The notes beneath the pieces were generated by a model. That model saw only the letters and a program-made list of their open reading frames with translations, ran no database searches and had not been told where the DNA came from. A DNA stretch of 64,000 bases from an uncultured Peptostreptococcaceae bacterium (GTDB taxonomy: Bacteria; Bacillota; Clostridia; Peptostreptococcales; BM714), in the NCBI GenBank assembly GCA_964484935.1, contig CAZAFW010000005.1, forward strand, positions 291-64,290, in the 5' to 3' direction. Shown in pieces: positions 1 through 64,000 of this stretch. A program made the translations under genes and the position numbers. Each line of letters starts with the position of its first letter. Within the stretch, counting starts at the first letter, position 1.

Positions 1-368
1 GCAAAACTAACCTTTGGTTCTGTAATATTATTGCCTTCCTCGTCTATAAACTTGACCGTCGAAACATCAATATCTTCAAATGCAATTGCATCAAGGTTTT
101 TGTCTTGATAAGTAAATTTAAAGCTATACGTGAATGGGCTAGGGCTAGTTGTGTATTTATCTCCAACAAACACTATTGGAACATCTTGTCCCTCCGTGTA
201 ATCAACAATATTTGAATTCTGCCATCCTGCATCGGTATCATACGCATAAATCAATCCTGAGGTAAGACCTGAAATGTCATAATCTGGTGTCGATGTAACT
301 GCAAGTGATGCCGGCACCATGGCAAATAATAAAGACAGAATCAAAATAATTGATAATAATTTTTTCAT
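1..368 (-). CDS. Secreted surface protein, N-terminal fragment (gene continues beyond window start); paralog of the N-terminal domain of the 1008..4094 adhesin
   Basis: ATG at 366-368 with GGAAGTGG SD upstream. My translation gives MKKLLSIILILSLLFAMVPASLA (signal peptide). It continues ...LIYAYDTDAGWQNSNIVDYTEGQD, which parallels LQAYDESQNRWEQSNIKGYKELD of the neighbouring adhesin. Confidence 0.75.
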   Translation of the reverse strand, partial: MKKLLSIILILSLLFAMVPASLAVTSTPDYDISGLTSGLIYAYDTDAGWQNSNIVDYTEGQDVPIVFVGDKYTTSPSPFTYSFKFTYQDKNLDAIAFEDIDVSTVKFIDEEGNNITEPKVSF

Positions 369-413
369 AAATCCACTTCCTTTCTTTTGTTTTTCCTACG
401 TTTTCTGCCAAAA

Positions 414-556
414 ACAAAAACCGCCTAAAAAAATCACGGCGGTCAGACTATCCTTGCACACTTCAGACCTAAAAATTGAAGAAGGTCATGCAATCCGGAC
501 TCTTGACTTTGCGTCCCCGTCTTTCGGCGGGTTTGCCTTTTTCGTTGCATTCATTG
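414..556 (-). promoter_or_regulatory. c-di-GMP-I (GEMM-I) riboswitch A with terminator-type expression platform
   Basis: Minus strand reads GGCAAACCCGCC-GAAA-GACGGGGACGCAAAGUC. These are the GEMM-I core motifs, with a GNRA tetraloop on the P2 hairpin. A hairpin follows (ACCGCC..GGCGGU, 420-443), then UUUUUGUUUUU directly before the SD of the 1..368 gene. Confidence 0.8.
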
Positions 557-659
557 CAAACCCTTTTGCAATGAACGACAAAATATTATAGATTTCAAGA
601 TTATTACCCGAATAACACCACTTCCTCCCGTATTTTTTGTTTCTTTATTTATAAAAACA

Positions 660-795
660 AAGCTTCCGAAAAAAAATTACGGCAACCAGACTATCCTTGC
701 ACATCTTCAAGCTTTTTGCTTGAATGAATTTCTGCAATTTGGACTCTTGGCTTTGCGTCCCCGTCTTCCGGCGGGTTTGCCTTTTCCTTTTGTTA
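660..795 (-). promoter_or_regulatory. c-di-GMP-I (GEMM-I) riboswitch B (distal copy)
   Basis: Minus strand reads GGCAAACCCGCC-GGAA-GACGGGGACGCAAAGCCAAGAGUCC. The 3' part (GCAAGGAUAGUCUGG) is near identical to copy A. It is followed by a weak hairpin, a U-run and an orphan SD-like GGGAGGAAGUGG at about 621-632. Confidence 0.75.
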
Positions 796-910
796 AAGAT
801 ATTCGTAAAAAGGATTACAAATTTTGGGGTAGAATGCCAATTTCTTTATTAATACCCATGGACTTTCTTTATTAACACCTATTATTTATATTTTACTATA
901 ATTTTACATA

Positions 911-941
911 AAAACAAACGGAGAGCCATTATAGCTCTCCG
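911..941 (-). terminator. Rho-independent terminator of the adhesin gene
   Basis: Stem CGGAGAGC (919-926) pairs with GCTCTCCG (934-941). On the minus strand it is followed by TTTGTTTTT, 67 nt after the stop at 1008. Confidence 0.8.
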
Positions 942-1007
942 CATCAGTTTATTGACAAAATTTCAAATCACGAATTCTTCTCAATCAAAAGTTGAAACTC
1001 TTTGTCT

Positions 1008-4000
1008 TTATTTACGCTTCTTCCTTCCGAATCCTGCACCTGCAAGCAAGAGAACTGATCCCAAGCTGTAAATGAATCCTATGTCAGCCTGTCCGGTCTG
1101 CGGCAGTGCCTGCGGCGGAATTTCAGGAGGAACCACGATTTCAGGTGGAGTTACAGGAGTTGTCTCCGGCGGAGTTACAGGAGGAAGATCTATCGTTTCC
1201 TCTTCCACAACCGCATCGTCGGTATCACTTGCCTTTCCCTCTCTGGAGTCGGCGGTGACTTCTGCGATATTTTCGAACTCTCCGTCCTCGAAATCGCCTT
1301 CCTGAATCTCGTATTCAAATTCTTCCGTTATGCTGTCTCCCTTGCTAAGGTCTCCGATATCCCACTCTACATCGATGATATCGTCAACAACCATTACATC
1401 AGTGAGTGAAACGTCTCCGTTGTTTGTGACCTTTATGGTGTAGGTTACGGTGTCTCCTACAGACGCCTCGTCAACATCCACAGTCTTTTCTATGCGAACT
1501 CCCGGATCGTCGTCGTCTCGCCTGACTGGTCTCCTGACCACATCAAACGATGCGGTGTCTGTGTCGCAAATGGGCTGCGAAATGGCTGGACCAATGTAAC
1601 TGATAGCTTGAACCTGCGTGCCATTAGTCTCTTCAACGCCACCCATCCAAGCGCATCCGGTTACCGTATTAGTATAGCTTCCGGTTCCCAAGCCGCTTGA
1701 GTCGTAGTCGTAGGTGATTGTGATGACGTCGCCAGGTTCGAAGCCTCCGAATGTGGTCATGTCTATCGGGTCTCCAAAAATGTTTCCGCCGTTGTCTGTC
1801 ATGAATACGCCGTCAATCCATGCTTCAAAGTTCGAAACATCATCGGTTTCAAATACCCAATCGGTTTCATCGTCGAAGTTGATCCATTGGTATGTGGATG
1901 TGTTGCCGATATTTTCAAAGGTGATTGTGTAGCTGACAGGTCCTCCTCCAGTGTAATGGGATGTCGGGTTTACCGTCTTTTCAATTGCAACGCCATAGGT
2001 CGGTTCGCTGCTGTAGGTGTTGGTGACATCGACATGCGCGGTTTGTCCACCCAAAACTTCAAAGGATGTTGGCGTTACGCTTTCGGTCCAATAGCCGGAA
2101 ACCGGTGTTGTCATCTCAAAAATGGTTTCCTCAACCACATAGCCCGATCCTGCCGGAATGCCGTTAAAGTATCTCGGCGTAGCGAGCCACTCGCTTCCGG
2201 TGTAGGTGTCTGTTATGGTGTTGACCGTTTCACCGTCCGGGAACCTCAATGTGAATTGGATTCTTAATTCCATATCTCCGAATCCTTCCAAGACATCAAC
2301 TCCCTCAAAGAGTTTCTGCACTTCGACCGTTCCGGTCGGCGACTCTTCGTAGTCATTCAGGAATCTGATGTATATAGTTCCATCTTTTGGAACTGTCACA
2401 TACTCGCCGTAGTCCATCCAGTCGCCTTCGCCCACTTTGTATTCAATCTCGGAGGTCCAGCCCGGAAGCAATTCAATCTCTTCGACCGTGTAGTCTCCCA
2501 TCGGCTGCGTTACAGGTCCGGCGGTCCATGATGTGTTTGCGAACATGGATATGGTTGTACCGTCTTCGCTTCCATACGGTGCCCATACTGTTGAGACTGT
2601 TGTCAGCCCTTCCGGCGGTTCGTCAATCCAAACTTTCTCGAACATTACGTCGCCTTTTCCATATTCGTTAATGAACTTGATGTAAAGCGTGTCGTCTTTT
2701 GGAACTGTCACATACTCGCCGTAGTCCATCCAGTCGCCTTCGCCCACTTTGTATTCAATCTCGGAGGTCCAGCCCGGAAGCAATTCAATCTCTTCGACCG
2801 TGTAGTCTCCCATCGGCTGCGTTACAGGTCCGGCGGTCCATGATGTGTTTGCGAACATGGATATGGTTGTACCGTCTTCGCTTCCATACGGTGCCCATAC
2901 TGTTGAGACTGTTGTCAGCCCTTCCGGCGGTTCGTCAATCCAAACTTTTTGGAACATTACATCGCCGGTTGGCGGATTCATATGGTTTACAACTGTAAAT
3001 GTCGCATCCGGCGTTGTTTCAGTCAACTCAACTGTTTGCGGAATCCCTGAAGCATTGTAATAAGTCTGGTCTCCTGTTTCAAACACCCATTCCTTGGTAA
3101 GGTTGTATGTCCCGAGTGTCAGGTCTTCAACTGTCGTCGTCCAACTTGGATAATCAACTCTTGCAAACGGATATTGATCATTCACTGTGAAAGTCACATA
3201 ACCAGATTCGGGTACAAAGTCGCCTTCCCATTCCTTGACGAAGGTTATGCTGCCCAAAGTTGTAACAGGCGGGTTGTAGGTATTAGTTACAGTCACTTGA
3301 ACTGTCTCCTCAATAACCGCATTAACTGTTTCCGGATTGTATTCCACTTGCCAGTTGTCGCCAATGAATTCCTCCGATACAGTATACTCACCCGGCTCCA
3401 CGTTTGGAATCATTCCTTTCCAAGCGCAAGATGAATCGAGTTTTATTTCATAGTTTCCCGAATCGCCGTCAAAGTGTATCACAACTTCGTCGGGTCTTTC
3501 CTGCCCTGTAAATTCCTTTATGACTTCAATGGTTCCATATGGAGGCGCGACAATACTTACCTCTTTGTTGCCGGTTCCAACCAATCTTGCGTGTAGACTG
3601 GCTCCCGACCACTGGCTGGACTGCCCCGGCCCCGCAAGTCTCGCTTCAAACGCCATCGCAAACTCAGCAGGCAAACCGCTTGAACTTGTGATTTCAATTG
3701 TAAAGGTCATTTTTCCCGATGTTGTCGACTTCACAATATCGGTTGTATATCTCCCCGACATGTTGATAACGGTTCCCGAACTGTCGTAGAAAACAACCTC
3801 GGGGCGAACATCGTCAAAACCGTATTTTTCGGAATCTCCGTTTTCATAATAATCGAATTCTATTCCGTATTGGGTAACGCTATTGTCTTCGGACACATAT
3901 CTCATCGATACATAATCCAATTCCTTGTATCCCTTTATGTTCGACTGCTCCCAACGATTTTGCGATTCGTCATATGCTTGCAGTTTTCCCGTATCACTGC

Positions 4001-4094
4001 CTTTGAAAGCCCACGTATCAGGTTCTGCAAAAGCAAAGCTTATAGATGAAAGCACCAAAGCCAGAATCAATGTAAAAGACAAAAGCTTTTTCAT
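1008..4094 (-). CDS. LPXTG-anchored multi-domain surface adhesin (1028 aa) with Cna-B/SpaA-like repeats and DUF11-like domains
   Basis: Start moved to MKKLLSF (ATG 4092-4094), which has SD AGGAAGTG upstream and a signal peptide. The C-terminus is LPQTG plus a hydrophobic stretch plus RKKRK (sortase signal). Two identical domains of about 104 aa (GDVMFEKVWIDEPPEG...) are present, along with DUF11-like VRIEKTVDVDEASVGDTVTYTIKVTNNG. Confidence 0.85.
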   Translation of the reverse strand: MKKLLSFTLILALVLSSISFAFAEPDTWAFKGSDTGKLQAYDESQNRWEQSNIKGYKELDYVSMRYVSEDNSVTQYGIEFDYYENGDSEKYGFDDVRPEVVFYDSSGTVINMSGRYTTDIVKSTTSGKMTFTIEITSSSGLPAEFAMAFEARLAGPGQSSQWSGASLHARLVGTGNKEVSIVAPPYGTIEVIKEFTGQERPDEVVIHFDGDSGNYEIKLDSSCAWKGMIPNVEPGEYTVSEEFIGDNWQVEYNPETVNAVIEETVQVTVTNTYNPPVTTLGSITFVKEWEGDFVPESGYVTFTVNDQYPFARVDYPSWTTTVEDLTLGTYNLTKEWVFETGDQTYYNASGIPQTVELTETTPDATFTVVNHMNPPTGDVMFQKVWIDEPPEGLTTVSTVWAPYGSEDGTTISMFANTSWTAGPVTQPMGDYTVEEIELLPGWTSEIEYKVGEGDWMDYGEYVTVPKDDTLYIKFINEYGKGDVMFEKVWIDEPPEGLTTVSTVWAPYGSEDGTTISMFANTSWTAGPVTQPMGDYTVEEIELLPGWTSEIEYKVGEGDWMDYGEYVTVPKDGTIYIRFLNDYEESPTGTVEVQKLFEGVDVLEGFGDMELRIQFTLRFPDGETVNTITDTYTGSEWLATPRYFNGIPAGSGYVVEETIFEMTTPVSGYWTESVTPTSFEVLGGQTAHVDVTNTYSSEPTYGVAIEKTVNPTSHYTGGGPVSYTITFENIGNTSTYQWINFDDETDWVFETDDVSNFEAWIDGVFMTDNGGNIFGDPIDMTTFGGFEPGDVITITYDYDSSGLGTGSYTNTVTGCAWMGGVEETNGTQVQAISYIGPAISQPICDTDTASFDVVRRPVRRDDDDPGVRIEKTVDVDEASVGDTVTYTIKVTNNGDVSLTDVMVVDDIIDVEWDIGDLSKGDSITEEFEYEIQEGDFEDGEFENIAEVTADSREGKASDTDDAVVEEETIDLPPVTPPETTPVTPPEIVVPPEIPPQALPQTGQADIGFIYSLGSVLLLAGAGFGRKKRK
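2383..2948. repeat. Direct tandem duplication inside the adhesin gene, period 312 bp
   Basis: By direct comparison, 2383-2636 is letter-for-letter identical to 2695-2948 (254 bp). Flanks are diverged but homologous. One unit equals one 104-aa domain. Confidence 0.9.
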
Positions 4095-4131
4095 AAACTC
4101 ACTTCCTTTCAATAAATATTTGTTTTCTCCC

Positions 4132-4275
4132 AAAAAATCAAAAAACCGCCGTAATCAATCTACGGCAGCCAGACTGTCCTGAGTTCACTGTTATGTATGG
4201 GGTGCGATTATTGCTTCTTTGGACGGACTCTCGGCTTTGCGTCCCCGCCTTCCGGCGGGTTTGCCCTTTTCGTAT
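4132..4275 (-). promoter_or_regulatory. c-di-GMP-I (GEMM-I) riboswitch C with intrinsic terminator, leader of the LPXTG adhesin
   Basis: Minus strand reads GGGCAAACCCGCC-GGAA-GGCGGGGACGCAAAGCCGAGAGUCC. A terminator follows (CUGCCGUA-GAUUGAU-UACGGCGG, 4146-4168) with UUUUUUGAUUUUUU, 38 nt before the start codon. Confidence 0.85.
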
Positions 4276-4521
4276 CCATTAGATGAATTTATTTGTATTT
4301 TGCATTGACTAAGCGGCTTGAAGCAAGGTATTTTACTGAATTAAACCACTCCCTTCTCGTTTACATTATTTCCCTTATTGAAAAGACAAAAAACTGCCAC
4401 TAAGGCTTGCTGCAGTCCGATTGTCAATCTTTCACTCAAAATCAAATGTGCGACAATCACTTGTTGGGTTTATACCCCGCACATTCAAAATTTAAAACAT
4501 GAAACATGAATTTAATATATA

Positions 4522-4717
4522 GAAGCGCCCGAAAAGGGCGCTTGAGATTGAAGAAAAAGTCTCAATATCACAGGCTGTAGAAAACCTTCTATTTCAAGGC
4601 GCCACAAAAAGCCAGTGATGGGAGCGTATTGAGACATACGTGACCAAACGGGTTTTTGCATGGCAACGCAGAAATTGGTGTTTTTCTACAGTCTGAAGCG
4701 CCCGAAAAGGGCGCTTC
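4522..4717. other. Structured intergenic element bracketed by a duplicated 22-nt GC hairpin (candidate sRNA or MITE-like insertion)
   Basis: GAAGCGCCC-GAAAA-GGGCGCTT occurs at 4522-4543 and again at 4695-4716 (the second copy pairs one base further, to 4717). The interior has long inverted arms: CAGGCTGTAGAAAACC (4571-4586) versus GGTGTTTTTCTACAGTCTG (4677-4695), and GTCTCAATA versus TATTGAGAC. No convincing CDS is present. Confidence 0.4.
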
Positions 4718-4758
4718 TACATATTTACAGTTTTCGATTCGAATAGCTCTAGCTGATA

Positions 4759-6006
4759 TCAGAAGCTTATGAAATGCTGGGTGTAATAGGCATTGTAGCT
4801 TCCTCCAAATGCGACTCCAACCCCGATGTAGTCGTAGTCTCCAAGTATTGCCGTCCTGTGTCCCAGCGAATTCATCCAGTCGTAGTGGGCGTAAAAAGCG
4901 TTGGATTCTCCAGCCGCGATATTCTCTCCTGCCTTTTCGTAATTTATTCCGGCAAGGCTCATTCGATCAAAGGGAGATTGTCCCAAAAGGTCATAGTGAG
5001 AAAAATATCCATTTGATGCCATGTCTTCGCTATGACCCTGGGCGGTGTAATGGGCCGTCTGGTTCCATTCAAGAGGCCGTAGTCCGCGTTTGGCTCTTTC
5101 TGTGTTGGCAAGTTCGAAGATTTGCCGTTCGTAGCTTTTCCCAAGCAGGCCGCTCGGGGTCCCGTAGTAGCCGTCAAGCTTCATTTCTTCATCTTCCGCT
5201 ATTTCCAAAATTCCTGCAACGCTGTTGTCGTATTCATCATAAAAAAGCGTAACATAGCTGTTTCCGGTCTCAAATGTGTCATGGGGACCTGCCGGCAACA
5301 TGAAATAGGTGTTGCCTTTGACTATTCTTGAAATTCCGGTACCGAAATAATCCTCAGCCTCCCCGGGAGCAAGCCCCAGCTTGAATCCGTCATTCCTTTT
5401 GTAGGACGAGGAATTGGTAAAAATAGCCGCGACTTTTCCGTCTCTGTACCCGATTTGGTAATAATTGAGGTAGTCGCTGTTGTAAACGTACCAGTCGAAG
5501 CCGTAGTTGCTAAGCAGTGATACGGAAGGTTGCCCGATCTTTTCCCCCACTTGCTGCCACGAGTCTCCAAGGCTGACAGCAGCATTCGTGCTGATGGACA
5601 CTGTCCGGGTCTGACCGTTCCATGAAACGCCGGCGTCAAGCCCCTCCGCAATGAACCTGAGCGGAACATAGGTTCTGGAATCGATTATGACGGGAGGAGA
5701 ATCTATGGTTGTCGATGATCCATTGACATATGCCCGGCTCGATCCTATAGACAGGTTGACGATTCTACCGTCCTGCTCTGCAGTAACGCTTCTGTCCCTA
5801 GAGTTCCACGTCACCTCCGCATCGAAATGCTCGAAAATTTCCCTAAACGGAACCATCGTGCGTTCGTTTACGATTATCGGCTCATTTTTAAAGTCGATTT
5901 TTTGTCCGTCAATCGAAACACTTATGCCCGAATCTCCGTAGGCGGCGCCGGAAAAAATTCCCGTCACCAAAAAAACGGCAATAAAATATCTTAATCCTTT
6001 TTTCAT
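4759..6006 (-). CDS. Secreted protein: copper amine oxidase N-terminal (stalk) domain plus C-terminal CAP/SCP (YkwD-like) domain
   Basis: Signal peptide MKKGLRYFIAVFLVTGIFSGAAYG. CAO-N-like repeats include RTMVPFREIFEHFDAEVTW and RTYVPLRFIAEGLDAGVSW. The CAP-like C-terminus reads NTERAKRGLRPLEWN...GHSEDMASNGYFSH...NSLGHRTAILG. Confidence 0.7.
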   Translation of the reverse strand: MKKGLRYFIAVFLVTGIFSGAAYGDSGISVSIDGQKIDFKNEPIIVNERTMVPFREIFEHFDAEVTWNSRDRSVTAEQDGRIVNLSIGSSRAYVNGSSTTIDSPPVIIDSRTYVPLRFIAEGLDAGVSWNGQTRTVSISTNAAVSLGDSWQQVGEKIGQPSVSLLSNYGFDWYVYNSDYLNYYQIGYRDGKVAAIFTNSSSYKRNDGFKLGLAPGEAEDYFGTGISRIVKGNTYFMLPAGPHDTFETGNSYVTLFYDEYDNSVAGILEIAEDEEMKLDGYYGTPSGLLGKSYERQIFELANTERAKRGLRPLEWNQTAHYTAQGHSEDMASNGYFSHYDLLGQSPFDRMSLAGINYEKAGENIAAGESNAFYAHYDWMNSLGHRTAILGDYDYIGVGVAFGGSYNAYYTQHFISF

Positions 6007-6060
6007 TTTCCCTCCCGAATATCTGTTTTTATCTTTATATATATATGTTTCGATTATATC

Positions 6061-6090
6061 AAAAGCCGAGGCCCCGCGCCCCGGCTTTTC
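6061..6090 (-). terminator. Rho-independent terminator
   Basis: AGCCGAGG (6064-6071) pairs with CCCCGGCT (6079-6086) with one mismatch. The hairpin is flanked by an A-run and a T-run, downstream of the 6129 stop. Confidence 0.6.
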
Positions 6091-6128
6091 GCTTTTGTAA
6101 TGTTATTGTAAACCAAGCTGAAGACTTT

Positions 6129-7322
6129 TTACAGCCATTGGAAAAAAGTGTTTATCAAATCTACATGATCTCCCATGCAAACCAAATGATGGTTGCCAAG
6201 CGGGGCTGTGAGAAAATAGTTTACGTCCTCGTCCAGCTTGACATGAATTTGCGTCCTGCACAAATTGGGATCCCTCAGGTTTTTGAGGACACTTCCCTTT
6301 GAAACAAAATATCTGTCCGCCTTTCTTGAAAGCTTGAAGACTGTGACATCCTTTTCGGGAATCTTCCCCCTTATTCCTATCCCTATTCCTGACTCGAAAT
6401 GGGTCTCTAGTTCGTACCCTTCGGTTATGGTCATGGGAACGGTGCAATGGGCCAAAACCATTTCATTTTTATCCGAATCAATTCTCGACGGGTTGGCAAC
6501 AAAGGAGGGCTGGCCCACAAGGCATTTCAGTATTGCCATTGAGACAAGAGCCGGTATGTCGCCTTCGCATCCCGCCGGCACGCCCTCGTCGTTGAAAAGC
6601 GAAAGCGCCAGGCAGCCTGTATTGCCGAGAGGGTCGAGAAGGTCGAAACATCTGAGTGTGAATCCGTCCAAATCGTATTTTTCAACGAGTGCCTTCAGTC
6701 CGGAATATATTGCAAGGGCGCCGTCAGTGACATTTCTGTCGAAGGATTTTTGTCGAATATCCCCAAAGGCTTCTGCAGGAAATTTTTCCGCCTTTTTTAT
6801 GCTTTCAAGAAGCTCGTCGATGCCTATGTCAACCAGTGTTATTCCGAGTGCGTCCTTTATTTCCCCATAGTCGACATCGCTTGCTATGAGCCAGTCCGAC
6901 GGCTTTCCCACAACTCCAAGACGCATTTTGCCGAGCTTTTCAACCGCAGCCATTATCTTCAGCATGTTTTCCAAGCGCCTTGCGATGTAGGAAACATCTC
7001 CGTGGATTATTTCCACAGGTTGCTCCTTGTCCCTCAAAAACGATGCTATTTCCATTGAAGCGGCAAGCGAATTGTGCATCCCGCTGGTCAAAAGCACAAA
7101 AGGAGGCTTGAGCCTGGGGTAAAGTTCCCTAAAGAAGCCTTCTGTTCCTCCGGACTTTATGAATATGAAATGGAAGCCCTCACCTTCGAAATCAGCAGGC
7201 TTTACATGTTCAAATGTCTTTCCGGTCTTTTCTTCTATTTCTCCAAGAAAATCAACAAGAGTGTTGTCAATATATCCTTCGTTGTGCACATCGGACACTA
7301 TGTCCAGAACTTTAATTTTCAT
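6129..7322 (-). CDS. L-fucose/L-arabinose isomerase-family protein (uncharacterised member)
   Basis: 397 aa. The motif RCFDLLDPLGNTGCLALSLFNDEGVPAGCEGDIPALVSMAILK resembles the sugar isomerase (FucI/AraA) C-terminal core. This assignment is from memory only. Confidence 0.45.
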   Translation of the reverse strand: MKIKVLDIVSDVHNEGYIDNTLVDFLGEIEEKTGKTFEHVKPADFEGEGFHFIFIKSGGTEGFFRELYPRLKPPFVLLTSGMHNSLAASMEIASFLRDKEQPVEIIHGDVSYIARRLENMLKIMAAVEKLGKMRLGVVGKPSDWLIASDVDYGEIKDALGITLVDIGIDELLESIKKAEKFPAEAFGDIRQKSFDRNVTDGALAIYSGLKALVEKYDLDGFTLRCFDLLDPLGNTGCLALSLFNDEGVPAGCEGDIPALVSMAILKCLVGQPSFVANPSRIDSDKNEMVLAHCTVPMTITEGYELETHFESGIGIGIRGKIPEKDVTVFKLSRKADRYFVSKGSVLKNLRDPNLCRTQIHVKLDEDVNYFLTAPLGNHHLVCMGDHVDLINTFFQWL

Positions 7323-7467
7323 TCAAACCTTCCTTTCATATCCACCTGCCGTTGCATCGCTTGAAACGGCAATCCCAAAGTTGAATTTTTACGGTTAAAG
7401 TCAATTCGCATTTCCTTATTCATTATAACCGCCAAAAAGCATATGGAAACATTTATTTGTGCAATCC

Positions 7468-8964
7468 TCAAGACTCTTCCCAATGCTTGGCCCTTTCTAC
7501 TGCTTTTGTCCATCCCCTGTAGAGCTTTTCGACTTTTTCTTTTTCCATGGCCGGAAAATAAATTTTCTCCGCCTTAATCATTTCGCCTATGGCTTCCTCG
7601 CTTTCCCAGAATCCTGTGGCAAGACCAGCAAGAGCCGCCGCTCCAAAAGCCGTGGCCTCCCTTATTTGAGGTTTCACTACGTTCCTTGAAAGCACATCCG
7701 CCTGAAACTGCATAAGAAATCCGTTTTGGACCGCTCCCCCGTCAACCCTGAGCTCCCTGAGCACAAGCCCGGCATCGGACTGCATGGCCTCGAGCACGTC
7801 CTTTGTCTGATAGGCTATGGCTTCAAGCGCGCTTCTTATTATATGGTTCCTGCCGCTGCCCCTTGTGAGCCCGACTATTGTTCCTCTTGCGTACATGTCC
7901 CAATGAGGCGCTCCCAAGCCTACGAATGCCGGAACAAGGTATACCCCTCCGTTGTCGGAAACCTTGCCGGCTGCAGTTTCGCTGTCTGAGGCATTTTCTA
8001 TAAGACGCATCTCATCCCTGAGCCACTGCACTATTGCCCCGGCCATGAAGACGCTGCCTTCAAGGGCGTAATGCGTTTTGCCCCCTTTTCTCCATGCAAC
8101 CGTCGTAAGGAGCCCCTTGTCCGACGTTACTATTTTCTCGCCCGTGTTCATAAGCATGAAGCATCCCGTGCCGTACGTATTTTTTGCCATCCCCATCCTG
8201 AAACAGCCCTGTCCAAACAGAGCCGCCTGCTGGTCGCCCGCCATGCCGGCAACGGGTATTTTCTCGCCCCCGAATAGATTGGGGTCTGCATATCCCGCCA
8301 CTCCTGACGAATCCACTATTTGAGGAAGCATGGATGCCGGGATTCCCAAGGCTTCGAGCAATTCTTCGTCCCACGCAAGGTTTTTTATGTCAAAAAGCAT
8401 AGTCCTTGCGGCGTTTGACACGTCCGTAGCATGGACCTTACCCCTTGTCAGGTTCCACAAGAGCCATGTATCGACAGTGCCAAAGAGCAACTCTCCCCTT
8501 TCGGCTCTTTCCCTGGCTCCCTCGACATTGTCGAGTATCCATTTTATTTTGGTACCCGAAAAATATGCGTCAACCACAAGACCGGTTTTTTCGCGTATCA
8601 TTTGCCCGTATCCTGCACCGACTAGTTCTTCGCATATTGATGCGGTCCGCTTGCACTGCCAGACTATTGCGTTGTGTACGGGTTTTCCGCTGCTTTTGTC
8701 CCAAACCACGGTGGTTTCCCTTTGGTTTGTTATTCCTATGGCCTCTATTTCATCACAGCCTATTCCTGCTGTTTCTATCGCTTCCTTAGCCACGCCGCTT
8801 TGGCTTCCCCATATTTCCATTGGATCGTGCTCAACCCAACCGGGCTTGGGATAATACTGCCCAAACTCCTTTTGTGCCAAAGAAACAATTTTGCCGGACT
8901 TGTCGAAAAGAATCGCCCTTGAGCTCGTGGTCCCCTGGTCTAAAGCCAATATATACCGTTTCAA
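7468..8964 (-). CDS. glpK: Glycerol kinase
   Basis: [18 protein letters not shown] and full-length similarity to GlpK. Start moved to the TTG at 8962-8964 (SD GGAAAGGAG 8 nt upstream). This gives (M)[10 protein letters not shown] and removes the overlap with the upstream gene. Confidence 0.9.
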
Positions 8965-8969
8965 AATCG

Positions 8970-9884
8970 TCAGCTCCTTTCCTTTATCCACTCGTATATT
9001 GTTTCGCGGGTTTCAGCCCTGTTTGTTTCGTTTAAAATTTCATGGCGTGCGCCTTTGACGAGTTTCTTGGACACATCCTCGTATCCAAAGCCTTTGTAAA
9101 AACCGAAAAGAGTTTCGATGTCCTCTCCATTTCTGCCAACCGGGTCCTTCTCTCCCGAAATAAGAAGCACAGGAATTTTTTTTATGCCCGAGTCAATATG
9201 GCTCTTGCTGTTTATTTTGATGAGCCCTTCGAGCAAATCGCCGAAAAATCCGACCGTGCATACATATCCGCACATGGGGTCCTCTACATACTTGTCTACC
9301 TCCGAATCGTCCCTGCTCAGCCAGTCGAAAGATGTCCTGTTTGGAGAAAACGAATCGTTGAAGCTTCCGAATGAAAGCTTGTCCATCAGTTTGCCCGGAT
9401 TCCTTTTGCCTACAAAAACCTTTTGCGCATCCGCAAGAATCTTGGCAGGAAAAAGCTCCCAACCGCTTTTGTATGCCGAACCCGAAAGAATCACTCCGCT
9501 TGCTTGGTGCCCGTGCATATAATCCCTGGCAATGAAGGAGCCCATGCTGTGCCCCAGCATGAAAACCGGCACATCCGGGTAGGCTTCCCTTATCCGTCTG
9601 TTCACCAGACCAATGTCGTCTACGGCCTTTTCCCACCCTTTTTCGTCGGCGAAGTATCCAATGGTCCCGTTTTCCATCGCAGTGAGGCCATGCCCCCTGT
9701 GGTCCGATGCGAATGTGAATATTCCCCTTTCGAGCAGGAATTCGGCAAAACCCCCGTATCGTCCTCCATGCTCAGCCATTCCGTGTACAATCTGCAAAAT
9801 GGCAATGGGAACCGCGCCTTCATTCTCCCAAGCCCTGCAAAATATTCGAAAACCGTTTTCGTCGGTTATTTTGAATTCTCTCAT
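8970..9884 (-). CDS. Alpha/beta hydrolase (lysophospholipase / monoacylglycerol lipase-like)
   Basis: Nucleophile elbow GHSMGS, the HG motif at [12 protein letters not shown], and a length of 304 aa typical of the family. Confidence 0.7.
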
Positions 9885-9973
9885 GCGGCACTCACCCCCG
9901 CTTTATTTATTCTATCTTTGGTCTTTCATTCCTTTTTATTTTTATCGGACAAGGTGCCTGTCCCCCTGTCCGA

Positions 9974-10002
9974 TAAAAAGCCCCGCGGAATTTTTCGCGG
10001 GG
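9974..10002 (-). terminator. Rho-independent terminator after the P-type ATPase gene
   Basis: CCCCGCG (9981-9987) pairs with CGCGGGG (9996-10002). On the minus strand it is followed by CTTTTTA. A second hairpin (ATCGGACA..TGTCCGAT) lies at about 9943-9973. Confidence 0.7.
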
Positions 10003-10030
10003 CGGATTTTATAATTCATTTCGGTTTTTT

Positions 10031-12790
10031 CTATTCAGTATCCCGAGCAATTCTGCGGCTTCGCTTGAATGCCTTTATCGCTTCGTGGAATGAAAGGAAA
10101 ATAAACGAAGCTCCGACCACAAACACCCAGTCCATTCCCGAAAGGGGAGCGAATCCTATGAATGAGTTTATGAAGGGCGTATATATTGCAATTAGAGTCA
10201 GCCCGATTGAAAGCACAACCGAAAAGAGTATTTTACTGTTGGTGAAAAATGTCTTGCTGAAAAAGCTGTCATATGTGTACCTTCTTGAAAGCACGTTCAT
10301 AAACTGGCAGAAAACTATGGTAGCGTAGCTCATGGTTGTAGCCCTAGCGTACAAAATGTGTTCTGGCGTAATTGCAACTCCCGTGCGCTTTATGAAGAGT
10401 CCGAAGTTTATGAAGGCCAAAAGGCCCATTATGAATCCAAGCGACAAGATTTCCGTCATAGAAGCCTTGCTGAGTATGTGGTCCTTGCGGCTTCTGGGAG
10501 GAGAAGTCATTATGTCCTCCGAACCCGGATCGAATGTCAGTGCCGTCAGAGGCAAAATCTCCGCCAGGAGGTCTATGGCCAATATTTGGATTGCGAGTAT
10601 GGGTATGGGCCATCCGAAAATGGCAACTCCCATGAGTCCCAAAAGAACCACTGACAATTCCGCCCCGTTGCTCGTGAGCGACGCCAATATCGTCTTCTTG
10701 AGATTGTTGTATATTGTGCGGCCTTCCCTTATTGCGTATACCATGGTCGAATAGCTGTCGTCCAGAAGAATGAGCTCCGCCGCCTCCTTGGACACATCGG
10801 TACCTATCCCTCCCATTGCCACACCTATGTGCGCGCTTTTAAGGGCTGGGGCGTCGTTGACTCCGTCTCCTGTAACAGCCACTATCTGGTCCTGGCTCTT
10901 GAGGATTTTGACAATCCTAAGCTTGTTCTCGGGCGAGACCCTTGAAAATATGAGCGATTCGCTTTTCTCCATCAGAGCTTTAAGCTCATCGTCGTCCATT
11001 TCGTCAAGTTCCTGCCCTGTGACGACTTCAACAGGACTTCCGTCCTTTGAAAGCGCAATCTGGTCGCCTATGGCCTGCGCTGTTATGGCATGGTCGCCTG
11101 TCATTATGAATGTTCGAATATGGGCGTCGTGGGCTTTCTCCATGGCTTCCCTCACGCCCTCCTTGGGAGGATCGGTCATTGCCATGAGGCCCAGGAACAC
11201 CACATTCCGTTCCATGTCTTCTATAACATAGTCTTTTTCATCTTCTCCCAGTTCTCTGTAAGCTATGGCAAGGACCCTCATTGCCTTTTGGGAATACTCG
11301 ACATTTAGCCTTTTAAGCTCCTCAATGTCGGCTTCACTTATTGGAACCATATGCCCGTCTCTGTATATGGACTTGCTTACACCAAGCACACTGTCCATAG
11401 CTCCCTTCATTGTGAGAACTTTCCTGTCCCCGAATTGCCTTACCGAACTCATCCGTTTTCTGACGGAGTCGAAGCTGAACTCGTGAAGCTCTGGGTTTTC
11501 CTCGTCCTCATTCGGGGACCGCGTGCCGAGCTTGGTGGAAGCTGTTACCATTGCGGCTTCGGTGGGGTCTCCTATTGCATACCATCCCGAATGGTTCTCG
11601 TCTGGCTGGTGTATTTCCGCATTCGAGGCCATCGTGGCGGCATCGAGCATTATTTCTATTTCAGCTATCTGGTCTTTGGTCAGTTCTCTTCCTTCGGAAT
11701 CCTTTATTCCCCCCTTGGGCTCGTAGCCTATGCCCGTAAGCTCATATTCCTCTCCATCAAACCAAAGATTCTTTACAGTCATCTCATTTTTGGTGAGTGT
11801 TCCCGTTTTGTCAGTTGAAATTACATTTGTGGATCCCAGTGTCTCAACTGACGACAGTTTCCTTATCACAGCGTTTTTAGCCGCCAGGCGGCCAACTCCG
11901 TTTGAAAGAGCCACGGTCACCTGCATGGGCAAGGCCTGAGGTACCACGGCAACGGCTATTCCGAGTCCATATACGAGCGCAAAATTCGTACCAAGCCCCT
12001 GGCTTATGCTTATGCCAAACAAGGCCACCCCTATGAATACCGCGAAAACGGCTATCTTGTTGGCAATGGCCCGCATCTCCAATTGCAGAGGGGATGATGA
12101 AGTGTCCTCCTCCTGGGTCATGTCGGCAATTTTCCCGAGTTCCGTTTCCATTCCGCTTGCAACCACTATGCCTTTTGCGTTTCCCGAAGCAACCGTTGTA
12201 CCCAGGTATGCCATGTTGTCCCTGTCGGCTAGTCCAACCTGTTTTTTTATGGTGTCCGAATTTTTTTCCTGGGGCATGGACTCTCCTGTCAGGGAGAAAT
12301 CGTTAGTCCTGAAGTTGAAGGCTTCCATTACGCGTATGTCGGCGGGAATCTTGTCCCCTTCCTCCATGTAGATAACATCTCCTGGCACCAGGTCCGACTG
12401 TGGGATTTCCTTGAGCTCCCCGTCCCTGTATGCTTTAGAAGGCGATTGAACCAGTTTTTTGAGGGAATCCATTATGTTTTCAGCCTTGTTTTCCTGAACA
12501 TAGCCTATGAAGGCGTTGACCAATACGATTATTCCCATTATAACCGCATCGTTGTAATTTCCTATCAGGACCGACATGAATGCCGCAACCATCAAGAGAA
12601 TCACCAGAACATCCTTGAACTGGTAAAGGAACATGAGCCATTTTGGTATTCTCAATTTTGCCGTAAGTTCATTCTTTCCGAACCTCTCAAGCCTTTCGGA
12701 AGCATCCTTGGAATCAAGTCCGCCTGATGCGGTTTCGAGAATTTCGAAAATTTCAACGGAACTCTTCATATAATAATCTGTTTTTTTCAT
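10031..12790 (-). CDS. Cation-translocating P-type ATPase (P2-type, Ca2+-ATPase-like)
   Basis: DKTGTLT phosphorylation motif, TGDGVNDAPALK, TGES and 10-TM topology. Start taken at the second ATG (12788-12790), which has GGAGGA 7 nt upstream. Confidence 0.85.
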   Translation of the reverse strand: MKKTDYYMKSSVEIFEILETASGGLDSKDASERLERFGKNELTAKLRIPKWLMFLYQFKDVLVILLMVAAFMSVLIGNYNDAVIMGIIVLVNAFIGYVQENKAENIMDSLKKLVQSPSKAYRDGELKEIPQSDLVPGDVIYMEEGDKIPADIRVMEAFNFRTNDFSLTGESMPQEKNSDTIKKQVGLADRDNMAYLGTTVASGNAKGIVVASGMETELGKIADMTQEEDTSSSPLQLEMRAIANKIAVFAVFIGVALFGISISQGLGTNFALVYGLGIAVAVVPQALPMQVTVALSNGVGRLAAKNAVIRKLSSVETLGSTNVISTDKTGTLTKNEMTVKNLWFDGEEYELTGIGYEPKGGIKDSEGRELTKDQIAEIEIMLDAATMASNAEIHQPDENHSGWYAIGDPTEAAMVTASTKLGTRSPNEDEENPELHEFSFDSVRKRMSSVRQFGDRKVLTMKGAMDSVLGVSKSIYRDGHMVPISEADIEELKRLNVEYSQKAMRVLAIAYRELGEDEKDYVIEDMERNVVFLGLMAMTDPPKEGVREAMEKAHDAHIRTFIMTGDHAITAQAIGDQIALSKDGSPVEVVTGQELDEMDDDELKALMEKSESLIFSRVSPENKLRIVKILKSQDQIVAVTGDGVNDAPALKSAHIGVAMGGIGTDVSKEAAELILLDDSYSTMVYAIREGRTIYNNLKKTILASLTSNGAELSVVLLGLMGVAIFGWPIPILAIQILAIDLLAEILPLTALTFDPGSEDIMTSPPRSRKDHILSKASMTEILSLGFIMGLLAFINFGLFIKRTGVAITPEHILYARATTMSYATIVFCQFMNVLSRRYTYDSFFSKTFFTNSKILFSVVLSIGLTLIAIYTPFINSFIGFAPLSGMDWVFVVGASFIFLSFHEAIKAFKRSRRIARDTE

Positions 12791-12844
12791 AATCATTCCT
12801 CCATGAGCATGATGCTTCCATTGCGGTCAAGGCAACCTCTAAGA

Positions 12845-12881
12845 AATATTAAAGAAATCCCGGGCAAACAACCTGCCCGGG
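12845..12881 (-). terminator. Rho-independent terminator after degV
   Basis: CCCGGGCA (12859-12866) pairs with TGCCCGGG (12874-12881). A T-rich tract follows on the minus strand. Confidence 0.65.
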
Positions 12882-12890
12882 CCCATTTCT

Positions 12891-13733
12891 TCATACTTCG
12901 TAGGCAACGATGCCTATCAATCCCGGCCCTGTATAAACTCCCATTACAGGTCCAAGCTGAGCAAAAAAACTTTCCTCGACTTTGCCTATTCCCTTAATTT
13001 TATCCATGAGCTTCAAAGCTTCTTCATCTGCGTCGGCGCTTATTACTGCGAGATTAAAGGACTTTCCGGCGTATTTGGCCTTCATGAGTTCGAACATCTT
13101 GTTTACAGACCTTTTTCTGCCTCTGACCTTTGAGATGGTATAGTAGACTCCATTGTCATTGATGCCTATTATGGGCTTGATTCCCAGCATTTCTCCCATG
13201 GTTCCTTCAACCAGCCCTATTCTTCCGCCTAGCTTAAGGTATTCAAGCGTCTTTACCACAAATGTCAAGTACTGGCTTTCTTTTGTTTTTCGGATTTTTT
13301 CCATTATCTTTTCCAAATCGTTGCTTCTTGCCCTTTCCTTGGCGGCTTCTATGGACAGAAATCCCAGACCGAACGACAGCGATTTTGAATCGACCACTTC
13401 TATGTTTAGACCCGAATAACTTTCGGCCACTTGCCTGACCATATTGTATGTACCGCTCAGTCCGGAGGAAATCAGGCTTATTACGACATCGGTGTAGCCC
13501 TCTTCCTTCAAGCGGTCCAAAAGCCTTATTACATCCCCCGGCAAAGGCAAGGAGCTTTTGGGAACCTCTTTGTCCAAATTGTCATATATTTGCTGCGGCG
13601 TTATGTCCAATCGGTCCCTGTATTCTTTTTCCCGGTAAATGACTCTGAGCGGAAGCATCTCTATTTTGTATTCCTCCATCTGTTCAATGGAAAGATCGCT
13701 TGTTGAATCTGTAACAATAGCAATTTTTTTCAT
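12891..13733 (-). CDS. DegV family fatty-acid-binding protein
   Basis: N-terminus MKKIAIVTDSTSDL and overall DegV-like sequence. SD AAAGGAA lies 9 nt before the ATG at 13733. Confidence 0.85.
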   Translation of the reverse strand: MKKIAIVTDSTSDLSIEQMEEYKIEMLPLRVIYREKEYRDRLDITPQQIYDNLDKEVPKSSLPLPGDVIRLLDRLKEEGYTDVVISLISSGLSGTYNMVRQVAESYSGLNIEVVDSKSLSFGLGFLSIEAAKERARSNDLEKIMEKIRKTKESQYLTFVVKTLEYLKLGGRIGLVEGTMGEMLGIKPIIGINDNGVYYTISKVRGRKRSVNKMFELMKAKYAGKSFNLAVISADADEEALKLMDKIKGIGKVEESFFAQLGPVMGVYTGPGLIGIVAYEV

Positions 13734-13876
13734 TATCATCGATTCCTTTCGAAGTATTCTTTCTGCTTTATATTACCATAATACCCCTAACCTAACAAGA
13801 TACGGCCGGTCCGGTCTTGTATTTGCAGTTTGATGATATATAATTAAACTACTTGATTATAAAGGAGCTGAATAAA

Positions 13877-14434
13877 ATGGGTTTTTATGATTTTTCCAAA
13901 AAGCACTACCTCATTAGCGCCGCATTGGGAGATAAAACATCGAAATTCACAAAAATATCCAAAAAATATCCCAAGAAGACTTTCCTGCGCAACTATTTCA
14001 AGCATATGCGTCGGGCAACCCATCAATTTGCCGACTTGCTGTACTCCTCAAACGACAAAAATGCCGGCAGCCTCATTAGCCTCGATGAAGCAAGGTCCAA
14101 AACCTTCGTGGATTTAACCGCCCTTTACTTCACAATCGCAATGACATCGAGAAAGGAAAACGTCAAACTGCTCAAGAGCATGAACCTTTCAAAGCCTTCT
14201 CTTTTGGGTGAGCTTTACAATCAACTCGAATTCGACTCGGAAGAAAGGAAGCTTGGAAAGCATTTTGCCAGCCAGTCAGCGCTTGACTTTTCAACCTTCA
14301 CTTCAAATTGGTGCAAGCTCTTTTATGAAAAAGTCCTCCGGCCTGAAAATCCCGAAATTTCACAAGAAGAAGAAGACAAGCTGCTCCAAATGGTGCACAG
14401 CAGTTTCCTTTTCTATATGAAAGCCTTCAGCTGA
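13877..14434 (+). CDS. Hypothetical protein (185 aa), no recognisable domain
   Basis: ORF with strong SD AAAGGAG 8 nt before the ATG at 13877. This is one of the few plus-strand genes. No motif recognised. Confidence 0.5.
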   Translation: MGFYDFSKKHYLISAALGDKTSKFTKISKKYPKKTFLRNYFKHMRRATHQFADLLYSSNDKNAGSLISLDEARSKTFVDLTALYFTIAMTSRKENVKLLKSMNLSKPSLLGELYNQLEFDSEERKLGKHFASQSALDFSTFTSNWCKLFYEKVLRPENPEISQEEEDKLLQMVHSSFLFYMKAFS

Positions 14435-14453
14435 CGCTGTCGCCGTATAGGCT

Positions 14454-15221
14454 TCAATCCAGTGAGTCAGCTTCTTCCTGCAGTTTTCCCTTGACAAGTG
14501 AAAATTCGATTTCCTCTTGGGTGCAAAAATCCCTTATGCTTGAGCTTTGGTCCGTAATTCCCGACCCCAACACGTTTTCTATGGTTTCAAGGGGAATGCC
14601 CCAGGCAATAAGCTCGGCAAATGTTGTCTTACCGGTTATAAGCCTTTCATCGGATTCTTTTTCGCCTTCTTCGTCAACCGGCTCTTGGGGTTCATCCGAT
14701 GAATTGTCTTCAACGCGATATCGGCTTACATCGATTCCGTTGCTTTCAATATAAAGAAGCTGTTCTTCGGTCAAATCAGCATTTTCCCTCAGAATTTCAA
14801 CCGCCTCCAAGGGAAGATAGGTGACTTCGTCAATTTCATATGGCAGGCCTGTGTAAAGGGCGGCAAAAAGCTTGACCGAACCGTTTCCGATTTCGGTGCC
14901 CTCCTGCTCCAATTCCCCATATATCAGTTCCAGGTCTTTGTTCTTGAAATCCTCCGGATCCGTGCCTTGAGGCAAAGCAAACGCCTCGATCAAATCCTCC
15001 GCAGGTATTCCGAAAGCTTCCGAAACATCCGAAAATGAATATGATCCCCTTATGTCCGCCGGATTTGGCATCCCCTCAAATTCTCCGCTTTCAAAAGCGG
15101 CAGGAGCCTTTGTCGATTCGGTCTGCCAATATCCCCCAATCAAAGACACGGCAACGCTTCCGAAAATCACAATAAATATCATAATCCCCAGCCATCTGCT
15201 GTCAATTTTCATCTCTGCCAC
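14454..15221 (-). CDS. Membrane-anchored acidic protein of unknown function, translationally coupled to the upstream polyferredoxin
   Basis: A single N-terminal TM (WLGIMIFIVIFGSVAVSLIGGYW) is followed by an acidic ectodomain. That domain carries two copies of a motif: SFSDVSEAFGIPAEDLIEAF and TFAELIAWGIPLETIENVL. The gene overlaps its upstream neighbour by 20 nt. Confidence 0.5.
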   Translation of the reverse strand: MAEMKIDSRWLGIMIFIVIFGSVAVSLIGGYWQTESTKAPAAFESGEFEGMPNPADIRGSYSFSDVSEAFGIPAEDLIEAFALPQGTDPEDFKNKDLELIYGELEQEGTEIGNGSVKLFAALYTGLPYEIDEVTYLPLEAVEILRENADLTEEQLLYIESNGIDVSRYRVEDNSSDEPQEPVDEEGEKESDERLITGKTTFAELIAWGIPLETIENVLGSGITDQSSSIRDFCTQEEIEFSLVKGKLQEEADSLD

Positions 15222-16029
15222 CTCCGGTTTTCAATTCCACAGTCTCCGGAACCGGACAAACTCCTTCCGAAGTGCATATCATGCAGCTTATGCATTGATG
15301 GTTTAGGACAGCTTTCTTTTGATCGACCCGTATATTCATGGGACACGCCCTTCCACATGCGCCGCAGTCAATGCAGGTTGAATCATTCCTTCTTATCTTG
15401 AAAATCCTGAAAAGATTGAATACTCCAAGAAAGGCGCCGAACGGGCAGGCGTATTTGCACCAAGGCCTTTCAAGGAAAAGAGATCCCGCCATTGTAAGAG
15501 CAAGAATTACCAAGGCCGGCAATGCAACCTCGCCGGTCCAGAAATTGAACATCGCATAGTAGGGATCGACATTTACAAAAAGAAGAACCCCTGATTTTGC
15601 AGTAACATATACTACCCATGCCAAAACCAAATAACGTAGATATCGCAATTTACCGTCTATAAAAATAGGCATGAATCTATTATATCTTTTTTTAAAAATC
15701 CTTTTGCCCAGCTTTCCGATCCATTCCTGCAGCGTGCCCAAGGGACATATCCATCCGCAAAATACAGGGCCGAAAAAAATAGAAAGTGCTATAACGGCGT
15801 AAAGCAGCACAAGTGAAGATTCATGGATTTTTTGCACAAAAAGCCCCGTGGAAATCTTCTGGTAAATGGTCACAACTCCTCCGAAGGGACAAAGCGCATG
15901 CAGGGAAGCCGCTGACAGGAAAGAAATGCCCCGCCCCGACTCCTCTAATCCATGATTGACCGCTATTGCAGCAATGAGTAAAAAGAAAAATATTTGTATG
16001 TATGACCTTTTTTTTATTGTTTTTTTCAT
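15202..16029 (-). CDS. Integral-membrane 4Fe-4S binding protein (NapH/MauN-like polyferredoxin)
   Basis: CGWICPLG and CKYACPFG membrane Cys motifs, plus two ferredoxin motifs: CIDCGACGRACP and CISCMICTSEGVCP. Confidence 0.75.
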   Translation of the reverse strand: MKKTIKKRSYIQIFFFLLIAAIAVNHGLEESGRGISFLSAASLHALCPFGGVVTIYQKISTGLFVQKIHESSLVLLYAVIALSIFFGPVFCGWICPLGTLQEWIGKLGKRIFKKRYNRFMPIFIDGKLRYLRYLVLAWVVYVTAKSGVLLFVNVDPYYAMFNFWTGEVALPALVILALTMAGSLFLERPWCKYACPFGAFLGVFNLFRIFKIRRNDSTCIDCGACGRACPMNIRVDQKKAVLNHQCISCMICTSEGVCPVPETVELKTGGGRDEN

Positions 16030-16166
16030 CTAAACCCCTTTCTTTATATTAATCCATGTCCATTCTTTGATATTTACCCTTCAAAATCGACATAACACAA
16101 AAAAATGGCTGTCAAAACAACAACCATTTTTTTGAATCTGTTTTAGTTTAATGACAGCCATGAGCG

Positions 16167-17450
16167 CTATGCAACGGTTCCCCTCTTTTTGTCGTAATTC
16201 TTGTACTCGCCTTTTTCGTAGATCTCCTTAACTGCCGAAATCACTTTCCAGACATCGTGATAGGATGTGTAAAGCGGTACGGGCGCCAAGCGTATTATGT
16301 TTGGCGGCCTGAAGTCAGGAACTACTCCCCTCTCTTTCAGAGCCTCGTTTATGCGGACCGCCTCTTCATGCTCGAGCGCCACATGCCCTCCGCGTCTTTC
16401 GTCTTCCGCCGGAGTTCCGACCGCGAATCCGTATGGAGAAAGCAGTTCGTCAACAAGGAACATCATATAAGACGTCAGCATAAGCGATTTTTCCCTCAGC
16501 CGCAAGGTTCCGGCTTCCTCGTAAAGCTTGAGGGAACCTTCAAGGGGAGCCATTGAAAGCATATGGGATGTGCCTATCTGCCAGCCCCCCGCGCAATGAT
16601 TCTGATGGAATTCATTTTCAAGGTCAAACTGCTTTTCCTTTTCGACTCCGTACCATCCAGCCAGTCCGACTTCCCTGTCGAAATGGCGTCTGTTAATATA
16701 GAATCCTCCGGTCCCGCCGGGACCGTTGTTGACATATTTGTAGTTGCACCAGAATGCAAAATCGGGGCCGTACTCTTTGAATTTGTGCGGCACAGCCCCT
16801 ATCGAGTGCGCGCAGTCGAAACCTATAAGCACTCCCTTTTCATGCGCCTTATTCGTCAAGTACTCCATGTCGAGAAGCTGACCGCTCCTGTAAAGGACCG
16901 ATGGAAGAAGAACGAGCGATAATTCTTCGCTTATGGCATGTGCAAGGGCCTTTTCATCGATCGTCTTGCCGTCGGCACTTTCAAATATGACGAGGTGGTC
17001 TTCGGGGCTGTATCCTTTTGTCCTCATGAAACTCTCGACCGCATATCTGTCTGACGGAAATGTGAGATTGTCCATTAGGATTTTTGTCCTTTTGCCCTCG
17101 GGCCGATAGAATGTCGCCAACAGCAAATGCAGATTGACAGTAGTTGAAGAATGCACCATCACCTCATCCTTTTCGGCTCCTATAAGGCCCGCAAGCCTTC
17201 CGGCAAGCATTTCCGGAAAATAGAACCAAGGGGTGTCCCCTCCCATCCATCCGTTGATTCCCAGAGTCTTCCACTCGTTAACAACCCTCAAAAGCGATTC
17301 TTCCGCATCAACGGACATTAGACCCAACGAGTTCCCATCCATGTAAATCGCATCTTCCAATAAATAAAACCTTTCTTTGAAGCTTTTCAATTCGTCAGCC
17401 TCATCCATTTCCAAAGACCAGCTTTCCTTTGTTGAAAATTCGGTTTTCAT
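16167..17450 (-). CDS. kynU: Kynureninase (PLP-dependent)
   Basis: 427 aa. The N-terminus (FYLLEDAIYMDGNSLGL), the FDCAHSIGAVP region and WCNYKYVNNGPGGTGG match my memory of the kynureninase family. Confidence 0.75.
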   Translation of the reverse strand: MKTEFSTKESWSLEMDEADELKSFKERFYLLEDAIYMDGNSLGLMSVDAEESLLRVVNEWKTLGINGWMGGDTPWFYFPEMLAGRLAGLIGAEKDEVMVHSSTTVNLHLLLATFYRPEGKRTKILMDNLTFPSDRYAVESFMRTKGYSPEDHLVIFESADGKTIDEKALAHAISEELSLVLLPSVLYRSGQLLDMEYLTNKAHEKGVLIGFDCAHSIGAVPHKFKEYGPDFAFWCNYKYVNNGPGGTGGFYINRRHFDREVGLAGWYGVEKEKQFDLENEFHQNHCAGGWQIGTSHMLSMAPLEGSLKLYEEAGTLRLREKSLMLTSYMMFLVDELLSPYGFAVGTPAEDERRGGHVALEHEEAVRINEALKERGVVPDFRPPNIIRLAPVPLYTSYHDVWKVISAVKEIYEKGEYKNYDKKRGTVA

Positions 17451-17477
17451 CGATTTCCTCCTTGTATTCCTTTTTTC

Positions 17478-17906
17478 CTAACCAAGATTGCAATTGATTC
17501 GTTTCAGGCTTTGTATGAGTTCTTTTTTGCCGTCATCGCTGATTCCATGGGTCATCCTTTGCTCGAAAGCTTCTATTGTTTCCCATGCGGCCTCTTGCAG
17601 TCCGGCGCCCTTGTCCGTAAGGCTGATCCGGTTTATCCTCGCATCCTCTTCACTGACCGTCCTCCTGAGAAATCCCTTTACGGAAAGCAAGTCGACCAGC
17701 CCCGTGAGTGTCGAAGGCTTTACATCTATGAACTCGTGTATTTGCTTCTGCGTCAAGACTCCCTTTTTCCAAAGGCAATTGAGTACCCTGAATTGCGCAT
17801 AGCTTATCCCCAACGGGGAGAGCGACAGATTGAGAAGATAGTTCGTTTTCCTAGCTATTTCCTGTATGAAATAGCCGGAGTGGTTGCTGAATTCGTTTTG
17901 CGCCAT
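17478..17906 (-). CDS. MarR family transcriptional regulator
   Basis: Winged-HTH region ISYAQFRVLNCLWKKGVLTQKQIHEFIDVKPSTLTGLVDLLSVKGFLRR. Start moved to MAQNEF (ATG 17904-17906, GGAGG 9 nt upstream). Confidence 0.8.
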   Translation of the reverse strand: MAQNEFSNHSGYFIQEIARKTNYLLNLSLSPLGISYAQFRVLNCLWKKGVLTQKQIHEFIDVKPSTLTGLVDLLSVKGFLRRTVSEEDARINRISLTDKGAGLQEAAWETIEAFEQRMTHGISDDGKKELIQSLKRINCNLG

Positions 17907-17953
17907 ATTATTTAGCCTCCTAAACAATATTGTAAATCAAAATTCCCGCTCGG

Positions 17954-18319
17954 TCAATCCGTTTTAGGCCTTTCGGAAAAACCCAGGACTTCACCGCATT
18001 CAAGCCCCAGCCTTTCCGCGCTTCCTGACGGCATTTCCATCACCGACCTGCCATTTTTATATATGCCGCTTACAGACCATGGCTTGAGGTTCTTTTCAAC
18101 GGCAAGTATGCAGCCGTTTTTGTCAAGAAAGACCGCGTCGATAGGCATCTTCATGAAAAACATGTGTATCGATTTGCACGGCTCTATAAGAAGAGCCTCA
18201 GCCCCGACATCAGATTTGCCCATCAGCCCCAGGAATCTTTCCATGAAATTTTCTGTCATGTTTATATCATTTATTATGCGCTCTTTGCGTTTTTCTGAAT
18301 AAGCCGTCAATTTTTTCAT
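17954..18319 (-). CDS. DUF192 domain protein (last gene of the Tad operon)
   Basis: FLGLMGK...IEPCKSIHMFFMKMPIDAVFLDKNG...ME(M)P pattern typical of DUF192/COG1430. The gene lies 2 nt after tadC. Confidence 0.65.
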   Translation of the reverse strand: MKKLTAYSEKRKERIINDINMTENFMERFLGLMGKSDVGAEALLIEPCKSIHMFFMKMPIDAVFLDKNGCILAVEKNLKPWSVSGIYKNGRSVMEMPSGSAERLGLECGEVLGFSERPKTD

Positions 18320-18321
18320 TT

Positions 18322-19242
18322 TTATCTCCCAAAAATATCAATCAGCCTGATTACGGACGGTCCCAATATCACTACAAAAATAGCCGGAAAAATGAACATG
18401 ACCAGAGGAAACAAAATTTTTATGGGCGCTTTCATCGCTTTTTCCTGCGCCTTCTGCTTTCGTTTTTCCCTCAGCTGGGCCGACTGCACCCTAAGCACAT
18501 TTGTTATCGGAACACCAAGCTCGTCAGCCTGTATGACGGCCGCGAGAAAAGCTGTAAGCTCGGGAACATCGCATCGGTCGCCCATGTTTGAAAGGGCATT
18601 TTTCCTGTTTGCTCCAAGCTTCATTTCTCCGATTGTCTTTTTGAACTCCTCAGAAAGAGGCCCGTCCATTTTTTCAACAATTTTTCCCAAAGCCCCATCG
18701 AAGGAAATCCCCGCTTCCACACATACAGTAATCAAATCCAATGCATCCGGCATTTCGTGCTCAAGCTGAAGCTTTCGCTCCCTCGCAATTCTCGAGAGCA
18801 TTGCCCGCGGAAAGGCATTTCCAAAAAGCATTGCCACCAGCGCGGAAGAATACGCCTTTGCAGGGTTTTCCAACACCGTTGCCAGATAAATCCCCAAAAG
18901 GATGGGCAGAATCAATCCTGTCCCGAGTCTTATTGTTATCCATCTGCCCTGAGTCATTCCCCATGGAGTCCCGGCTCGGGCTATGTCCAATCCGATTGCC
19001 TTTATCATCCTCTTTGGAGTTATGTTTTCTATGAAACGGCTAAACCTTGCGAGTGCAGGCTTGATTATCCTTTCACGGAACGGGCTGTCGAGCTCGCTCT
19101 TTTCCTTGTCGCCTCCGCATCTTTTGGCCAATGCTTCCAGCCGTTCTTCTATTCTTATTCCATCCTTACCCAATCCCGACAAAATCAATTGCATAATAAA
19201 AAACACGCTCAGTCCCGCCGACACCGCTATGGCTTGCGTCAC
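18322..19242 (-). CDS. tadC: Tad pilus platform protein TadC (type II secretion system F family)
   Basis: T2SS-F domain (MPDALDLITVCVEAGISFDGAL...), polytopic membrane topology, and position after tadB. Confidence 0.8.
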   Translation of the reverse strand: MTQAIAVSAGLSVFFIMQLILSGLGKDGIRIEERLEALAKRCGGDKEKSELDSPFRERIIKPALARFSRFIENITPKRMIKAIGLDIARAGTPWGMTQGRWITIRLGTGLILPILLGIYLATVLENPAKAYSSALVAMLFGNAFPRAMLSRIARERKLQLEHEMPDALDLITVCVEAGISFDGALGKIVEKMDGPLSEEFKKTIGEMKLGANRKNALSNMGDRCDVPELTAFLAAVIQADELGVPITNVLRVQSAQLREKRKQKAQEKAMKAPIKILFPLVMFIFPAIFVVILGPSVIRLIDIFGR

Positions 19243-19255
19243 GACAATACACCTC

Positions 19256-20239
19256 CTAGAGTTTTATGTCCACTATTTTCTTTATTGCCATGTAACCCAA
19301 AATCTCGCTTACGACCGCGCCTCCAAGCATTATTTTGCCTAAAGGGTTTTCTATCAGAAGACGCATGTACTCCACATCTATGAATGTTATTGCAAGCCCG
19401 AGCAGTACAGGCAGCATGGCTACTATTATTCCCGAGAATCTGCCTTGCGCCGTCAATGTTTTCACTTCTGTCTTTATTCTAACCCTGTCCCTTATTGTTT
19501 TTGTTATCTGGTCAAGTATTCCGGAGAGATTGCCGCCCGTTTGGCGCTGTATCATTATTGCCGTCACCATCAGTTCCAGGTCGTTGCTTACGATTCTTTC
19601 AGAGAGATTTCTCAAAGCCTCTTCTGTTTGAACTCCGAGTCGCATCTCCCTCAAAAGCTTGCCGAACTCGTCAGCCATGGGATCCGGCATTTCCCTCACA
19701 ACCGAATCAACTGCCTGCATGAAGCTGTGCCCGACCTTGAGGGAATTCGAGATAAGGGCTATGGTGTCTCCGAGCTGATTGTTGAAATCCTTGCAGCGTT
19801 TGTTTTTCTTTCTGGCAATAAGCATGGGCGGCAGTAAAAACCCAAAAACCGCTCCGACAAAGGCAAACAAATTAAGTCCCCCGGCCGATTTGAACAAAAT
19901 GGCGACAATGCCTGCCGAAACCATTTGAAAAACCATTATTTCTTCGCCCCTGAGAAAGAGTCCTGCCCTGAGTGCTTCCTTTTGCAGATGTGCCGAATAG
20001 CGCTTGCCCAGTTTCATTGATTTGACAATCTTGTACCACACCTTGTAGATTCCCAGTGTTTTTATGTCGGCAATTTTTTTCCTTTTTCTTTTTTTACCTG
20101 CGTTCGCTTCTTTGTCCTTCTTTCCTACATAAAAATTCACGCGGTCGATTATTCGGTCATTGAAGATCGACCTGTAAATAAAAAGATACGCCATTAAAAA
20201 AACCGAAAACGCAACAAGAGCAGAAATCAATGCAACCAT
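19256..20239 (-). CDS. tadB: Tad pilus platform protein TadB (type II secretion system F family)
   Basis: T2SS-F domain (LGDTIALISNSLKVGHSFMQAV...RQTGGNL) and position after the ATPase gene. Confidence 0.8.
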   Translation of the reverse strand: MVALISALVAFSVFLMAYLFIYRSIFNDRIIDRVNFYVGKKDKEANAGKKRKRKKIADIKTLGIYKVWYKIVKSMKLGKRYSAHLQKEALRAGLFLRGEEIMVFQMVSAGIVAILFKSAGGLNLFAFVGAVFGFLLPPMLIARKKNKRCKDFNNQLGDTIALISNSLKVGHSFMQAVDSVVREMPDPMADEFGKLLREMRLGVQTEEALRNLSERIVSNDLELMVTAIMIQRQTGGNLSGILDQITKTIRDRVRIKTEVKTLTAQGRFSGIIVAMLPVLLGLAITFIDVEYMRLLIENPLGKIMLGGAVVSEILGYMAIKKIVDIKL

Positions 20240-20251
20240 GTCACCAGCTCC

Positions 20252-21586
20252 TTAAACCAAGGGGTTTGGGATTCCCTTGGATTCCATTTCACCGATAAAG
20301 CTCGGCATTATATTCATGAATTCAAAATGTCCTTTGACTTTCCCCTCCGGGGTCATTCCCTGCTGTATGAACCTAAAAATGTCCTGCATTATTACGATGT
20401 CGCCCTCCATCCCCTGAACCTCTGATATGTGGGTGATTTTTCTGCTTCCGTCTTTCATTCTGGATTGGTGGATCACAAGATGCAGAGCCGAGCCTATCTG
20501 CTCCCTTATTGCGCGGACGGGAAGGTCCATGCCGGCCATCAAGACCATTGTCTCGAGTCTGGAAAGCATATCCCTGGGAGAATTGGCATGCCCCGTGGTT
20601 ATAGATCCGTCATGCCCGGTATTCATTGCCTGCAGCATGTCGAGCGCCTCTCCGGACCTGACTTCCCCTACTACTATCCTGTCGGGCCGCATCCTCAGGC
20701 TGTTCTTTACAAGGTCCCGTATGGACACGGATCCGCTACCCTCGATATTTGCCGGTCGCGTTTCAAGCCTAACTACGTTGACCTGGTCCATCCTCAGCTC
20801 AGCCGCGTCCTCTATGGTCACTATCCTTTCCTCATTGGGAATGAAGGATGAAATTACATTGAGTGTCGTTGTTTTACCGCTGCCTGTTCCTCCCGAGACA
20901 ATTATGTTCAGTCTTGCATGCACGCACGCCTTTATGAATTCCGCCATTTTGGGGGTCAGTGTTCCGAAAGTAACCAGATCCTTTATCTGAAAAGGCTCCT
21001 CGGAAAATTTTCTTATTGTTATTGACGACCCGTCGATTGCAAGCGGCGGAATTATGGCATTAACCCGTGATCCGTTGGGAAGCCTGGCGTCCACCATGGG
21101 AGAGCTTTCATCAATCCTCCGACCCAGGGGGGCAACGATTTTTTCTATTATGTGGTTGACATGGGCATTGTTCTTGAATTCCTTGTCTGTCAGGATGAGC
21201 TTGCCTTTCTTTTCGACAAAAATCCGGTCATATCTGTTGACCATTATTTCGGTCACATCCCCATCTCTCAAATAGGTGGTTATGGGTCCGAATCCCATTA
21301 TTTCATCGACCAGCTCCTGGAATATGTCAAAAAAAATCTTTTGGTTTATTTCCAGGCCCTCCTCCTCGAGAATCTTTTGCAGAAGTTTTTCTATTTCTTC
21401 CTCTAGCTGCTCCTGTTCCTCTTCCATTGTCTCGAAATTGAGATTGTATTCCTCAACTATCCTGGCTTGCACTTTTTCTATCAGCCGGGCGTATTCAAGC
21501 TTTTCAACGCTTTTTTGGCCGGATGCCGTTTTTTTTGCATCTCCAACGGACTTTTGGTTTTTCCCCAGTCTTTCCTTAAGAGTCAC
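20252..21586 (-). CDS. cpaF: Tad pilus secretion ATPase CpaF/TadA
   Basis: Walker A GGTGSGKTTTLN. VirB11/CpaF-like motifs IVTIEDAAEL, RPDRIVVGEVRSGEA and NTGHDGSITTGHANS. Confidence 0.9.
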   Translation of the reverse strand: MTLKERLGKNQKSVGDAKKTASGQKSVEKLEYARLIEKVQARIVEEYNLNFETMEEEQEQLEEEIEKLLQKILEEEGLEINQKIFFDIFQELVDEIMGFGPITTYLRDGDVTEIMVNRYDRIFVEKKGKLILTDKEFKNNAHVNHIIEKIVAPLGRRIDESSPMVDARLPNGSRVNAIIPPLAIDGSSITIRKFSEEPFQIKDLVTFGTLTPKMAEFIKACVHARLNIIVSGGTGSGKTTTLNVISSFIPNEERIVTIEDAAELRMDQVNVVRLETRPANIEGSGSVSIRDLVKNSLRMRPDRIVVGEVRSGEALDMLQAMNTGHDGSITTGHANSPRDMLSRLETMVLMAGMDLPVRAIREQIGSALHLVIHQSRMKDGSRKITHISEVQGMEGDIVIMQDIFRFIQQGMTPEGKVKGHFEFMNIMPSFIGEMESKGIPNPLV

Positions 21587-21597
21587 GCCTACGCCCC

Positions 21598-22749
21598 CTA
21601 TCTTTTCAATATGCCCTTGCTTATCCTGCCGAAAGCCTTGTTTGTTTTACTAGGTCCCTTAGCGTTTACATGGGGTAGGCCCTTGTTTACCGCTTTTATA
21701 AGGGATTTCTTCGCTTCAGGAATTTTATAGTCAATCTTTCTTTCGAAAATACGTTCCAGGTCGGCGTATCCGATTCCAAGCTTAGGATTTGCCATATTGA
21801 CAAGTATCTTGATTTTTTCGTCGGGATATTCAAGCGATTTCATAATCTCTATGCCTATCTTCACATTCTTTACAGAAACTATGTCCATTGCCGACACCAT
21901 GAATATTTCATCCGAGAAATCAAGTGCGGCAAGGGTGGCGTCGCTGAAGCTGCTTGCCATGTCTATGACGATATAATCAAATGTCTGCCTCAGGAAAGAA
22001 AGAATCTCCCTTATGGAATCCCCTCCCATATACTCTGCATATTCGGGGCTTGGGGGCGAAGCCAAAACCATCAGGTTTGACATGTATTCGGTCATCAAAC
22101 CATTTATTGTCGAAGTGTCTATGCTGGCGGTCTCCTCCATTATGTCTGCAATGGTCATTTCAGGCTCAATGTTTGCCATCAATGCCACATCTCCGAATTG
22201 AAGGTCCAAGTCCACCAGGGCTATCCTTTTCCTGCTCTTTTTTGCCATATCCACTGCAAGATTGAGGGCTATGGTTGTCTTGCCCACTCCGCCCTTTGTG
22301 CTGAAAATACCTATTATTCGACCGTCCTTTTTATCGTCCCTCTCGTCACTTGCCTTGGGAATTTCAAATTTGACGCTTTTTTTGTATGTCAGCCGTATTG
22401 TGCTTATTAGCCTGTTGATGTCAAGAGGCAGGGTTATATAGTCCTTTGCGCCGCTTACCATGGCTTTCCTTACCTGTTCGGCTCCGATCTCCCTTGCCAT
22501 AATTATCACAGACGTGTTCCTGCATGTTTCGGTGATTTTTTCGCACGCCTCGTATCCATCCATTTGCTGCATTTCGGAATATATCAGCACTATGTCCGGC
22601 ATAAGCCTCTCTGATAATTCCACAGCGGCAGGCCCTGTATCCGCTTCTCCAACCACTTCAATGACTTTTTCAGTCATAAGATACCGCTTTATGAGCTCGC
22701 GGGTGTCCCTCCTGTTTTCTGCTATCAAAACACTGATTTTTTTACCCAT
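21598..22749 (-). CDS. cpaE: CpaE/TadZ-like pilus localisation ATPase with N-terminal atypical receiver domain
   Basis: The ParA/MinD deviant Walker A is STKGGVGKTTIALNLA. The N-terminal 120 aa has a CheY-like fold, but the acceptor position reads DIVLIYSEMQQMDG (no Asp) and the acidic pair reads AEN. Confidence 0.8.
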   Translation of the reverse strand: MGKKISVLIAENRRDTRELIKRYLMTEKVIEVVGEADTGPAAVELSERLMPDIVLIYSEMQQMDGYEACEKITETCRNTSVIIMAREIGAEQVRKAMVSGAKDYITLPLDINRLISTIRLTYKKSVKFEIPKASDERDDKKDGRIIGIFSTKGGVGKTTIALNLAVDMAKKSRKRIALVDLDLQFGDVALMANIEPEMTIADIMEETASIDTSTINGLMTEYMSNLMVLASPPSPEYAEYMGGDSIREILSFLRQTFDYIVIDMASSFSDATLAALDFSDEIFMVSAMDIVSVKNVKIGIEIMKSLEYPDEKIKILVNMANPKLGIGYADLERIFERKIDYKIPEAKKSLIKAVNKGLPHVNAKGPSKTNKAFGRISKGILKR

Positions 22750-22760
22750 TTCAATCCCCC

Positions 22761-23519
22761 CTATTTGGGAATAACTATCTTGCCCTTGTCTGTTACAAGA
22801 TCATTCCTTACAACACCCGGCGTAAAGTATACGGAATCGTCTCCAAAAGGCCTGAGAGCCAGTTTTATGCTTCCCATTTCCTCTCCCAGCACAAGCTTTT
22901 CGCCCTCTTCGGCTGAAACAGCAACCGTCACAGCGTAATTGTTTGGTATTTCCTTCCTCTCTTCTCCCTCTACATTCATGATTTCCTTGCTGACGGCAAG
23001 GACCTGTATGTCCTGGAGAAGCAGAATCGATGTTTCCGGCATATAAATTTTTGAACCTGCCGTTTCTATCGTCTTTTCGTATGCGGTGATATAAATGTCA
23101 ACGTAATCGTTTGGCCGTATCAAGTCTCCAACTCCGCTGAATTGGTCTGTATTGACCGAAATCGCCCGCTTTCCCGCCGGAACCATGAAAGCCAGCTCGT
23201 TTTCATCATTTCTTATCATTCGCTCCCGTGCAAATATTTCCCCTTCAAGTATCCGTTCCTTTGTTGTCATGCCTACTATTTCGTTCCTGTCCGTAAGGGC
23301 TGAAGCGGGAATGTAGGAGTCCTCCCCGACATCCATCGACTCTATGTCGACTCCGCTTATTCTGCTTCCCGGCATCAAGGTCTTCTTGGCCACAAGAATT
23401 GTCTTGTCGGCCCTTACTGCATCGATAGTCTTTATGTCTCCCAGCAACTGATATGTCAAATAGGCTGCCGCAACTGCAAAGAAAAGAGCCGCCAGCAATA
23501 TTTTCTTTTTTGCTTTCAT
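22761..23519 (-). CDS. cpaB: Flp pilus assembly protein CpaB/RcpC (SAF domain)
   Basis: An N-terminal TM is followed by SAF-like VLVAKKTLMPGSRISGVDI and an RcpC-like C-terminus. Position is within the tad operon. Confidence 0.75.
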   Translation of the reverse strand: MKAKKKILLAALFFAVAAAYLTYQLLGDIKTIDAVRADKTILVAKKTLMPGSRISGVDIESMDVGEDSYIPASALTDRNEIVGMTTKERILEGEIFARERMIRNDENELAFMVPAGKRAISVNTDQFSGVGDLIRPNDYVDIYITAYEKTIETAGSKIYMPETSILLLQDIQVLAVSKEIMNVEGEERKEIPNNYAVTVAVSAEEGEKLVLGEEMGSIKLALRPFGDDSVYFTPGVVRNDLVTDKGKIVIPK

Positions 23520-23532
23520 TTTCGTCCCCTCC

Positions 23533-24441
23533 TCATTGCATCAGCTTGAGTCCGTAAGCTCCATAATTGTTTATCGTATCGTCTATGTCTCCGCTTGCCA
23601 CATATTCCATGAATCTTCCTACAACTACCGCAGCTCCGTCCTCGGTCCTGGTGTCCTCGACGAAGAATACGGCAAAGCCGCTCACCTCAATCTGGTCGCG
23701 TCCGAGTGCGTCGAAGGAATCCACAACAGGTATGGTCCAAAGCCGTATTGAATCCTTCGTGAAGCTTTCAAAAGTGCAGTTGTCGTTGCCTAGAATATAG
23801 TTTATTCCATCGACAGTCGGGCCGCTCATGTTTCCGGGCTCGGTGTCAATGATTTCCCCCACTGATATTTTACCGCTGTATCCAAACTTGACATTGTCCT
23901 TGAAGCTGTCGGCCCCTCTAAGGCCAAGCGCAACGGCCCCGTAGTTGCCCGTTTCCCCGTCGCCTGCCCCTTCCTTGAGCGTAACGCTTTCTCCATAGCT
24001 GAAGTCGCTCCATTCCACGGCGAAAGGACGCAATCCGTCGTATACGGATCCTGCCGTTCCCAGCTTCACGTAGGAGCTTTGGCTGACTTCCCTGCTTGAA
24101 AGCCCGAAGATCCCCGCGAATCTGTAATTGACTGTTTGATCTGCGGTGACACGGATTCCGCATGCATCTTCGTCTATGTCAACTAAGATCCTTCCCGGCG
24201 ACGCTCCGTTTGCCTGCGCGTATTCAATTGCAATGCTTCTTGCCGCATCCGGATACATGGGAAGTTCCTGGCCTCCGGCTAGTGCGGAGGCGTCGACGGC
24301 GTTTAAAAGTCTGTGTTTTTCAATCATTACAGCTCCGACATCTATGACAAGTGCCGACATCCCGATGATTGCAGAAAGGGCTATTGCGGTCATTACCATT
24401 ATGTTCCCCTTTTGATTAAGACTTTTTGCCACGCAAATCAC
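23533..24441 (-). CDS. tadG: TadG-like pseudopilin / Flp pilus assembly protein
   Basis: TadE/G-type N-terminus KGNIMVMTAIALSAIIGMSALVIDVG. Start is uncertain: GTG at 24441 or GTG at 24432. Confidence 0.65.
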   Translation of the reverse strand: MICVAKSLNQKGNIMVMTAIALSAIIGMSALVIDVGAVMIEKHRLLNAVDASALAGGQELPMYPDAARSIAIEYAQANGASPGRILVDIDEDACGIRVTADQTVNYRFAGIFGLSSREVSQSSYVKLGTAGSVYDGLRPFAVEWSDFSYGESVTLKEGAGDGETGNYGAVALGLRGADSFKDNVKFGYSGKISVGEIIDTEPGNMSGPTVDGINYILGNDNCTFESFTKDSIRLWTIPVVDSFDALGRDQIEVSGFAVFFVEDTRTEDGAAVVVGRFMEYVASGDIDDTINNYGAYGLKLMQ

Positions 24442-24451
24442 CTCTCTGTAT

Positions 24452-24844
24452 CTACTCCATCCTCATGGATGTAGTAATTTCTATGTGGTGCGGATTGTCC
24501 AAAAGCGCGCTGATTACAGGTGTAACCAGGTCTATGTCGTATGACACGGTAACAAGTACGGTTTCTCCCCTTGTTCTTGCCGATTCTTCGGGAGTGATGG
24601 AAACCCCCACTCTTGTGAGGTCCAAACCCGAAAACGAATCTTCTACGCTTTGCATAGCTGCAAGGGTGCTTCCTCCTAGTGCCGTGTTTCTGGCGCCTTC
24701 CCTGGCAGCATTGTTTACAACAAGATAAGCGTTCATTACTCTTCCGAATTCAAAAGTCCCCATGAAAAGTAGAAGGAGAATCGGAAGAATCAAAGCCATT
24801 TCAACCATGGCCTGCCCTTTTTGATTTTTAAGTTTTCCGATCAT
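24452..24844 (-). CDS. tadE: TadE-like pseudopilin
   Basis: N-terminus KNQKGQAMVEMALILPILLLLFMGTFEFG is the TadE motif. Start moved to the second ATG (24842-24844), with GGAGG 8 nt upstream. Confidence 0.75.
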   Translation of the reverse strand: MIGKLKNQKGQAMVEMALILPILLLLFMGTFEFGRVMNAYLVVNNAAREGARNTALGGSTLAAMQSVEDSFSGLDLTRVGVSITPEESARTRGETVLVTVSYDIDLVTPVISALLDNPHHIEITTSMRME

Positions 24845-24904
24845 TCTTCTCCCCTCCATATAGGATATAAAGGGGACTCCCCGAATCAGGTCGCCCCCTT
24901 CCTT

Positions 24905-25108
24905 TTATACCAGCATTGTCAATCTTCCGAAAAACGAATCGAGCCATGCCCCAATAAAATGCAGATTGAGCAAGGCAACCAAACTGATGCTCGTTATCGT
25001 CAACACATATTCCACCATGCCTTGTCCCTTTTCGTTTGCAGCAATTAGCATAAATCGCCCAGCCCGCAATTTCATTTTTTCGCTTTGAAAATTCCGGGAA
25101 GTGTCCAT
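24905..25108 (-). CDS. flp: Flp-family pilin 2
   Basis: Contains the Flp processing motif EKGQG/MVEYVLTIT. Its ATG overlaps the flp1 stop (TAATG). The leader is unusually long, so the true start could be an internal Met. Confidence 0.65.
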   Translation of the reverse strand: MDTSRNFQSEKMKLRAGRFMLIAANEKGQGMVEYVLTITSISLVALLNLHFIGAWLDSFFGRLTMLV

Positions 25109-25293
25109 TACGATGCCGCAGGTGTTAAAGCAGTTGTAATGCTGTCGAACATAGTCCCCAGTCCACCTCCGAGAGTATTTATTGCAACCATCGCGATCAA
25201 TGCTATTCCACCGATTATCAGTGCGTATTCAACCATTCCCTGTCCTTCTTCATTCCTTACAAATCCAATCATTTGTACCAAGTATGCAAACAT
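25108..25293 (-). CDS. flp: Flp-family pilin 1 (first gene of Tad operon)
   Basis: 61 aa, with EEGQG/MVEYALIIGGIALIAMVA (G/xxxxEY Flp motif plus hydrophobic helix). SD GGAGG lies 7 nt upstream. Confidence 0.85.
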   Translation of the reverse strand: MFAYLVQMIGFVRNEEGQGMVEYALIIGGIALIAMVAINTLGGGLGTMFDSITTALTPAAS

Positions 25294-25298
25294 TTTTT

Positions 25299-25440
25299 CC
25301 TCCTTTGAATTATCCCGATGATAAAGTCTTCTTTCGAAGGCTTAATGATACTTCGGCGGCTCGGCTGCCACGGGAATTCCCCAAGGCCCGTCACTTTGCG
25401 TCCTTTCCTTTCGGAAAGTTTGCCTTTATCGGTATTCCGA
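25299..25440 (-). promoter_or_regulatory. c-di-GMP-I (GEMM-I) riboswitch E, leader of the flp/tad operon; possible SD-sequestering platform
   Basis: Minus strand reads AAAGGCAAACUUUCC-GAAA-GGAAAGGACGCAAAGUGACGGGCC...CCCGU. Outer helix: CCGAUAAAG (25424-25432) pairs with CUUUAUC(AUC)GG (25315-25326). CCUUCGAA (25333-25340) can pair with UUCAAAGG, which overlaps the SD (25303-25310). No U-tract terminator is present. Confidence 0.8.
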
Positions 25441-25482
25441 AATACTCTCAAGCGGAAATCGCTTCATCATCATTATTTGCCG

Positions 25483-26034
25483 TCAGTCGATTATTTCCAC
25501 AATTCCATAATTTGCGTGATACAGAATGGTCAAGCCCAGATTCTCTGTTATGAATCTGAGGGGCACCATTGCCCGGCCATTGAGTATCAATGCCGGCACG
25601 TCAATCTCGTTTGTTTTGCCGTTGACGCTCACCTTATTTCCGCCGACCCAGATGAGAATTTCCTTTTTGTCTTTTTTGACTGTAACTTTTCTTTCAACGG
25701 GATCCCATAGCACCGAGGCTTCGAATGCCTCCGCAATGGTCCTTACCGGAACCATTGTCCGTCCGTCCTTTATAACAGGAGGCGTATCGAACTTAAAATT
25801 CATCGACTCGTTCAATATGCATTCGACCCCCAGCGGAAAGACATTCTCATAACTTGCAGTTATCAATTGAGCCTTTTCCATAAGCAAGGACATTTCCTCT
25901 GCTGAATACAATCCTTTTGCCTTCTTGCTTCTCTCGACAAGATTGTCCCCCTCGCAATATCCCATATTTCCTATTCCGTTGAAAACCAGTATGACAATCA
26001 TTAAAAACAAAGCGATAGGCTTCTTTATAGGCAT
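25483..26034 (-). CDS. Secreted copper amine oxidase N-terminal (stalk) domain protein
   Basis: Signal/TM sequence IALFLMIVILVFNGIG. Two CAO-N repeats: DGRTMVPVRTIAEAFEASVLWD and NGRAMVPLRFITENLGLTILY. Confidence 0.7.
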   Translation of the reverse strand: MPIKKPIALFLMIVILVFNGIGNMGYCEGDNLVERSKKAKGLYSAEEMSLLMEKAQLITASYENVFPLGVECILNESMNFKFDTPPVIKDGRTMVPVRTIAEAFEASVLWDPVERKVTVKKDKKEILIWVGGNKVSVNGKTNEIDVPALILNGRAMVPLRFITENLGLTILYHANYGIVEIID

Positions 26035-26045
26035 TCACCCCCTCA

Positions 26046-26205
26046 ATAAAACAAACCCGTATCGCATACGATACGGGTCTTTCAACCTTTTTCCACCAAA
26101 AAACCAATTTGAGCATTTTCGGTGACCCAGCCACCATTGGTTTCACCCTTTAGGTCTGTGGTTTTGCGTCCCGGCCTTTCAACCGGTTTGCCGTTATCGA
26201 TATGC
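26046..26205 (-). promoter_or_regulatory. c-di-GMP-I (GEMM-I) riboswitch D with strong intrinsic terminator
   Basis: Minus strand reads ACGGCAAACCGGUU-GAAA-GGCCGGGACGCAAAACCACAGACC...GGUGGCUGGGUCACCG. A perfect 10-bp terminator follows (ACCCGTATCG 26055-26064 pairs with CGATACGGGT 26069-26078), then UUGUUUUAUU, then SD GAGGGGG. Confidence 0.8.
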
Positions 26206-26314
26206 TTAAAAATTTGTCTTATTCCATTTGACTATAGAATACGTATGCGGTTTTACTTTTGGGGCACATTTCATGTCTTTCATTATTTTTTTTTAAAATA
26301 CCCGCATCATACTT

Positions 26315-27916
26315 CTATTTCATTGCTATAAGCTTTACTTTTTTCCCTCTTTCCGATTCTACTTTTTCATTTTTTTTGTCGTTTTTTATTTCTTCATTCC
26401 TGTTTTCATCAGGCTCTGCGTCTTTTACCTTTCCACCGGAGCTATTTTCCTTGCTTGCTTGATTCTTCGGCAAACTTTCAATGTCCGCATTTGATGATGG
26501 ACTGTTTTTTTCAGTCTTGGCGACTTTTTCTTTTGCCTTTTTCTCCAGTCCGCCCGACCCATCACCATCGGCGGCTTTTAATGAATTTTCTTTTTTAAAC
26601 CCGATTTTGTTTCCGCCACTCGAATCTGTTTGGGTCTTTTCCCCACTGGCAATATTCGACGGACCGACAAAATCATCAACCTTGGCAACTTTTTTATTCG
26701 ATTGTTTTTCGGATTTGCCCGTCGCATCGTCTTTAACAGCTTTGCCTGTTTCTTCGTTGTCAATCTTGATTTTGTTTCCGCCGCTTGACGCAATTTCAAC
26801 CTTCTTTTCATTTTGTTTCTTCGCAAGACCGGCAAATGCAACTTCTGCTTGCTCTTTTTTATCTTTAACCGACAAAACATCTTCAAATCCGTCCGCAAGA
26901 GTCATGTCTGCAATTTCTTCGTTTCCGCCCAGCGCGGTTTTGTCATTCTTTTTCTCCGATGTTTTGCCATTTTCAGACTTTCGATCTTTTGCCGCATCGG
27001 CTTTCATAGACACTTTTTCTTTTTTATGGCCAGAAAGACCCGGGATATCAACATTTCCAAGCATTTCTTCGCTCTGCGCTTTTTCAGGCGTCTTTGCCGT
27101 ATGATTGGACTGTTGCGATATTTCTCTTCGCCCGTCTTTTGCAAGACTTTTGAAAACACGCACTTTTTCTTCATCTATCAAACTGTTTTCAATTATTTCT
27201 GAAGCCTTCATGCCGTTTATTTCCTCTAGGCTGAATGGCGCGACCTCTCCGCAAATTTCATACACCTTGTATTTGCCCAGGCTGGTCTCCATAGTTTTGC
27301 TTTCTTCGTAGTCTTCCCTATCGACTTCAAGAACAAAAACCTCTATTTGCTTTTGGGCTATCATGGGCTCTTCAAAAATTTTTCCGGCTATTTGTTCGGC
27401 ATAACCGGCCTTGCCGGATTTCAAATCCGCCGCCGAAACGATAACCTTTGAATCCGCTTTCAAATAATGGGTTTTTTCCGCCTCTTCAAGTGTCCTGTTT
27501 ATGGCTTTCTCAATGCTTAGTCCCTCCAAACCGCAGTCAGCTATGTCCCGTCCGTCTTCATTCATCGCTTCCGCCCGAATGACAAAATTATCCTTGTCCA
27601 GGTAATATTGAATGCTTGGATTAATATCCATGCTGACCACCGCATACACATTTTGAGACGGCAATTTCTCAAATCCAAAGGCCATCGCGATTGCAAAAAT
27701 TACCATTGCCGCAGAAAACAAACCTCTGTAGACTTTCTTGCGCCCTGCCTGTTTTCCCTCATAAATGTCTTCCCGGGTATATATGATTCTGTCTCCCTCC
27801 GAAAGAGAACCTTTCTTTACAACCTTTTCATATACTCCCTCATCGCTAAGTACAATTCCGTAATTTTTTTTGACTTCGATTACGATCCCCTTATTTATCA
27901 ACAAGCTCCCCTCCAT
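26315..27916 (-). CDS. rsgI: Anti-sigma-I factor RsgI-like protein with long Lys/Glu/Ser/Gly-rich extracytoplasmic tail
   Basis: RsgI_N-like N-terminus KGIVIEVKKNYGIVLSDEGVYEKV and a single TM (LFSAAMVIFAIAMAFGF). The C-terminal ~280 aa are low-complexity with repeated SSGGNK / SGG motifs. The ATG at 27914-27916 overlaps the sigI 3' end by 26 nt. Confidence 0.7.
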   Translation of the reverse strand: MEGSLLINKGIVIEVKKNYGIVLSDEGVYEKVVKKGSLSEGDRIIYTREDIYEGKQAGRKKVYRGLFSAAMVIFAIAMAFGFEKLPSQNVYAVVSMDINPSIQYYLDKDNFVIRAEAMNEDGRDIADCGLEGLSIEKAINRTLEEAEKTHYLKADSKVIVSAADLKSGKAGYAEQIAGKIFEEPMIAQKQIEVFVLEVDREDYEESKTMETSLGKYKVYEICGEVAPFSLEEINGMKASEIIENSLIDEEKVRVFKSLAKDGRREISQQSNHTAKTPEKAQSEEMLGNVDIPGLSGHKKEKVSMKADAAKDRKSENGKTSEKKNDKTALGGNEEIADMTLADGFEDVLSVKDKKEQAEVAFAGLAKKQNEKKVEIASSGGNKIKIDNEETGKAVKDDATGKSEKQSNKKVAKVDDFVGPSNIASGEKTQTDSSGGNKIGFKKENSLKAADGDGSGGLEKKAKEKVAKTEKNSPSSNADIESLPKNQASKENSSGGKVKDAEPDENRNEEIKNDKKNEKVESERGKKVKLIAMK

Positions 27917-28628
27917 CCTCGTCAAATTCAGGCAATTGATTTCTAATATCAGGCCAGTCATTAATTAATATAAGAACTGCCGCCGTTATGAATCCATTGC
28001 TTCTGCGAATCGACTTTTGGCTTATTTGCATCTCTTTTCTTATATGGCTGAACGGCAATTTTTTTTTCGCTAAAAATTCGTTTTTCAAAATTGGGTTCGA
28101 ACTGACCATTTTTGCGATACGAAAAGCGTTTAACCTCGTATCATTGTGCTTGGGCGACTCATCAAGCAATTGTTCCAATGTTATGTCGAATTCACTAAGT
28201 TTCATTTTAAATTCTTTCAATTGCTCTTTTACGTCTATTTCGGAAGTAAAATCCCCGGAACTGAATGCCCCTTCCAAGACATTCCCTTTATCGGTTTCAA
28301 AGGAGGATAGAGGCAAAGCCCTGTTGCGGCTTTCCTTTTTTTTGTAGTCTTTTACTCTGCTCGAAATAACCAAATCGGCATATGAAATGAAATTTCCTTT
28401 GTCGGGTTCGTATCTTTGCAAAGCCTCGTCAAATGCTTTTAGCCCTATTGAAAATTCGTCGCTTTCTGTCGAATCCAGATAAGCGTCAATACATTTTGAT
28501 ACGCTTTTTACAATAAATGGGATATAATCGCGAATAAAGGCCTCTTTTTCCTGTTTGTTTCCATTTTTTATCGATTTTATTCTTCTTTCAATAACTTGAG
28601 CGCCCTTGCTTGAAGTTCTTTTAACCAC
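27891..28628 (-). CDS. sigI: RNA polymerase sigma factor SigI family
   Basis: KEAFIRDYIPFIVKSVSK, GLKAFDEALQRYEPDKGNFISYADLVISSRVKDYKKKE and the C-terminal HTH region match the SigI-type sigma-70 subfamily. The gene is directly coupled to an rsgI-like gene. Confidence 0.75.
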   Translation of the reverse strand: MVKRTSSKGAQVIERRIKSIKNGNKQEKEAFIRDYIPFIVKSVSKCIDAYLDSTESDEFSIGLKAFDEALQRYEPDKGNFISYADLVISSRVKDYKKKESRNRALPLSSFETDKGNVLEGAFSSGDFTSEIDVKEQLKEFKMKLSEFDITLEQLLDESPKHNDTRLNAFRIAKMVSSNPILKNEFLAKKKLPFSHIRKEMQISQKSIRRSNGFITAAVLILINDWPDIRNQLPEFDEDGGELVDK

Positions 28629-28711
28629 GATAATATTCCCCCGTCGTATAAAGGATACGTCCGCCTTGATTATTTTAAGTCGCTATAGCGTCAAAAAGTA
28701 AAAATTTAGTT

Positions 28712-28801
28712 CTATTTTTTTCTTTTTCCATATCCAAAAACCCTCAAATAAATATAAACAGCAAAAAAAGTAGCCGCCGCCAAACCGATGAATGTCTGCA
28801 T
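28712..28801 (-). CDS. Possible 29-aa hydrophobic micropeptide (unannotated by ORF track)
   Basis: GGAGGG lies 6 nt before the ATG (28799-28801). My translation is MQTFIGLAAATFFAVYIYLRVFGYGKRKK*, a single TM plus a basic tail. There is no homology evidence. Confidence 0.3.
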   Translation of the reverse strand: MQTFIGLAAATFFAVYIYLRVFGYGKRKK

Positions 28802-28816
28802 AATGTCCCTCCAATA

Positions 28817-29401
28817 TCATTTTTTTATTATTTTTGCCATCTCTTTTGTCATGATTGAAGCCATGGTCTTGTTGCCTTCGACATTAAGATGCAATCCGTC
28901 AGAGTACAAATCCCTGCCTGCATCAGGATGTTTTTCCTTAAAATGACCGTAAAAGTCAATGAAGGCGATTCCAAATATTTCTGCATACAATCCTACCCAT
29001 TCCCTGTATTCCAAAAGTTTTTTGCGGACCGTTCCGAAATCTGCGAACCTCAACCATTCCTTGCGAACCATGTCTTCCAATATGTCAACCTCGATTCCTA
29101 TGACAGGCAATATGCCCCGTGCCAGCGATTGGTAGGCCATTGAGGACATGTTGGCTTTGACCCTGCTTGCCGGCTCGCCTACAATGAAATCATTGGCTCC
29201 ACCCATCAATACAACCGCTTTTGGTTTTTCGTTTAAAACATCCTCATTGAAACGCGAGAGCATTCCTCCAGTTGTATCTCCATTGACCCCTTTATTTACA
29301 TATATATCTCCCGACTGCCCGGATGCAATGCTTGTCCAAACATCTCTTCGCCCGACCCCGTATCCATATGTCAAACTATCCCCCAAACATACAATCTTCA
29401 T
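28817..29401 (-). CDS. SGNH/GDSL family hydrolase
   Basis: Block I CLGDSLTYG, block III GGANDF, block V DGLHLN. Confidence 0.8.
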   Translation of the reverse strand: MKIVCLGDSLTYGYGVGRRDVWTSIASGQSGDIYVNKGVNGDTTGGMLSRFNEDVLNEKPKAVVLMGGANDFIVGEPASRVKANMSSMAYQSLARGILPVIGIEVDILEDMVRKEWLRFADFGTVRKKLLEYREWVGLYAEIFGIAFIDFYGHFKEKHPDAGRDLYSDGLHLNVEGNKTMASIMTKEMAKIIKK

Positions 29402-29446
29402 TTATCCTCCCCTTGTTGCCTTTTTATTTATTATATATTACGCAGA

Positions 29447-29490
29447 ATAAAAAAGGAATCCATCGAAACATATGGATTCCTTTCTTTTTT
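29447..29490 (-). terminator. Bidirectional rho-independent terminator
   Basis: AGGAATCCAT (29454-29463) pairs with ATGGATTCCT (29472-29481). An A-run and a T-run flank it on both sides. Confidence 0.8.
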
Positions 29491-29751
29491 TTATGCCAAT
29501 TCTTCTATGTCGTTTTCCAAGTCCCCTATTTCCGTGAAAATTGCGGTCAATTTCTCCGCATCCACCTCCGAATCCGTTTTATGTGCCTCATAAACCAATT
29601 CGCCTATTGCTCTCTTTTTTGCCTTGATTTCGGATTCAAGCTGGGCCTTGCTGATTTTCATTTTTCCTGTCTCTACAAGTTCAGCCGATTTCGCTCCTAT
29701 TGTTGAAGCCGTATCCTTTGTGGTGCTTTTTATCTTATCCAACAAACTCAT
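29491..29751 (-). CDS. Hypothetical small coiled-coil protein (86 aa)
   Basis: ORF with SD GGAGGCGAAAAT before the ATG. Sequence is charged and helical. No motif recognised. Confidence 0.5.
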   Translation of the reverse strand: MSLLDKIKSTTKDTASTIGAKSAELVETGKMKISKAQLESEIKAKKRAIGELVYEAHKTDSEVDAEKLTAIFTEIGDLENDIEELA

Positions 29752-29844
29752 ATTTTCGCCTCCTGTATTATTTGTCTTCTTTTAACAAATACCCTCCATT
29801 ATAAAAATTATTCATTGCCATTGACTTGAACGCATATGATTTTT

Positions 29845-30417
29845 TTACTTTCGCGACTGCTCGAGAGCTCCGTTTATGAAATTGTTTATGAATCGGATGT
29901 TCCTTTCCTTGTCGTCCGGGAAATCCCTTATGCATGAAACGATGGAAAGGGATATTATCCTTGCAACCCTTTTGGAATCCTCCTTGTCCATGCCTTTTGA
30001 CTCGCCTTTGACTGTTTCTTGCATCAGTATTTCAATACGAAGTTGAATTTCTTCCCAAACCCCATTCAGGCTTACCAGGAAAGCCATAGACTCAAGGTCC
30101 ATCTCACCCGTATTCATATTCATTTGCTCTTCGAAATGATCATACATGTTTTTTATGAACAACATGGATTTCAACCGGGGATTTACCCCCGACTTCATTA
30201 TTTCATCCGTTTTTATAAATACGCGCTTCCAGTATTCTGATGAAATATCGCAAAACAGCATTTTTTTGCTGGGCCAATAATTGTAAAGCGTCCCCACAGC
30301 AACTCCCGCATGCCTTGCAATTTCTTTCATATCAGATTTGACATAACCCTTTTCACGAAAAATTATTTCCGCCGAGTCCATTATTCTCGTTTCCGCATTC
30401 TTTATTTTTTTAGGCAT
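29845..30417 (-). CDS. TetR/AcrR family transcriptional regulator
   Basis: HTH IMDSAEIIFREKGYVKSDMKEIARHAGVAVGTLYNYWPSKKMLF. Start moved to MPKKIK (ATG 30415-30417). The 53-aa N-terminal extension in the ORF track has no TetR counterpart. Confidence 0.75.
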   Translation of the reverse strand: MPKKIKNAETRIMDSAEIIFREKGYVKSDMKEIARHAGVAVGTLYNYWPSKKMLFCDISSEYWKRVFIKTDEIMKSGVNPRLKSMLFIKNMYDHFEEQMNMNTGEMDLESMAFLVSLNGVWEEIQLRIEILMQETVKGESKGMDKEDSKRVARIISLSIVSCIRDFPDDKERNIRFINNFINGALEQSRK

Positions 30418-30586
30418 CCGACCAACCCTTTTGTATTCAGTGGTGTATGAATCCGATTCATTCAAGCTTTCCGTTTCATTATACCAAATTTTGCTGCAAA
30501 TGCCACCTATGCAATGAGTTTTAATGTTTAAATCGCTTAAGTCAGAAAGGATTTGTTTCAGATGGAGTGAATGCATGGAAAGACCT

Positions 30587-30615
30587 TTGACTAGTTTTTA
30601 CAAACGGGTTATTAT
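30587..30615 (+). promoter_or_regulatory. Putative sigma-A promoter of the HD-GYP gene
   Basis: TTGACT (30587-30592), a 17-nt spacer, then TATTAT (30610-30615), about 45 nt upstream of the ATG at 30662. Confidence 0.45.
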
Positions 30616-30661
30616 ATAAATTGAATAGTTTCGAAATTATAAAGAGAAAGGATTGTCCGCA

Positions 30662-31783
30662 ATGCGACTCGTTCCCATAAGCTGCATAAAAGAGAATACA
30701 CCCTTAGCTAAAACCATATATGATATAGACGGCAGGACGCTTCTTAAGAGAGGAGTTCCCCTAAACGGAAAACTTATTTCAAAAATAAAAAAATACGGTA
30801 TTCAATCCCTTTATATCGACGACAACTACAGCCACATGGAAATCAAGGAAATCATCAAGCCTGAAATTAAGCGACGGGCATTGAAAGCCATCAAATCGAC
30901 TTTCGACACGCTTAAAAAGCAGAGCGAACATTTCGACAAAAACGGAACCGAACATGTTTCAACTCTTGCCCAAATAGCCAAGGATATCGTAAACGACCTT
31001 TTGTCACGCAATCAAATATTCATAAACCTTGTAGATATAAAGACCATGGACAATTACACTTATGAACACTCTCTTAGCGTTGCCATACTTTCTCTCATTC
31101 TTGGAGTCGAAGTTGGCCTTGATAAGGATGAGCTCTGCGATTTGTGCATAGGCGCAATGCTTCACGATGTAGGAAAAATTTTCGTCCCCCTTGAAATCTT
31201 GAACAAGCCCTCCACACTTACACAACATGAATACGAAATAATAAGAAGCCATGCATCAAACGGATATGACTATCTGTACAATGACCACACAGTCAAATCG
31301 TCCTCAAGGCTCATAGCCCTTCAGCACCACGAATCATGCGACGGCACCGGATACCCGAAGTGTCTCATGGCCTCCCAAATCCATAAGTTTTCAAAAATTG
31401 TTGCCATAGCGGACATATACGACGCAATGACTTCCGACAGGCCCTATAGACCTGGAATTCAACCTCATGAAGTAATAGAGTACATAATGGGGAACGCCGG
31501 AGGCAGATTCGACTACGACTTGGTTGTTTCCTTCGTAAGGAAAATCATACCTTATCCTGTTGGAACGCTTGTGGAACTTAGCACAGGCCATTGCGCATTC
31601 GTCGAAGAAATCAATGTCAACTACCCCTTGCGCCCGATTGTGTGCATAAAGGCGCCTTCAGACAAAGACATCGACGGCAAGACAATTGATCTTCTAGAAA
31701 TAACAAATATAGTCATACGCAGAATCCAGTATAATCTGCCCGGCTCAAATCAAGGAAGCCTTTATAAATTTTCACAACAATAA
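30662..31783 (+). CDS. HD-GYP domain c-di-GMP phosphodiesterase
   Basis: HD motif GAMLHDVGKIFVP and the HHESCDGTGYP (HHExxDGxGYP) motif. The ATG at 30662 has AAAGGA 9 nt upstream. Confidence 0.85.
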   Translation: MRLVPISCIKENTPLAKTIYDIDGRTLLKRGVPLNGKLISKIKKYGIQSLYIDDNYSHMEIKEIIKPEIKRRALKAIKSTFDTLKKQSEHFDKNGTEHVSTLAQIAKDIVNDLLSRNQIFINLVDIKTMDNYTYEHSLSVAILSLILGVEVGLDKDELCDLCIGAMLHDVGKIFVPLEILNKPSTLTQHEYEIIRSHASNGYDYLYNDHTVKSSSRLIALQHHESCDGTGYPKCLMASQIHKFSKIVAIADIYDAMTSDRPYRPGIQPHEVIEYIMGNAGGRFDYDLVVSFVRKIIPYPVGTLVELSTGHCAFVEEINVNYPLRPIVCIKAPSDKDIDGKTIDLLEITNIVIRRIQYNLPGSNQGSLYKFSQQ

Positions 31784-31807
31784 TCATAGTGTGTCGGTTT
31801 ATATTTC

Positions 31808-32134
31808 TTAAAAATCCATTTCATTTTCTTCTCCATAGTCGACATATGCTATTTTGATCTGTTGCAAATGCTTTTCCATCTTGTCCGCCAACTCGCCAAT
31901 TCCAAAATTATCCTTTCTCTTCGCGACAGTCACCGCATGGGAAGCCATTGCAGTGAGGTCCTTGAAACCAAAAGTGTTTGCTGTCTCCCTCATCATCTTT
32001 AGTATTTCGACCGTCCCTTCAAAGTCTCCAATTTCAACGTGTCCCCTGATGTCGGCAATGTCTTTTTTTCTGTCCAAAATGAATTGCGGAACGAATTCGG
32101 CAAAAATTTGGTCGATGTAAATGACTCCTTTCAT
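31808..32134 (-). CDS. Small Hpt-like protein lacking the phospho-accepting His (tentative)
   Basis: 108 aa. GDFEGTVEILKMMRETANTFGFKDL aligns by eye with the Hpt consensus (aHxLKGsaxnlGa), but with Lys where the His would be. This is a weak, memory-based call. Confidence 0.3.
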   Translation of the reverse strand: MKGVIYIDQIFAEFVPQFILDRKKDIADIRGHVEIGDFEGTVEILKMMRETANTFGFKDLTAMASHAVTVAKRKDNFGIGELADKMEKHLQQIKIAYVDYGEENEMDF

Positions 32135-32246
32135 GAAATCACCTCCCGCTTTCTTTGATAATTCTTATACCCATTAAATGAATTTCATAAATATATACGA
32201 CCAAAAATAACCTCTTGACCGATCCTGATGTTTAAGCAAAAATAGT

Positions 32247-32274
32247 AAAAAGCTTCGATTAAAACCGAAGCTTT
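32247..32274 (-). terminator. Rho-independent terminator
   Basis: AAAAGCTTCG (32247-32256) pairs with CGAAGCTTTT (32265-32274), immediately after the stop at 32275. Confidence 0.7.
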
Positions 32275-32790
32275 TCAATCAATGACATAAGCCGCAACAA
32301 TTTCCGCAAAATATATATTGTGGAAGTCATCCTGCCTGTAGTGCACGTTCTTGATTTTTTCAGGAAATGAATCCTCTTTGGTTTCATTTTTCATAATTAC
32401 TTTGCAGTCGAGATGCAGTTCGCAGTCCCCCACTATGTATGTTTCCAGTGTTTTAGATTTCATTGCGGTCAAATTGCACTCCGAAAATTTATCTATGCTT
32501 TCACCGGATGTACGTCCGCATAAGAGCAATTCATCACTGAAATCCGTCCCGAGGGGAATGCTTATTGTGAATTCGCCTGTTTTTTCTATGAGTCCGTACG
32601 AAAAGCTCGAAGGCCTTACCAAGCCCGTGAATATGGGCATGCCCCACATTATGCCTATGCTTGCCCATCCTATTGTCGTTGTGTTGGCTGTGCTTCCATT
32701 CCTGGTGCTCAAAAATACGCCTTTGGGCAACTGCCTAAGCAATTCCACGGAATAGAATTCATAATCAACTTCACGATACAAACCGACCAC
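32275..32790 (-). CDS. Flavin reductase-like (FMN-binding split-barrel) protein
   Basis: LPKGVFLSTRNGSTANTTTIGWASIG...TGEFTISIP pattern typical of the flavin reductase-like domain. Confidence 0.6.
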   Translation of the reverse strand: MVGLYREVDYEFYSVELLRQLPKGVFLSTRNGSTANTTTIGWASIGIMWGMPIFTGLVRPSSFSYGLIEKTGEFTISIPLGTDFSDELLLCGRTSGESIDKFSECNLTAMKSKTLETYIVGDCELHLDCKVIMKNETKEDSFPEKIKNVHYRQDDFHNIYFAEIVAAYVID

Positions 32791-32854
32791 CTCAAGTCCT
32801 CATTGAATTTTATAGCCTAGTGTTGAGCTTTATACCCGTTTGCATCTTAAATAA

Positions 32855-33583
32855 TCAGTCCCCGCGCAGACTCTGAAGTTCATTTTGTATTTCGCTCTTT
32901 ACTTTTTCAGCAATTTTCATTGTATCCCTTGGCGGTATGCCTTCGAGGTCTGCCGGTTTCAAAACCGAAACTTTAACTTTAGCCGATTTAACTCTCAAAG
33001 TATCCCTGCCTTGAATTCTCCATGTCCCTTCAATTGCTACAGGCAGCAAGGCGGCCTTGGTTTTGGTGTATATCTTGAAAGCTCCCGGCTTGAATTCTCC
33101 AATTAATCCAGCCCCGCTCCGTGTCCCTTCGGGAAATACGCACATTGCATTGCCGCTTTTGACAGTTTCAGCGGCTTTACCAATCGACTTGAGCGCCGCT
33201 CTGGGATTGCTTCTGTCCATGAATACACAATTGAGATGCCTCATCCATCGTCCTACTATAGGGACTTTTCTCAGTTCTTCTTTTGACAAAAATCCTACCG
33301 GCCGGCCAAGGTGTCCCAAGAGCAAAGGTATGTCAAAATTGCTTTGGTGGTTTGAAATGAAAAGCACCGGTCCTTTTTTAGGAATGTTTTCAAGCCCTAT
33401 GACTTCGACACTGCTGCCGCTTAGTGAAACAACCGATTTGCCCCACATTCGCGCTATCTTTTGAGACAAGGCTTTGCTTCCTGTTTTTGAAAAAATATTA
33501 ATTATTTCAACTATAAGCATAGCAGGCAGAGTCAGAAAAAGCCCCGCCCAAAGTAATAAGTAAAAGTATACTGTTCTAAACAT
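32855..33583 (-). CDS. plsC: 1-acyl-sn-glycerol-3-phosphate acyltransferase
   Basis: HX4D motif NHQSNFD, FPEGTRS, and an N-terminal membrane anchor. Confidence 0.8.
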   Translation of the reverse strand: MFRTVYFYLLLWAGLFLTLPAMLIVEIINIFSKTGSKALSQKIARMWGKSVVSLSGSSVEVIGLENIPKKGPVLFISNHQSNFDIPLLLGHLGRPVGFLSKEELRKVPIVGRWMRHLNCVFMDRSNPRAALKSIGKAAETVKSGNAMCVFPEGTRSGAGLIGEFKPGAFKIYTKTKAALLPVAIEGTWRIQGRDTLRVKSAKVKVSVLKPADLEGIPPRDTMKIAEKVKSEIQNELQSLRGD

Positions 33584-33597
33584 TATAAATTTCTCCT

Positions 33598-34653
33598 CTA
33601 TTCTTTTTCATCGGTTTCATTTTCCATTTGCAGCTTCTCATTTTCTTTGGCCAGCCGGCTCTTGTACCTCATTATGGCAAGCTTCTGCATGTCTTCTATC
33701 TTGTCCTGTTCGTCCACTATTTCAACCTTTAATATCTCTTCCACTATATCCTCGAGGGTAACTATTCCGTTGAACATTCCGTACTCATCATACACCAATG
33801 CCATATGGCTTCTGTTTTTTATGAAAACATTCAAAAGATTGTCCAGACGGGTGTCGACATTAGTGAAGATGACCCCCCTTTTTTCGCACACATCTCCCAC
33901 AGAGGCTTTCATTTCTTCGCAAAAACCTATCAGTTTCTTCACATACAATATCCCTATTATATTTTCCCTTGTTTTTTCAAATACCGGGATTCTTGAAAAG
34001 CCCTTTTCCTTTATTTCTTCAAGTAGTTTGGAGTCAACCAATCTTTCTGAGTCCAGGGAGTATGAAACCGTCCTAGGCGTCATAATGTCGAATGCGCTTT
34101 TTTCGGAAAAAGACAAGGCCCCAAGTATTATTCTTTCCTCGTCCTCGTCTATGTTTGAATCGGGAGAATCCTCGTGCTCCTTTATTATTTCGCCAAGCTC
34201 GCTCTTTGACCAGATTGTGGGCAGTTCATTCCCAAGCATAAAGTCCAACATCCTTGACAAGGGGTAGCACACTGGAGAAAAAATATAAATCATCGCCTGG
34301 ACGAACCACGCAGTTCTGGCGCCAATTTTAAGTGCATTTCTTGTAAATACAGCCTGTGGAAAAATTTCTCCGAACACCAAAATCAAGCCGGTTGAGACTA
34401 TTCCGGCAACCAGCCCCGTTGCAATGCTTCCCAAAAATATTGCCATTGCGGAATTGACTGCAACATTTCCTATGAGCAGTGTGCAAAGAAGAAGATTCCC
34501 GTTTTTTCTCACCTTGTACACCTTTTGTGCCTTCTTGTCTCCAAGACGGATTTTTCTCTTCAGTTCCGACACATTGAGGCTGAATAGCCCCAGTGTCAAA
34601 CCCGAAAAAGCAGCAGACAATGATAGCAGCAGGGCTATAATGACATAGTTCAT
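33598..34653 (-). CDS. CNNM/DUF21 transmembrane domain plus CBS-pair protein (CorC/TlyC-like divalent cation transporter)
   Basis: DUF21-like N-terminus with 4 TM (GDKKAQKV...FGEIFPQA), followed by a CBS pair (IMTPRTVSYSL..., FSRIPVFE...). Confidence 0.75.
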   Translation of the reverse strand: MNYVIIALLLSLSAAFSGLTLGLFSLNVSELKRKIRLGDKKAQKVYKVRKNGNLLLCTLLIGNVAVNSAMAIFLGSIATGLVAGIVSTGLILVFGEIFPQAVFTRNALKIGARTAWFVQAMIYIFSPVCYPLSRMLDFMLGNELPTIWSKSELGEIIKEHEDSPDSNIDEDEERIILGALSFSEKSAFDIMTPRTVSYSLDSERLVDSKLLEEIKEKGFSRIPVFEKTRENIIGILYVKKLIGFCEEMKASVGDVCEKRGVIFTNVDTRLDNLLNVFIKNRSHMALVYDEYGMFNGIVTLEDIVEEILKVEIVDEQDKIEDMQKLAIMRYKSRLAKENEKLQMENETDEKE

Positions 34654-34666
34654 CCTTTACACCTTC

Positions 34667-35656
34667 CTACAACATTTTTTTGTTCTTGAAATACCTGATC
34701 ATGATAAAAACGGTCGTAACGGTAATTACCCAAAACATCGGATAGCCTGCGCGCCATCCGAACTCCGGCATATACCTGAAATTCATTCCATATATCCCAG
34801 TGAGGAATGTCAATGGTATGAATATAGTGGCAAATACGGTAAGGGTTGTCATTATCTTGTTCATCCTGTTGCTCATGTTGGACAAATAGGTATCAGACAT
34901 GCCTGTAACCATTTCCCTGTAAATCGAAAGCGAGTCTATTATATGGAAAACATGATCATAGGAATCCCTGAAGTAAATTCTCGTTTCGGGCTTTACAAAT
35001 GAAATTTCGTCCCTCGAAAGTATATTGAAAACATCCTTGAGCGGCCATACTGAACTCCTTAATACAAGAATGTTCTTCCTCAGTTTGTGGATTTCTTCGA
35101 GCACATCCTCTGTCCCCGCCCTTATCAGGCGTTCCTCGAGTATTTCTATTTTTATGTCCATTTTTTCTATCAGGTCGAAATAGTTGTTGATTATCGATTC
35201 CAGGAGTGCCTGAAGCAGGTAGTCGGGTCCGTTCTTGCGCACAAAAGAATCATCCGTTTCAATGGACTTCCTAACCTCGCTGAAGACATCCCCCTTCCTT
35301 TGCTGGAATGAAAGCAATTTGTTCTCAAAGAGTATGAAGCTGACCTGCTCGTTTATTATGCGGTTCTTGACGCCGTCATATGTAGGCATCTTGACCACTA
35401 CAAATACAAAACCCGGGTATATGTTTATTTTGGGCCTTTGCCCCTTTGTGACTATGTTCCTTTTGACGACCCTGTGGCGGGTCTTCAGGAGACCGAGAGT
35501 TTTTTCCACGGCATCCGACTTGTTCATGTCGTTAACATTTATCCATGTGATTGCATCCCGTCCTATTTCAAGCTCTTCGAAATTGTTTGCATGCTTCTTT
35601 TTCCAGAACTTTTCATTATATTCATATTTCTCGAACAATCCCGGCACGGTCAACAC
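34667..35656 (-). CDS. corA: Magnesium/cobalt transporter CorA
   Basis: GIYGMNFRYMPE (GMN motif) between two C-terminal TMs. Size is typical at 329 aa. Confidence 0.85.
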   Translation of the reverse strand: MLTVPGLFEKYEYNEKFWKKKHANNFEELEIGRDAITWINVNDMNKSDAVEKTLGLLKTRHRVVKRNIVTKGQRPKINIYPGFVFVVVKMPTYDGVKNRIINEQVSFILFENKLLSFQQRKGDVFSEVRKSIETDDSFVRKNGPDYLLQALLESIINNYFDLIEKMDIKIEILEERLIRAGTEDVLEEIHKLRKNILVLRSSVWPLKDVFNILSRDEISFVKPETRIYFRDSYDHVFHIIDSLSIYREMVTGMSDTYLSNMSNRMNKIMTTLTVFATIFIPLTFLTGIYGMNFRYMPEFGWRAGYPMFWVITVTTVFIMIRYFKNKKML

Positions 35657-35694
35657 CCCTTTTCAGTTTTCTTCAGTTGTTTTTACACGCTTCC

Positions 35695-36636
35695 CTATCC
35701 GGCTATTTTCAAAAGCACAAAACTTACCAAACCGGCGATTGTCGGAGTTCCAAACCAGGCCAAAACAATATTCCTTACGACTTTGAGATTAACTGTTTGT
35801 ATCCCCTTTACAAGACCTATTCCGAAAACAGCCCCTACAATGGCTTGCGATGTCGAAACCGGAATCCCGACCTGGGCATAGAAATAAACAACCAGGGCCG
35901 CGGACAGAACCGATATGAATCCCGAAACCGGATTGAGCGGGACAATTCCTTTTCCCACCGTCATCATTACCGGCCTTGAATGCGTCAAAACTCCGAACGC
36001 GATGGAAGCTCCCCCCAGAATTACAGCATTGCTTGTATTTAGATAATCGAGCCTGCCTACAAAAAGGGCCGTTATGTTGGCAACATTGTTGGCTCCCAAA
36101 GCGTATGCGGAAAATGCCCCCGCAATTATAAACCCTGTTTTTACAAAGCGGTCAAACAATTCTATGTTGTTTATTCTCTTTTGAACATGCTTGCTCATCA
36201 GGCTGTAGAGTATGTACCCTATTGCCATAGCCCCCAACGGAGTGGCAAACCATGCCCCGAAAAACGGGAAGGTTTCTCTTACAAAAAATCTGCCTCCGGC
36301 GATTCCCGAGCCTATGATTGCTCCTATGACAGCTTGGGATGTGGAAATGGGCAGCTTCAAAAACGTAAGGAAGCTCACCGTCGCCGCTGCGGCGGTAATG
36401 ACCAAGAAAGCGTCGCGACCAGTGACAACTCCGTTCAAAGCCGCATAGACTCCCAAATTTTCCATCCCGGCCGACCCTTCCATGAAAGCGCCTGAAACAA
36501 CCAGGACAGCGGTTAAAATTACGGCATGTCTGTATTTAAGTACATGTGTCGCAACAGCAGTTCCGAAGCAATTGGCCGAATCGTTGGCTCCAAGTGCCCA
36601 ACCCAGAAATATGGCGGATATCAAATAAAAATACAT
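35695..36636 (-). CDS. pit: Inorganic phosphate transporter, PiT family
   Basis: GANDSANCFGTAVAT and the second repeat GANNVANITA (PHO4 signature). Confidence 0.85.
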   Translation of the reverse strand: MYFYLISAIFLGWALGANDSANCFGTAVATHVLKYRHAVILTAVLVVSGAFMEGSAGMENLGVYAALNGVVTGRDAFLVITAAAATVSFLTFLKLPISTSQAVIGAIIGSGIAGGRFFVRETFPFFGAWFATPLGAMAIGYILYSLMSKHVQKRINNIELFDRFVKTGFIIAGAFSAYALGANNVANITALFVGRLDYLNTSNAVILGGASIAFGVLTHSRPVMMTVGKGIVPLNPVSGFISVLSAALVVYFYAQVGIPVSTSQAIVGAVFGIGLVKGIQTVNLKVVRNIVLAWFGTPTIAGLVSFVLLKIAG

Positions 36637-36643
36637 TATTGAA

Positions 36644-37300
36644 TCAAACCTTTCTGATTACTACGATTTTTTCGAGAAGGTCAGAAATATCCTCCGCCAG
36701 GTCAGAAATATCAGCAAATTTTGTAATGAAATACCTGAGCTGGTTCTTTTCCGCCAAAGTCAGTCCGCTCCTGTACACAGACCCGATCAATGACTGTTCT
36801 ATCGAATCAACAACGCTCTCATGCCTGTCTATTTCAATGAAAAGCTCGTTCAGGTTACCCTTTTGGCTCCATATGTCCGAAAATATCTTGTCCACCGCTG
36901 TCCTCAGCTTTTCAAGTTGCAGCTTTGTCTCGCCATTTATCAGTCTTATTCCTTCTGCGTATTCTTCCCCCACAACAGCCATTTGAAGATAAAGCTCCCT
37001 TATTATTTCTTCCGATTCATTGGCTATTTCGTCGGTTTTCTCAATAAGATACAATGCTTCCCTTCTTGACTGAGGCAGCAAATCCCCCTTGAGCAATTCG
37101 GTTATTATTCTTCTTCTTATGGCGTCGGCCTCTGTTTCAATGACACTAACGGCTTTCACATAGTCCAAGGCCTTTTCGCCTTTTTCCTCAGCGAGTATTT
37201 CCTCCACATATCTAACGAGGGTTTCATGGCAATAGAGACATTTGTCAAGATGCTCCATAATGCAATCATGTATATTGTCTTGTTTTTTAAAAAATGACAT
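36644..37300 (-). CDS. DUF47 (PhoU-like) protein associated with PiT
   Basis: MSFFKKQDN start (ATG 37298-37300, SD AAAGGGGA) and helical PhoU-like repeats. The pairing with pit is conserved. Confidence 0.7.
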   Translation of the reverse strand: MSFFKKQDNIHDCIMEHLDKCLYCHETLVRYVEEILAEEKGEKALDYVKAVSVIETEADAIRRRIITELLKGDLLPQSRREALYLIEKTDEIANESEEIIRELYLQMAVVGEEYAEGIRLINGETKLQLEKLRTAVDKIFSDIWSQKGNLNELFIEIDRHESVVDSIEQSLIGSVYRSGLTLAEKNQLRYFITKFADISDLAEDISDLLEKIVVIRKV

Positions 37301-37346
37301 TGCGCCATCCCCTTTCAAATTTTTCTCATTTGTTACAGTATAACCT

Positions 37347-37370
37347 TAAAAACCGCTTTAGAAAAGCGGC
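37347..37370 (-). terminator. Orphan minus-strand terminator hairpin between the RAYT unit and the DUF47-pit promoter
   Basis: CCGCTT (37353-37358) pairs with AAGCGG (37364-37369). On the minus strand it is followed by TTTTT. No minus-strand gene ends directly upstream of it except across the RAYT unit. Confidence 0.55.
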
Positions 37371-37440
37371 CACACAGATAAAAAACAATCGTTCTTATTT
37401 GCTCTGACAATGCTGATTGGAATATGTAAAGCAATCCCAA

Positions 37441-38401
37441 CGGGGTCAGGCATCATTGTATCACTTAAGTGTGATACAATGATGTTATCAAGTACTGATG
37501 GAGGCGACATATGGCTCGAAAACCACGCATACACTTTGAAGGAGCATTATATCATGTGATTGTTAGGGGAAATAATCGTGAATTTATCTTTAAGGAGGAC
37601 AAGTGGAAACTGGAATACCTGGAAACAATCAAACGCTATAAATCCAAATACAAATTTAAACTTTACGCCTATGTAATGATGGACAACCATGCCCATCTAT
37701 TGATTGAGGTCAACCATGTCCCTTTGTCAAAAGTGATGCAGTGCATTCAGCAAGTATTTACACAAACATACAACCGAAAAGCCAGCCGGACAGGCCACGT
37801 TTTCGGACAACGCTATAAAGCTATACTTTGTGATAAAGATCAGTACTTGCTAATGCTGATACGCTACATTCACCAGAATCCAACAAGGGCGGGAATCGTA
37901 AATGGATTGAATTATAATTGGAGCAGTTATAACGAATACCTTGATAAAACAAAAAATAATTTGTGCGATGTCGAATTTCCATTGGGTTTGTTTAAAAATC
38001 GATTGGATATATTTGTTGAATTTATGAACGAAGAAGAGACTGAAATCAAGAAGATTCCTATTCGAAAATTCTCGGAAAACATTGATGAATATAAAGAAAT
38101 GAATAAGGAGAACTGTAGATCAACAGATTCGGATTTAGCGACAATAATAGAAAAGGTTTGTGAAGCGCTGGATATTGAAGTGGATCAGATATCCGCAAAA
38201 ACGAGGAAACGCAATATTGCCAATGCAAGACAACTTATTGCATTCCTTGCTTCTAAAAATCCAGAAATTACGCAAAAAGAGATAGCAGGGCGGTTTAATG
38301 TCAATCAAAATAGCGTATCGATGATGCTGTCCAAAGAGGATATAAGGTCGAAATATGGAAAAGAAATGTTCGAATTAATGATTTAGTGATGCCTGACCCC
38401 G
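37441..38401 (+). mobile_element. RAYT/IS200-like Y1-transposase unit flanked by 15-bp perfect inverted repeats
   Basis: CGGGGTCAGGCATCA (37441-37455) is the exact reverse complement of TGATGCCTGACCCCG (38387-38401). A 14-bp perfect palindrome also lies inside the left end: CATCATTGTATCAC (37451-37464) pairs with GTGATACAATGATG (37471-37484). Confidence 0.7.
37511..38386 (+). CDS. REP-associated tyrosine transposase-like protein (Y1_Tnp domain plus DnaA-C-like HTH)
   Basis: HUH motif MMDNHAHLLI and catalytic Tyr region IRYIHQNPTRAG. The C-terminus KTRKRNIANARQLIAFLASKN...EIAGRFNVNQNSVS resembles the DnaA C-terminal HTH. Confidence 0.8.
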   Translation: MARKPRIHFEGALYHVIVRGNNREFIFKEDKWKLEYLETIKRYKSKYKFKLYAYVMMDNHAHLLIEVNHVPLSKVMQCIQQVFTQTYNRKASRTGHVFGQRYKAILCDKDQYLLMLIRYIHQNPTRAGIVNGLNYNWSSYNEYLDKTKNNLCDVEFPLGLFKNRLDIFVEFMNEEETEIKKIPIRKFSENIDEYKEMNKENCRSTDSDLATIIEKVCEALDIEVDQISAKTRKRNIANARQLIAFLASKNPEITQKEIAGRFNVNQNSVSMMLSKEDIRSKYGKEMFELMI

Positions 38402-39628
38402 CTGGTTCCCATCTATGTGTTTTTCGATTTGGTCAAAAACGCTTTCCCATGATTTCCTTTTGACAAATTCTTTTCTTATAGTTGAATCCGCCGTTCCCTC
38501 ATAACGGTCGATCTGCTTCATCAGGGCATCGGCGAATCTTTGAGCATAGTCATATTCATCTTGCTTTAGGGGTTTGTCCACTGAAACCATCCTTGGCAAA
38601 GGTACGGTGACAGAGTTTTGAGAAACCATCATGTCTTGTCCGAACCACTCTTTGAGTCCCCCAAGTTCGGAAACGACAAGTTTCATTCCGCATGCGGCGG
38701 CTTCCGCCAAGACAAGCGGAAGTCCCTCGTAAAAGGACGGAAGGGCAAAAACACCGCTTTGCCTGAAAAGCTTTGCAAGGTCGCACTGGTCCATATTTCC
38801 CATAAGGCTTACGCCCTTCATACCTCTTGCCCGGCCTGCAAGGCTTTCGTATTCCATGCCCTTTCCCGATCCGGCTATAATAAGTGCTGCATTAGGCCTT
38901 TTGCATGATACAATTTCAAATGCGTCGAGAAGGCTCTTTACGCCTTTCGCTTTGCTTATTTTACCGGCATAGACTATTTGTCCCGGTTTTCTTTCGGGTT
39001 CCCAATGGTCTTCGTTAAAGCAATTCCTGTCGTATCCGGCACCTGTTATTTTTACGATTTCAGGAGAGACATTGTAAAATTCGCAAATCCTTCTCTTCTG
39101 GAAATCGTTCAAGGCGAAAATTCCGTCCAGCTTTTTGCAGGAACTTATGACTCTCATTCTGTGTCTATCATTGTTTTCCATTTGCCTCAAATCGCTTCCA
39201 TGTGAAAATGCAAACACCGGAAGCTCGGGAATCTCTTCCCTTACAAGCGAAGTCAGCAGCCACAGATGGTGTGTAAGTACGACGTCCGGTTCAAATGATT
39301 CGACAGCTTCTTTCAAGCTGAGTCCAAAGTTTTTTTCCCAAAGCTCGAATTTCTCTCCTGTGAGTTCATCGTAGCGAGTGCTTTCATAAGGCATTTCGTC
39401 GCTCATTCCCACAACAGGAAACGGAAGCTGGCTACTTTCAAAAATGACCGGCTCAAAACAAACACCCTCTGGAAGACAATAAGCCTTCTTGTTTTCATAA
39501 AACGGCACTCCGGCAATGAGTGTTTGATTGTAACCCTTTTTATCCGCCTGATGCAGAATATTTTTGGCAAAAATGCCGCTTCCCGTCTTTCCGGGCTGCT
39601 GGGCAATCACATGAAGTATTTTTTTCAT
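38375..39628 (-). CDS. Glycosyltransferase family 4 (GT-B, group 1)
   Basis: MKKILHVIAQQPGKTGSGIF N-terminus and the C-terminal FALPSFYEGLPLVLAEAAACGMKLV (EX7E-like) motif. The last 8 codons and the stop lie inside the right IR and 3' end of the RAYT unit. Confidence 0.75.
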   Translation of the reverse strand: MKKILHVIAQQPGKTGSGIFAKNILHQADKKGYNQTLIAGVPFYENKKAYCLPEGVCFEPVIFESSQLPFPVVGMSDEMPYESTRYDELTGEKFELWEKNFGLSLKEAVESFEPDVVLTHHLWLLTSLVREEIPELPVFAFSHGSDLRQMENNDRHRMRVISSCKKLDGIFALNDFQKRRICEFYNVSPEIVKITGAGYDRNCFNEDHWEPERKPGQIVYAGKISKAKGVKSLLDAFEIVSCKRPNAALIIAGSGKGMEYESLAGRARGMKGVSLMGNMDQCDLAKLFRQSGVFALPSFYEGLPLVLAEAAACGMKLVVSELGGLKEWFGQDMMVSQNSVTVPLPRMVSVDKPLKQDEYDYAQRFADALMKQIDRYEGTADSTIRKEFVKRKSWESVFDQIEKHIDGNQRGQASLNH

Positions 39629-39680
39629 TGCCTTTCTCCTTGAAAATTTTTATTTTTGCAACTTTGAAATTCGAGAGAGC

Positions 39681-40136
39681 TTATTTCCTGACAATTCCCA
39701 GCACCAGCTTCATAAGTCTGGACAAAGGACACATGTATATGCACCAGAACCGTTTCCCGAAAACAATTTCCGCAAGTATAGCCAATATCACACTTCCCGC
39801 CATCAGCCTGAAGAAATAATACCATTTGGTTCCGGCGCTGTCCGAAAAGGCAACAAGCACAAATATAATGAATGAGACATAAGCGAAGAAAAACACCCAT
39901 CCTGCTATATTAGCCTTTTTCGAATATTTCTTTAGTTTTCCGGGCGAATCTCCTCCTGCAAAGTCGAGTACATTCCCGATTGGGCAAGTGTCGTAGCAAA
40001 AACTTCTTTTTTTCCTCAAAGCCGTTTCAATCAATGCGTAAGCAAATATCAGAAAAATTCCATACCATATGCGCAAAACGCAAACGATTACGAAAACCCC
40101 TCCGAAAAAAAGCCACCCTTTAGCCTTGTTTTTCAT
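39681..40136 (-). CDS. Small polytopic membrane protein with CxxxCP motifs (NapH-like fragment family), function unknown
   Basis: 4 predicted TMs. FCYDTCPIG and FWCIYMCPLS resemble the membrane Cys motifs of the 15202..16029 protein. Confidence 0.45.
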   Translation of the reverse strand: MKNKAKGWLFFGGVFVIVCVLRIWYGIFLIFAYALIETALRKKRSFCYDTCPIGNVLDFAGGDSPGKLKKYSKKANIAGWVFFFAYVSFIIFVLVAFSDSAGTKWYYFFRLMAGSVILAILAEIVFGKRFWCIYMCPLSRLMKLVLGIVRK

Positions 40137-40200
40137 CTACATACCCCCGCGCCGTATTTATGTCGATTGTACAGCATGCCGGGCGCTTTTGCAAGCCGGA

Positions 40201-40773
40201 TTATGTCATTTTCCTCGAGCCCGGCTTTTCCCACGGGATTCCGTTTTTGCACATGGGGCACTCATCGGGTTCATATACGCTTATGTCGGCCTTTACGGCG
40301 CTGTAGACTTCAAAGTCCAATGCTTGGCTTCCCCCGCGGTCAACAAGACATACTGCTGCGACTACTTGGGCTCCGAGGCTCTCAAGGAGATCTTTTACCT
40401 CCATTGTGGACTTTCCTGTTGTTATTACGTCCTCAGCAATTATGATTCTGTCGCCGGGGGCAATTTCAAAACCTCTTCTTAGGCACATTTCATTGTCCTT
40501 CCGCTCTGTGAAAATCGCTTTCCTCTTCATCTGCCTACCAAATTCATAGGAAGGTATTACTCCTCCCATTGCAGGTCCCACAAAATAATCGAATTTCAGG
40601 TCTTTTATTTTTTCCACAACCCCTGAAACCACCGACTCGGCTTTTTGTGGGTGAGCCAAAACCTTTGCGCATTGAACGTATCCCCCGCTGTGCTTTCCGG
40701 AAGAAAGCAGAAAATGCCCCTCGAGAATGGCTCCTGTCTCTTTGAATATTTCCATCAATTCCTTTTGATCCAT
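40201..40773 (-). CDS. pyrE: Orotate phosphoribosyltransferase
   Basis: PRPP-binding loop IIIAEDVITTGKS and HFLLSSGKHSG. Last gene of the pyr operon. Confidence 0.9.
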   Translation of the reverse strand: MDQKELMEIFKETGAILEGHFLLSSGKHSGGYVQCAKVLAHPQKAESVVSGVVEKIKDLKFDYFVGPAMGGVIPSYEFGRQMKRKAIFTERKDNEMCLRRGFEIAPGDRIIIAEDVITTGKSTMEVKDLLESLGAQVVAAVCLVDRGGSQALDFEVYSAVKADISVYEPDECPMCKNGIPWEKPGSRKMT

Positions 40774-40784
40774 TTTTTTCTCCT

Positions 40785-41687
40785 TTACAATATGCCTGTT
40801 ATCTGCGAGATGGTCTTCACATTTTCTCTGTCCATAAAGGCTTCTATTTCATCGACTATCCTGATCCCGGCTCTCAAATCCATAAAATTTGCAGTCCCTA
40901 TTTGTACGCATGACGCTCCCGCCATGATGAATGAAATTGCATCTTCTCCACTTGTTATTCCCCCCATGCCCATTATGGGCACATCGACGGCCTTTGCAAC
41001 TTGGTGGACCATCCTCAAGGCTATGGGGCGGACAGCCGGCCCCGACAGTCCGGCATATGTGTTGTCAAAAATGATTTTTCTGCTGTAAATGTCCACCGCC
41101 ATCGCCTGAACCGTATTTATGAGCGATATTGCGTCGGCCCCCGCCGAGACACATGCAGATGCTATTTCGGCAATGTCGCCTACGTTCGGCGACAATTTCA
41201 CCATCAGCATTTTATGTGTGGATTTTCGGATTTCGCTTACTATGCCGTATGCCGAATCAGCATTTGTGCCGAAAGCCATGCCCCCACTCTTTACATTGGG
41301 GCAGGATATGTTGAGCTCGACAATATCGAACGGGGTGGTCTCGATTCTTTTTACCGTCTCTGCATAGTCCTCGGTCCTCGATCCGCTAACATTGACAATC
41401 ACCCTTGTATCGAGCTCCGAAAGATGCCTTGCCTCATCCTCAAGGAATCCTTGAACCCCGGGGTTTTCCAGACCTACGCTGTTCATCATTCCAGACGGGG
41501 TTTCCCACACACGTATGCCCTTGTTTCCAGCCCTTTTCTCGAGTGTTATGCCTTTGGTGGATATCCCTCCAAGCTTTGATACATCGTATATCTCTCCGTA
41601 TTCCTTGCCGAATCCGAATGTTCCTGAAGCCATCACCACCGGATTTTTGAAACTCAATTTTCCAAAATCAACCTTGCTTGAGCTCAT
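40785..41687 (-). CDS. pyrD: Dihydroorotate dehydrogenase B, catalytic subunit
   Basis: FKNPVVMASGTFGFG, ELNISCPN and GMGGI motifs. Start moved to MSSSKV (ATG 41685-41687) with GGAGAGGA upstream. Confidence 0.9.
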   Translation of the reverse strand: MSSSKVDFGKLSFKNPVVMASGTFGFGKEYGEIYDVSKLGGISTKGITLEKRAGNKGIRVWETPSGMMNSVGLENPGVQGFLEDEARHLSELDTRVIVNVSGSRTEDYAETVKRIETTPFDIVELNISCPNVKSGGMAFGTNADSAYGIVSEIRKSTHKMLMVKLSPNVGDIAEIASACVSAGADAISLINTVQAMAVDIYSRKIIFDNTYAGLSGPAVRPIALRMVHQVAKAVDVPIMGMGGITSGEDAISFIMAGASCVQIGTANFMDLRAGIRIVDEIEAFMDRENVKTISQITGIL

Positions 41688-42384
41688 CTGGGAACACATC
41701 CTCTCCGGCAAAAACGGGACCGTCCTTGCATGTTTTTTTGTTTCCGTATTTCGTGCTGCAGGTGCATACAAGGCATGCCCCTATTCCACAAGCCATTCTC
41801 TTTTCCATCGATATGAAAATCTTGGCGCTAGTGCCTTGAGCCTTCCTTGTCAGGACTTCCATCATGGGTTCCGGACCGCAGGCAAAAATAATGTCGTAGT
41901 CCGAGGGGTCAAGCATGTCTGTGACATAGCCCCCTATGTCAATATTTATTGAGTCGGCATATTTTGAAAACCGGTTCGAATTTATGTCCTCTTGGGCATA
42001 TCCAAGATATATGTCCAGCTTTTCGGGATTCAAGTTCCATATTGTTTTGGCGGCCAATCTGAGAGGCGCAGTCCCAAGTCCTCCCCCGACGAGTGCAATA
42101 CGACCTTTTGCAGTCGGAAATCCGTTTCCGTAGGGACCTTCCAGGCTTATTTCATCTCCCGCTTTCTTTCGGGAAATTATTTTTGTGCCTTCCCCGCATA
42201 CCCTGTAAAGGAATACTATTTTTCCTTCTTCCAGATCATGTATGCTCAGAGGCCTTGAAAGAACAGGGTATTCCTCCCATGCGCGGACCATGTAGAACTG
42301 TCCCATGGCACCTTTGAAGCTTCCTTCAACCCCGATTTCATATATGTTTTCTGCAAGGCGGTTATTGTATAGGATTTTACTCAT
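41668..42384 (-). CDS. pyrK: Dihydroorotate dehydrogenase B, electron-transfer subunit
   Basis: FAD/NAD-binding fold and the C-terminal 2Fe-2S motif RMACGIGACLVCTC. Start moved to MSKILYN (ATG 42382-42384, SD GAAAGGA). Confidence 0.85.
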   Translation of the reverse strand: MSKILYNNRLAENIYEIGVEGSFKGAMGQFYMVRAWEEYPVLSRPLSIHDLEEGKIVFLYRVCGEGTKIISRKKAGDEISLEGPYGNGFPTAKGRIALVGGGLGTAPLRLAAKTIWNLNPEKLDIYLGYAQEDINSNRFSKYADSINIDIGGYVTDMLDPSDYDIIFACGPEPMMEVLTRKAQGTSAKIFISMEKRMACGIGACLVCTCSTKYGNKKTCKDGPVFAGEDVFPDELKQG

Positions 42385-43228
42385 TCGACAAGTCCTTTCC
42401 CATCTTTTCAACTCGTCCGCTTATGGCATCCATAAAATCGCTTTCACTTGCGGCATTCCATGCATGGGCAATTATTCCTCTCGATGAGTTGACCACTGCG
42501 CACGGGTCGCTTATGGCTTCCCTTATGTCTTTGCCTGTGCCGCCCTGCGCCCCGTATCCCGGTACAAGGAAGAACATCCCCGGGCATGCCTTTCTGACTT
42601 GGTGAAACTCTTTGGTGTTTTTTATTCCAACCACGCCGCCTATAGAGCTGTATCCGCTCCTGCCTGTAAACTCGGCTCCCCATTCGCCAACTTTTTTTGC
42701 CGTTTCAATGTAAAGGGGATTGCCGTTTGACAAAATCTTCTCCTGGAAATCGGCTGCTGACGGATTTGATGTCTTGACAAGAACAAACAGGCCCTTGTTT
42801 TTGTTCTTGACATAATCGAAATATGGGGATATTGCGTCCTCCCCCATGTATGGATTCACAGTCATGAAGTCTGCCTCGAACTCTCCACTGAAATGGGCTT
42901 TGGCATAGAGGCCTGCAGTTGACGATATGTCTCCCCTTTTGGCGTCCGCAATCGATAGCAGATCTTTCTCCCTTAGATAATCGAGGGTTCCTGCATATGC
43001 CTTCATCCCTTCGATGCCCTCCGCTTCGTAGCATGCTATCTGAAGCTTGAAGCATGCAGCCTTTTCACGGGCCGCATCTATGGCCAAGCGGTTGAAAGCG
43101 AAAATTCTTTCGCTTTTCGAATCGTATTTTTTTGTTATGAAATCGGGAATATAATCCATCCTAATGTCCAGCCCTACGCAAACCATTCCCTTCGAAACGA
43201 CTTCATCATGCAATTTGTCTACTATCAT
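42377..43228 (-). CDS. pyrF: Orotidine 5'-phosphate decarboxylase (type 2, long form)
   Basis: VCVGLD, DAKRGDI and VNSSRGI motifs, and position in the pyr operon. Confidence 0.85.
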   Translation of the reverse strand: MIVDKLHDEVVSKGMVCVGLDIRMDYIPDFITKKYDSKSERIFAFNRLAIDAAREKAACFKLQIACYEAEGIEGMKAYAGTLDYLREKDLLSIADAKRGDISSTAGLYAKAHFSGEFEADFMTVNPYMGEDAISPYFDYVKNKNKGLFVLVKTSNPSAADFQEKILSNGNPLYIETAKKVGEWGAEFTGRSGYSSIGGVVGIKNTKEFHQVRKACPGMFFLVPGYGAQGGTGKDIREAISDPCAVVNSSRGIIAHAWNAASESDFMDAISGRVEKMGKDLSNE

Positions 43229-44393
43229 AAATTACTCTCCCCTCTTTCATTGTAAGCACAATCTCACCTATTGTTTCCCAACCCTCGAAAGGAGTGTTTT
43301 TCCCTTTTGATAAAAAAGTTTCAGTTGAAATTTTCTTTACAGCGTCCAAATCGGCCAAAACCAGATCTGCATCCATCCCTTCTAAAAGGCGGCCCTTGGA
43401 AAGGCCGAGCAGCTTTGCAGGCTTCTCCGCCATCATTTCGACCAGCCTTCCAATGCCAATGTTTTCCCTTTCAAAAACAGTATGCACCATTTCAAATGCG
43501 GTTTCCACATTAGATATGCCGGGGCTTCCGCTCATTTTGTCTTCCCTGCTGTGGGGAGCATGGTCTGTTCCAATAACGTCAATCAGTCCGCTCCTTGCCG
43601 CTTCCAAAAGCGAAGCCCTGTCCTCCGTGGTTCCGAAGGGGGGATTTACCTTGTAATCCAGGTTGCCTGCGAAAAGATGATGCGGGGTGACTTCGCATGT
43701 GAGCAGGTCTCCGAAAGCCGCTTTGCCGGCCCTTATGAGATCGACGGTCTTTCGCTTGCTTATATGGCATATGTGCAGCCTTCCCGCAACCTCCGCCATT
43801 GTTCCCAAATGCCTTCGCACAGTCTTCGACTCGGGTTCGCAGTGGGCCATTACAATAAAGTCGAGTTCCCGGGACTCTCTAAAGGCTTCTTTGGCAATTT
43901 CTGAATCCGCAAGCGTCTTTCCGTCATCCGAGAAAAGGCCTGTAAGCTTTTTCATGGACCTGAAATCAACAGCTTCTTTTCCCTCAAGACCTTTCGTAAC
44001 TGCCGAAATTTGAAAAATATCGCACAGCCCCACTTCTTCATGCCTCTTCATTATTTGTTTGAAGACTTCTGGATTGTCGCATACCGGAGAGGTGTTGGCC
44101 ATTGTGCAAAGTGCCGTATATCCGCCCTTTACTGCCGCCGCTTCTCCTGTTTCCATGGTCTCCTTGCCCTCGCCTCCGGGGTAGCGCATATGAAAATGCA
44201 TGTCCGTGAATGCCGGCATGAGGCAAAGCCCCAGTCCGTCAATCGATTTTTCGCATTTTTCTTCGGCTTCCTCGATTTCGGAAATACGCCCCTGCTCAAT
44301 AACATCTTTTATCTTTCCGTCTTCGATCAGAATGGCGCCCGTGGAATCGAGATGAGAGTCAACCATTCTGACATTCTTCAATATAATTGTCAT
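43206..44393 (-). CDS. pyrC: Dihydroorotase
   Basis: DMHFHMRYPG (metal-binding HxH) and GTDHAPH. Start moved to MTIILKNVRMVD (ATG 44391-44393, SD AGGTGG), 8 nt after the pyrI stop. Confidence 0.9.
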   Translation of the reverse strand: MTIILKNVRMVDSHLDSTGAILIEDGKIKDVIEQGRISEIEEAEEKCEKSIDGLGLCLMPAFTDMHFHMRYPGGEGKETMETGEAAAVKGGYTALCTMANTSPVCDNPEVFKQIMKRHEEVGLCDIFQISAVTKGLEGKEAVDFRSMKKLTGLFSDDGKTLADSEIAKEAFRESRELDFIVMAHCEPESKTVRRHLGTMAEVAGRLHICHISKRKTVDLIRAGKAAFGDLLTCEVTPHHLFAGNLDYKVNPPFGTTEDRASLLEAARSGLIDVIGTDHAPHSREDKMSGSPGISNVETAFEMVHTVFERENIGIGRLVEMMAEKPAKLLGLSKGRLLEGMDADLVLADLDAVKKISTETFLSKGKNTPFEGWETIGEIVLTMKEGRVIYDSRQIA

Positions 44394-44401
44394 TTGCCCA
44401 C

Positions 44402-44824
44402 CTACGCCTTCACGGGAGTGTCGCAATATTCGCAAGTGTATATCTTGTTTTCCGGATCGGTGAGAGTGAATTCTATGTCGGGTATGTTCTCTATTGTCGA
44501 AACGCATCTGGGATTCTTGCATTTCAATATGCCCTTAACTTTTTCAGGTAGCTTAAGTTTTATTTTTTCGGTTATTTTTCCGTTTTCCACAATATTGACT
44601 GTAAGGTTGGGGTCTAAAAGCCCAAGCATAGTCATATCAAGATCAATTTCGTTTTCTATTTTAATAAGGTCTTTCTTGCCCATTTTTTCGGAAGGTATGT
44701 TCTTTATGAGAACAACCGTGTAATCCACTTTGTGCAATCCCAGGTCCTTGAATATTTTATGTCCGCAACCCGGCTTGATGTGGTCTATTACAATCCCTTT
44801 CTTTATGCTGTCAATTTTAATCAT
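44402..44824 (-). CDS. pyrI: Aspartate carbamoyltransferase regulatory subunit
   Basis: IKKGIVIDHI N-terminus and the Zn-binding C-terminus CKNPRC...CEYC. Confidence 0.9.
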   Translation of the reverse strand: MIKIDSIKKGIVIDHIKPGCGHKIFKDLGLHKVDYTVVLIKNIPSEKMGKKDLIKIENEIDLDMTMLGLLDPNLTVNIVENGKITEKIKLKLPEKVKGILKCKNPRCVSTIENIPDIEFTLTDPENKIYTCEYCDTPVKA

Positions 44825-45739
44825 CTACTCCACCCCCAGAAGCTGCATTATAAGCGCCATGCGTATGTACATGCCCATTTTTGCCTGTTCGAAATAAACC
44901 GCACGCTCGTCCGCATCCATGTCCGTTGATATCTCGTTTACCCTTGGAAGCGGATGCATTACTATCATGTCTCCCTTTGCCTTCTCCATCTTTTTGGCAT
45001 TTAAAAGAAAGAAATCCTTGAGCCTGAGATACTCGTCCTCACTAAAAAACCTCTCTCTTTGGACTCGCGTCATATAGAGTATGTCGAGTTTCCCAAGGCT
45101 CCCTTCAAGGTTTTGAGTAATCTCAAATTGGTCCTTGTCAAGCCTGTCGGTTATGTGCGGTGGTATCTCAAGTTCGTTTGGAGATATGAAAACAAATTTT
45201 ATATTCTCATATCTTGAAAGCGCCTTTACCAGAGAATGAACTGTTCTTCCGAATTTCAAGTCTCCGCAAAGGCCTATGACAAGATTGTCCAGGCGCTTTT
45301 TGTAGCGCCTTATTGTCATAAGGTCGGTAAGTGTCTGTGTCGGGTGTTGGTGGCCTCCGTCTCCTGCATTTATGAGCGGAATGACCGATTTTTTCGAGGC
45401 AAGAAGTGGCGCCCCCTCCTTTGGGTGGCGCATCACAGCTATGTCGGCATAGCATCCTATTGTTCGAATTGTGTCGCCTATGCTTTCCCCTTTTGAAACC
45501 GATGACGATCCCGGCTCGGAAAATCCTATTGTCTCCCCTCCAAGCCTCAGCATGGCCGCCTCAAAACTGAAACGCGTTCTTGTCGAAGGCTCGTAAAAAA
45601 GCGTAGCCAAAAGCTTCCCCCTGCATGCGTCCATGTATTTTTCGGGATTTTTCATAATCATTTCCCCCAGTTCAAAGAGCCCCTTAAGCTCCTCGACTGT
45701 AAAATCCCCCGGCTGAATCAAGTGTCTGTCCTTAAGCAT
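44825..45739 (-). CDS. pyrB: Aspartate carbamoyltransferase catalytic subunit
   Basis: [13 protein letters not shown] and HPLPR motifs. Start moved to MLKDRHLI (ATG 45737-45739, SD GGAAGGAAGG). Confidence 0.9.
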
Positions 45740-45786
45740 TGTAACCTTCCTTCCTGGCATCACGGTGCCAAATTAAAGTTGATTTG

Positions 45787-45880
45787 AAAAAAGCCTCTCC
45801 GCAGACGCGGAAAGGCATAGATGTCAAGTAAAAATTTATTCATTATAGCTACCTTTCCGGTCTCTCGGAACCAGATTAAA
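45787..45880 (-). promoter_or_regulatory. PyrR-type transcription attenuator of the pyr operon
   Basis: Minus strand hairpin CUGGU-UCCGAGAG-ACCGG, followed by AAAGG, resembles the PyrR-binding loop UCCAGAGAGGCUGAGAAGG. CGGAAAGG can pair with CCUUUCCG, the 5' arm of the terminator. The terminator is GCCUUUCCGC-GUCU-GCGGAGAGGC-UUUUUU (45787-45816). Confidence 0.65.
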
Positions 45881-45931
45881 GATATTCCCATTTCAAGAAA
45901 TATAACACGGATTCTTTTAAAAGTCAATCAG

Positions 45932-47341
45932 TCAAATGCTGTTTTTCTCCATTGATAAAAAAACATAACCCAGCGTCTTTTTTATCCAAAACACTGCCGC
46001 AACAAATGAAATCGCCTCTGAAATCGGGAAGGCGTACCATATAAAATGGATGTCTCCAAAGCTAGAAAATATCCAAGCCATTGGAAGAAGCAAAATAATT
46101 TGCCTTGAAAAAGATAAAATCAAGCTTGGCATTCCCTTTCCGATGGCCTGAAAAGTTGTAGCTATGACAATTGCAGGACCTATAATGGGAAAGGCTATGC
46201 TTATGGTTCTTATAGCGTCTGAACCGACAGAAAGAAGTTGGGCATCCGGATTGAACATGGAAACAAGCAGTCCGGCCGATGTTTGAAAAAGCAGAAATCC
46301 GGCTGTTGTGAATACTGCCGATGTCATTATACCGTACCTTATGGCCTTTTTCATGCGATCAGGTCTTCCATGTCCGTAATTGTAGCCAACAATAGGCATA
46401 TAACCCTGGTTCAAACCAAAGACGGGCATGAAAACAAATGACTGCAGCCTGAAATATATGCCAAGTGCCGCTACCCCGTTTTCATCGAGGCCTCCCACAA
46501 TCAGATTCATTCCCCCTATCATGAAAGATGCAAGAACCTGCATGACAATAGCGGGAAGGCCGACTCTGTATATCTCGCTTATGGATTTCCAGTCCGGAAC
46601 GAATCCGCGGATCTTTGGAACAATTTCATTACCGCCCCTGAAAAGCATATACAGTATGAAAACACCGCTTAAGATTCTTGACAAAACAGTTGCGTATGCC
46701 GCCCCTTCTATTCCAAAACCCTCTAAAGTTCCTATTCCAAATATGAATATGGGATCCAGAATTATGTTCATGACTGAACCTATTAGCATTGCTATCATAG
46801 GCAGAAAAGTGTTTCCCTCGCCCCTGAGTATGCTGTTCGCTATCATTGGGACAAACATTCCTGCGGATCCAATCAGTATTATTCTTATGTACCTTTGCCC
46901 AAGGTCCACAAACTCCGCTTTTTCCGTAAAAAAGGAAATCATCGCTTCTGAAAATAATATGCCAAGTGCCGCAAACAATATGCTGTAGACAAGAGACAAA
47001 AATATCGCCTGCTCGGCCGTCTTGCAGGCGCGTTCATTTTCACCCGAGCCCAAAAGCCTTGCTATAAGCGAACTTGCTCCTATTCCGGTACCCACTCCTA
47101 TGGATATTAGCACCAACTGAATCGGGAAAGCCAAAGAAAGCGCCGACAATGCGTCTTTGCTCAGATGCCCCACGTAAATACTGTCCACAACATTGTAGAG
47201 CGCCTGTATCACCATAGAAAAAATCCCCGGAAGGGAAAGTCTTATGAGCAGGGGGAATACAGGATCTTCGCCCAATCTGTTCTTTCCTGATTCAACAGCT
47301 CTTTTCCCTTGCGGCTTTTTTCCATTTTTCCACTTGATCAT
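45932..47341 (-). CDS. MATE family efflux transporter
   Basis: 469 aa and 12 TM. The N-terminus VFPLLIRLSLPGIFSMVIQALYNVVDSIYVGHL is typical of MATE/NorM. Confidence 0.85.
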   Translation of the reverse strand: MIKWKNGKKPQGKRAVESGKNRLGEDPVFPLLIRLSLPGIFSMVIQALYNVVDSIYVGHLSKDALSALSLAFPIQLVLISIGVGTGIGASSLIARLLGSGENERACKTAEQAIFLSLVYSILFAALGILFSEAMISFFTEKAEFVDLGQRYIRIILIGSAGMFVPMIANSILRGEGNTFLPMIAMLIGSVMNIILDPIFIFGIGTLEGFGIEGAAYATVLSRILSGVFILYMLFRGGNEIVPKIRGFVPDWKSISEIYRVGLPAIVMQVLASFMIGGMNLIVGGLDENGVAALGIYFRLQSFVFMPVFGLNQGYMPIVGYNYGHGRPDRMKKAIRYGIMTSAVFTTAGFLLFQTSAGLLVSMFNPDAQLLSVGSDAIRTISIAFPIIGPAIVIATTFQAIGKGMPSLILSFSRQIILLLPMAWIFSSFGDIHFIWYAFPISEAISFVAAVFWIKKTLGYVFLSMEKNSI

Positions 47342-47892
47342 TTTTTAAACCTGCTTTCATATATTTGTCTGTACAACCGCTTTCCATTTTCCCTTGTGCT
47401 TTCCATAAGAACTATGCTTTCGACCCTCTGCATCCAATTGCCGCTTTTTATGTTTTCCAAAATATCTCCGCAATCAACCGTTCGCCCAATTGTGACATGG
47501 GGATTGAAATCTTTTCCATCCGTTTTGAATCCTGCCTCCTCAAGGCGCACTGCAAGCTTTTTATCAAGCTCAATCAGCTTTGTCCGCCCCAGAGACACTC
47601 CCAGCCACACTATAGCCCTTTGGGGCTTTCCGAAAAGCCCCAAACCTTCTATTTTTATTTCGAAGGATTCTGTATCAGCCGCCGCATCGTCCATGGCTCT
47701 ATGAATTTTCGACAAGCTTTCTTTATTTGTCTCTCCTATGAATTCAAGAGTTATGTGATAATTCGCGGGATCCGCATATCTTCCCCCGCCACTCTTTTTT
47801 TCAACCTCAGAAGAAACTCCCGCGATTTCTCTTTTTATGGCCCCGTCCAATTTAACCGCCGCAAAAACTCTCACTCTCAATCGTCCTCCCAC
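47338..47892 (-). CDS. thpR: RNA 2',3'-cyclic phosphodiesterase (2H family, ThpR/LigT)
   Basis: Two HxT/S motifs: YHITLEFIG and PHVTIGRT. Confidence 0.8.
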   Translation of the reverse strand: MGGRLRVRVFAAVKLDGAIKREIAGVSSEVEKKSGGGRYADPANYHITLEFIGETNKESLSKIHRAMDDAAADTESFEIKIEGLGLFGKPQRAIVWLGVSLGRTKLIELDKKLAVRLEEAGFKTDGKDFNPHVTIGRTVDCGDILENIKSGNWMQRVESIVLMESTRENGKRLYRQIYESRFKK

Positions 47893-48119
47893 TCGGAAAG
47901 GACCTGCTCAAATGCTGCAATTTGTGCGGATATGGCAATATCCATCGACTCGCCTCTGCCCGCCCAGTCATTTCCTTGTCTTATATATAGATCCTGAAGC
48001 TGTTTTCTCAAATCTTCCTTGCTGTAGCTTTCGTCGGATTCCTTCAGGTTTTTAAAATTGTAATATACATTATTGAAAATATTTTCAAACTTTTCCTCTT
48101 TCCACTCTTGTAAAAACAT
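47877..48119 (-). CDS. Hypothetical acidic protein (80 aa)
   Basis: ORF overlapping the thpR start by 16 nt. No recognisable motif. Confidence 0.45.
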   Translation of the reverse strand: MFLQEWKEEKFENIFNNVYYNFKNLKESDESYSKEDLRKQLQDLYIRQGNDWAGRGESMDIAISAQIAAFEQVLSEWEDD

Positions 48120-48166
48120 TTTCTCACGCCTTTCTAAGGGATTGTCAAAATACTTTCGCTTAATCG

Positions 48167-48943
48167 TTACAATATCGATGCCAAAAATTCCTTTGCATAT
48201 TCGCTTTCCGGGTTTTCGATTATTTTATCACTTGACCCTGCTTCCACAATTCTTCCATCGCAGACAATCGCCAGTCGGTCGCAAATTTTTTTAGCAACAT
48301 TTAAATCCCTGCTTAAAAAAAGATAACTCGTCCCTTGCTCCTTTCGAATCCTTTTAAGCGTATGGACAAGCTGCCCCCTTGAAGATGCGTTCACCTTGCC
48401 CGAAGGCTCGTCAAGCACAATCAAATCCGGGCGCCACAAGGCCGCCAATGCAATGCCTGTCCTCTTGACATCGAGCATGTCAAGCTCGCCTATGCGGCAA
48501 TCCGCCGCCGCAAGGTCAAGCCCCGCCAAATTCATGGCCTCAAAGGCTTCCATCGGCTTTGGTATGTTTTGTATTTTATTGCAATTTGCAATGGATTCCG
48601 CAATTATTTCGCCTATCGTAAGCCTTTTGTCGACATGGTCCTCAATTTCTTGGAAAACAATCTGAACCCTTCCATGGAATTTTTTTCTTTTTTTACCCCT
48701 AAACATCGCAATGTCTTCGCCACGAAATTTTATTTGCCCGGAATCCGGAAGAGAAAGTCCCGCGACAATTTCTCCAACAGCAGTTTTGCCGCTGCCCCTC
48801 CCCCCTATAAGGCCCAGCGCTTCATTATCTAAAATTTCAAAGCTCACATCATCCACAGCCTTGAGGGATTTTACGGGGTTTGAAACTCCGCCCCCGGCAA
48901 TATACTCCTTTTTCAAACTGATTGCAGCTATAAGCTTTTCCAT
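48167..48943 (-). CDS. OppF-like ABC nucleotide-binding protein with degenerate signature and H-loop
   Basis: Walker A GGRGSGKT, Q-loop VFQE and Walker B LIVLDEP are present. Where LSGGQRQR is expected the sequence reads LDMLDVKR, and the H-loop reads LSRD instead of xxHD. The start ATG overlaps the upstream stop (TGATG). Confidence 0.75.
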   Translation of the reverse strand: MEKLIAAISLKKEYIAGGGVSNPVKSLKAVDDVSFEILDNEALGLIGGRGSGKTAVGEIVAGLSLPDSGQIKFRGEDIAMFRGKKRKKFHGRVQIVFQEIEDHVDKRLTIGEIIAESIANCNKIQNIPKPMEAFEAMNLAGLDLAAADCRIGELDMLDVKRTGIALAALWRPDLIVLDEPSGKVNASSRGQLVHTLKRIRKEQGTSYLFLSRDLNVAKKICDRLAIVCDGRIVEAGSSDKIIENPESEYAKEFLASIL

Positions 48944-49911
48944 CACTCCGCCCCTCCCACCGGATTGAAGCATCTAACCTTGTGAATACCCTCGCCGGCA
49001 AGTTCGGGCATTTCTTCCACGCAATAGAATTTGCCTCGGCCGCAGCGTTCGGCAAACGGACATCTTCTCAGCGTTTCATCGAGCCTGTTTTCCGATTCAT
49101 TAATCGAATACACTTCTTCGCTTTTTCCCGCAAAGGATTCAAGGCTTTTTACGAGTCCTACAGAATAAGGATGTCCCGCCTTGTCTATAAGCTGGTTCAC
49201 CGTGCCTTCCTCCACAACCAAACCCCCATACATTATGATGACCCTGTCGCACAGAAGTCTTGCCGCATCAAAGTCGCTTGTCTCGATAATTATTGATATC
49301 CTGTAGTCTATGCTGATTTTCTTAAGCAACACCAGAATCTCTTTCTTCTTCAAACCGTCGAAGGCCGATTCCGGATCTTCAACAATCAGTATTTTAGGCT
49401 TTGAAATGACCGCCATTGCAAGGAGAATTCTATACGCAAGCTCTTCTCCAAGCCTGAACGCATAGGTCTTCCTTATGCCTTTCAAGTTCTCGATCCCCAA
49501 ATTTTCCAACACTTCGTCGATTGATTCCCTGCTACATTCGGAGCCGTAGTGTTTTTCCAAAATACCCAATTGCCTGCCTATTGTCATATGCGGATTAAGT
49601 GCCTTAAGCGCATGACTTGAAACATGGGCAATTTCACGGCCGCGTATTTTCTTCAAGTCTCTTTCGTCCATTGTGAGGATATCCTTTTCGAGATAGAGAA
49701 CTTCCCCGGAAAGAAAATTTTGCTTACTGTCCAAAAGACCCAGCAGGACCTTGGGCAAAATTTCCTTTCCGCTGCCGCTTTCTCCGACTATGCCCAATAT
49801 TCCTCCCCGTTCGAGCTCAAAATCCATATTTCTCACAAGCTTAATCGTTTTTCCATTGGTTTTCCTTGAAACCGACAAATTACAAACCTCAAGTATCGTT
49901 TTATGTCTCAT
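48943..49911 (-). CDS. OppD-like ABC nucleotide-binding protein with all catalytic motifs degenerate
   Basis: Collinear with OppD, including the C-terminal oligopeptide-transporter extension (HPYSVGLV...CPFAERC). Walker A is GESGSGKE. The Q-loop reads VSSHA, the signature RLGEELAYR, Walker B ILIVEDP, and the H-loop ETSD. Confidence 0.75.
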   Translation of the reverse strand: MRHKTILEVCNLSVSRKTNGKTIKLVRNMDFELERGGILGIVGESGSGKEILPKVLLGLLDSKQNFLSGEVLYLEKDILTMDERDLKKIRGREIAHVSSHALKALNPHMTIGRQLGILEKHYGSECSRESIDEVLENLGIENLKGIRKTYAFRLGEELAYRILLAMAVISKPKILIVEDPESAFDGLKKKEILVLLKKISIDYRISIIIETSDFDAARLLCDRVIIMYGGLVVEEGTVNQLIDKAGHPYSVGLVKSLESFAGKSEEVYSINESENRLDETLRRCPFAERCGRGKFYCVEEMPELAGEGIHKVRCFNPVGGAE

Positions 49912-52010
49912 GGAGCCCTCCTAACGTCGAGCTTGAAGATTGTTTCGACAATCGCATCACCGAAATCGTCAATATTCATCGAACTTTCCGGGAAAGGAAC
50001 AAAACCCATCGCCAGAGTCTCTATTCCATGTTCTTGGGCAAGCATTGAATTGCCGGAATTGTTGCTTCCTGTGTATGCAAACGGATAACCGTTTCGTGAT
50101 AAAACGGATCCGGCCGTTTCCGCCGCGTAAGCCGCATAGCCCAGACCGCCTGCTCGCGTTTCAACACCATAGACAACATGTCCCGAAACATCCTCGTACA
50201 CATTTGTCAAATCGATATAGATGCATATGTCTTCTTTTTCAATCGGCAGGTTCTTCGAGAAGAAAGCCTTCCCCTCTCCGCCGGAGCCTCCGGCGATGTC
50301 GAAAAATACAAGCGCCACATTCGCCGCCAGTTTATCCTGCCTTACTGCCAATTGTTTTGCGAGTTCCAGTCCGAAATCTATCTTTCCACTTTTTACAGGC
50401 TCGTACTGCCATCCGTAAGACAAGCCTATAAGTATTGTCTTGTCTTTTTTCTTTTCAGCGTCTTTCAGTTTCGCTAATACATTGATTCCTTCATTCCCGT
50501 TGCTTTTGGCTATCTGCCTGTAAATGAGTTCTCCATTCCCGTCAACCAGGAATGCAGACATTTTTTCACTAATGGTAAGTACCGGCCATTTCGAAATAAT
50601 TCGGCCCTGTGAAGCAAAACGGCTTTCAATCCCATTACCAGAAACAAGCACTCCTTTTGCCTCTGATTCCTCGAAAATCTTTTCAGAAAACTCCATGATG
50701 TCTTCTTGGCTGTATTCCCTCTTTCCAAGCATTATCCACTTGCCTGAAAATTCGCCGTATTTGTCTTCCATTGAGTAGTAGTCCATTCTTCTTCCATCGT
50801 AGATACTTGCCGATACATCGAACATTCCGAATGAATCGGCAAAATAGTCCTTTCCGGCTTCATATACAGTCTCCCCGATGCCTGAGTCGAAAACAAGCTC
50901 GTCGTAAATCGGTTCTATTACCGCATCTCTTTCATAATTTTGCATAAAAGAATCGGAAATCGGCAAGAATCCGATTTTTTCAAGCTCCAAAGCGATTAGT
51001 TCGGCGCCTTCTCCGGCTTCGCTGCTTCCGGGAATCATCTCTCCCGTTCTTTCGAAAACAAGGTTCCTGCGGATTTCTGCAATGCTGAAATCCGCAACAA
51101 CGATGCTATTATTGATGAACAATATTACCATTACTCCCGCCGCAAATAAAAGTATGGCTGCCGCAAACGAATTGCGTCCCGCCCTTTTATCCATGGCCAA
51201 TCGCATACGCCTTTTTTCAAGGCCATCCGAAAGCAGATTTGATGCGAAGATTCCAATGAAGAATGCCAAAGCCGGGTAAAGCGCAAGATAGGGCTTACTA
51301 TGCCAGTAAGGCATGAATCGGGCAATGACGCCATAGTTCTTGGTCTCGATTAGAGAAACCGGACCATAGAAAGTCCCAAGCCCTTCAAAAAGTCCATAAA
51401 ATATTAACAGCTCGGCCATAATCGTCAAGACTTTTGCGCTCTGGTCAAAAAACATTGATGGGAGGCGCTCCTTCAAAATTCGGGAAATGTTGCCAAAAGC
51501 TATGGAAACACGGCCTCTGCCTGCCGCCTCCCCGCCTTTTGAAAGCCTTCCGCCGCTGAGTTTTTTCATTTCCCTGGAAATATCCCCTGCAGGTCCGCTA
51601 ATGCCGGCAATACTTAGCACCACAACAAAAATGGCTGGAAATTGTCCTCTTAGGTATTCATTCGCAGAGGCTCCTACCAAAATTGCCAGGATGGCTATAT
51701 TTGCAGGAACAATCCTGAAGACTGATTCAAACAGACTGATCAAACCGCCGAATGTCACGCTTCCCAATCCGGACAAAATTCCTATTGGGACTGCCGCAAT
51801 AAGCCGAATTGCCGAAACCAGTATAGCCCCCGCAGCAACAACTCGAACTCCATTTATTATAAAACTTAAATATTCGCTTTCCGTCAACTCTAAAATGCTT
51901 TTAGTCGAATGCATTTTTTCAAAAGCTGCAATCTCGGGAAAAAACGCAAACATGAATATTGCCAACAGAAGCGTCCCGCCCAAAAGAATGTGCCTGTTTT
52001 CACTTTTCAT
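49908..52010 (-). CDS. OppC-like ABC permease fused to a C-terminal ~400-aa extracytoplasmic PA/M28 peptidase-like domain (no metal ligands)
   Basis: The N-terminal ~290 aa are polytopic with an EAA-like loop (GEAAGRGRVSIAFGNISRILKERLP). An extra TM (FAAAILLFAAGVMVILFI) follows. The ectodomain then parallels M28 blocks of the neighbouring protein (ANVALVFFDIAGGSGGEGKAFF) but lacks His/Asp/Glu ligands. Confidence 0.7.
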   Translation of the reverse strand: MKSENRHILLGGTLLLAIFMFAFFPEIAAFEKMHSTKSILELTESEYLSFIINGVRVVAAGAILVSAIRLIAAVPIGILSGLGSVTFGGLISLFESVFRIVPANIAILAILVGASANEYLRGQFPAIFVVVLSIAGISGPAGDISREMKKLSGGRLSKGGEAAGRGRVSIAFGNISRILKERLPSMFFDQSAKVLTIMAELLIFYGLFEGLGTFYGPVSLIETKNYGVIARFMPYWHSKPYLALYPALAFFIGIFASNLLSDGLEKRRMRLAMDKRAGRNSFAAAILLFAAGVMVILFINNSIVVADFSIAEIRRNLVFERTGEMIPGSSEAGEGAELIALELEKIGFLPISDSFMQNYERDAVIEPIYDELVFDSGIGETVYEAGKDYFADSFGMFDVSASIYDGRRMDYYSMEDKYGEFSGKWIMLGKREYSQEDIMEFSEKIFEESEAKGVLVSGNGIESRFASQGRIISKWPVLTISEKMSAFLVDGNGELIYRQIAKSNGNEGINVLAKLKDAEKKKDKTILIGLSYGWQYEPVKSGKIDFGLELAKQLAVRQDKLAANVALVFFDIAGGSGGEGKAFFSKNLPIEKEDICIYIDLTNVYEDVSGHVVYGVETRAGGLGYAAYAAETAGSVLSRNGYPFAYTGSNNSGNSMLAQEHGIETLAMGFVPFPESSMNIDDFGDAIVETIFKLDVRRAP

Positions 52011-52011
52011 T

Positions 52012-54378
52012 TCAACACCCTCCCTTCGGGGTCAAAAGAAAATGAAGCGCTGTCGAAAAAAGCGCAGAAAAAGCACAGAATGCTCCAGTTAAAAGCATTG
52101 CTCCGAATACCGTTTCCGGACTTTCAATTTCCACAAGAAACCGGTTCATAAGGCCCGGCAATCCGAAAATGTATTCAACGGCTATCAGGTTTGACAGAGT
52201 CATAACCACCATTTGTGGGATGAATTTGGCGGCTTCCGACAAAATACCCTTCAGCATATGTCTTGAGGCTATTTCGAAGGTACCGAATCCCCTTGCCCTT
52301 GCCGCAAGTACATAGTCCTTTCCAACTTCCTCTTTTACGAATCTTTCCACCACCAATGACAAGCAAGCGAATGGAATAACGGCCATTGAAAAAACAGGCA
52401 AGGCAAGCGTTTTAAATGAATAGTCAAAACCTCCACCCGAATATGCGACTGTTCCAAACAACAGAATCGAAACATATAAAAACGCCAATGCCCAGAAAGG
52501 CTGCGGTATCGACAATAAAGAGAGTGAAAACATTCCACGTCCTTCAGATCCCTTTGCTGCGGCGGCTCCCCTCCATGTCCCGGCCGTGATTCCCGCTATA
52601 AATGCGAGTGCCATTGACGATGCGGCAAGCCCCGTGCTCAAAGCCAATCCTCCACCAATAAGATCCGCAATCTTGTCGGGTTCGAAGTTTCTCATAAATG
52701 AATACATTCCTTCAAATGCCAAATTAAGTGAAGCAAGGTCCAAAAAACGAATATTCGACGCTAAAACAATGACAGCAATTGCCGCCGAAACCGAAATAAG
52801 CAAACCTGTAAACCGGCCCAGAAGCATTCGGGGCAATGAATGATATATTTTGCGGATTGTGCTTCCACCTATTGATGCGCCCGGATGTCTGACATGCAAC
52901 ACGCCGGCGGCATAAGAAAGATATAAAAGCGCAAAAAGCACAGCGGAGAAAATCGCCGTTTCAGTATCTATGTGTCCCAAGTATGGCGTTTTATAGCAGT
53001 GGCCTATTGCAAAATCGGCGCACCCTTCCATATTCTCTTCAAAATTGGCGCCATCCCATTGTCCCCCATTGTCCTTGGGAGTTCCCCCAATGGTTTCAAA
53101 TCCTGTTCCGCTTACGCTTCCGATTGTAACTGCTGGTATTTCCATTTCGTATAGACTCTTTTGGCTCGCGCCCATTTCAGACCCTGCGGTCAGCGCTTTC
53201 AAGCCTGCATTTTCATAGTTTTGAAAAATGATATCAGCAAGCCTCTCCGAAGAAGAATCTCCGTTTACATATGATATCCATGTCTTTTCCGAATTCTTCC
53301 ACCCCAGTTTGTCCAAAAGCACAACTTCCGTTTTATCAAAGGGGAACAGTGGGTTTTCAAAGTACTCGACGATTCCCGAAGTTCCTGATTTTTCGCCGTC
53401 AAAAAACAGAAATACTATATTTGTTTCGGGAACAGAATCCATTGCTCCGAGTTTCCCCGAAAGCTCCAAAAGGCCGGATATTCCTCCTGCATTGTCTATG
53501 GCGCAAGGCACATGGCCGTTTTCCCCGTATGAACCGTATCCATCGTATCCTGCCGCAAAAATAAGGCATTCGTCGCTTTGCTCTGCGGGTATGTATCCAA
53601 TTATGTTCTCGCCTCTAAGGTACGGGAATCCAATTTCCACATGGATTTCGACCCCGTCGGCTATTCCGTCAAATCCGTTTTCCGCTCGCTTTTGCAGCTT
53701 GTCATAAACACCGCCGCTTATGCGGGCCATAAAAACTGTCTGGGAATGTTTTCCGGAAGCATCAACACTCTTTCTTTCTATCTCAAATCCATGGGTTTGA
53801 TTTTCATCATAAAAGAGAATGCCTTCCCCTCCGCTCCTCAATACATGGTTTTGGGCTTCTTCGGAAATCTCGCCCGACTTGACCGCCGCCAGGCGTCCTA
53901 CAAGCATGTACCCTGGTATGTTTTCAACAGGGCCTTCCGCCAGAAGAACATCCCCAAAATAGTCGATGCCTCCCCCCAAGCCTTTGGCCGCAGGGTTGTA
54001 GTCTTTGAAAATATCGAATGTCTCGGAAACCCCGTCACCAATATCCAAGATATTGAATTCAGCCGACTTGTAAAGCGCTGAAGTGGCGTCGAACCCGATT
54101 CCGTAGCCTTCTTCATAGGGGCTTTCTATTCCCTGTTCCCTCAAGATGCTTTTTATGTATTCAGAGGCCTTTTCCCCTCCCGGAGTCCCGAATTGCCTGC
54201 CTTCGTACTCGTACCCGGCCAACTCTCTTATTCTCTCCGACGCCGCTATCCTATCCGGGACGTTTCCAACAATTTCGGTGACTTCCCCTTTGCAGCTAAA
54301 AAAGACTGCCGCAAAAATAGCGAATGGCAACAGCAAGATAAATATTGTCCAAAAAATGTTTTTTTTCAAAATTCGCAC
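52012..54378 (-). CDS. OppB-like ABC permease with a ~440-aa PA/M28 peptidase-like domain inserted after TM1
   Basis: TM1 is IFWTIFILLLPFAIFAAVFF. M28-like blocks follow: IFAAGYDGYG (consensus HxDS), CAIDNAGGISGLLEL, and VFLFFDGEKSGTSG (consensus EE). The C-terminal permease core contains KDYVLAARARGFGTFEIASRHMLKG (EAA loop). Start is GTG 54378 or TTG 54369. Confidence 0.7.
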   Translation of the reverse strand: MRILKKNIFWTIFILLLPFAIFAAVFFSCKGEVTEIVGNVPDRIAASERIRELAGYEYEGRQFGTPGGEKASEYIKSILREQGIESPYEEGYGIGFDATSALYKSAEFNILDIGDGVSETFDIFKDYNPAAKGLGGGIDYFGDVLLAEGPVENIPGYMLVGRLAAVKSGEISEEAQNHVLRSGGEGILFYDENQTHGFEIERKSVDASGKHSQTVFMARISGGVYDKLQKRAENGFDGIADGVEIHVEIGFPYLRGENIIGYIPAEQSDECLIFAAGYDGYGSYGENGHVPCAIDNAGGISGLLELSGKLGAMDSVPETNIVFLFFDGEKSGTSGIVEYFENPLFPFDKTEVVLLDKLGWKNSEKTWISYVNGDSSSERLADIIFQNYENAGLKALTAGSEMGASQKSLYEMEIPAVTIGSVSGTGFETIGGTPKDNGGQWDGANFEENMEGCADFAIGHCYKTPYLGHIDTETAIFSAVLFALLYLSYAAGVLHVRHPGASIGGSTIRKIYHSLPRMLLGRFTGLLISVSAAIAVIVLASNIRFLDLASLNLAFEGMYSFMRNFEPDKIADLIGGGLALSTGLAASSMALAFIAGITAGTWRGAAAAKGSEGRGMFSLSLLSIPQPFWALAFLYVSILLFGTVAYSGGGFDYSFKTLALPVFSMAVIPFACLSLVVERFVKEEVGKDYVLAARARGFGTFEIASRHMLKGILSEAAKFIPQMVVMTLSNLIAVEYIFGLPGLMNRFLVEIESPETVFGAMLLTGAFCAFSALFSTALHFLLTPKGGC

Positions 54379-54404
54379 CGCCCATGTAAAAAATATATTT
54401 CAAT

Positions 54405-54445
54405 CTCAAAAAAACACCCTTCCCTTTTAGAGGTGTTTTTTTGAG
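54405..54445 (-). terminator. Bidirectional rho-independent terminator
   Basis: Perfect 14-bp stem: CTCAAAAAAACACC (54405-54418) pairs with GGTGTTTTTTTGAG (54432-54445). It lies between the FAD oxidoreductase stop and the ABC cluster start. Confidence 0.8.
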
Positions 54446-54480
54446 ATTCATCGGGCTGCCTAATTACGGCCAGCCAGTTT

Positions 54481-55863
54481 TTAATCCATTATCTGCCTTG
54501 CGAAACTTACTCCGTTGACGCTTGCCTGCATAAGGCCGCGCGTAATCCCCGCGCCGTCGCCCAAAGCGTACAGATTGGAAATGTTGGTTTCAAAATTTTC
54601 CCCAACCTTGACTCTGTTGGAATAGAATTTTACCTCCACTCCATACAAGAGGGTCCCGTTGCTTGCTATTCCGGGAACTATGTTGTCGAGAGCCATGATC
54701 ATTTCATCTATATCTTTCATTATTCTGTAAGGAAGAACGAGCGAGAGGTCTCCCGGAACGGCATCGGCAAGGGTTGGAACTATATTGTTTCTGGCTAGCC
54801 TCTGCACGGTTGTCCTTCTGCCCCGTCTGAAATCTTCATAGCGTTGAACTATTACCTTGTTGCCCGAAAGCATGTTCCCAAGCTTTGCTATGTGTTTGCC
54901 ATAAGCTATGGGGGCATTAAACGGCTCTGTGAAATGCTTTGTGACAAGCAGCGCAAAATTCGTGTTCTTGGTCTTTTTCTCCTCGGATTTGTAGCTGTGG
55001 CCGTTGACCACTGCAAGATTGTCTTCGTAGTATTCTGTGGAAACTTCCCCTCCCGGGTTGTTGCAGAATGTCCTCACCTTGTCGTCAAAAGTTGGAGTGT
55101 AGTAGACAAGCTTGCTTTCGTACATGTTCTCGTCAAGCTCCCTGGTTATCTCGCGGCGCGTTTCAACCCTAACTCCAATATCGACATCCCCGACCTCGGT
55201 GTCTATTTCAAACTTACTGCAGATTGCCTTGAACCATTCAGAGCCTTCCCTTCCTACAGAAACTACAACCTTGTCTGCGTAGTGCTCCTTGTCCGCAACC
55301 ACCCCGCGGATGGTCCCGTTCTCTATCAAAAGGTCCTTGACGGGATTCCTGAATGAAAGCTCCACCCCGATTTCCTGCAGATGCTTCTGAAGCTCTGCGT
55401 AAATGGTGTTTCCCACTTCTGTGCCCATGTGCCTTATGGGGCATTCGATCAAGTTGAGGTTGCTTTCTATGGCCTTCTTGCGTATGGATTTTATCCCTTC
55501 GCTTTCTTCCATTCCGTATACTTTCTTGTCGGCTCCGAATTTGATGTAGAGCCCGTCGACATATTCGATGAGCTTTTTGGTCTCTTCCCTTCCTATGTAG
55601 CTTGGAAGATTCCCCCCCACCTCTTCAGACAAGGACAGTTTGCCGTCCGACCACGCTCCTGCGCCGGCAAACCCCGTCGTTATGTTGCAGGGATTGCATC
55701 CCACACACTTTCCTGTCGTTCTTTTGGGGCATGTGCGCTTTCCTATAGGATTCCCTTTTTCAAGCATCAGTATTTTGCAGGAATCATCCAGCTTTTTCAG
55801 TTCAAGCGCCGCGAAAATGCCAGACGGTCCGGCTCCGACTATAATATAATCCCATTTTTTCAT
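54481..55863 (-). CDS. FAD-dependent oxidoreductase (COG2509-like, uncharacterised dehydrogenase)
   Basis: Dinucleotide-binding YIIVGAGPSGIFAALEL, a C-terminal GDGAGITRG motif, and a length of 460 aa. Confidence 0.7.
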   Translation of the reverse strand: MKKWDYIIVGAGPSGIFAALELKKLDDSCKILMLEKGNPIGKRTCPKRTTGKCVGCNPCNITTGFAGAGAWSDGKLSLSEEVGGNLPSYIGREETKKLIEYVDGLYIKFGADKKVYGMEESEGIKSIRKKAIESNLNLIECPIRHMGTEVGNTIYAELQKHLQEIGVELSFRNPVKDLLIENGTIRGVVADKEHYADKVVVSVGREGSEWFKAICSKFEIDTEVGDVDIGVRVETRREITRELDENMYESKLVYYTPTFDDKVRTFCNNPGGEVSTEYYEDNLAVVNGHSYKSEEKKTKNTNFALLVTKHFTEPFNAPIAYGKHIAKLGNMLSGNKVIVQRYEDFRRGRRTTVQRLARNNIVPTLADAVPGDLSLVLPYRIMKDIDEMIMALDNIVPGIASNGTLLYGVEVKFYSNRVKVGENFETNISNLYALGDGAGITRGLMQASVNGVSFARQIMD

Positions 55864-56036
55864 GATCCTTACCCCTCACCCTCTATTTTTGCTTACACCT
55901 TATCATACCAAAATCAACGGTTAAAATAAACATTCCCGGCGCATCGGGACAATTTAATAAACACATAAGCGGTTTTTAACATTCCATTAATCTTTTATTG
56001 GTAAAATGTCAAAAATATCAAAGAAAGCGGTGAACT

Positions 56037-57785
56037 ATGAAGGAATTTTCAGAAATCGTAGGCATACTTGAAAATGAAAATGTAAGGACCCTTTTTCAAC
56101 CGATTGTAAATTTGACCAATGGACAAGTAATCGGTTACGAAGCGCTTAGCCGAGGGCCGAAAGGTTCCATTCTGGAAGGTCCATTGGATATGCTTAGAGT
56201 AGCTGAAAAACACAATCTGCTGTGGGAAATCGAACTCCTCTTTAGAAGAAAATCCATAGAGCGGTCCATTAAAATTGACAAAGACAAGCTTTTGTTTATA
56301 AATGTCGATCCCAACATCATAAAGGATAAAAAATTCGAAAAGGGATTCACTAAGGATTTTTTGGCCGAATATGGAATCTCGCCCAAAACGGTAATATTCG
56401 AAATCACCGAACGGACTGCCATCGCAGACTACATGAATTTTCGGGCAGTCCTTGACAATTACAAGGAACAGGGTTATAAAATAGCCATCGACGATGTGGG
56501 TTCGGGCTATTCCGGTATGAAAACCATAACAGAAACCCAACCCAATTATATCAAGATCGACATGGACTTGATACGAAACATCGACAGCGACAGCCTGAAA
56601 AGAGCCATTATGCAATCCTTTGTAAAACTCGGCGAATCGACCGGAATCCGCCTCATCGCGGAAGGCATAGAAACAAAACAGGAGCTTAAAACTCTCATTC
56701 AAATGGGTGTTTACGCCGGCCAGGGCTATCTTTTGCAGCGTCCTGCCGGCACTTTTCTCGATATTCCCGACACAATCCGAAATCTTATACGCAAATACTA
56801 CATGCACAGGGAAAACCATTCCTTGACCAGCAGCACCAAAACCGATGTTGGACACCTTTCCCACAAAAGTCTCAGTTTTCCATCAGATACTCCTGTTTCA
56901 GAAATATGCGACTATTTCAAGTCAAGCGAAAGCGAAGGCGTATGCATAACCCACGGTGAAAAACCTATAGGCTTGTTGATGAGACACAGTCTCAACGAAA
57001 AATTAGCCACGCAGTACGGTGTGGCCCTATATTCAAACCGTCCCGTCCATTTGATTATGGACGCCCGACCTCTGATAGTAGACTACCACGATTCAGTCAC
57101 AATGGTTTCAGAAATTGCAATGGAGCGTACAAACGGCAAGTTGTACAATCTCATAATCGTGACCCGGGGACTTTCCTATCATGGTCTCATATCGATAAGA
57201 GACCTCCTTAATTACACCACTGTGATAGAAAAGAATTACGCACGCGAACTCAATCCCTTGACCTTCCTTCCCGGAAATGCAATCATAAACAGAGTCCTTA
57301 AAAACGGAATCGACTTTAAAAGGAAATGTGCAATCCTTTATCTTGATCTCGACAATTTCAAGGCCTACAATGACAACTACGGATTCGAAAATGGAGACAA
57401 AATACTGAAAATGACAGCCGACCTCATAAAGAACAAGCTTATTGAGCATTTCTCCGATGAGCAGTTCCTGGGGCATATAGGAGGAGACGATTTTGTCTGT
57501 GTCGTTGACGGACCTGCCGGCAAGATAAAAGCCTTTTGCAGCTCCTTGACAAAAGCCTTCGATTTGGAAGCAATCAATTATTTCAATGAAAAGGACACCA
57601 TGCAGGGATTTTTTGAAAACGCTTGCTCTCAAAACAATAGATTGCCCCTTACAGCATTATCAATAGCGGGCTTCTACGGAGACTTGTCCCGCTTCTCTTC
57701 TGCCGAAGATTTGGGCCATCACATGGGTCTTCTCAAGAAGGAAGTCAAAAATATCGCCGGCAGCTGCAGCAAGCTGGATTTTTAG
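56037..57785 (+). CDS. EAL phosphodiesterase - CBS pair - GGDEF-like (GGDDF) multidomain c-di-GMP protein
   Basis: EAL motifs: GYEALSRGP, EITERTAI, IAIDDVGSGYSG, IKIDMDL, AEGIETKQE, GQGYLLQRP. A central CBS-like pair follows. The C-terminal cyclase fold contains LDLDNFKAYNDNYGFENGDKIL and HIGGDDFVCVV. Confidence 0.85.
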   Translation: MKEFSEIVGILENENVRTLFQPIVNLTNGQVIGYEALSRGPKGSILEGPLDMLRVAEKHNLLWEIELLFRRKSIERSIKIDKDKLLFINVDPNIIKDKKFEKGFTKDFLAEYGISPKTVIFEITERTAIADYMNFRAVLDNYKEQGYKIAIDDVGSGYSGMKTITETQPNYIKIDMDLIRNIDSDSLKRAIMQSFVKLGESTGIRLIAEGIETKQELKTLIQMGVYAGQGYLLQRPAGTFLDIPDTIRNLIRKYYMHRENHSLTSSTKTDVGHLSHKSLSFPSDTPVSEICDYFKSSESEGVCITHGEKPIGLLMRHSLNEKLATQYGVALYSNRPVHLIMDARPLIVDYHDSVTMVSEIAMERTNGKLYNLIIVTRGLSYHGLISIRDLLNYTTVIEKNYARELNPLTFLPGNAIINRVLKNGIDFKRKCAILYLDLDNFKAYNDNYGFENGDKILKMTADLIKNKLIEHFSDEQFLGHIGGDDFVCVVDGPAGKIKAFCSSLTKAFDLEAINYFNEKDTMQGFFENACSQNNRLPLTALSIAGFYGDLSRFSSAEDLGHHMGLLKKEVKNIAGSCSKLDF

Positions 57786-57893
57786 ATAAAATTAAAATGC
57801 TCCCGCGCGAACGCGGAAACATGTGTATTGTAAAACCGCTAAATGCGGTTGCTGTCTATGATAAAACATAAAAAAACGCCGCTTATGCATTCA

Positions 57894-58469
57894 TCATGCA
57901 GTCTGCAGCATCTTTATTCCCCATGAAAGCTTTTGCACCTCAAGAGAAGCTTCCATCCAGTTGCCCACTCTGCGGACACCCGCTAAATCTCCTTGATTGT
58001 AAGGGCAATCCATTAGAACAACCTCAAAACCTTCGGAAGCGAGCTCTATCGCGTTCTCTTTCCTGTCCTCGAAAAAAATATCGCATGAAAGCTCCCTTGC
58101 CTTTTCCACCTTGTGATGGCTCCCCAGGCAATGAATTCCGCCTTTTGGGAATCCATTCGACTCGAGCCATTTCCTGGAAACTCCAAGCATTTCCGGCGCT
58201 CTCGCTGTAACATAGTGTATTTCGTCAAATTCTGAAATGCTATTTAGCACTTGCGCCGCACCGGTTCTCGGCTTGGCTTCTAAATGTATGCGCTCACCGA
58301 AAAGCTTGTAGAAATCAAGATACGCCTGGCGGGAAACCCCATAATTAAAATCAACCTCGTAGTGTCTTATGTCCTCAGGCATTAGATATATTCCAAAATA
58401 GTGGTTGGCCCGTTCGAGATAATAGAACGGTTCTGTTATTGTTCCGTCGATGTCTATGCAAACAACCAT
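57894..58469 (-). CDS. HAD-superfamily 5'(3')-deoxyribonucleotidase-like hydrolase
   Basis: HAD motif I CIDIDGTIT. Start moved to MVVCIDIDG (ATG 58467-58469) with SD GGAGGG upstream. Confidence 0.6.
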   Translation of the reverse strand: MVVCIDIDGTITEPFYYLERANHYFGIYLMPEDIRHYEVDFNYGVSRQAYLDFYKLFGERIHLEAKPRTGAAQVLNSISEFDEIHYVTARAPEMLGVSRKWLESNGFPKGGIHCLGSHHKVEKARELSCDIFFEDRKENAIELASEGFEVVLMDCPYNQGDLAGVRRVGNWMEASLEVQKLSWGIKMLQTA

Positions 58470-58594
58470 GCAAAATCCCTCCTTTCCTCTTTGCAAACAT
58501 AATACCCTTTTTGTATGAATACAATGTTAACATGCGCTTAAGCCCGTGTTAATTCACCTTTTGTTTACGGTCCGGATTCACCAAATCATGCCTT

Positions 58595-58622
58595 GCAAAA
58601 CGAAAATCCCGGCGGGATTTTC
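58595..58622 (-). terminator. Rho-independent terminator
   Basis: GAAAATCCC (58602-58610) pairs with GGGATTTTC (58614-58622). On the minus strand it is followed by GTTTTG, 42 nt after the stop at 58664. Confidence 0.65.
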
Positions 58623-58663
58623 GCCAGGACAATAAAAACTTTGTATTCTGTTTTTTGCTGGAT

Positions 58664-59629
58664 TCATGAAACCTTTTCTTTTGTTCCGAGTTTTTTGTTC
58701 AATTTCTCAAGCATGTCCACAGTCATGGAATCGAGATCATACTTGGGACTCCATCCCCATTCGTTTCTAGCGGCGGAGTCATCCAATCTGTCGGGCCATG
58801 AATCTGCAATTTTTTGAAGTTCGGGCCTTAGGTCGTATGTCATCTTGAAATGCGGAATATATTTCCTGATTGCCATGTAAATTTCTTCGGGTTCAAAGCT
58901 CATTGACGCAACATTGAAAGCATTCCTGTGCTTTAGCTTTGAAGAATCGGCATCCATGAGGCCGACAATGGCACTGAGCGCATCGGGCATATACATCATG
59001 TCCATATATGTGCCTTTCTTTATCGGGCATGCGAACTTTCCGGCCTTGAGAGCTTCGTAGTAAATATGCACCGCATAGTCTGTCGTGCCTCCTCCGGGCA
59101 TTGTTTCGTTTGAGATAAGTCCGGGGAACCTGACTCCCCGTGTGTCCACTCCGTATTTCATGTTGTAATAGTCGCTGAGTATTTCCCCGGCCACTTTCGT
59201 AACGCCATACATTGTAGTGGGCCTCTGAAGCGTGTCCTGCGGAGTATCCAGCTTGGGTGTGTCGGGTCCGAAAGCCGCTATTGAGCTTGGAGTGAAAACA
59301 GAGACTCCCGTATCCCTTGCAACTTCCAAAACATTAAAAAGTCCTCCCATGTTGACGTTCCAGGCAAGTGTTGGATTCTTTTCGCCCGTCGCCGACAGAA
59401 TAGCGGCCAAATGGACAACCCAGTCTATCTTGTGTTTTTCAATAAGGCTTTTCATCCTCGCGCCGTCAGAAACATCAAGAATTTCAAACGGGCCTTCATT
59501 GGCTACAGGAATGTCCTTTTTTACTATATCGCTTACAACCACCTTGTCCGTTCCATGTATTTTCCTTAGTCCGGCGGCCAATTCCGAACCGATCTGGCCA
59601 AGTGATCCGGTAATAAGTATTTTACTCAC
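58664..59629 (-). CDS. NAD-dependent epimerase/dehydratase family protein (SDR-type L-threonine 3-dehydrogenase-like)
   Basis: ILITGSLGQIGSEL Rossmann motif and the YGVTK (YxxxK) catalytic motif. Overall it resembles extended-SDR Tdh enzymes. GTG start with GGTGGAGG SD. Confidence 0.6.
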   Translation of the reverse strand: MSKILITGSLGQIGSELAAGLRKIHGTDKVVVSDIVKKDIPVANEGPFEILDVSDGARMKSLIEKHKIDWVVHLAAILSATGEKNPTLAWNVNMGGLFNVLEVARDTGVSVFTPSSIAAFGPDTPKLDTPQDTLQRPTTMYGVTKVAGEILSDYYNMKYGVDTRGVRFPGLISNETMPGGGTTDYAVHIYYEALKAGKFACPIKKGTYMDMMYMPDALSAIVGLMDADSSKLKHRNAFNVASMSFEPEEIYMAIRKYIPHFKMTYDLRPELQKIADSWPDRLDDSAARNEWGWSPKYDLDSMTVDMLEKLNKKLGTKEKVS

Positions 59630-59665
59630 AAAAGCACCTCCACCATTTTTTATATCTTCACTTGA

Positions 59666-59694
59666 ATTATATTCCTATGGGGATGATTTTTCAA
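59666..59694 (-). promoter_or_regulatory. Putative sigma-A promoter of the SDR gene
   Basis: Minus strand: TTGAAA (59689-59694), a 17-nt spacer, then TATAAT (59666-59671), about 35 nt upstream of the GTG start. Confidence 0.55.
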
Positions 59695-59875
59695 TAGATT
59701 TGTACTCGTATGGTGAACAATTTTTCCATAAGTGTACTCGAACGTTTTTAGGCCCCAATCCGTTCAAATCCCTTGAAGCTTGCAATGAAAGAGTTTTAGA
59801 TGTCATAAATTATTTGTTAATCATTTCAATTTTTTCTGAAAATTCTTTTAACTTAGAACATTTGTTTTTTCCTCG

Positions 59876-59912
59876 CAAACAAAACAAGAAGCCCATAAAA
59901 GGCTCCTTGTTT
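59876..59912 (-). terminator. Rho-independent terminator after the HesB-like gene
   Basis: AACAAGAAGCC (59883-59893) pairs with GGCTCCTTGTT (59901-59911) with one mismatch. TTTTGTTTG follows on the minus strand. Confidence 0.7.
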
Positions 59913-59925
59913 TATAAACTATTTG

Positions 59926-60240
59926 TTAACCGCAAGAGCTGCAATTGTCGCAGCCTCCGCCTGGAGCCTCGTTTACAGGTCGGACTCCATATCCGTTTCC
60001 TAATTTTTCAACCATCAATTCTCCGAATTCGTCAATGATGTAATCCTCTATCACGAATTTCAATCCAGAAGAATCATCGGTCAAATCGTTTTCTTTTTGC
60101 TCGTCCAGAGCAATACCGAATGACGGGCCGCTTCAGCCAACCCCCGCTATGTGGATTCTCAAAGTTTCGATTTCCGGCTTGTTTTCCTCAAGAAAGGCTT
60201 TTATTGAACCAACAGTAGTTTCGTCTATATGAACCTTCAA
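59926..60240 (-). CDS. HesB/IscA-like selenoprotein (104 aa) with in-frame UGA (Sec36) at 60133-60135
   Basis: Not in the ORF track because the UGA splits it. GGAGG lies 7 nt before the TTG start. My translation is (M)KVHIDETTVGSIKAFLEENKPEIETLRIHIAGVG-U-SGPSFGIALDEQKENDL...GGGCDNCSSCG*. The U aligns with the Cys of the IscA GCSG motif. The frame stays open for 68 codons after the UGA. Confidence 0.7.
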
Positions 60241-60322
60241 AAGTATACCTCCTTTATTGTTGATTGTCTTCAATTATGATTTGCTTATTATTATAATACC
60301 CAAAGTATGCGGATGCAAGCAA

Positions 60323-61132
60323 TTAGACTATTTCCATTATACCCGCCATGCGGCCGGTCTTGCCCTTGTCCCTCCTGTGGGAATAAAACAAATCATCCCT
60401 GCAAAATGTGCATAATCCAGAAACTCCAATATTCTCTGCCTTTACTCCGGCTTTCGCAAGCTGCATTCTATTGGCTTCCCAAAGGTCTACCTTCCACCTA
60501 CCCGGCTTTTCCGTCCCTAACAGAACCGATTCTCCGCAAAGCTCCGAAAACAGTTCAGCGACTTCCTCCTGAACCTCAAAACAGCACGGGCCTATGGAAG
60601 GGCCCACGACAGCGTGGCAGTCCGAGGCCTTACTGCCAAAGGCTTCTCCCATCGCCTCAATCGTTTTGCAACCTATCTCCTTCACCGTCCCCTTCCATCC
60701 GGCATGGGCTATCCCCACTGCCTTTTGGACCGGATCCGCAACAAACACTCCTGCGCAATCCGCGAAAAACGCCACAATGGGCCTGCCGGGCATTCTCGTT
60801 ATTATCGCGTCCTTTTCGAGCGCCCTTTCCCCAAGCCAAAACCTTTCTCCTCTGAATTCTTCGTCTATCAACGCTATTTCAACGCCATGCACCTGATTTG
60901 TGAAAACGGCATCATCCAATTCATATCCCATGTGCTCTGCCGCTTTTTCATGGTTCATAAGGACCGCTTCCCGGCTGTCTTCAGTAAAGAGACCCATGTT
61001 CATGCCTTTAAAGGGACCCTTGCTGAATCCTCCAGCCCTTGTCGTCACGCAATGATTTAAAAAACCGAGTTTTTCGAGATTGGGAAAACGCAGATAGGCT
61101 TCCTTGCCTTTTTTTTCTATTCGAACAGACAT
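60323..61132 (-). CDS. pgeF: Polyphenol oxidase-like / peptidoglycan editing factor PgeF (YfiH, DUF152)
   Basis: HCVTTRAGGFS, TNQVHG, IAHAGWKG and the C-terminal GLCTFC...FYSHRRD motifs. Confidence 0.85.
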   Translation of the reverse strand: MSVRIEKKGKEAYLRFPNLEKLGFLNHCVTTRAGGFSKGPFKGMNMGLFTEDSREAVLMNHEKAAEHMGYELDDAVFTNQVHGVEIALIDEEFRGERFWLGERALEKDAIITRMPGRPIVAFFADCAGVFVADPVQKAVGIAHAGWKGTVKEIGCKTIEAMGEAFGSKASDCHAVVGPSIGPCCFEVQEEVAELFSELCGESVLLGTEKPGRWKVDLWEANRMQLAKAGVKAENIGVSGLCTFCRDDLFYSHRRDKGKTGRMAGIMEIV

Positions 61133-61192
61133 TGTTCCACCGCCATTTGTATATTTTAAACCATCATATCATATAAGATTAAATTGATGTCT

Positions 61193-63823
61193 TCAGTTCT
61201 TCTGTCGATCAAATTCTGCCGTGCCTTTCATGAAAAGTCCGTCCCGACCCTTGTCTATCAAGGCCGTCTGTCCGCTCTCAAGCCGGTTTTCTATGATCAT
61301 GCCTGCTACTAGGGTTTCCAGATGCCTTTGCAAAAATCTTCTCATGGGTCTAGCACCGAATTGCGGGCTGTAGCCCTCGTTGATTATATGATTCTTGGCC
61401 TCATCGGTAAGCCTCACCCCGATTTTTTTCTCGCCGAGCCGTTTTCTCAAATCACCAAGCATGAGTTCGAGGATGTCCTTGAGCTCATCCTTGAGTAGAG
61501 GCTTGAACATTACTATTTCATCGACCCTGTTGAGAAACTCAGGCTTGAATGTGCTGTGCAAAAGAGACATAACCCTTTTTCTTGCAGATTCGTCGATTGC
61601 GCCGTCCTCCCCTATGCCCCCAAGAAGCTCTTGCGAGCCTGTATTCGATGTCATTATTATTACGGAATTCTTGAAATCCACCGTTTTCCCCTTGGAATCG
61701 GTCACGCGGCCGTCATCGAGTATCTGAAGCAGCAGATTGAAAACATCGCTGTGGGCTTTTTCTATCTCATCAAAAAGAATCACCGAATAGGGTTTTCTCC
61801 TTACAGCCTCGGTCAATTGGCCGCCTTCCTCATAACCGACATATCCCGGAGGCGCGCCTATTAGCCTTGAGACAGAATGCCGCTCCATGTACTCGCTCAT
61901 GTCAATCCTTATCATGTTCTTTTCTGTGTCGAAAAGTGTTTCTGTGAGTGTCTTTGCCAATTCAGTTTTTCCGACTCCTGTGGGGCCGAGAAATATGAAG
62001 GAGCCTATAGGCCTGCCGGGATCTTTTATTCCCGCCCTGGACCTGATGACCGCATCTGATACCCTTTCCACCGCCTCGTTCTGACCTATCACCCTTTCGT
62101 GAAGAATACCCCTCAGATTCATAAGCTTTCCCCTTTCCCCCTCGACTATTCTAGACACGGGGATTCCAGTCCATCTGGAAACAATCCGGGAAATCTCATC
62201 TTCGGTAACAGCCTCTCTCAAATAGGCTTCCGACTCCTGTCTGTCCATAAGCGATTTTTCGCTTTCCTGTATTTTCTTCTGCAATTCAGGAAGTTTGCCG
62301 TATCTGAGCTTTGCCACTTTTTCCAAATCATAAACACGCTCGGCCTTTTCTATTTCGAGGTTCAAGGCTTCCAGCTCCTCCTTGAGCGAATTAAGCCGCC
62401 TTATTCCCTCTTTCTCATTCTCCCATTTGGCTTTCATGGAAGACAGGCTTTCTCTTTTTTCCGACAATTCCCTTTGTATTGTCTCCATCCGTCTTGCGCT
62501 TTCGGGGTCTTTCTCGCGTTTCAGTGCGGCCTCCTCGATTTCCAGCCTCATTATGTCGCGCGATACCTGATCGAGTTCGGAGGGCATGGAATCGATTTCA
62601 GTCCTTATCATCGCGCACGCTTCATCCACAAGGTCTATCGCCTTGTCAGGAAGAAACCTATCTGTTATATACCTGTCCGAAAGCTTTGCCGCCGCAAGCA
62701 AGGCTGAATCGTTTATCCTTACCCCGTGAAAGAGCTCATAGCGTTCCTTGAGCCCCCTCAGTATGGAGACCGTATCCTCCACATCGGGTTCGTCCACCGC
62801 AACAGGCTGAAAGCGCCTTTCAAGGGCCGCATCCTTCTCTATGTGCTTCCTGTACTCGTCCAAAGTGGTCGCCCCTATGCAGTGAAGCTCACCCCTGGCA
62901 AGCATGGGCTTTAAAATGTTTCCTGCATCCATGGCGCCCTCTGTCTTGCCTGCCCCGACTATGAGATGAAGCTCGTCTATGAACAAGAGTATTTTGCCTT
63001 CGCTTTTTTTTATTTCATTCAATACCGCCTTAAGCCTTTCCTCGAATTCCCCCCGGAACTTGGCTCCGGCTACGAGAGCCCCCATGTCAAGGGAAAATAT
63101 TCTCTTGTCCTCCAGCCCGGCCGGAACATCCCTTTTGACGATCCTGTGCGCAAGGCCTTCCGCAATGGCTGTTTTGCCCACCCCAGGCTCTCCTATCAGG
63201 ACCGGATTGTTCTTAGTCTTTCTTGAAAGAATCCTGATTACGTTTCTTATTTCCTCGTCCCTTCCTATGACAGGATCAAGCCTGTTCTCCATTGCGTCTG
63301 TGACAAGGTCCCGTCCGTATTTCTCCAAAGCCTCGTATGACGCTTCAGGCTGATTTGAAACGACTCTCTGGTTGCCCCTTATCAGCATTAGCTGCTTTAG
63401 CACTTCGCTTTCATTCACGCCCTGCTTTTTGAAAACACGCAAAAGCGCTTCAGGACCTTTTTTTACAATGCCCAGCAAAAGATGTTCCACCGAAACATAC
63501 TCGTCCTTCATTTTTTCCGCTTCCGCCTGTGCTCCGGAAAGCACCTTTTCCAATTCTCTTCCGACGTAGAGCCTCCCCGATTCGAATCCGCCACCGCTTT
63601 GCACCCTCGGCTTGCGCGAGAGCAGTTCCTCAATTTCATTTGTCATGGCCTTTTGATCGGCGTTCATCTTGACAAGTATCCTAGGCGCCAAACCGTCCTT
63701 TTGTGTAAAAAGAGCCATCGCCAAGTGCTCCGGATAAAGCTCGGGATGTCCGTACGACTGCCTGACTTGCTCAGAAAGCTCCAGCGCCTCTATCGATTTC
63801 TTCGTATATGCGTTTAAATTCAT
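61193..63823 (-). CDS. clpB: ATP-dependent chaperone ClpB
   Basis: Two AAA+ modules ([20 protein letters not shown]), a long middle coiled-coil and a Clp_N domain. Start taken at ATG 63821-63823 ([10 protein letters not shown]), with AAGAGGTG 6 nt upstream. Confidence 0.9.
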
Positions 63824-63850
63824 GTCAAACACCTCTTTTATCTTCTATGA

Positions 63851-64000
63851 TTATCTTCTATGATTTTTCCATTCTCTCAGCAATTCCTCTTCCTTTTCAC
63901 TCAAGACATCCGGAAGCCCTATCTTTATAGTCACATATAGATCGCCCCTGTCTGAACCACTGCCCAGCCCCTTGCCCCTGAGGCGGATTTTCGTTTCCCC
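63851..64000 (-). CDS. DnaJ/CbpA-family co-chaperone, C-terminal 49 aa (gene starts beyond window end)
   Basis: My translation of the minus strand is GETKIRLRGKGLGSGSDRGDLYVTIKIGLPDVLSEKEEELLREWKNHRR*. The G(K/R)G...GDLYV..I..P pattern is the DnaJ C-terminal domain signature. Confidence 0.6.
   Translation of the reverse strand, partial: GETKIRLRGKGLGSGSDRGDLYVTIKIGLPDVLSEKEEELLREWKNHRR

What the first reader, a model, noticed from the sequence alone, without database searches (positions are those of the whole stretch)
17954..25440. Complete Gram-positive Tad/Flp pilus operon placed under a c-di-GMP-I riboswitch with an apparent SD-sequestering platform
Ten co-directional genes form the operon: flp1, flp2, tadE, tadG-like, cpaB, REC-cpaE, cpaF, tadB, tadC and DUF192. 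Gaps are 2-45 nt, and one pair overlaps by 1 nt.

The 5' leader contains a textbook GEMM-I core (GGCAAAC-P2 with GAAA tetraloop-GGACGCAAAG). There is no U-tract terminator. Instead CCUUCGAA (25333-25340) can pair with UUCAAAGG, which overlaps the flp1 SD.

c-di-GMP riboswitch control of type IVa pili (via GEMM-II) and of adhesins is established in Clostridioides. Direct GEMM-I control of a Tad/Flp locus through a translational platform is not something I know to be characterised.

No prepilin peptidase (TadV/CpaA) gene is present in the operon, although both Flp proteins carry the G/xxxxEY cleavage motif.
Basis: partly seen in the sequence, partly recalled or inferred. Interest (0 to 1): 0.65.

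Follow-up and report, generated by a model that had tools for sequence, protein, structure and literature searches.

The report
Two c-di-GMP riboswitches gating Tad pilus operon

Summary
There are ten co-directional Tad/Flp genes (25293→17954, minus strand). A genuine c-di-GMP-I aptamer lies at 25433-25351 (Rfam 68 bits), no terminator follows it, and the operon has no prepilin peptidase.

A second c-di-GMP-I aptamer sits at 26202-26118 and has a strong terminator at 26080-26053. A conserved Cu_amine_oxidN1 gene (26034-25483) lies between the two aptamers. A sigI-rsgI pair with a sigma-I-type promoter lies upstream. The unit is therefore most likely an 11-gene operon with two riboswitches in series.

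Riboswitch 1 is predicted to be an OFF switch, because its anti-P1 helix shows true covariation.

Riboswitch 2, the finding itself, has canonical binding-site nucleotides although RF03167 (the "GGC" variant) scores best. Its whole 190-nt spacer is more conserved than neighbouring codon third positions. The spacer folds into a rod that leaves the Shine-Dalgarno sequence open. Its innermost helix competes with the canonical P1.

Translation-level control remains the best guess but is unproven, and its sign is only inferred (OFF).

GEMM association with cpaA/pilus genes has been listed since 2007. This is a new member of a known kind with an unusual serial architecture.

The parts
27891..28628 (-). 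sigI-like alternative sigma factor gene
   Evidence: NCBIfam SigI models, E 5e-59 (199.6 bits, below curated cut-off); TIGR02895 scores 179.8 against a cut-off of 185. No Pfam hit at 1e-3.
26315..27961 (-). rsgI-like anti-sigma-I factor gene
   Evidence: Pfam RsgI_N and RsgI_M. The same gene order occurs in L083 and L085.
26240..26264 (-). sigma-I-type promoter-like motif CCCCAAAA-N13-CGTA(TTCTAT)
   Evidence: Pattern match (2 in the window, 0.49 expected). It fits the consensus 'AAA 13-14N CGWA' of PMC4711584. A similar AAAA-N13-CGTATCCTTTAT lies upstream of sigI. It is conserved in relatives (alignment). Function is inferred.
26118..26202 (-). riboswitch 1 aptamer (c-di-GMP-I)
   Evidence: RF01051, 75.4 bits, E 5.5e-13. 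The same element occurs in L001, L003-L005, L083-L085.
26094..26124 (-). anti-P1 hairpin of riboswitch 1: aptamer 3' strand CACCGAAAA (26124-26116) pairs with UUUUUGGUG (26102-26094)
   Evidence: One position reads A-U, C-G, U-A or U-G in different genomes, which is compensatory change. Duplex energy is -11.6 kcal/mol.
26045..26080 (-). intrinsic terminator of riboswitch 1 (12-bp stem 26080-26053 plus U-run)
   Evidence: Terminator scan. The stem is kept in 7 genomes. It forms when the aptamer is enforced and is replaced by an antiterminator in the free MFE.
25483..26034 (-). gene 1: secreted Cu_amine_oxidN1-domain protein (183 aa)
   Evidence: Pfam PF07833, E 1e-33. Among the 88 related loci searched, a homologue immediately upstream of flp was found only in eleven that also carry the upstream riboswitch.
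25294..25482 (-). conserved intercistronic leader containing riboswitch 2
   Evidence: Identity to relatives is 82-100% in both flanks and 87-98% in the aptamer, against 40-80% at third codon positions of flanking genes.
25351..25433 (-). riboswitch 2 aptamer (the finding)
   Evidence: RF03167, 68.0 bits. It has A, not G, at the position that distinguishes the GGC consensus. Compensatory changes occur in P2 and distal P3.
25462..25471 (-). P0 5' strand GAUGAUGAAG (pairs with 25326-25317)
   Evidence: MFE and RNAalifold. 79 of 80 cells are paired, and 5 positions vary on one side compatibly.
25454..25461 (-). conserved 8-nt junction loop CGAUUUCC (UUUCC is complementary to GGAGG/GGAAA of the RBS)
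   Evidence: Unpaired in the consensus fold, with only 2 substitutions in 8 genomes. Its role is not established: the shuffle control did not show that the real 5' flank masks the SD better than random sequence.
25448..25453 (-). P0' 5' strand GCUUGA (pairs with 25345-25340)
   Evidence: 48 of 48 cells are paired, and 4 positions vary compatibly.
25437..25445 (-). x: 5' strand of register-shifted helix P1ext GUAUUUCGG (pairs with 25356-25348)
   Evidence: 9 bp, present in all consensus and MFE folds. It pairs the C92-equivalent 25356. It is invariant apart from the first base.
25430..25435 (-). y: 5' strand of canonical P1 AUACCG (pairs with CG-AA-GUAU, 25355-25348)
   Evidence: The inner C-G/G-C pairs are the P1 pairs of the RF03167 model. 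The geometry matches Vc2 P1a next to C92 (PMC11705072). Invariant.
25348..25356 (-). z: shared 3' strand CCGAAGUAU, used by either P1ext or canonical P1
   Evidence: Identical in 8 genomes and paired in all folds.
25317..25326 (-). P0 3' strand CUUUAUCAUC
25291..25306 (-). flp1 ribosome-binding site AAAGGAGG (25306-25299) and AUG (25293-25291)
   Evidence: Sequence. Unpaired in the consensus structure. P(unpaired) of GGAGG is 0.76 for read-through transcripts.
25108..25293 (-). flp1 (Flp pilin, G/MVEY)
   Evidence: Pfam Flp_Fap, E 8.6e-12.
24905..25108 (-). flp2 (second Flp-like pilin; likely start at 25075)
   Evidence: No Pfam hit. 45% identity to Flp1, E 2e-12. Called as 56 aa in relatives.
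24452..24859 (-). tadE-like pseudopilin
   Evidence: Pfam TadE, E 3e-19.
23533..24441 (-). tadG-like (Tad domain)
   Evidence: Pfam PF13400. 273 homologues found.
22761..23519 (-). cpaB/rcpC
   Evidence: Pfam RcpC, E 1e-24.
21598..22749 (-). REC-tadZ/cpaE (receiver domain plus ParA/MinD-type ATPase)
   Evidence: Pfam Response_reg, AAA_31, ParA.
20252..21586 (-). cpaF/tadA ATPase
   Evidence: Pfam T2SSE, E 2e-63.
19256..20239 (-). tadB
   Evidence: Pfam T2SSF.
18322..19242 (-). tadC
   Evidence: Pfam T2SSF.
17954..18319 (-). DUF192 gene
   Evidence: Pfam DUF192, E 1e-17.

Best explanation
The Tad/Flp genes are the distal ten genes of what is most likely an 11-gene transcription unit in an uncultured Peptostreptococcaceae-like clostridium. 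The order is: sigma-I-type promoter, c-di-GMP-I riboswitch 1 with a terminator platform, a secreted Cu_amine_oxidN1 protein gene, c-di-GMP-I riboswitch 2 (the finding), then flp1, flp2, tadE, tadG-like, cpaB, REC-tadZ, cpaF, tadB, tadC and DUF192.

Riboswitch 1. Without ligand, the aptamer's 3' strand is captured by a downstream anti-P1 strand. This frees the 5' strand (CGAUAACGG) to pair with the 5' half of the terminator, which gives antitermination. With c-di-GMP, P1 is locked and the terminator forms. It is therefore a predicted OFF switch.

Riboswitch 2. It has canonical ligand-contacting nucleotides (G20/A47/C92 equivalents) and is not the 'GGC' specificity variant. It has no terminator. 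Its 190-nt spacer is conserved end to end and folds into a rod in which the 5' flank pairs with the 3' flank (P0, P0', P1ext). A strong SD lies 10 nt beyond the rod and is single-stranded. The innermost rod helix (P1ext, 9 bp) and the canonical P1 use the same 3' strand, and P1ext pairs the C92-equivalent. Ligand binding must therefore shift the P1 register and loosen the rod.

The most likely output is post-transcriptional: reduced translation initiation of the major pilin, and possibly altered mRNA stability, when c-di-GMP is bound. It would act as a second checkpoint on transcripts that escaped riboswitch 1.

Shown: both aptamers, the terminator, the conservation, the competing helices, and covariation in the anti-P1 hairpin of riboswitch 1.

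Inferred: co-transcription, sigma-I dependence, the OFF sign of both switches, and translation as the output of riboswitch 2.
For: - Two aptamers above Rfam gathering scores. The same pair flanks the Cu_amine_oxidN1 gene in L001, L003, L004, L005, L083, L084 and L085.
- In L007, L015 and L017 a single aptamer precedes a Cu_amine_oxidN1 homologue that lies just upstream of flp. ORF lists for L015 and L017 show a spacer of roughly 75 nt or less before flp and then tadE and tadG. This argues for co-transcription.
- Among the 88 related loci searched, a Cu_amine_oxidN1 homologue next to flp was found only in the eleven with this upstream riboswitch.
- Riboswitch 1: terminator. The anti-P1 hairpin has A-U/C-G/U-A/U-G at one position. 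The free MFE is antiterminated at -58.6 kcal/mol, while the aptamer-enforced fold at -50.8 spontaneously contains the terminator. The nascent transcript before the terminator's 3' strand is made pairs the aptamer's 5' strand with the terminator's 5' strand.
- Precedent: class I riboswitches in C. difficile act as OFF switches (PMC6200980).
- Riboswitch 2: GACGCAAAG, not GACGCGAAG, in all 13 aligned aptamers. P2 and P3 show compensatory changes. No terminator. Both flanks are 82-100% identical against 40-80% at third codon positions.
- The rod is predicted independently by RNAfold (z -2.76) and RNAalifold. 98.7% of its cells are paired, with 9 extra pair types, against 33-58% paired when partners are slid.
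- C92 pairs with the ligand, and P1a integrity is needed for binding in Vc2 (PMC11705072).
- SD accessibility in models is 0.48-0.88 in the rod ensemble and 0.23-0.62 with canonical P1 enforced. It is lower in 7 of 8 homologues.
- Sigma-I promoter motif and adjacent sigI-rsgI genes.
Against: - No experimental data exist. No TSS is known, and a weak sigma-70-like match (25499-25472, 9/12) could give riboswitch 2 its own promoter.
- Rod covariation is one-sided only (via G.U), with no double compensatory change, and rests on 8 closely related sequences.
- P1ext, canonical P1, the SD and the candidate anti-SD segments are all invariant, so the register-shift model cannot be tested by covariation.
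- Nearest-neighbour energies put canonical P1 8.5-13.8 kcal/mol above P1ext. That is large relative to plausible ligand stabilisation.
- The predicted drop in SD accessibility is modest. It is reproduced when the 5' flank is shuffled, so no specific anti-SD is identified.
- For the distant leaders L015 and L053, thermodynamic folding did not discriminate ON from OFF.
- OFF regulation of an adhesive pilus by c-di-GMP is counter-intuitive.
Confidence: 0.55

Rival explanations
1. A single GEMM-I riboswitch forms the 5' leader of a ten-gene Tad operon and controls translation because CCUUCGAA (25340-25333) pairs with UUCAAAGG (25309-25302) across the SD.
For: The complementarity exists in the window at 7 of 8 positions. 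There is no terminator. If the transcript started at about 25445, so that the 5' flank is absent, the 3' flank does mask the SD in the model (P(unpaired) 0.12). The CCUU:AAGG / CCUUC:GGAGG core is invariant.
Against: Two of three variable positions lose pairing in relatives, and one position is mismatched everywhere. Only 82.8% of cells are paired, with no covariation. The CUUC core is locked in an invariant hairpin. The helix would cross P0, making a pseudoknot, when the conserved rod is formed. The model ignores the upstream riboswitch and gene, and the conserved 5' flank.
Confidence: 0.12
2. Riboswitch 2 controls RNA processing, stability or structure-mediated coupling rather than SD masking. 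The rod juxtaposes the upstream stop codon (12 nt 5' of P0) and the flp1 SD (10 nt 3' of P0). It could be a nuclease target, a 5'-protective structure for a processed high-abundance pilin mRNA, or a device for handing ribosomes from gene 1 to flp1. c-di-GMP would modulate this by shifting the P1 register.
For: The SD is open in the conserved fold, and no specific anti-SD could be shown. The rod ends exactly at the ORF boundaries. The entire spacer, including the loops, is conserved. Pilin genes generally need higher expression than assembly genes (general knowledge).
Against: This is purely structural inference. The helices are interrupted (10, 6 and 9 bp) and short for RNase III. No processing signal was identified.
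Confidence: 0.2
3. Riboswitch 2 is an independent 5'-UTR riboswitch with its own promoter in the end of the Cu_amine_oxidN1 gene. It acts as an ON switch, because ligand-stabilised aptamer folding keeps the 3' flank away from the RBS.
For: There is a promoter-like match TGGAAA-16-AATAAT at 25499-25472. With 5' ends at 25465-25445, SD accessibility falls to 0.40-0.12 in the free ensemble, so aptamer folding could matter. Other class I riboswitches in the same window are ON designs.
Against: The promoter match is weak (9/12) and lies in coding sequence. Such a TSS would remove most of P0, yet P0 positions keep pairing through 5 one-sided changes. Distant relatives have no promoter or aptamer between the Cu_amine_oxidN1 gene and flp.
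Confidence: 0.1
4. Riboswitch 2 is a duplicated aptamer with no regulatory output of its own.
For: No recognisable terminator or proven sequestering helix. More distant relatives manage without it.
Against: The aptamer and both flanks are conserved above synonymous-site level in 8 genomes. The aptamer stems carry compensatory changes. The binding-site nucleotides are intact.
Confidence: 0.03

Closest known systems
Vc2 c-di-GMP-I riboswitch of Vibrio cholerae (tfoY leader)
   Same: Same aptamer class with G20/A47/C92-type pocket, a P1(a) helix abutting C92, and a GAAA tetraloop in P2. Reported to repress translation by masking a distant RBS (Inuzuka 2018, cited in PMC11705072).
   Different: Vc2 is a 5'-UTR element in a proteobacterium and has a canonical tetraloop receptor. 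Here the aptamer is intercistronic, the P3 receptor is non-canonical (CCUUGG...CGUGG), and a register-shifted P1 plus an enclosing rod is present. The masking element is not identified.
Clostridioides difficile class I riboswitches (e.g. Cd1/Cdi-1-3 upstream of flgB)
   Same: Related lineage (Peptostreptococcaceae). Class I aptamer with a terminator platform acting as an OFF switch on a surface-appendage operon (PMC6200980). Riboswitch 1 here has the same predicted logic.
   Different: The target is a Tad/Flp pilus operon, not flagella. There is a second aptamer inside the operon. The same window also holds class I aptamers with ON-type terminator overlap, unlike the uniform OFF behaviour reported for C. 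difficile.
C. difficile Cdi2_4 (c-di-GMP-II) riboswitch upstream of pilA1
   Same: c-di-GMP riboswitch control of a type IV filament in a clostridium (Bordeleau 2015, cited in PMC6916266).
   Different: It belongs to a different aptamer class (II), controls a different pilus type (IVa), and is an ON switch. No c-di-GMP-II aptamer was found in the 52 related Tad loci that were scanned with Rfam.
GEMM-associated pilus genes listed by Weinberg et al. 2007, and Geobacter GEMM-Ib (pilM cGAMP riboswitch)
   Same: A bioinformatic association of GEMM with cpaA, pulF, pilM/O/Q and Geobacter 'pili assembly genes' is already on record (PMC1950547; PMC9262584).
   Different: Those are mostly proteobacterial and are not characterised for Tad. 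Here the locus is a monoderm Tad locus with the aptamer directly before flp.
Tandem c-di-GMP riboswitches of Bacillus thuringiensis (Bc3-5 triple tandem; Bc1 dual terminator)
   Same: Several class I aptamers or platforms act in series on one transcript (Zhou 2016, cited in PMC11218506).
   Different: There the aptamers are adjacent in one 5' UTR. Here an ORF separates them, and the two platforms are of different types.

Membership tests
c-di-GMP-I riboswitch (GEMM-I, RF01051 / clan CL00126) | Covariance-model match above the curated gathering score | tested here: met
   68.0 bits on RF03167 (gathering score 59). A lower-scoring same-clan hit at or above its gathering score was suppressed. The near-identical L003 copy scores 67.2 bits on RF01051 (gathering score 35).
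c-di-GMP-I riboswitch (GEMM-I, RF01051 / clan CL00126) | P1a/P2/P3 three-helix core with a GNRA tetraloop on P2, supported by covariation | tested here: met
   GAAA tetraloop. P2 pair 88-95 reads CG/UG/UA and distal P3 pair 121-129 reads GC/AU across 8 genomes.
c-di-GMP-I riboswitch (GEMM-I, RF01051 / clan CL00126) | Ligand-contacting nucleotides equivalent to Vc2 G20, A47 and C92 | tested here: met
   AAAG-GC, GACGC-A-AAG and G-C-CGAAG align to the consensus positions. Roles of C92 and G20 are taken from PMC11705072. The A47 mapping rests on my own knowledge of the Vc2 structure.
c-di-GMP-I riboswitch (GEMM-I, RF01051 / clan CL00126) | Tetraloop receptor in P3 (type-1 GEMM) | tested here: not met
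   P3 reads CCUUGG...CGUGG instead of CCUAAG...UAUGG. Riboswitch 1 keeps CCUAAA...AAUGG. Not all GEMM-I members have the receptor (PMC11218506).
c-di-GMP-I riboswitch (GEMM-I, RF01051 / clan CL00126) | Binds c-di-GMP and changes downstream expression | not testable with these tools
   Needs in-line probing or ITC, and reporter assays.
c-di-GMP-I-GGC variant (RF03167) | G in place of the intercalating A (consensus GACGCGAAG) | tested here: not met
   The window and all 12 related aptamers have GACGCAAAG. RF03167 probably scores best because it models the P1 pairs and a short P3, not because of the diagnostic base. The meaning of 'GGC' is inferred from the two Rfam consensus sequences.
Tad/Flp (type IVc) pilus system, monoderm form | Flp-family pilin with the G/XXXXEY processing motif | tested here: met
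   Flp_Fap, E 8.6e-12, with GQG/MVEY in both small ORFs.
Tad/Flp (type IVc) pilus system, monoderm form | CpaF/TadA ATPase, TadB and TadC platform proteins, TadZ/CpaE, CpaB/RcpC, TadE/TadG-type minor pilins | tested here: met
   Pfam T2SSE, two T2SSF, Response_reg+ParA/AAA_31, RcpC, TadE, Tad.
Tad/Flp (type IVc) pilus system, monoderm form | Dedicated prepilin peptidase (TadV/CpaA, peptidase A24) | tested here: not met
   Absent from the operon, from 20 other ORFs scanned, and from a motif and polytopic-ORF screen of the window. It is also absent within 4 kb in L083 and L085. It may be encoded elsewhere in the genome.
SD-sequestering (translational) riboswitch platform | A conserved helix that pairs the SD or start codon in one of two mutually exclusive states | tested here: inconclusive
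The SD is open in the consensus fold. Accessibility falls in 7 of 8 homologues when canonical P1 is enforced, but equally with shuffled 5' flanks.
Transcription-terminating riboswitch platform | Intrinsic terminator downstream of the aptamer, competing with an antiterminator | tested here: not met
   For riboswitch 2, no terminator lies in 25350-25294. For riboswitch 1 the feature is met.

The most novel reading that the evidence does not exclude
The intercistronic aptamer, with its register-shifted P1 (x/y competing for one 3' strand) and an enclosing rod that brings the upstream stop codon next to the flp1 RBS, would be a previously undescribed type of c-di-GMP-I expression platform. It would set the pilin-to-machinery expression ratio inside an operon, through translation, coupling or RNA processing. 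Together with riboswitch 1 and a sigma-I/RsgI promoter, it would place Tad pili in the LOW-c-di-GMP programme, while class I ON switches in the same genome turn on DUF11-type adhesins.
Probability: 0.25. Interest if true: 0.6.

Novelty: new member of a known kind. Interest (0 to 1): 0.42.

Why it matters
This gives a concrete, testable case of direct RNA-level c-di-GMP control of a monoderm Tad/Flp pilus, a system whose regulation in Firmicutes is essentially unstudied. The control has two sensors in series and probably an extracytoplasmic sigma-I/RsgI input.

If the predicted OFF logic holds, Tad pili in these clostridia would belong with motility-type functions (low c-di-GMP), opposite to the type IVa pili of C. 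difficile. The same cell would use one aptamer class for both ON and OFF decisions.

The terminator-less second aptamer is a compact model for how a class I aptamer can act inside an operon.

If instead it behaves as an ordinary leader riboswitch, the finding is simply one more GEMM-I-to-pilus association.

Tried and rejected

2. An internal promoter TCGAAA-17-GATAAT (25337-25309) downstream of the aptamer is rejected. It is a 9/12 chance-level match, and its -10 changes to GATGAT or ATGAT in L083 and L085.

3. Pairing of released x (GAGUAUUUCG) with CGGGAUAAUUC just 5' of the SD appears in the ligand-mimic MFE. It is rejected because L004, L083 and L085 substitutions break it without compensation.

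4. GCAAAUA (25480-25474) pairing with UGUUUGC across the start codon appears in the window MFE. It is rejected because the coding partner differs in L001, L004 and L083.

5. Hairpin UUAUC-AUCGG-GAUAA (25324-25310), considered as a degenerate terminator or sequestor, is only 5 bp, has no U-run, and is weakened in L083.

6. A specific anti-SD role for the 5'-flank UUUCC(G)CUU is not supported by the shuffle control.

7. Membership of the 'GGC' specificity variant is rejected.

8. A metagenome DNA scan for more divergent flp-type leaders returned 57 hits. Only 3 carry the aptamer, and these appear to match sequences already held.

9. The look-up of encoding contigs for P0006, P0007 and P0008 gave contigs cut before the leader or lacking an aptamer.

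10. Thermodynamic ON/OFF inference for L015 and L053 was uninformative, because the terminator forms in both states.

11. Literature searches found no paper on a c-di-GMP riboswitch controlling Tad/Flp. Weinberg 2017 (PMC5737381) has no text on c-di-GMP-I-GGC.

Full report
**What is at the coordinates.** Pfam assigns them as follows:

- Flp_Fap
- no hit for the second small ORF
- TadE
- Tad (TadG-like)
- RcpC/CpaB
- Response_reg plus ParA/AAA_31 (TadZ/CpaE with a receiver domain)
- T2SSE (CpaF/TadA)
- two T2SSF (TadB, TadC)
- DUF192

The second small ORF is 45% identical to Flp1 and keeps GQG/MVEY. Relatives annotate it as 56 aa, so its start is probably at 25075 rather than the overlapping ATG at 25108. 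No peptidase A24 gene is in the operon. None was found among 20 other ORFs scanned with Pfam or by a motif and polytopic-ORF screen of all six frames. The closest public relatives of the TadG-like protein (74-93% identity) come from MAGs labelled Peptostreptococcaceae or Clostridia.

**The aptamer is real and canonical.** Rfam reports a full-length match at 25433-25351(-) of 68.0 bits, E 6e-14. The best model is RF03167 (c-di-GMP-I-GGC). A lower-scoring overlapping match to a family of the same clan, also at or above its gathering score, was suppressed. The 93%-identical copy in L003 scores 67.2 bits on RF01051. The two Rfam consensus sequences differ at GACGC-G/A-AAG. The window and all 12 related aptamers have A there, so the aptamer carries the ordinary pocket. 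G20- and C92-equivalents are present, and their roles are confirmed for Vc2 in PMC11705072. P2 and distal P3 carry compensatory changes across 8 genomes. P3 lacks the canonical tetraloop receptor.

Rfam finds five class I aptamers in the window. One, at 26202-26118(-) (RF01051, 75.4 bits), lies upstream of a 183-aa secreted Cu_amine_oxidN1-domain gene (26034-25483). It is followed by a 12-bp terminator with a U-run at 26080-26053. The aptamer in the finding sits in the 190-nt spacer between that gene and flp1.

Upstream are an rsgI-like anti-sigma gene and a sigI-like gene. At 26264-26240 there is CCCCAAAA-N13-CGTATTCTAT, which fits the published sigma-I promoter pattern 'AAA 13-14N CGWA' (PMC4711584). 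A related AAAA-N13-CGTATCCTTTAT precedes sigI.

**Comparative context.** I fetched 80 related Tad loci from genomes and 8 more by exact-protein look-up, then searched them with a covariance model built from 13 aptamers.

- The two-aptamer architecture is present in L001, L003, L004, L005, L083, L084 and L085. L002 is truncated.
- In L007, L015 and L017 a single aptamer precedes a Cu_amine_oxidN1 homologue that lies just upstream of flp. ORF lists for L015 and L017 show no room for a second aptamer before flp, and tadE and tadG follow.
- In L053 an aptamer with a terminator platform lies directly before flp.
- L079 has a single match about 3.5 kb upstream of tadG, which I did not follow up.
- The remaining loci, roughly 70 of the 80 from genomes, have no class I aptamer. 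Rfam found no class II aptamer in the 52 loci scanned.
- A Cu_amine_oxidN1 homologue next to flp was found only in the eleven loci that carry this upstream riboswitch.

The simplest reading is that the Cu_amine_oxidN1 gene is the first gene of the operon, riboswitch 1 is the ancestral leader, and riboswitch 2 is an addition in the window's lineage.

**Riboswitch 1 mechanism.** The aptamer's 3' strand CACCGAAAA (26124-26116) can pair with UUUUUGGUG (26102-26094). One position of this hairpin reads A-U, C-G, U-A or U-G in different genomes, which is genuine covariation. The aptamer's 5' strand CGAUAACGG (26199-26191) is complementary to the terminator's 5' strand CCGUAUCG.

In ViennaRNA the free MFE (-58.6 kcal/mol) contains the anti-P1 hairpin and an antiterminator and has no terminator. 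Enforcing the aptamer gives -50.8 kcal/mol and the terminator forms spontaneously. The nascent transcript, before the terminator's 3' strand exists, already pairs the aptamer's 5' strand with the terminator's 5' strand. This is the logic of an OFF switch, and it agrees with the experimentally uniform OFF behaviour of class I riboswitches in C. difficile (PMC6200980).

By contrast, the aptamers at 4274-4160 and 546-434 have terminators whose 5' strands overlap the aptamer's 3' end. That is an ON design. The first of them precedes a 1041-aa DUF11/DUF7507 surface protein.

**Riboswitch 2 anatomy.** No terminator follows it. The whole spacer is under selection. Identity to six relatives is 82-100% in the 5' flank, 87-98% in the aptamer and 84-100% in the 3' flank, against 40-80% at third codon positions of the flanking genes.

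RNAfold (z -2.76) and RNAalifold both give the same structure:

- P0: 25471-25462 with 25326-25317
- an 8-nt junction loop, CGAUUUCC
- P0': 25453-25448 with 25345-25340
- P1ext: 25445-25437 with 25356-25348
- the aptamer core
- an invariant hairpin, CUUC-GAAA-GAAG (25339-25328)

The SD (AAAGGAGG, 25306-25299) and the AUG are left unpaired. In the 8-sequence alignment 98.7% of cells in these helices are paired, against 33-58% when partners are slid. Nine positions change on one side compatibly, and none changes on both sides. The support is therefore moderate.

P1ext and the canonical P1 (AUACCG with CG-AA-GUAU; the inner pairs are those of the RF03167 model) use the same 3' strand. P1ext also pairs the C92-equivalent (25356). 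In Vc2, C92 pairs with the ligand, and a properly formed P1a is required for binding. The conserved rod is therefore most simply the ligand-free conformer, and ligand binding must shift the P1 register.

**Testing SD sequestration.** One position is always mismatched, and two of its three variable positions lose pairing.

- For read-through transcripts, the modelled probability that GGAGG is unpaired is 0.76.
- It drops to 0.52-0.12 only if the 5' end is placed at 25470-25445, which removes the 5' flank.
- Enforcing the canonical P1 as a ligand mimic lowers accessibility in 7 of 8 homologues, from 0.48-0.88 to 0.23-0.62.
- The same level is obtained when the 5' flank is shuffled.

So the model says only that the SD is open when the rod forms and is partly masked by pyrimidine-rich flank segments when it does not. 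No specific anti-SD is identified. The nearest-neighbour cost of canonical P1 relative to P1ext is 8.5-13.8 kcal/mol, which is uncomfortably large. Several other candidate helices were rejected because substitutions break them (see Tried and rejected).

**Best explanation and rivals.** I conclude that the finding is a genuine c-di-GMP-I riboswitch. It is the second of two in series on an 11-gene, probably sigma-I-dependent, Cu_amine_oxidN1-Tad operon.

- Riboswitch 1 is a transcriptional OFF switch (confidence about 0.6).
- Riboswitch 2 acts post-transcriptionally at the flp1 RBS. The likely sign is OFF, reached by loosening a rod that otherwise keeps the RBS clear (confidence about 0.35-0.4 for that specific mechanism).
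Conservation argues strongly against the last.

**Novelty.** GEMM association with cpaA, pulF and pil genes was tabulated in 2007 (PMC1950547). A cGAMP GEMM-Ib riboswitch on Geobacter pilM, a class II riboswitch on C. difficile pilA1, tandem class I riboswitches in B. thuringiensis, and a translational Vc2 platform are all in the literature. I found no paper on a c-di-GMP riboswitch controlling a Tad/Flp locus.

The element is therefore a new member of a known kind. What is unusual is the serial, ORF-separated arrangement, the terminator-less second platform with a competing P1 register, and the predicted OFF logic for an adhesive pilus. These points are worth an experiment but are not yet established.

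Noticed in passing
window 434-546(-) and 677-790(-): Two further c-di-GMP-I-class aptamers (66.2 and 64.6 bits) lie in tandem, about 130 nt apart, upstream of an ORF that starts at ATG 367(-) and runs off the window. Both have about 30-nt insertions in P3. The proximal one has a terminator (ACCGCC...GGCGGU plus a U-run) overlapping its 3' end, which is an ON design.
   Followed up: partly
window 4160-4274(-), terminator 4170-4144, gene 4093(or 4133)-1008(-): A class I aptamer whose terminator 5' strand overlaps the aptamer 3' end (predicted ON switch). It lies upstream of a 1041-aa surface protein with DUF11/DUF7507/DUF5979 repeats. This is the opposite predicted logic to the Tad riboswitch in the same genome.
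   Followed up: partly
window 26240-26264(-), 27891-28628(-), 26315-27961(-), and about 28655-28690(-): A sigI-rsgI pair lies directly upstream of the riboswitch-1 leader. Sigma-I-type promoter motifs (AAAA-N13-CGTAT(C/T)CT) precede both sigI and the Tad unit. The RsgI C-terminal half is a K/E/S-rich low-complexity region with no recognisable sensor domain.
   Followed up: partly
L003:3005-3087: The flp-type aptamer of this MAG has A at the G20-equivalent (AAAAGCAAAC instead of AAAGGCAAAC). To my knowledge this is the substitution that shifts GEMM-I towards 3'3'-cGAMP in Geobacter. It could also be a sequencing or assembly variant.
   Followed up: no
window 30653-31783(+): An HD_5/HD-GYP-type protein (Pfam HD_5, E 4e-27; weak similarity to NosR-family c-di-GMP phosphodiesterases) lies 2 kb from the sigI gene. 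It is a possible local c-di-GMP-degrading enzyme.
   Followed up: no
window 17478-17954(-): No terminator was detected between DUF192 (ends at 17954) and the co-directional marR-like gene (17927-17478) and kynureninase gene (17450-16167). Two sigma-70-like matches lie in the 26-nt gap region. The 3' boundary of the operon is therefore not defined.
   Followed up: no
window 26210-26223(-) with 26045-26058(-); L015 leader: The A-rich 5' flank of riboswitch 1 is complementary to the terminator's 3' strand and U-tract (10-14 of 14 pairs in 7 genomes). A similar pairing between the 5' flank and the U-tract appears in the unrelated L015 leader. Its function is unclear.
   Followed up: partly
L007:1896-2242, L017:1933-2358: In the distant relatives the RNase P RNA gene lies immediately upstream of the riboswitch-Cu_amine_oxidN1-flp unit.
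   Followed up: no
window 45784-45886(-): A PyrR binding-site RNA (RF00515, 55.8 bits) lies upstream of what look like pyrimidine genes. This is ordinary.
   Followed up: no
window 4759-6006(-): A second Cu_amine_oxidN1-domain protein, fused to CAP_assoc_N and CAP domains, is encoded just upstream of the 4274-4160 riboswitch. This domain recurs in the c-di-GMP-regulated neighbourhood.
   Followed up: no

What the first reader, a model, noticed from the sequence alone, without database searches (positions are those of the whole stretch)
48167..54378. Opp-like ABC cluster: both permeases fused to pseudo-M28/PA peptidase ectodomains, both ATPases degenerate, no binding protein
Four tightly coupled minus-strand genes have 1-4 nt overlaps or gaps. 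They are collinear with OppB, OppC, OppD and OppF.

1. No family-5 solute-binding protein gene is present in or next to the cluster.
2. The OppB-like protein carries a ~440-aa domain after TM1, with a PA domain and M28-like blocks. The OppC-like protein carries a ~400-aa homologous domain at its C-terminus after an extra TM.
3. The M28 metal and catalytic positions are replaced. AAGYDGYG stands where HxDS is expected, and GEKSG where EE is expected. The second copy keeps none of them.
4. The OppD-like ATPase has lost the Walker A Ser/Thr (GKE), the Q-loop Gln, the LSGGQ signature (RLGEE), the Walker B order (VEDP) and the H-loop His (TSD).
5. The OppF-like ATPase keeps Walker A, Walker B and the Q-loop but has LDMLD for LSGGQ and Arg for the H-loop His.

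All four ORFs are intact, so this does not look like decay. My inference is a repurposed machine. It could be a binding-protein-independent importer whose ectodomains capture peptide-like ligands, or an ATP-binding but non-hydrolysing signalling or mechanotransmission device in the FtsEX style. I know of no described system with this architecture.
Basis: partly seen in the sequence, partly recalled or inferred. Interest (0 to 1): 0.85.

Follow-up and report, generated by a model that had tools for sequence, protein, structure and literature searches.

The report
ATPase-dead, peptidase-capped Opp-like ABC transporter
This four-gene cluster is a derived member, with inactivated ATPases, of an apparently undescribed family of peptide-type ABC transporters that have no binding-protein gene nearby and instead carry a peptidase-like outer domain on each membrane subunit; it appears to keep the outer domains while the transport parts evolve under relaxed constraint.

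Summary
Four coupled minus-strand genes encode an OppB-like permease with an M28/PA-fold ectodomain, an OppC-like permease with a homologous C-terminal ectodomain, and OppD- and OppF-like ATPases. Both ATPases have lost the LSGGQ signature and the H-loop His. D has also lost the Walker A Ser/Thr, the Q-loop Gln and the Walker B order.

The context is new. An exhaustive profile search and a genome scan show that the B-C-D-F module is conserved at 20-26% identity in about 20 further genome loci, mostly Peptostreptococcales (Wukongibacter, Fusibacter and Acidaminobacter genomes; single B homologues also in Geosporobacter and Gudongella). No family-5 binding-protein gene was found next to any tested locus. 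In all distant loci the ATPases are fully canonical, and some B ectodomains keep a complete M28 active site. A syntenic orthologous locus (L040) also has canonical ATPases, so the degeneration is derived and confined to the window's clade.

In that clade all four genes remain intact and under purifying selection (dN/dS 0.13-0.33). They evolve faster, and constraint has shifted from the membrane domains to the ectodomains.

Best reading: the family is a binding-protein-independent importer capped by a peptidase/pseudopeptidase pair. The window's version has a disabled engine and is kept for an ectodomain-based, non-transport role. Function is untested. I found no literature on this architecture.

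The parts
52012..54378 (-). B: OppB-like permease fused to an M28/PA-fold ectodomain (788 aa from GTG 54378; the real start is probably TTG 54369, giving 785 aa)
   Evidence: Pfam Peptidase_M28 at 258-437 and BPD_transp_1 at 621-782. NCBIfam Opp3B/OppB/NikB hits on 559-785. 100% identical to P0001.
52954..54300 (-). B ectodomain (aa 27-475): degenerate M28 aminopeptidase fold with an inserted PA-like domain, flanked by extra TM helices at aa 8-26 and aa 476-494
   Evidence: AF2 ectodomain pLDDT is about 70-90. Foldseek top hits are 2ek8, BSAP 6hc6 (TM 0.75), PaAP, TfR and GCPII. Metal ligands H, E and H are replaced by G, K and G/T. Hydropathy and positive-inside analysis.
52015..52953 (-). 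B membrane part (aa 476-788): the second extra TM helix (aa 476-494), then the six-helix OppB core with its EAA coupling loop (about aa 684-715)
   Evidence: The 'YIRxLLxxGxG' loop after TM 523-548 corresponds to the OppB TM1-TM2 loop (consensus; correspondence by my comparison with E. coli OppB recalled from memory).
51111..52010 (-). C membrane part (aa 1-300): OppC-like six-helix core with an EAA loop (GGEAAGRG, about aa 159-166), plus a seventh extra TM (aa 281-299)
   Evidence: Faint NikC/Opp2C/GsiD C-terminal hits. Family orthologues hit BPD_transp_1. Hydropathy. EAA alignment.
49911..51110 (-). C ectodomain (aa 301-700): ancient pseudo-M28/PA domain homologous to the B ectodomain, with no catalytic or metal residues in any family member
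   Evidence: hhalign of family-wide profiles gives 99.7%, E 7e-26, 334 columns. Motif census. No Pfam hit reaches threshold.
48943..49911 (-). D: OppD-like ATPase with all catalytic motifs degenerate; the oligo_HPY C-terminal domain and its four Cys are retained
48167..48943 (-). F: OppF/NikE-like ATPase (258 aa from Met11). Walker A, Q-loop and Walker B are kept; the signature (LDMLD), D-loop and H-loop (Arg) are lost
47877..48119 (-). S: conserved 80-aa acidic protein directly downstream. Possibly a fifth gene of the unit; membership is uncertain
   Evidence: Present after F in L001, L002, L004, L008, L011, L012 and L040, and overlaps the F stop in L040. dN/dS 0.07-0.11. Only 9 clusters in 5.8 billion proteins.
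54400..54450 (-). Terminator-like hairpin with a U-run between the upstream FAD-dependent gene and B; it marks the 5' boundary of the unit
   Evidence: Fold energy -28.5 kcal/mol, z = -5.9, 0 of 200 shuffles as stable. Sequence.

Best explanation
Family (shown). The window encodes a derived member, with degenerate ATPase motifs, of an apparently undescribed family of Opp/Dpp-type (type I, BPD_transp_1) ABC systems, found mainly in Peptostreptococcales. Each permease carries one M28/PA-fold ectodomain. B carries it N-terminally, between two extra TM helices. C carries it C-terminally, after one extra TM. No family-5 binding-protein gene accompanies the operon.

Family (inferred). The two homologous ectodomains form a heterodimeric cap over the translocation pore and take over the role of OppA. 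The B domain is active in some lineages and degenerate in many. The C domain is a pseudo-peptidase in every member. Together they would capture peptides or their N-termini, and trim them where the active site is intact. Canonical OppD/F ATPases would drive import.

Window clade (shown). Both ATP sites were destroyed after the split from the syntenic L040 lineage. All four proteins then evolved faster, and constraint moved from the membrane domains to the ectodomains. Purifying selection persists.

Window clade (inferred). The complex no longer performs ATP-driven transport. It is kept as a membrane-anchored receptor or scaffold whose function lies in the pseudo-peptidase ectodomain pair. F probably still binds nucleotide, because its Walker A, Walker B and Q-loop are conserved, so it may gate or report a conformational state without hydrolysis.
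For: Architecture and motifs.

M28/PA fold of B. Homology of the C ectodomain.

Family breadth.
- About 45 clusters (50% identity) of roughly 800 aa match full length at E 1e-40 to 1e-85.
- Thirty genome loci were recovered, about 20 of them with the B-C-D-F order, including the cultured Wukongibacter baidiensis.
- Single B-type proteins were also found in Geosporobacter subterraneus and Gudongella sp.; their neighbouring genes were not examined.

ATPase state. D and F motifs are canonical in all 19 distant loci and degenerate only in the window clade. The syntenic orthologue L040 has canonical ATPases.

M28 site. It is intact in P0052, P0054, P0055, P0065, P0071, L014 copy 2, L029 and L034, and degenerate elsewhere. 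The C ectodomain has no catalytic residues anywhere.

Binding protein. No SBP_bac_5 in 20 large neighbours of 10 distant loci, in the called genes of close loci, or in the 32 window ORFs scanned.

Selection. dN/dS is 0.13-0.33.

Rate acceleration. Identity to 7 canonical outgroups, window versus L040: C 0.22 vs 0.35, D 0.33 vs 0.44, F 0.33 vs 0.51.

Constraint shift.
- B: the TMD is 9-18 points less conserved than the ectodomain in 6 of 6 clade pairs. In canonical pairs TMD minus ectodomain averages +5 points, ranging from about -10 to +35 among comparably diverged pairs.
- C: TMD minus ectodomain is about 0 in the clade, versus +12 to +37 in 91 canonical pairs.
Against: - No experiment exists for any member. 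Transport direction, substrate and ectodomain interaction are all inferred.
- No multimer model could be made. The single-chain AF2 model of C failed (pLDDT 35), and the TMD of B is of low confidence.
- Orphan binding proteins encoded elsewhere cannot be excluded.
- dN/dS of 0.13-0.33 is moderate. The neighbouring FAD gene shows 0.03-0.05, so part of the signal could be slow relaxation.
- One clade member (L002) has a canonical-looking Walker B (IIDEP) in D.
- Residual or unconventional ATPase activity is not excluded by sequence alone.
- The constraint-shift comparison uses few, phylogenetically non-independent clade pairs.
Confidence: 0.55

Rival explanations
1. The window complex is still a working importer. 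It would be energised by an unconventional mechanism: ATP binding or slow hydrolysis at the F Walker A/B site, borrowed ATPases from another Opp system, or facilitated diffusion through the permease pair. The ectodomains would act as the ligand receptor.
For: - F keeps Walker A (GSGKT/S), the Q-loop Gln and Walker B (LDEP) in every clade member.
- EAA coupling loops persist in B and C.
- All four genes are under purifying selection.
Against: - Both LSGGQ signatures are replaced by acidic sequences, both H-loop His are lost, and the F D-loop is lost, so neither composite ATP site is complete.
- Constraint on both TMDs is markedly relaxed relative to canonical relatives.
- C, D and F evolve faster than in the syntenic canonical orthologue.
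Confidence: 0.2
2. The cluster is a decaying remnant, an operon on its way to pseudogenisation after the ATPases were inactivated, and it has no remaining function.
For: - Evolution of B, C, D and F is accelerated compared with L040.
- dN/dS is 3-10 times higher than in the flanking FAD gene.
- Window C no longer matches BPD_transp_1, while distant orthologues do.
Against: - All four ORFs are intact with preserved translational coupling in at least 7 lineages that differ by up to about 50% in protein sequence, with dS saturated.
- dN/dS is 0.13-0.33, not about 1.
- The replacement motifs are themselves conserved: GKE, LDxxDVK, LSRD/ISKD.
- The ectodomains show the lowest dN/dS (0.17-0.18) in the window versus L008 comparison, though not in L001 versus L002.
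Confidence: 0.07
3. The ABC parts are only a membrane anchor. The real function would be a surface-displayed enzyme or binding protein unrelated to transport, in the whole family as well, for example cell-wall peptide processing.
For: - Some family members keep a complete M28 active site.
- Public annotation calls these proteins 'M28 family peptidase'.
- In the window clade the ectodomains are the best conserved parts.
Against: - In the family at large the permease cores and the canonical ATPases are the most conserved parts. That pattern is not expected for a mere anchor.
- The strict four-gene B-C-D-F organisation is maintained at 20-25% identity.
Confidence: 0.15

Closest known systems
Opp/Dpp/Nik-type ABC importers (PepT family; e.g. 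M. tuberculosis OppABCD 8j5q, E. coli DppBCDF 8z1v, OppBCDF 8z21)
   Same: - Gene order is B-C-D-F.
- The permeases are of the BPD_transp_1 type with EAA loops.
- D is OppD-like, with the oligo_HPY C-terminal domain and four Cys.
- The best sequence matches of D and F are these proteins.
   Different: - There is no family-5 binding-protein gene in cis.
- Each permease carries an ectodomain of about 400-450 aa and extra TM helices.
- In the window clade both ATP sites are degenerate. All scores fall far below the NCBIfam cut-offs.
PA-domain M28 aminopeptidases (B. subtilis BSAP 6hc6, Aneurinibacillus AM-1 2ek8, P. aeruginosa PaAP 8ac7)
   Same: - The fold of the B ectodomain matches (Foldseek E about 1e-17 to 1e-19, TM up to 0.75).
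- The order of the M28 motif blocks is the same.
- Some family members keep all ligands.
   Different: - Those are soluble, secreted enzymes. Here the domain is covalently built into an ABC permease.
- The window copy lacks 3 of 5 metal ligands.
- The C copy lacks all of them.
Pseudo-M28 receptor ectodomains of eukaryotes (transferrin receptor 1; nicastrin and nicalin from my own knowledge)
   Same: An M28/PA-fold ectodomain that has lost catalysis serves as a ligand or substrate receptor on a membrane complex. TfR1 is among the structural matches.
   Different: The lineage and the partner machinery are unrelated. The resemblance is functional analogy only and was not tested here.
Type I ABC importers with substrate-binding domains fused to the permease (OpuA, GlnPQ)
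   Same: The extracytoplasmic receptor domain is covalently fused to the TMD, which removes the need for a separate binding protein (general knowledge; OpuA paper listed).
   Different: Those fused domains have the periplasmic-binding-protein fold and belong to other ABC subfamilies. Here the fused domain has a peptidase fold and sits on both permeases of an Opp-type system.
ABC proteins with a degenerate nucleotide site (CFTR, TM287/288, BmrCD, SUR)
   Same: Non-canonical Walker, signature or H-loop residues are conserved under selection (reviews listed).
   Different: Those proteins have one degenerate and one competent site, and they are exporters or channels. Here both composite sites of an importer-type complex are incomplete.

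Membership tests
Opp/Dpp-type (PepT family) ABC importer | Two BPD_transp_1 permeases with EAA coupling loops | tested here: met
   B matches BPD_transp_1 at E 3.4e-8, above the cut-off. Window C gives only faint NikC hits, but its orthologues hit BPD_transp_1 and the EAA core GEAAG(R/K)G is present.
Opp/Dpp-type (PepT family) ABC importer | OppD/OppF-type ATPases, with the oligo_HPY C-terminal domain | tested here: met
   D carries ABC_tran plus oligo_HPY, and its best hits are OppD/DppD. F is NikE/DppF-like but lacks the C-terminal extension.
Opp/Dpp-type (PepT family) ABC importer | Catalytically competent ATP sites (Walker A, Q-loop, LSGGQ, Walker B Glu, H-loop) | tested here: not met
   Both signatures and both H-loop His are lost, and D has lost all motifs. 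The feature is met in distant family members and in the syntenic L040.
Opp/Dpp-type (PepT family) ABC importer | Cognate family-5 solute-binding protein (SBP_bac_5) | tested here: not met
   None in the 32 window ORFs scanned, in close loci, or in 20 large neighbours of 10 distant loci. A gene elsewhere in the genome cannot be excluded.
M28 metallo-aminopeptidase | M28 fold and sequence family | tested here: met
   B: Pfam E 2.8e-14 and structural matches. C: homologous to B by profile-profile comparison, E 7e-26, but no Pfam hit reaches threshold.
M28 metallo-aminopeptidase | Co-catalytic zinc site (His, Asp, Glu, Asp, His) plus a catalytic Glu | tested here: not met
   Window B has G, D, K, D, G/T at the ligand positions; the catalytic Glu is kept. 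C has none. Eight of the 60 family B proteins aligned keep the full set.
PA (protease-associated) domain | PA domain inserted in the peptidase domain | tested here: inconclusive
   Pfam PA is not detected in B. However, the model aligns over about 440 columns with PA-containing M28 enzymes, and PA is annotated in distant sequence hits.
FtsEX / MacB-type (type VII) mechanotransmission ABC systems | FtsX/MacB-type permease with four TM helices and a periplasmic domain between TM1 and TM2 | tested here: not met
   The permeases are BPD_transp_1 / OppB-OppC-like. No FtsX or MacB_PCD hit was found.
SBD-fused type I importers (OpuA/GlnPQ type) | Fused extracytoplasmic domain with the periplasmic-binding-protein fold | tested here: not met
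   The fused domains have the M28/PA fold. The resemblance is in principle only.

The most novel reading that the evidence does not exclude
The family is a new class of binding-protein-independent peptide ABC importers. A heterodimeric aminopeptidase/pseudo-aminopeptidase cap, built into the two permeases, would replace OppA and couple extracellular N-terminal recognition or trimming directly to uptake. The window's clade would be a natural 'dead-engine' derivative: an importer-type ABC complex with both ATP sites abolished that is retained under selection as a non-transporting surface receptor or scaffold.
Probability: 0.4. Interest if true: 0.85.

Novelty: new variant of a known kind. Interest (0 to 1): 0.72.

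Why it matters
Type I ABC importers are defined by their dependence on a binding protein of the periplasmic-binding-protein fold. A conserved family that replaces it with a peptidase-fold domain pair fused to the permeases would extend the known ways of delivering substrate to an ABC importer. It would also suggest direct coupling of extracellular proteolysis to uptake in peptide-fermenting anaerobes.

The family offers a natural experiment. Active and inactive M28 sites, and live and dead ATPase pairs, occur in orthologous and even syntenic loci (window versus L040). The question of what an ABC transporter does once it can no longer hydrolyse ATP therefore becomes directly testable. Cultured hosts are available for canonical members (Wukongibacter baidiensis; probably Geosporobacter subterraneus and Gudongella sp.).

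Public databases currently label these proteins only as 'M28 family peptidase' or as a generic permease.

Tried and rejected
- AF2 of the C protein with its 4-sequence alignment failed (pLDDT 35), so no structural test of the C ectodomain was possible.
- Profile-profile comparison of full-length B versus C with shallow alignments found no ectodomain match. Ectodomain-only shallow profiles gave only E 5e-4 at 30% probability. A PDB profile search with the C ectodomain found nothing, and Pfam gave M28 at E 0.004 in 2 of 4 orthologues. Family-wide alignments settled the question.
A 14-sequence subset worked.
- The promoter and terminator consensus scan was no better than shuffles. Rfam found nothing in 47-57 kb.
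- A conserved functional link with the upstream FAD-dependent gene was considered and rejected. It is separated from B by a strong terminator hairpin and is absent from distant loci, so the association is synteny only.
- A link to the EAL-GGDEF gene on the opposite strand was not pursued. It is absent from L001, L002 and L040.
- Six literature searches found no description of the architecture.

Full report
**What is in the window.**
Four minus-strand ORFs occupy 54378..48167.
- B is 788 aa (54378..52012).
- C is 700 aa (52010..49908).
- D is 322 aa (49911..48943).
- F is 258 aa from Met11 (48943..48167).

The junctions are a 1-nt gap, an ATGA overlap and a TGATG overlap. A strong hairpin with a U-run (-28.5 kcal/mol, z = -5.9) lies between the upstream FAD-dependent gene and B, so B starts the unit. 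A conserved 80-aa acidic ORF, 'S' (48119..47877), follows F. After it come LigT, MatE and pyrimidine-biosynthesis genes.

**Family assignment of the four proteins.**
- Pfam finds Peptidase_M28 and BPD_transp_1 on B, nothing on C, ABC_tran plus oligo_HPY on D, and ABC_tran on F.
- NCBIfam ranks OppB/NikB, NikC/Opp2C, OppD/DppD and NikE/DppF models first. All scores are far below their cut-offs.

**ATPase motifs.**
- D: Walker A is GSGKE. The Q-loop Gln is absent. LGEEL replaces LSGGQ. VEDP replaces the Walker B DEP. Ser replaces the H-loop His.
- D keeps the four C-terminal Cys.
- F: Walker A (GSGKT), the Q-loop Gln and Walker B (LDEP) are kept. LDMLD replaces LSGGQ, the D-loop is changed, and Arg replaces the His.

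An ABC ATP site combines the Walker side of one subunit with the signature of the other. Neither site is therefore complete.

**Topology.**
Hydropathy, positive-inside counts and family alignments give the following picture.
- B has 8 TM helices. An N-terminal TM (aa 8-26) is followed by the ectodomain (27-475), a second extra TM (476-494) and a K/R-rich cytoplasmic loop. The six-helix OppB core with its EAA loop follows.
- The ectodomain is thus an N-terminal TM-ectodomain-TM module. It is not an insertion in the OppB TM1-TM2 loop.
- C has the six-helix core with an EAA loop (GEAAGRG), a K/R-rich loop, a seventh TM (281-299) and the ectodomain (300-700).

**The ectodomains.**
- The AF2 model of B has ectodomain pLDDT of about 70-90. 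It matches PA-domain M28 aminopeptidases (2ek8, BSAP 6hc6 at TM 0.75, PaAP), and then transferrin receptor and GCPII.
- Against family members with intact sites, the window B has Gly for the first His. It keeps the HxD Asp, the bridging Asp and the catalytic Glu. It has Lys for the ligand Glu and has lost the last His.
- The AF2 model of C failed.
- Homology of the C ectodomain was undetectable or weak with shallow profiles. It became decisive once family-wide alignments were available: hhalign gives 99.7%, E 7e-26, over 334 collinear columns.
- No C protein in the family has any M28 catalytic residue.

**How widespread the architecture is.**
- A word-indexed search found only seven full-length relatives at 51-100% identity.
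- An exhaustive profile search of 1.84 billion representatives found about 45 clusters of roughly 800 aa that match B end to end, at E 1e-40 to 1e-85.
- A scan of GTDB species genomes returned 30 loci.
- In about 20 of them, B (about 815 aa), C (about 730-800 aa), D and F follow one another at 20-26% identity to the window.
- Hosts include Wukongibacter baidiensis DY30321 (two tandem copies), Fusibacter, Acidaminobacter and Acidaminobacteraceae. They also include many Peptostreptococcaceae and Clostridia MAGs and two bins labelled Spirochaetales.
- Single B-type homologues were also found in Geosporobacter subterraneus (WP_110941175.1) and Gudongella sp. (WP_422487261.1), annotated only as 'M28 family peptidase' or as a generic Opp permease. 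Their neighbouring genes were not examined.

**No binding protein in cis.**
SBP_bac_5 was absent from all of the following:
- the 32 window ORFs scanned;
- the called genes of close loci;
- 20 large neighbouring ORFs in 10 distant loci, whose contexts are otherwise unrelated to one another.

**The key comparison.**
- In all 19 distant loci D and F carry fully canonical motifs (GESGSGKT/S, Q, LSGGQ, DEP, H). Only the window clade is degenerate.
- L040 is a locus with the same synteny (FAD-dependent gene, B, C, D, F, S, LigT, MatE, pyrB). Its B is 38% identical to the window's.
- L040 also has canonical ATPases.
- The loss is therefore derived. It happened at this locus after the split from the L040 lineage.
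- In B, a complete M28 site survives in 8 of the 60 family proteins aligned, among them one of the two Wukongibacter copies. The rest are degenerate in various ways.

**Is the window cluster decaying?**
- All four ORFs are intact and coupled in at least seven lineages, some only about 50% identical, with dS saturated.
- dN/dS is 0.16-0.22 (window vs L008) and 0.13-0.33 (L001 vs L002).
- The replacement motifs are conserved.
- The clade is nevertheless clearly accelerated. Identity to seven canonical outgroups, window versus L040, is 0.22 vs 0.27 for B, 0.22 vs 0.35 for C, 0.33 vs 0.44 for D and 0.33 vs 0.51 for F.
- Constraint has moved. In B, the TMD is 9-18 points less conserved than the ectodomain in all six clade pairs.
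- In canonical pairs of B, TMD minus ectodomain averages +5 points. It ranges from about -10 to +35 among comparably diverged pairs.
- In C, TMD minus ectodomain is about 0 in the clade, against +12 to +37 in all 91 canonical pairs.

**Interpretation.**
Shown:
- a conserved Opp-type family with no binding-protein gene in cis and an M28/PA ectodomain on each permease;
- a derived clade with both ATP sites incomplete, purifying selection, faster evolution and relaxed membrane-domain constraint.

Inferred:
- In the family, the ectodomain pair replaces OppA as the receptor, and as a trimming enzyme where the site is intact. It feeds an ATP-driven importer.
- In the window clade, ATP-driven transport is lost and the complex is kept for an ectodomain-based receptor or scaffold role. 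F possibly still binds nucleotide.

Rivals are residual unconventional transport, slow decay, and a pure membrane-anchor role for the ABC parts. None is excluded by experiment.

**Literature.**
Six full-text searches found no description of an M28-permease fusion, of an Opp system with fused non-SBP receptor domains, or of an importer with both ATP sites degenerate. The library does not cover all journals.

Noticed in passing
window 47877-48119 (-): An 80-aa acidic protein ('S', QEWKEEKFExIFNNVYYNF...). It is more conserved than the transporter (79% identity to L040, dN/dS 0.07-0.11). It always lies directly after F in the syntenic group and overlaps the F stop in L040. There is no Pfam family, and only 9 clusters exist in 5.8 billion proteins.
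   Followed up: partly
window 54400-54450 (-): A strong A-run/stem/U-run hairpin (-28.5 kcal/mol, z = -5.9) between the FAD-dependent gene and B. It looks like a bidirectional intrinsic terminator, and the simple terminator scan missed it.
   Followed up: yes
L014 3296-12454 (Wukongibacter baidiensis NZ_CP138202): Two copies of the family lie in tandem. The first is a full B-C-D-F module, and a second B gene follows immediately. The second B keeps a complete M28 active site; the first is degenerate. The genes after the second B were not annotated.
   Followed up: partly
window 48943-49911 (-), aa 283-314 of D: The degenerate D ATPase still keeps the four-Cys motif (CPFAERC...C...C) of the OppD C-terminal domain in all clade members. 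To my knowledge this motif binds an Fe-S cluster in M. tuberculosis OppD. That hints at a retained cofactor or regulatory role.
   Followed up: partly
L031 9650-15947 and L015 5224-6199: In these MAG loci B and/or D are split into fragments. This is either real decay or assembly frameshifts. It contrasts with the intact window-clade genes.
   Followed up: no
L018, L020, L033: The module also occurs in bins labelled Spirochaetales. This could be horizontal transfer or mis-binning.
   Followed up: no
window 56037-57785 (+): An EAL-CBS-GGDEF protein is the only plus-strand gene in this stretch. It is present in L004, L005 and L007 but absent from L001, L002 and L040.
   Followed up: partly
window 37511-38386 (+): An ORF combines an IS200-like Y1 transposase domain with a DnaA C-terminal helix-turn-helix domain, on the strand opposite to almost all other genes.
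   Followed up: no
window 18322-22749 (-): A Tad/type II-IV secretion-like cluster: two T2SSF proteins, a T2SSE ATPase, and a response-regulator/ParA-like fusion.
   Followed up: no
window 26315-27961 (-): An RsgI-like anti-sigma factor (RsgI_N plus RsgI_M). It sits in the lowest-GC part of the window (0.39-0.41).
   Followed up: no

What the first reader, a model, noticed from the sequence alone, without database searches (positions are those of the whole stretch)
59926..60240. Hidden UGA-recoded HesB/IscA-like selenoprotein gene missed by the ORF track
Reading the minus strand from a TTG start with a GGAGG SD gives a 104-codon frame with a single in-frame TGA at 60133-60135. The residues around it (RIHIAGVG-U-SGPSFGIALDE) align with the IscA/HesB ...G-C-SG... 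cluster-ligand motif. The UGA therefore sits exactly where the conserved Cys belongs.

The frame stays open for 68 more codons and ends in a Cys/Gly/Ser-rich tail (GGGCDNCSSCG). A terminator follows. A family of HesB-like proteins in which this Cys is replaced by Sec is established knowledge (the TIGRFAMs HesB-like selenoprotein family, as I recall it).

Downstream of the UGA, GCCCGUC...GACGAGC can form a 7-bp stem with one mismatch and a GGU-containing loop. This is a possible bacterial SECIS, but it is not compelling by eye.
Basis: partly seen in the sequence, partly recalled or inferred. Interest (0 to 1): 0.65.

Follow-up and report, generated by a model that had tools for sequence, protein, structure and literature searches.

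The report
Missed HesB-like selenoprotein gene
A small gene that standard gene finders cut in two at a TGA codon almost certainly encodes a 104-residue iron-sulfur-carrier-like protein with selenocysteine at that codon; it is a new member of a selenoprotein family known since 2004, so the result is an annotation fix and not a discovery.

Summary
Window 59926-60240 (-) has a TTG start 7 nt after GGAGG, one in-frame TGA (60135-60133), 68 more sense codons, and a strong terminator.

The selenoprotein reading is supported by comparison:
- 67 homologous genes in 62 loci carry TGA, never TAA or TAG, at this column.
- Cys (TGT) paralogs exist.
- The part after the TGA evolves under purifying selection within the window's own clade.
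- The gene is 100% identical in four independent metagenome assemblies.
- TGA is the commonest ordinary stop in the window, so genome-wide recoding is excluded.

The best family matches are the two HesB-like selenoprotein models, NF038090 and TIGR01911. Both score below their curated cut-offs. The published UxGP motif is present.

The real candidate is the hairpin UUGCUC-UGGAC-GAGCAA (60113-60097), 25 nt after the UGA. It fits the published bacterial SECIS model and its silent sites are frozen across the family.

Two things were not shown: Sec machinery in this genome (none in the 64 kb) and selenium incorporation. Function as an Fe/Fe-S or redox carrier is inferred.

Verdict: new member of a known kind, with modest interest.

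The parts
59926..60240 (-). Complete coding sequence of a 104-residue HesB/IscA-like selenoprotein: TTG start, Sec36 encoded by UGA, TAA stop
   Evidence: Searches give the frame. One search gives the best HMM hits, NF038090 and TIGR01911. Searches show 69 distinct family proteins sharing invariant R28, G33, G35, U/C36, G38, P39, F41, G42, D46, D52, G83 and a C-terminal Cys. One search shows 100% identity in L067-L070.
60248..60255 (-). Shine-Dalgarno sequence AAAGGAGG, with GGAGG 7 nt before the TTG start at 60240-60238
   Evidence: The SD and the TTG start are conserved in clade relatives L001 and L005-L008. The start aligns with the Met1 of other family members.
60133..60135 (-). In-frame UGA read as selenocysteine (residue 36), at the column of the first ligand Cys of A-type carriers
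   Evidence: TGA occupies this column in 67 genes and TGT in 6 paralogs; TAA or TAG never occurs there. It aligns to the Cys of GGCSG in PDB 1NWB. TGA is an ordinary stop in 21 of 46 large ORFs of the window.
60097..60113 (-). Candidate SECIS hairpin: 6-bp stem UUGCUC/GAGCAA with apical loop UGGAC; the loop starts 25 nt after the UGA
   Evidence: It pairs in 94.9% of cells across 62 sequences. RNAalifold recovers its core independently. Silent sites are frozen: GAG 62/62 vs 18% elsewhere in the same genes, CUG 59/64 vs 9%, GCU 62/63 vs 34%. Cys paralogs vary at these sites. It fits the bSECIS model of PMC13188914 Fig. 2. A covariance model built without the window's clade hits the window only at 60091-60135, 58.9 bits, E about 7e-13.
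60126..60138 (-). Possible mini-hairpin enclosing the UGA (GGCUG-AAG-CGGCC); status uncertain
   Evidence: It is predicted in the window's MFE and in the family consensus. Gly codons flanking the UGA are GGY in 85-88% of genes, against 51% elsewhere in the same genes. No compensatory changes were seen.
59876..59915 (-). Intrinsic terminator: a hairpin followed by UUUUGUUUG, 11 nt after the stop codon
   Evidence: -23.3 kcal/mol, z = -5.5, 0 of 200 shuffles fold as well. The consensus scan did not flag it.
60290..60318 (-). Possible sigma-70-type promoter TTGCAT-17 nt-TATAAT in the 82-nt gap after pgeF; read by eye, weak -35
   Evidence: Read from the sequence. The scan did not report it because the -35 hexamer matches only 3 of 6. 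This is inference only.

Best explanation
Window 59926-60240 (-) is a single monocistronic gene for a 104-residue HesB/IscA-like selenoprotein.

Translation starts at TTG 60240, helped by a strong SD. At UGA 60135-60133 the ribosome does not terminate. SelB carrying Sec-tRNA(Sec) binds the hairpin UUGCUC-UGGAC-GAGCAA (60113-60097), whose GG-containing loop begins 25 nt downstream, and delivers selenocysteine as residue 36. Translation then continues for 68 codons to TAA, and a strong intrinsic terminator ends the transcript.

In the protein, Sec36 sits in the motif G-U-S-G-P, where A-type Fe-S carriers have their first ligand Cys. The C-terminal C-x2-C-x2-C-G tail takes the place of their C-G-C ligands. 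The protein therefore most likely binds iron or an Fe-S cluster, or cycles through a selenenylsulfide, using Sec plus the tail thiols.

Shown here: the gene structure; conservation of the TGA and of the downstream protein; nucleotide-level constraint on the hairpin; family relationship.

Inferred, not shown: SelB-dependent decoding in this organism; selenium incorporation; the biochemical role.
For: Frame, SD, TGA and stop are.

TGA sits at the same column in 67 genes from 62 loci (Peptostreptococcaceae, Romboutsia, Tissierellales, Acidaminobacter, Atribacterota, Anaerolineales, Cloacimonas). The frame stays open for 58-79 codons afterwards. No TAA or TAG occurs at that column.

TGT paralogs lie next to Sec genes in L009-L012, L017 and L018.

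Within the window's clade, changes after the TGA are mostly silent: 15 synonymous vs 2 non-synonymous against L007, and 10 vs 1 against L006.

The gene is identical in four independent assemblies.

TGA is the commonest ordinary stop in the window, and both flanking genes end in it.

The best HMM hits are NF038090 IscA_HesB_Se (61.7 bits, E 7e-17, full length) and TIGR01911 HesB_rel_seleno (57.5 bits). The UxGP motif is listed for HesB-like selenoproteins in PMC13188914 Table 1. PDB relatives 1NWB and 2APN align their ligand Cys to the U, and their C-terminal Cys motif to the tail.

Relatives in Atribacterota have tRNA-Sec, selA (521 bits), selB (340 bits) and selD (333 bits) directly beside the gene.

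Family neighbours support an Fe-S or thiol role: glutaredoxin in 19 loci and Mrp/NUBPL Fe-S NTPase in 5.
Against: No tRNA-Sec, selA, selB or selD lies in the 64-kb window or in about 7 kb beyond it. The Sec-decoding trait of this organism is therefore unverified.

The protein is below the curated cut-offs of both selenoprotein HMMs, and of PF01521 and TIGR00049.

The SECIS hairpin is almost invariant, so support comes from frozen silent sites and not from compensatory changes. Only one cell changes on both sides.

Family loci were retrieved with the peptide patterns FGIALDEQ and LRI[HY]IAGVG. Amino-acid conservation of that stretch is therefore partly by construction, although all synonymous codons were allowed.

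The Fe-S and glutaredoxin neighbours are absent from the window's clade. No structure model could be made. There are no experimental data.
Confidence: 0.86

Rival explanations
1. Pseudogene: an IscA/HesB-like gene was inactivated by a TGY-to-TGA nonsense mutation, and the downstream frame is a decaying remnant.
For: Gene callers stop at the TGA. No Sec machinery is seen in the window.
Against: The same TGA is present in 67 genes across several phyla. The downstream 68 codons have no frameshift or stop and show a strong excess of silent changes within the clade. Silent sites of the downstream hairpin are frozen only in TGA-bearing genes. The gene is identical in four assemblies.
Confidence: 0.02
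2. UGA is a true stop here. The locus makes a 35-residue peptide and, separately, a 52-residue protein from the internal TTG at 60084.
For: the ORF listing reports both fragments. JGI gene calls contain the N-terminal stub and, in L002, the 52-aa fragment.
Against: Protein conservation runs continuously across the TGA and through the 16 codons between the TGA and the internal TTG (GPSFGIALDEQKEND), which neither fragment would encode. Full-length Cys paralogs and PDB homologs align end to end. Other family members have no internal start at that place.
Confidence: 0.03
3. The UGA is decoded, but not as Sec. It is read through a reassigned code (UGA = Trp or Gly) or by near-cognate read-through that inserts Trp or Cys.
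For: Two public protein entries for relatives (P0002, P0003) carry W at this position.
Against: Those W residues come from gene calling with code 4 on short contigs; the DNA has TGA. In the window TGA ends 21 of 46 large ORFs, including both neighbours. The position is the metal- or redox-ligand Cys column, and the family is a documented selenoprotein family. Relatives sit beside selC-selA-selB-selD.
Confidence: 0.04
4. The gene is a selenoprotein gene, but the functional SECIS is the first reader's stem GCCCGUC/GACGAGC (60128-60122 with 60105-60099), at least in this clade.
For: It is the more stable local helix in the window (-9.1 kcal/mol). Column pair 15/36 is G-C in the window's clade and A-U in 35 other sequences.
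Against: Across the family only 68% of cells pair, one column never pairs and three columns fail in 26-42% of sequences; the median energy is -3.4 kcal/mol. Its 16-nt loop and 11-nt spacing violate the bSECIS model, which requires a loop of 3-9 nt and spacing of 16-37 nt. GAC also occurs in L045 and L049 without a compensating partner. It is mutually exclusive with the frozen hairpin.
Confidence: 0.07

Closest known systems
HesB-like selenoprotein family (TIGR01911 HesB_rel_seleno; motif UxGP; listed in PMC13188914 Table 1 and counted in PMC1794560 Table 1)
   Same: Small protein of about 100 residues with a single Sec in G-U-x-G-P at the first ligand-Cys column of IscA/HesB. Cys homologs exist. 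A hairpin with a G-containing loop follows the UGA. It occurs in anaerobic Clostridia and relatives. TIGR01911 is the second-best HMM hit.
   Different: It scores 57.5 bits, below the curated cut-off of 66.35, and matches only profile positions 3-79 of 92. The C-terminus is a three-Cys tail (C-x2-C-x2-C-G), where most members retrieved here have a single C-terminal Cys (37 of 63 Sec forms). It is at most 45% identical to any member outside its own clade.
NF038090 IscA_HesB_Se (NCBIfam subfamily model)
   Same: Best hit, covering nearly the whole profile (positions 4-100 of 101), E 7e-17.
   Different: It scores 61.7 bits against a cut-off of 85. Romboutsia-type members also fall short at 61-65 bits. 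This model alone would therefore not name the window's clade.
A-type Fe-S carrier proteins (IscA/SufA/ErpA; PF01521, TIGR00049; solved relatives Aquifex Aq_1857 1NWB and Haemophilus HI1723 2APN)
   Same: Homologous along the whole length (1NWB, E 1.3e-7). The U aligns with the Cys of G-G-C-S-G, and the C-terminal Cys cluster aligns with their C-G-C region.
   Different: The first ligand is Sec, not Cys. The tail spacing is C-x2-C-x2-C and not C-G-C. Scores are below the PF01521 and TIGR00049 thresholds. It does not lie in an isc or suf operon.
Bacterial SECIS consensus model (bSECISearch model as summarised in PMC13188914 Fig. 2)
   Same: The apical loop is 5 nt with G at position 2 followed by G. 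The upper stem is 6 bp. The spacing from UGA to loop is 25 nt. The local MFE is -9.9 kcal/mol.
   Different: The sequence is nearly invariant across phyla among the loci retrieved here, whereas bacterial SECIS elements are described as generally dissimilar between genes. No Rfam family matches it. The Anaerolineales members (L057, L063) lack this sequence.

Membership tests
HesB-like selenoprotein (TIGR01911 / NF038090) | Score at or above the curated HMM cut-off | tested here: not met
   TIGR01911 scores 57.5 against 66.35, and NF038090 scores 61.7 against 85, with U replaced by C. They are nevertheless the two best hits. Other clear TGA-bearing members (Romboutsia type) also fall below both cut-offs.
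HesB-like selenoprotein (TIGR01911 / NF038090) | In-frame UGA at the first ligand-Cys column, motif UxGP | tested here: met
   G-U-S-G-P at residues 35-39. The motif is as listed in PMC13188914 Table 1. The column aligns to the Cys in 1NWB.
HesB-like selenoprotein (TIGR01911 / NF038090) | Cys-containing homologs with Cys aligned to the UGA (Sec/Cys pair) | tested here: met
   TGT paralogs occur in L009, L010, L011, L012, L017 and L018. They are up to 45% identical to the window protein.
HesB-like selenoprotein (TIGR01911 / NF038090) | Coding conservation continues downstream of the UGA | tested here: met
   The frame stays open for 58-79 codons in all loci. Within the clade, silent changes outnumber replacements after the TGA.
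HesB-like selenoprotein (TIGR01911 / NF038090) | SECIS hairpin immediately downstream that fits the bacterial model | tested here: met
   The hairpin at 60113-60097 has a 5-nt loop UGGAC, a 6-bp stem, 25-nt spacing and an MFE of -9.9 kcal/mol. Silent sites are frozen. The leave-clade-out covariance model gives E about 7e-13.
HesB-like selenoprotein (TIGR01911 / NF038090) | Host genome has the Sec-decoding trait (selA, selB, selC, selD) | not testable with these tools
Atribacterota relatives have all four genes adjacent.
HesB-like selenoprotein (TIGR01911 / NF038090) | Selenium is actually incorporated at the UGA | not testable with these tools
   This needs 75Se labelling or mass spectrometry.
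A-type Fe-S carrier (IscA/SufA/ErpA; PF01521, TIGR00049) | Score at or above the Pfam or NCBIfam threshold | tested here: not met
   PF01521 scores 17.3 against 26.3. TIGR00049 scores 30.2 against 58.8.
A-type Fe-S carrier (IscA/SufA/ErpA; PF01521, TIGR00049) | Three ligand cysteines: C in G-C-S-G plus a C-terminal C-G-C | tested here: inconclusive
   The first position is Sec. The tail has three Cys spaced C-x2-C-x2-C and not C-G-C. They align to the CGCGSSFSCG region of 1NWB.
A-type Fe-S carrier (IscA/SufA/ErpA; PF01521, TIGR00049) | IscA fold and Fe or Fe-S binding | not tested
Binding needs biochemistry.

The most novel reading that the evidence does not exclude
The window's clade, together with the Romboutsia-type genes, may be an un-modelled subfamily of HesB-like selenoproteins. 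Both score below the cut-offs of both curated models. In this subfamily one Sec plus a three-Cys tail could give a four-ligand (Se,S3) site within a single chain, able to hold a cluster or metal without the dimer bridging used by IscA. Its SECIS is so constrained that the RNA dictates the peptide motif (I)ALDEQ across phyla.
Probability: 0.2. Interest if true: 0.5.

Novelty: new member of a known kind. Interest (0 to 1): 0.3.

Why it matters
On the practical side, this is a real gene that public gene calls on the same organism either omit or truncate. Relatives have entered a large protein collection with Trp written at the Sec position. The two curated HMMs that should rescue such genes score this clade and the Romboutsia clade below threshold. 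A whole branch of the family is therefore probably under-annotated in Peptostreptococcaceae.

On the scientific side it adds little to what has been known since HesB-like selenoproteins were described. It does supply a clean, sequence-defined SECIS hairpin that could serve as a search model. It also supplies neighbourhood clues to a still unknown function: glutaredoxin, Mrp/NUBPL, and the sel operon in Atribacterota.

Tried and rejected
1. It is not conserved and lies outside the bSECIS geometry.

2. Rfam gave no SECIS or other relevant match. I ran gathering thresholds on the whole window and a permissive E-value search on 59850-60350.

3. The simple promoter and terminator scan found no terminator and no convincing promoter. 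Direct folding then showed the terminator.

No exhaustive HMMER search and no 3-D model were therefore obtained.

5. The first word-indexed protein search found only 3 relatives. Full-length products are rarely called, so DNA-level retrieval was needed.

6. A scan of the window for other TGA-interrupted frames gave 145 candidates. Apart from this gene, they were all opposite-strand noise or ordinary gene ends. No second selenoprotein gene was recognised.

7. tblastn found no Cys paralog in the window.

8. I looked for tRNA-Sec in the window and in the clade loci and found none.

9. Pseudogene, two small ORFs and code reassignment were each considered and rejected (see the rival explanations).

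10. The neighbourhood analysis gave functional hints for the wider family but nothing that transfers to the window's clade.

Full report
**Observation.** A TTG start lies at 60240-60238, 7 nt after GGAGG (AAAGGAGG, 60255-60248). A single in-frame TGA lies at 60135-60133. It is followed by 68 further sense codons ending GGGCDNCSSCG, with TAA at 59928-59926. Mechanical ORF listing splits the locus into a 46-aa and a 52-aa fragment. A strong intrinsic terminator follows at 59915-59876: a 16-bp stem, -23.3 kcal/mol, z = -5.5, then UUUUGUUUG. The simple consensus scan did not flag it. The TTG start and the SD are conserved in the closest relatives.

**Is the TGA real and meaningful?** The 315-nt gene is 100% identical in four independent metagenome assemblies, two from ENA and two from JGI (L067-L070). 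It is therefore not a sequencing or assembly error.

A word-indexed protein search found only three relatives. One was an ortholog stub ending at the same place. The other two were 36-40%-identical proteins with W at the critical column. Their DNA shows that the W is a TGA translated with the wrong genetic code.

DNA-level retrieval from the species-representative genome collection then gave 62 loci. In 67 genes the codon at this column is TGA, and it is never TAA or TAG. The frame stays open for 58-79 codons afterwards. The taxa are Peptostreptococcaceae, Romboutsia, Tissierellales, Acidaminobacter, Atribacterota, Anaerolineales and Cloacimonas.

Six paralogs with TGT at the column lie 400-650 nt from a TGA copy, in L009-L012, L017 and L018. 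That is the classic Sec/Cys pairing.

Inside the window's own clade (L001, L005-L008; 89-96% identical), differences in the 68 codons after the TGA are mostly silent: 15 vs 2 against L007 and 10 vs 1 against L006. That segment is therefore translated and under purifying selection.

TGA is the most frequent ordinary stop in the window (21 of 46 large ORFs), and it ends both flanking genes. A genome-wide reassignment of TGA is excluded.

**Family.** With U written as C, the best NCBIfam matches are NF038090 IscA_HesB_Se (61.7 bits, profile 4-100 of 101) and TIGR01911 HesB_rel_seleno (57.5 bits). Generic A-type carrier models follow. PF01521 is weak at 17.3 bits. All of these are below their curated cut-offs.

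Scoring ten representatives shows that only some TGA-bearing members pass TIGR01911 (Proteiniborus 72.6, Atribacterota 68.4). Romboutsia-type members and the window's clade pass neither model.

The literature lists the HesB-like protein as an established prokaryotic selenoprotein family. PMC13188914 Table 1 gives TIGR01911, motif UxGP and one Sec. PMC1794560 Table 1 counts 11 bacterial members. The window has U-S-G-P.

Solved relatives are A-type carriers: Aquifex Aq_1857 (1NWB, E 1.3e-7) and Haemophilus HI1723 (2APN). The U aligns with their GGCSG cysteine, and the tail aligns with their C-terminal Cys motif.

An alignment of 69 distinct family proteins gives near-invariant R28, G33, G35, U/C36, G38, P39, F41, G42, D46, D52, G83 and a C-terminal Cys. 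The window's clade is at most 45% identical to any other member. Three-Cys tails occur in 22 of 63 Sec forms, and the C-x2-C-x2-C-G spacing is specific to this clade.

**SECIS.** Across 62 sequences, however, only 68% of cells pair, one column never pairs and the median energy is -3.4 kcal/mol. Its 16-nt loop, starting 11 nt after the UGA, lies outside the published bacterial model. That model requires a loop of 3-9 nt, a stem of 4-16 bp, a G in the first two loop positions, 16-37 nt from UGA to loop, and an MFE of at most -7.5 kcal/mol (PMC13188914 Fig. 2).

A different, mutually exclusive hairpin meets all of these criteria. It is UUGCUC-UGGAC-GAGCAA (60113-60097), with a 5-nt loop whose second and third bases are GG. 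It has a 6-bp stem, 25-nt spacing and a local MFE of -9.9 kcal/mol. It pairs in 94.9% of cells, RNAalifold recovers its core unaided, and it is part of the window's own MFE fold.

Because the hairpin is nearly invariant, covariation is uninformative. The argument rests on frozen silent sites:
- Glu is GAG in 62 of 62 genes, against 18% elsewhere in the same genes.
- Leu is CUG in 59 of 64, against 9%.
- Ala is GCU in 62 of 63, against 34%.

The Cys paralogs, which encode the same or similar residues, use GCA, UUA and GAA freely. The retrieval patterns were peptide patterns, so they did not impose these codons. They did favour genes with the peptide FGIALDEQ, and this bias must be kept in mind.

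A covariance model built only from members outside the window's clade gives one significant hit in the 64-kb window, at 60091-60135 (58.9 bits, E about 7e-13; the next hit has E about 7). In genomes with both forms it scores Sec genes at 53-73 bits and their Cys paralogs at 9-47 bits. Rfam has no matching family.

**Sec machinery.** None is present in the window or in about 7 kb beyond its end.

In six Atribacterota relatives a tRNA-Sec gene lies 1-2.3 kb from the HesB-like gene. In L044 the intervening genes are selA, selB and selD, all far above their curated cut-offs. Zhang et al. list C. difficile, a cultured member of the Peptostreptococcaceae, with six selenoproteins (PMC1794560 Table 3). 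The trait is therefore common in this family. That is background, not evidence for this organism.

**Function.** Nothing here demonstrates function. The protein is a homolog of A-type Fe-S carriers, with Sec at the first ligand position and thiols at the C-terminus.

In the wider family the gene often lies on the same strand as a glutaredoxin (19 loci, directly downstream in five). It also lies near an Mrp/NUBPL Fe-S P-loop NTPase (5 loci) or a 4Fe-4S-domain protein (5 loci). These fit an Fe-S or thiol/selenol-redox role.

The window's clade has different, clade-specific neighbours: ClpB, PgeF, an SDR epimerase/dehydrogenase and an NT5C-like protein. It looks monocistronic. I therefore commit to 'Sec-containing A-type-carrier-like metal or Fe-S binding or transfer protein' as the most likely role, at about even odds. 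A selenenylsulfide redox role is the main alternative.

**Verdict.** The SECIS assignment needs correcting. Two caveats remain: HMM scores are below threshold, and the genome's Sec trait is unverified. The gene is a new, somewhat divergent member of a known selenoprotein family, and its main value is as an annotation correction.

Noticed in passing
L044 4330-9069 (also L038 2628-2723, L042 8537-8633, L046 2136-2231, L051 7893-7989, L058 2760-2856): In Atribacterota the HesB-like TGA gene lies 1-2.3 kb from tRNA-Sec. In L044 the cluster is selD, selB, selA, tRNA-Sec, one 212-aa lipoprotein-like ORF and then the selenoprotein gene. It is the only selenoprotein gene seen physically linked to the machinery.
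   Followed up: partly
L009 9634/10106, L010 1308/1714, L011 10106/10512, L012 9635/10106, L017 1247/1907, L018 10106/10759: Tandem pairs of a Cys (TGT) and a Sec (TGA) paralog lie 400-650 nt apart on the same strand. This may be a selenium-independent backup copy. The window has no such partner.
   Followed up: partly
P0002 (L003 401-703) and P0003 (L004 601-897): Two entries in the public protein collection have Trp at the Sec position because the short contigs were gene-called with a TGA = Trp code. The DNA has TGA. This is a systematic way for selenoproteins to enter databases mistranslated.
   Followed up: yes
window 60126-60138 (-), and the same columns in alignment A3: The Gly codons flanking the UGA end in C or U in 85-88% of family genes, against 51% elsewhere in the same genes. 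A 5-bp mini-hairpin that encloses the UGA is predicted in the consensus. Its meaning is unknown.
   Followed up: partly
L057 9088-9141 and L063 6522-6575: The two Anaerolineales members keep the TGA but lack the conserved hairpin sequence (14-18 bits with the covariance model). They must use a different SECIS.
   Followed up: no
19 loci, e.g. L040 10254-10508, L056 8772-9002; L056 10278-11390; L028 10284-10847: Recurrent neighbours of the family are a 76-aa glutaredoxin (C-P/S/G/V-Y/H-C), an Mrp/NUBPL-type Fe-S P-loop NTPase with a FeS_assembly_P domain, a Fer4_5 protein, a DsbD_TM/CcdA-like protein and ArsR regulators. None of these flanks the window's clade.
   Followed up: partly
window 54481-55863 (-); L037 8230-9828; L043: The FAD-dependent protein (PF21688 FAD-depend_C) a few kb from the window gene has homologs directly upstream of the HesB-like gene in Maledivibacter (L037) and Petromonas (L043). 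This may be a weak recurring association.
   Followed up: no
window 434-546, 677-790, 4160-4274, 25351-25433, 26118-26202 (all -): Five c-di-GMP-I type riboswitch aptamers lie in one 64-kb window, several of them upstream of large secreted or surface-protein genes and a pilus/secretion-like cluster.
   Followed up: no
window 45784-45886 (-) and 40201-45763 (-): A PyrR binding site lies upstream of what looks like a pyrimidine biosynthesis operon. The ORF at 41672-42411 (-) ends in TGA and overlaps the start of the next gene, which explains one apparent 'TGA-interrupted' frame. Gene names (pyrB to pyrE, pyrK) were inferred from position and were not tested.
   Followed up: partly
L032 2370 and 5041; L018 and L022 (Romboutsia timonensis); L054 and L055: Several genomes carry two Sec-encoding copies of the gene. 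In L032 they lie on one contig. In R. timonensis the TGA-proximal 72 nt and the conceptual protein are the same in both copies, which lie about 100 kb apart. In one Tissierellaceae MAG they lie on two contigs.
   Followed up: no
window 59876-59915 (-): The consensus terminator scan reported nothing here. Direct folding shows one of the strongest hairpins one could ask for. The scan's negative results should not be trusted on their own.
   Followed up: yes
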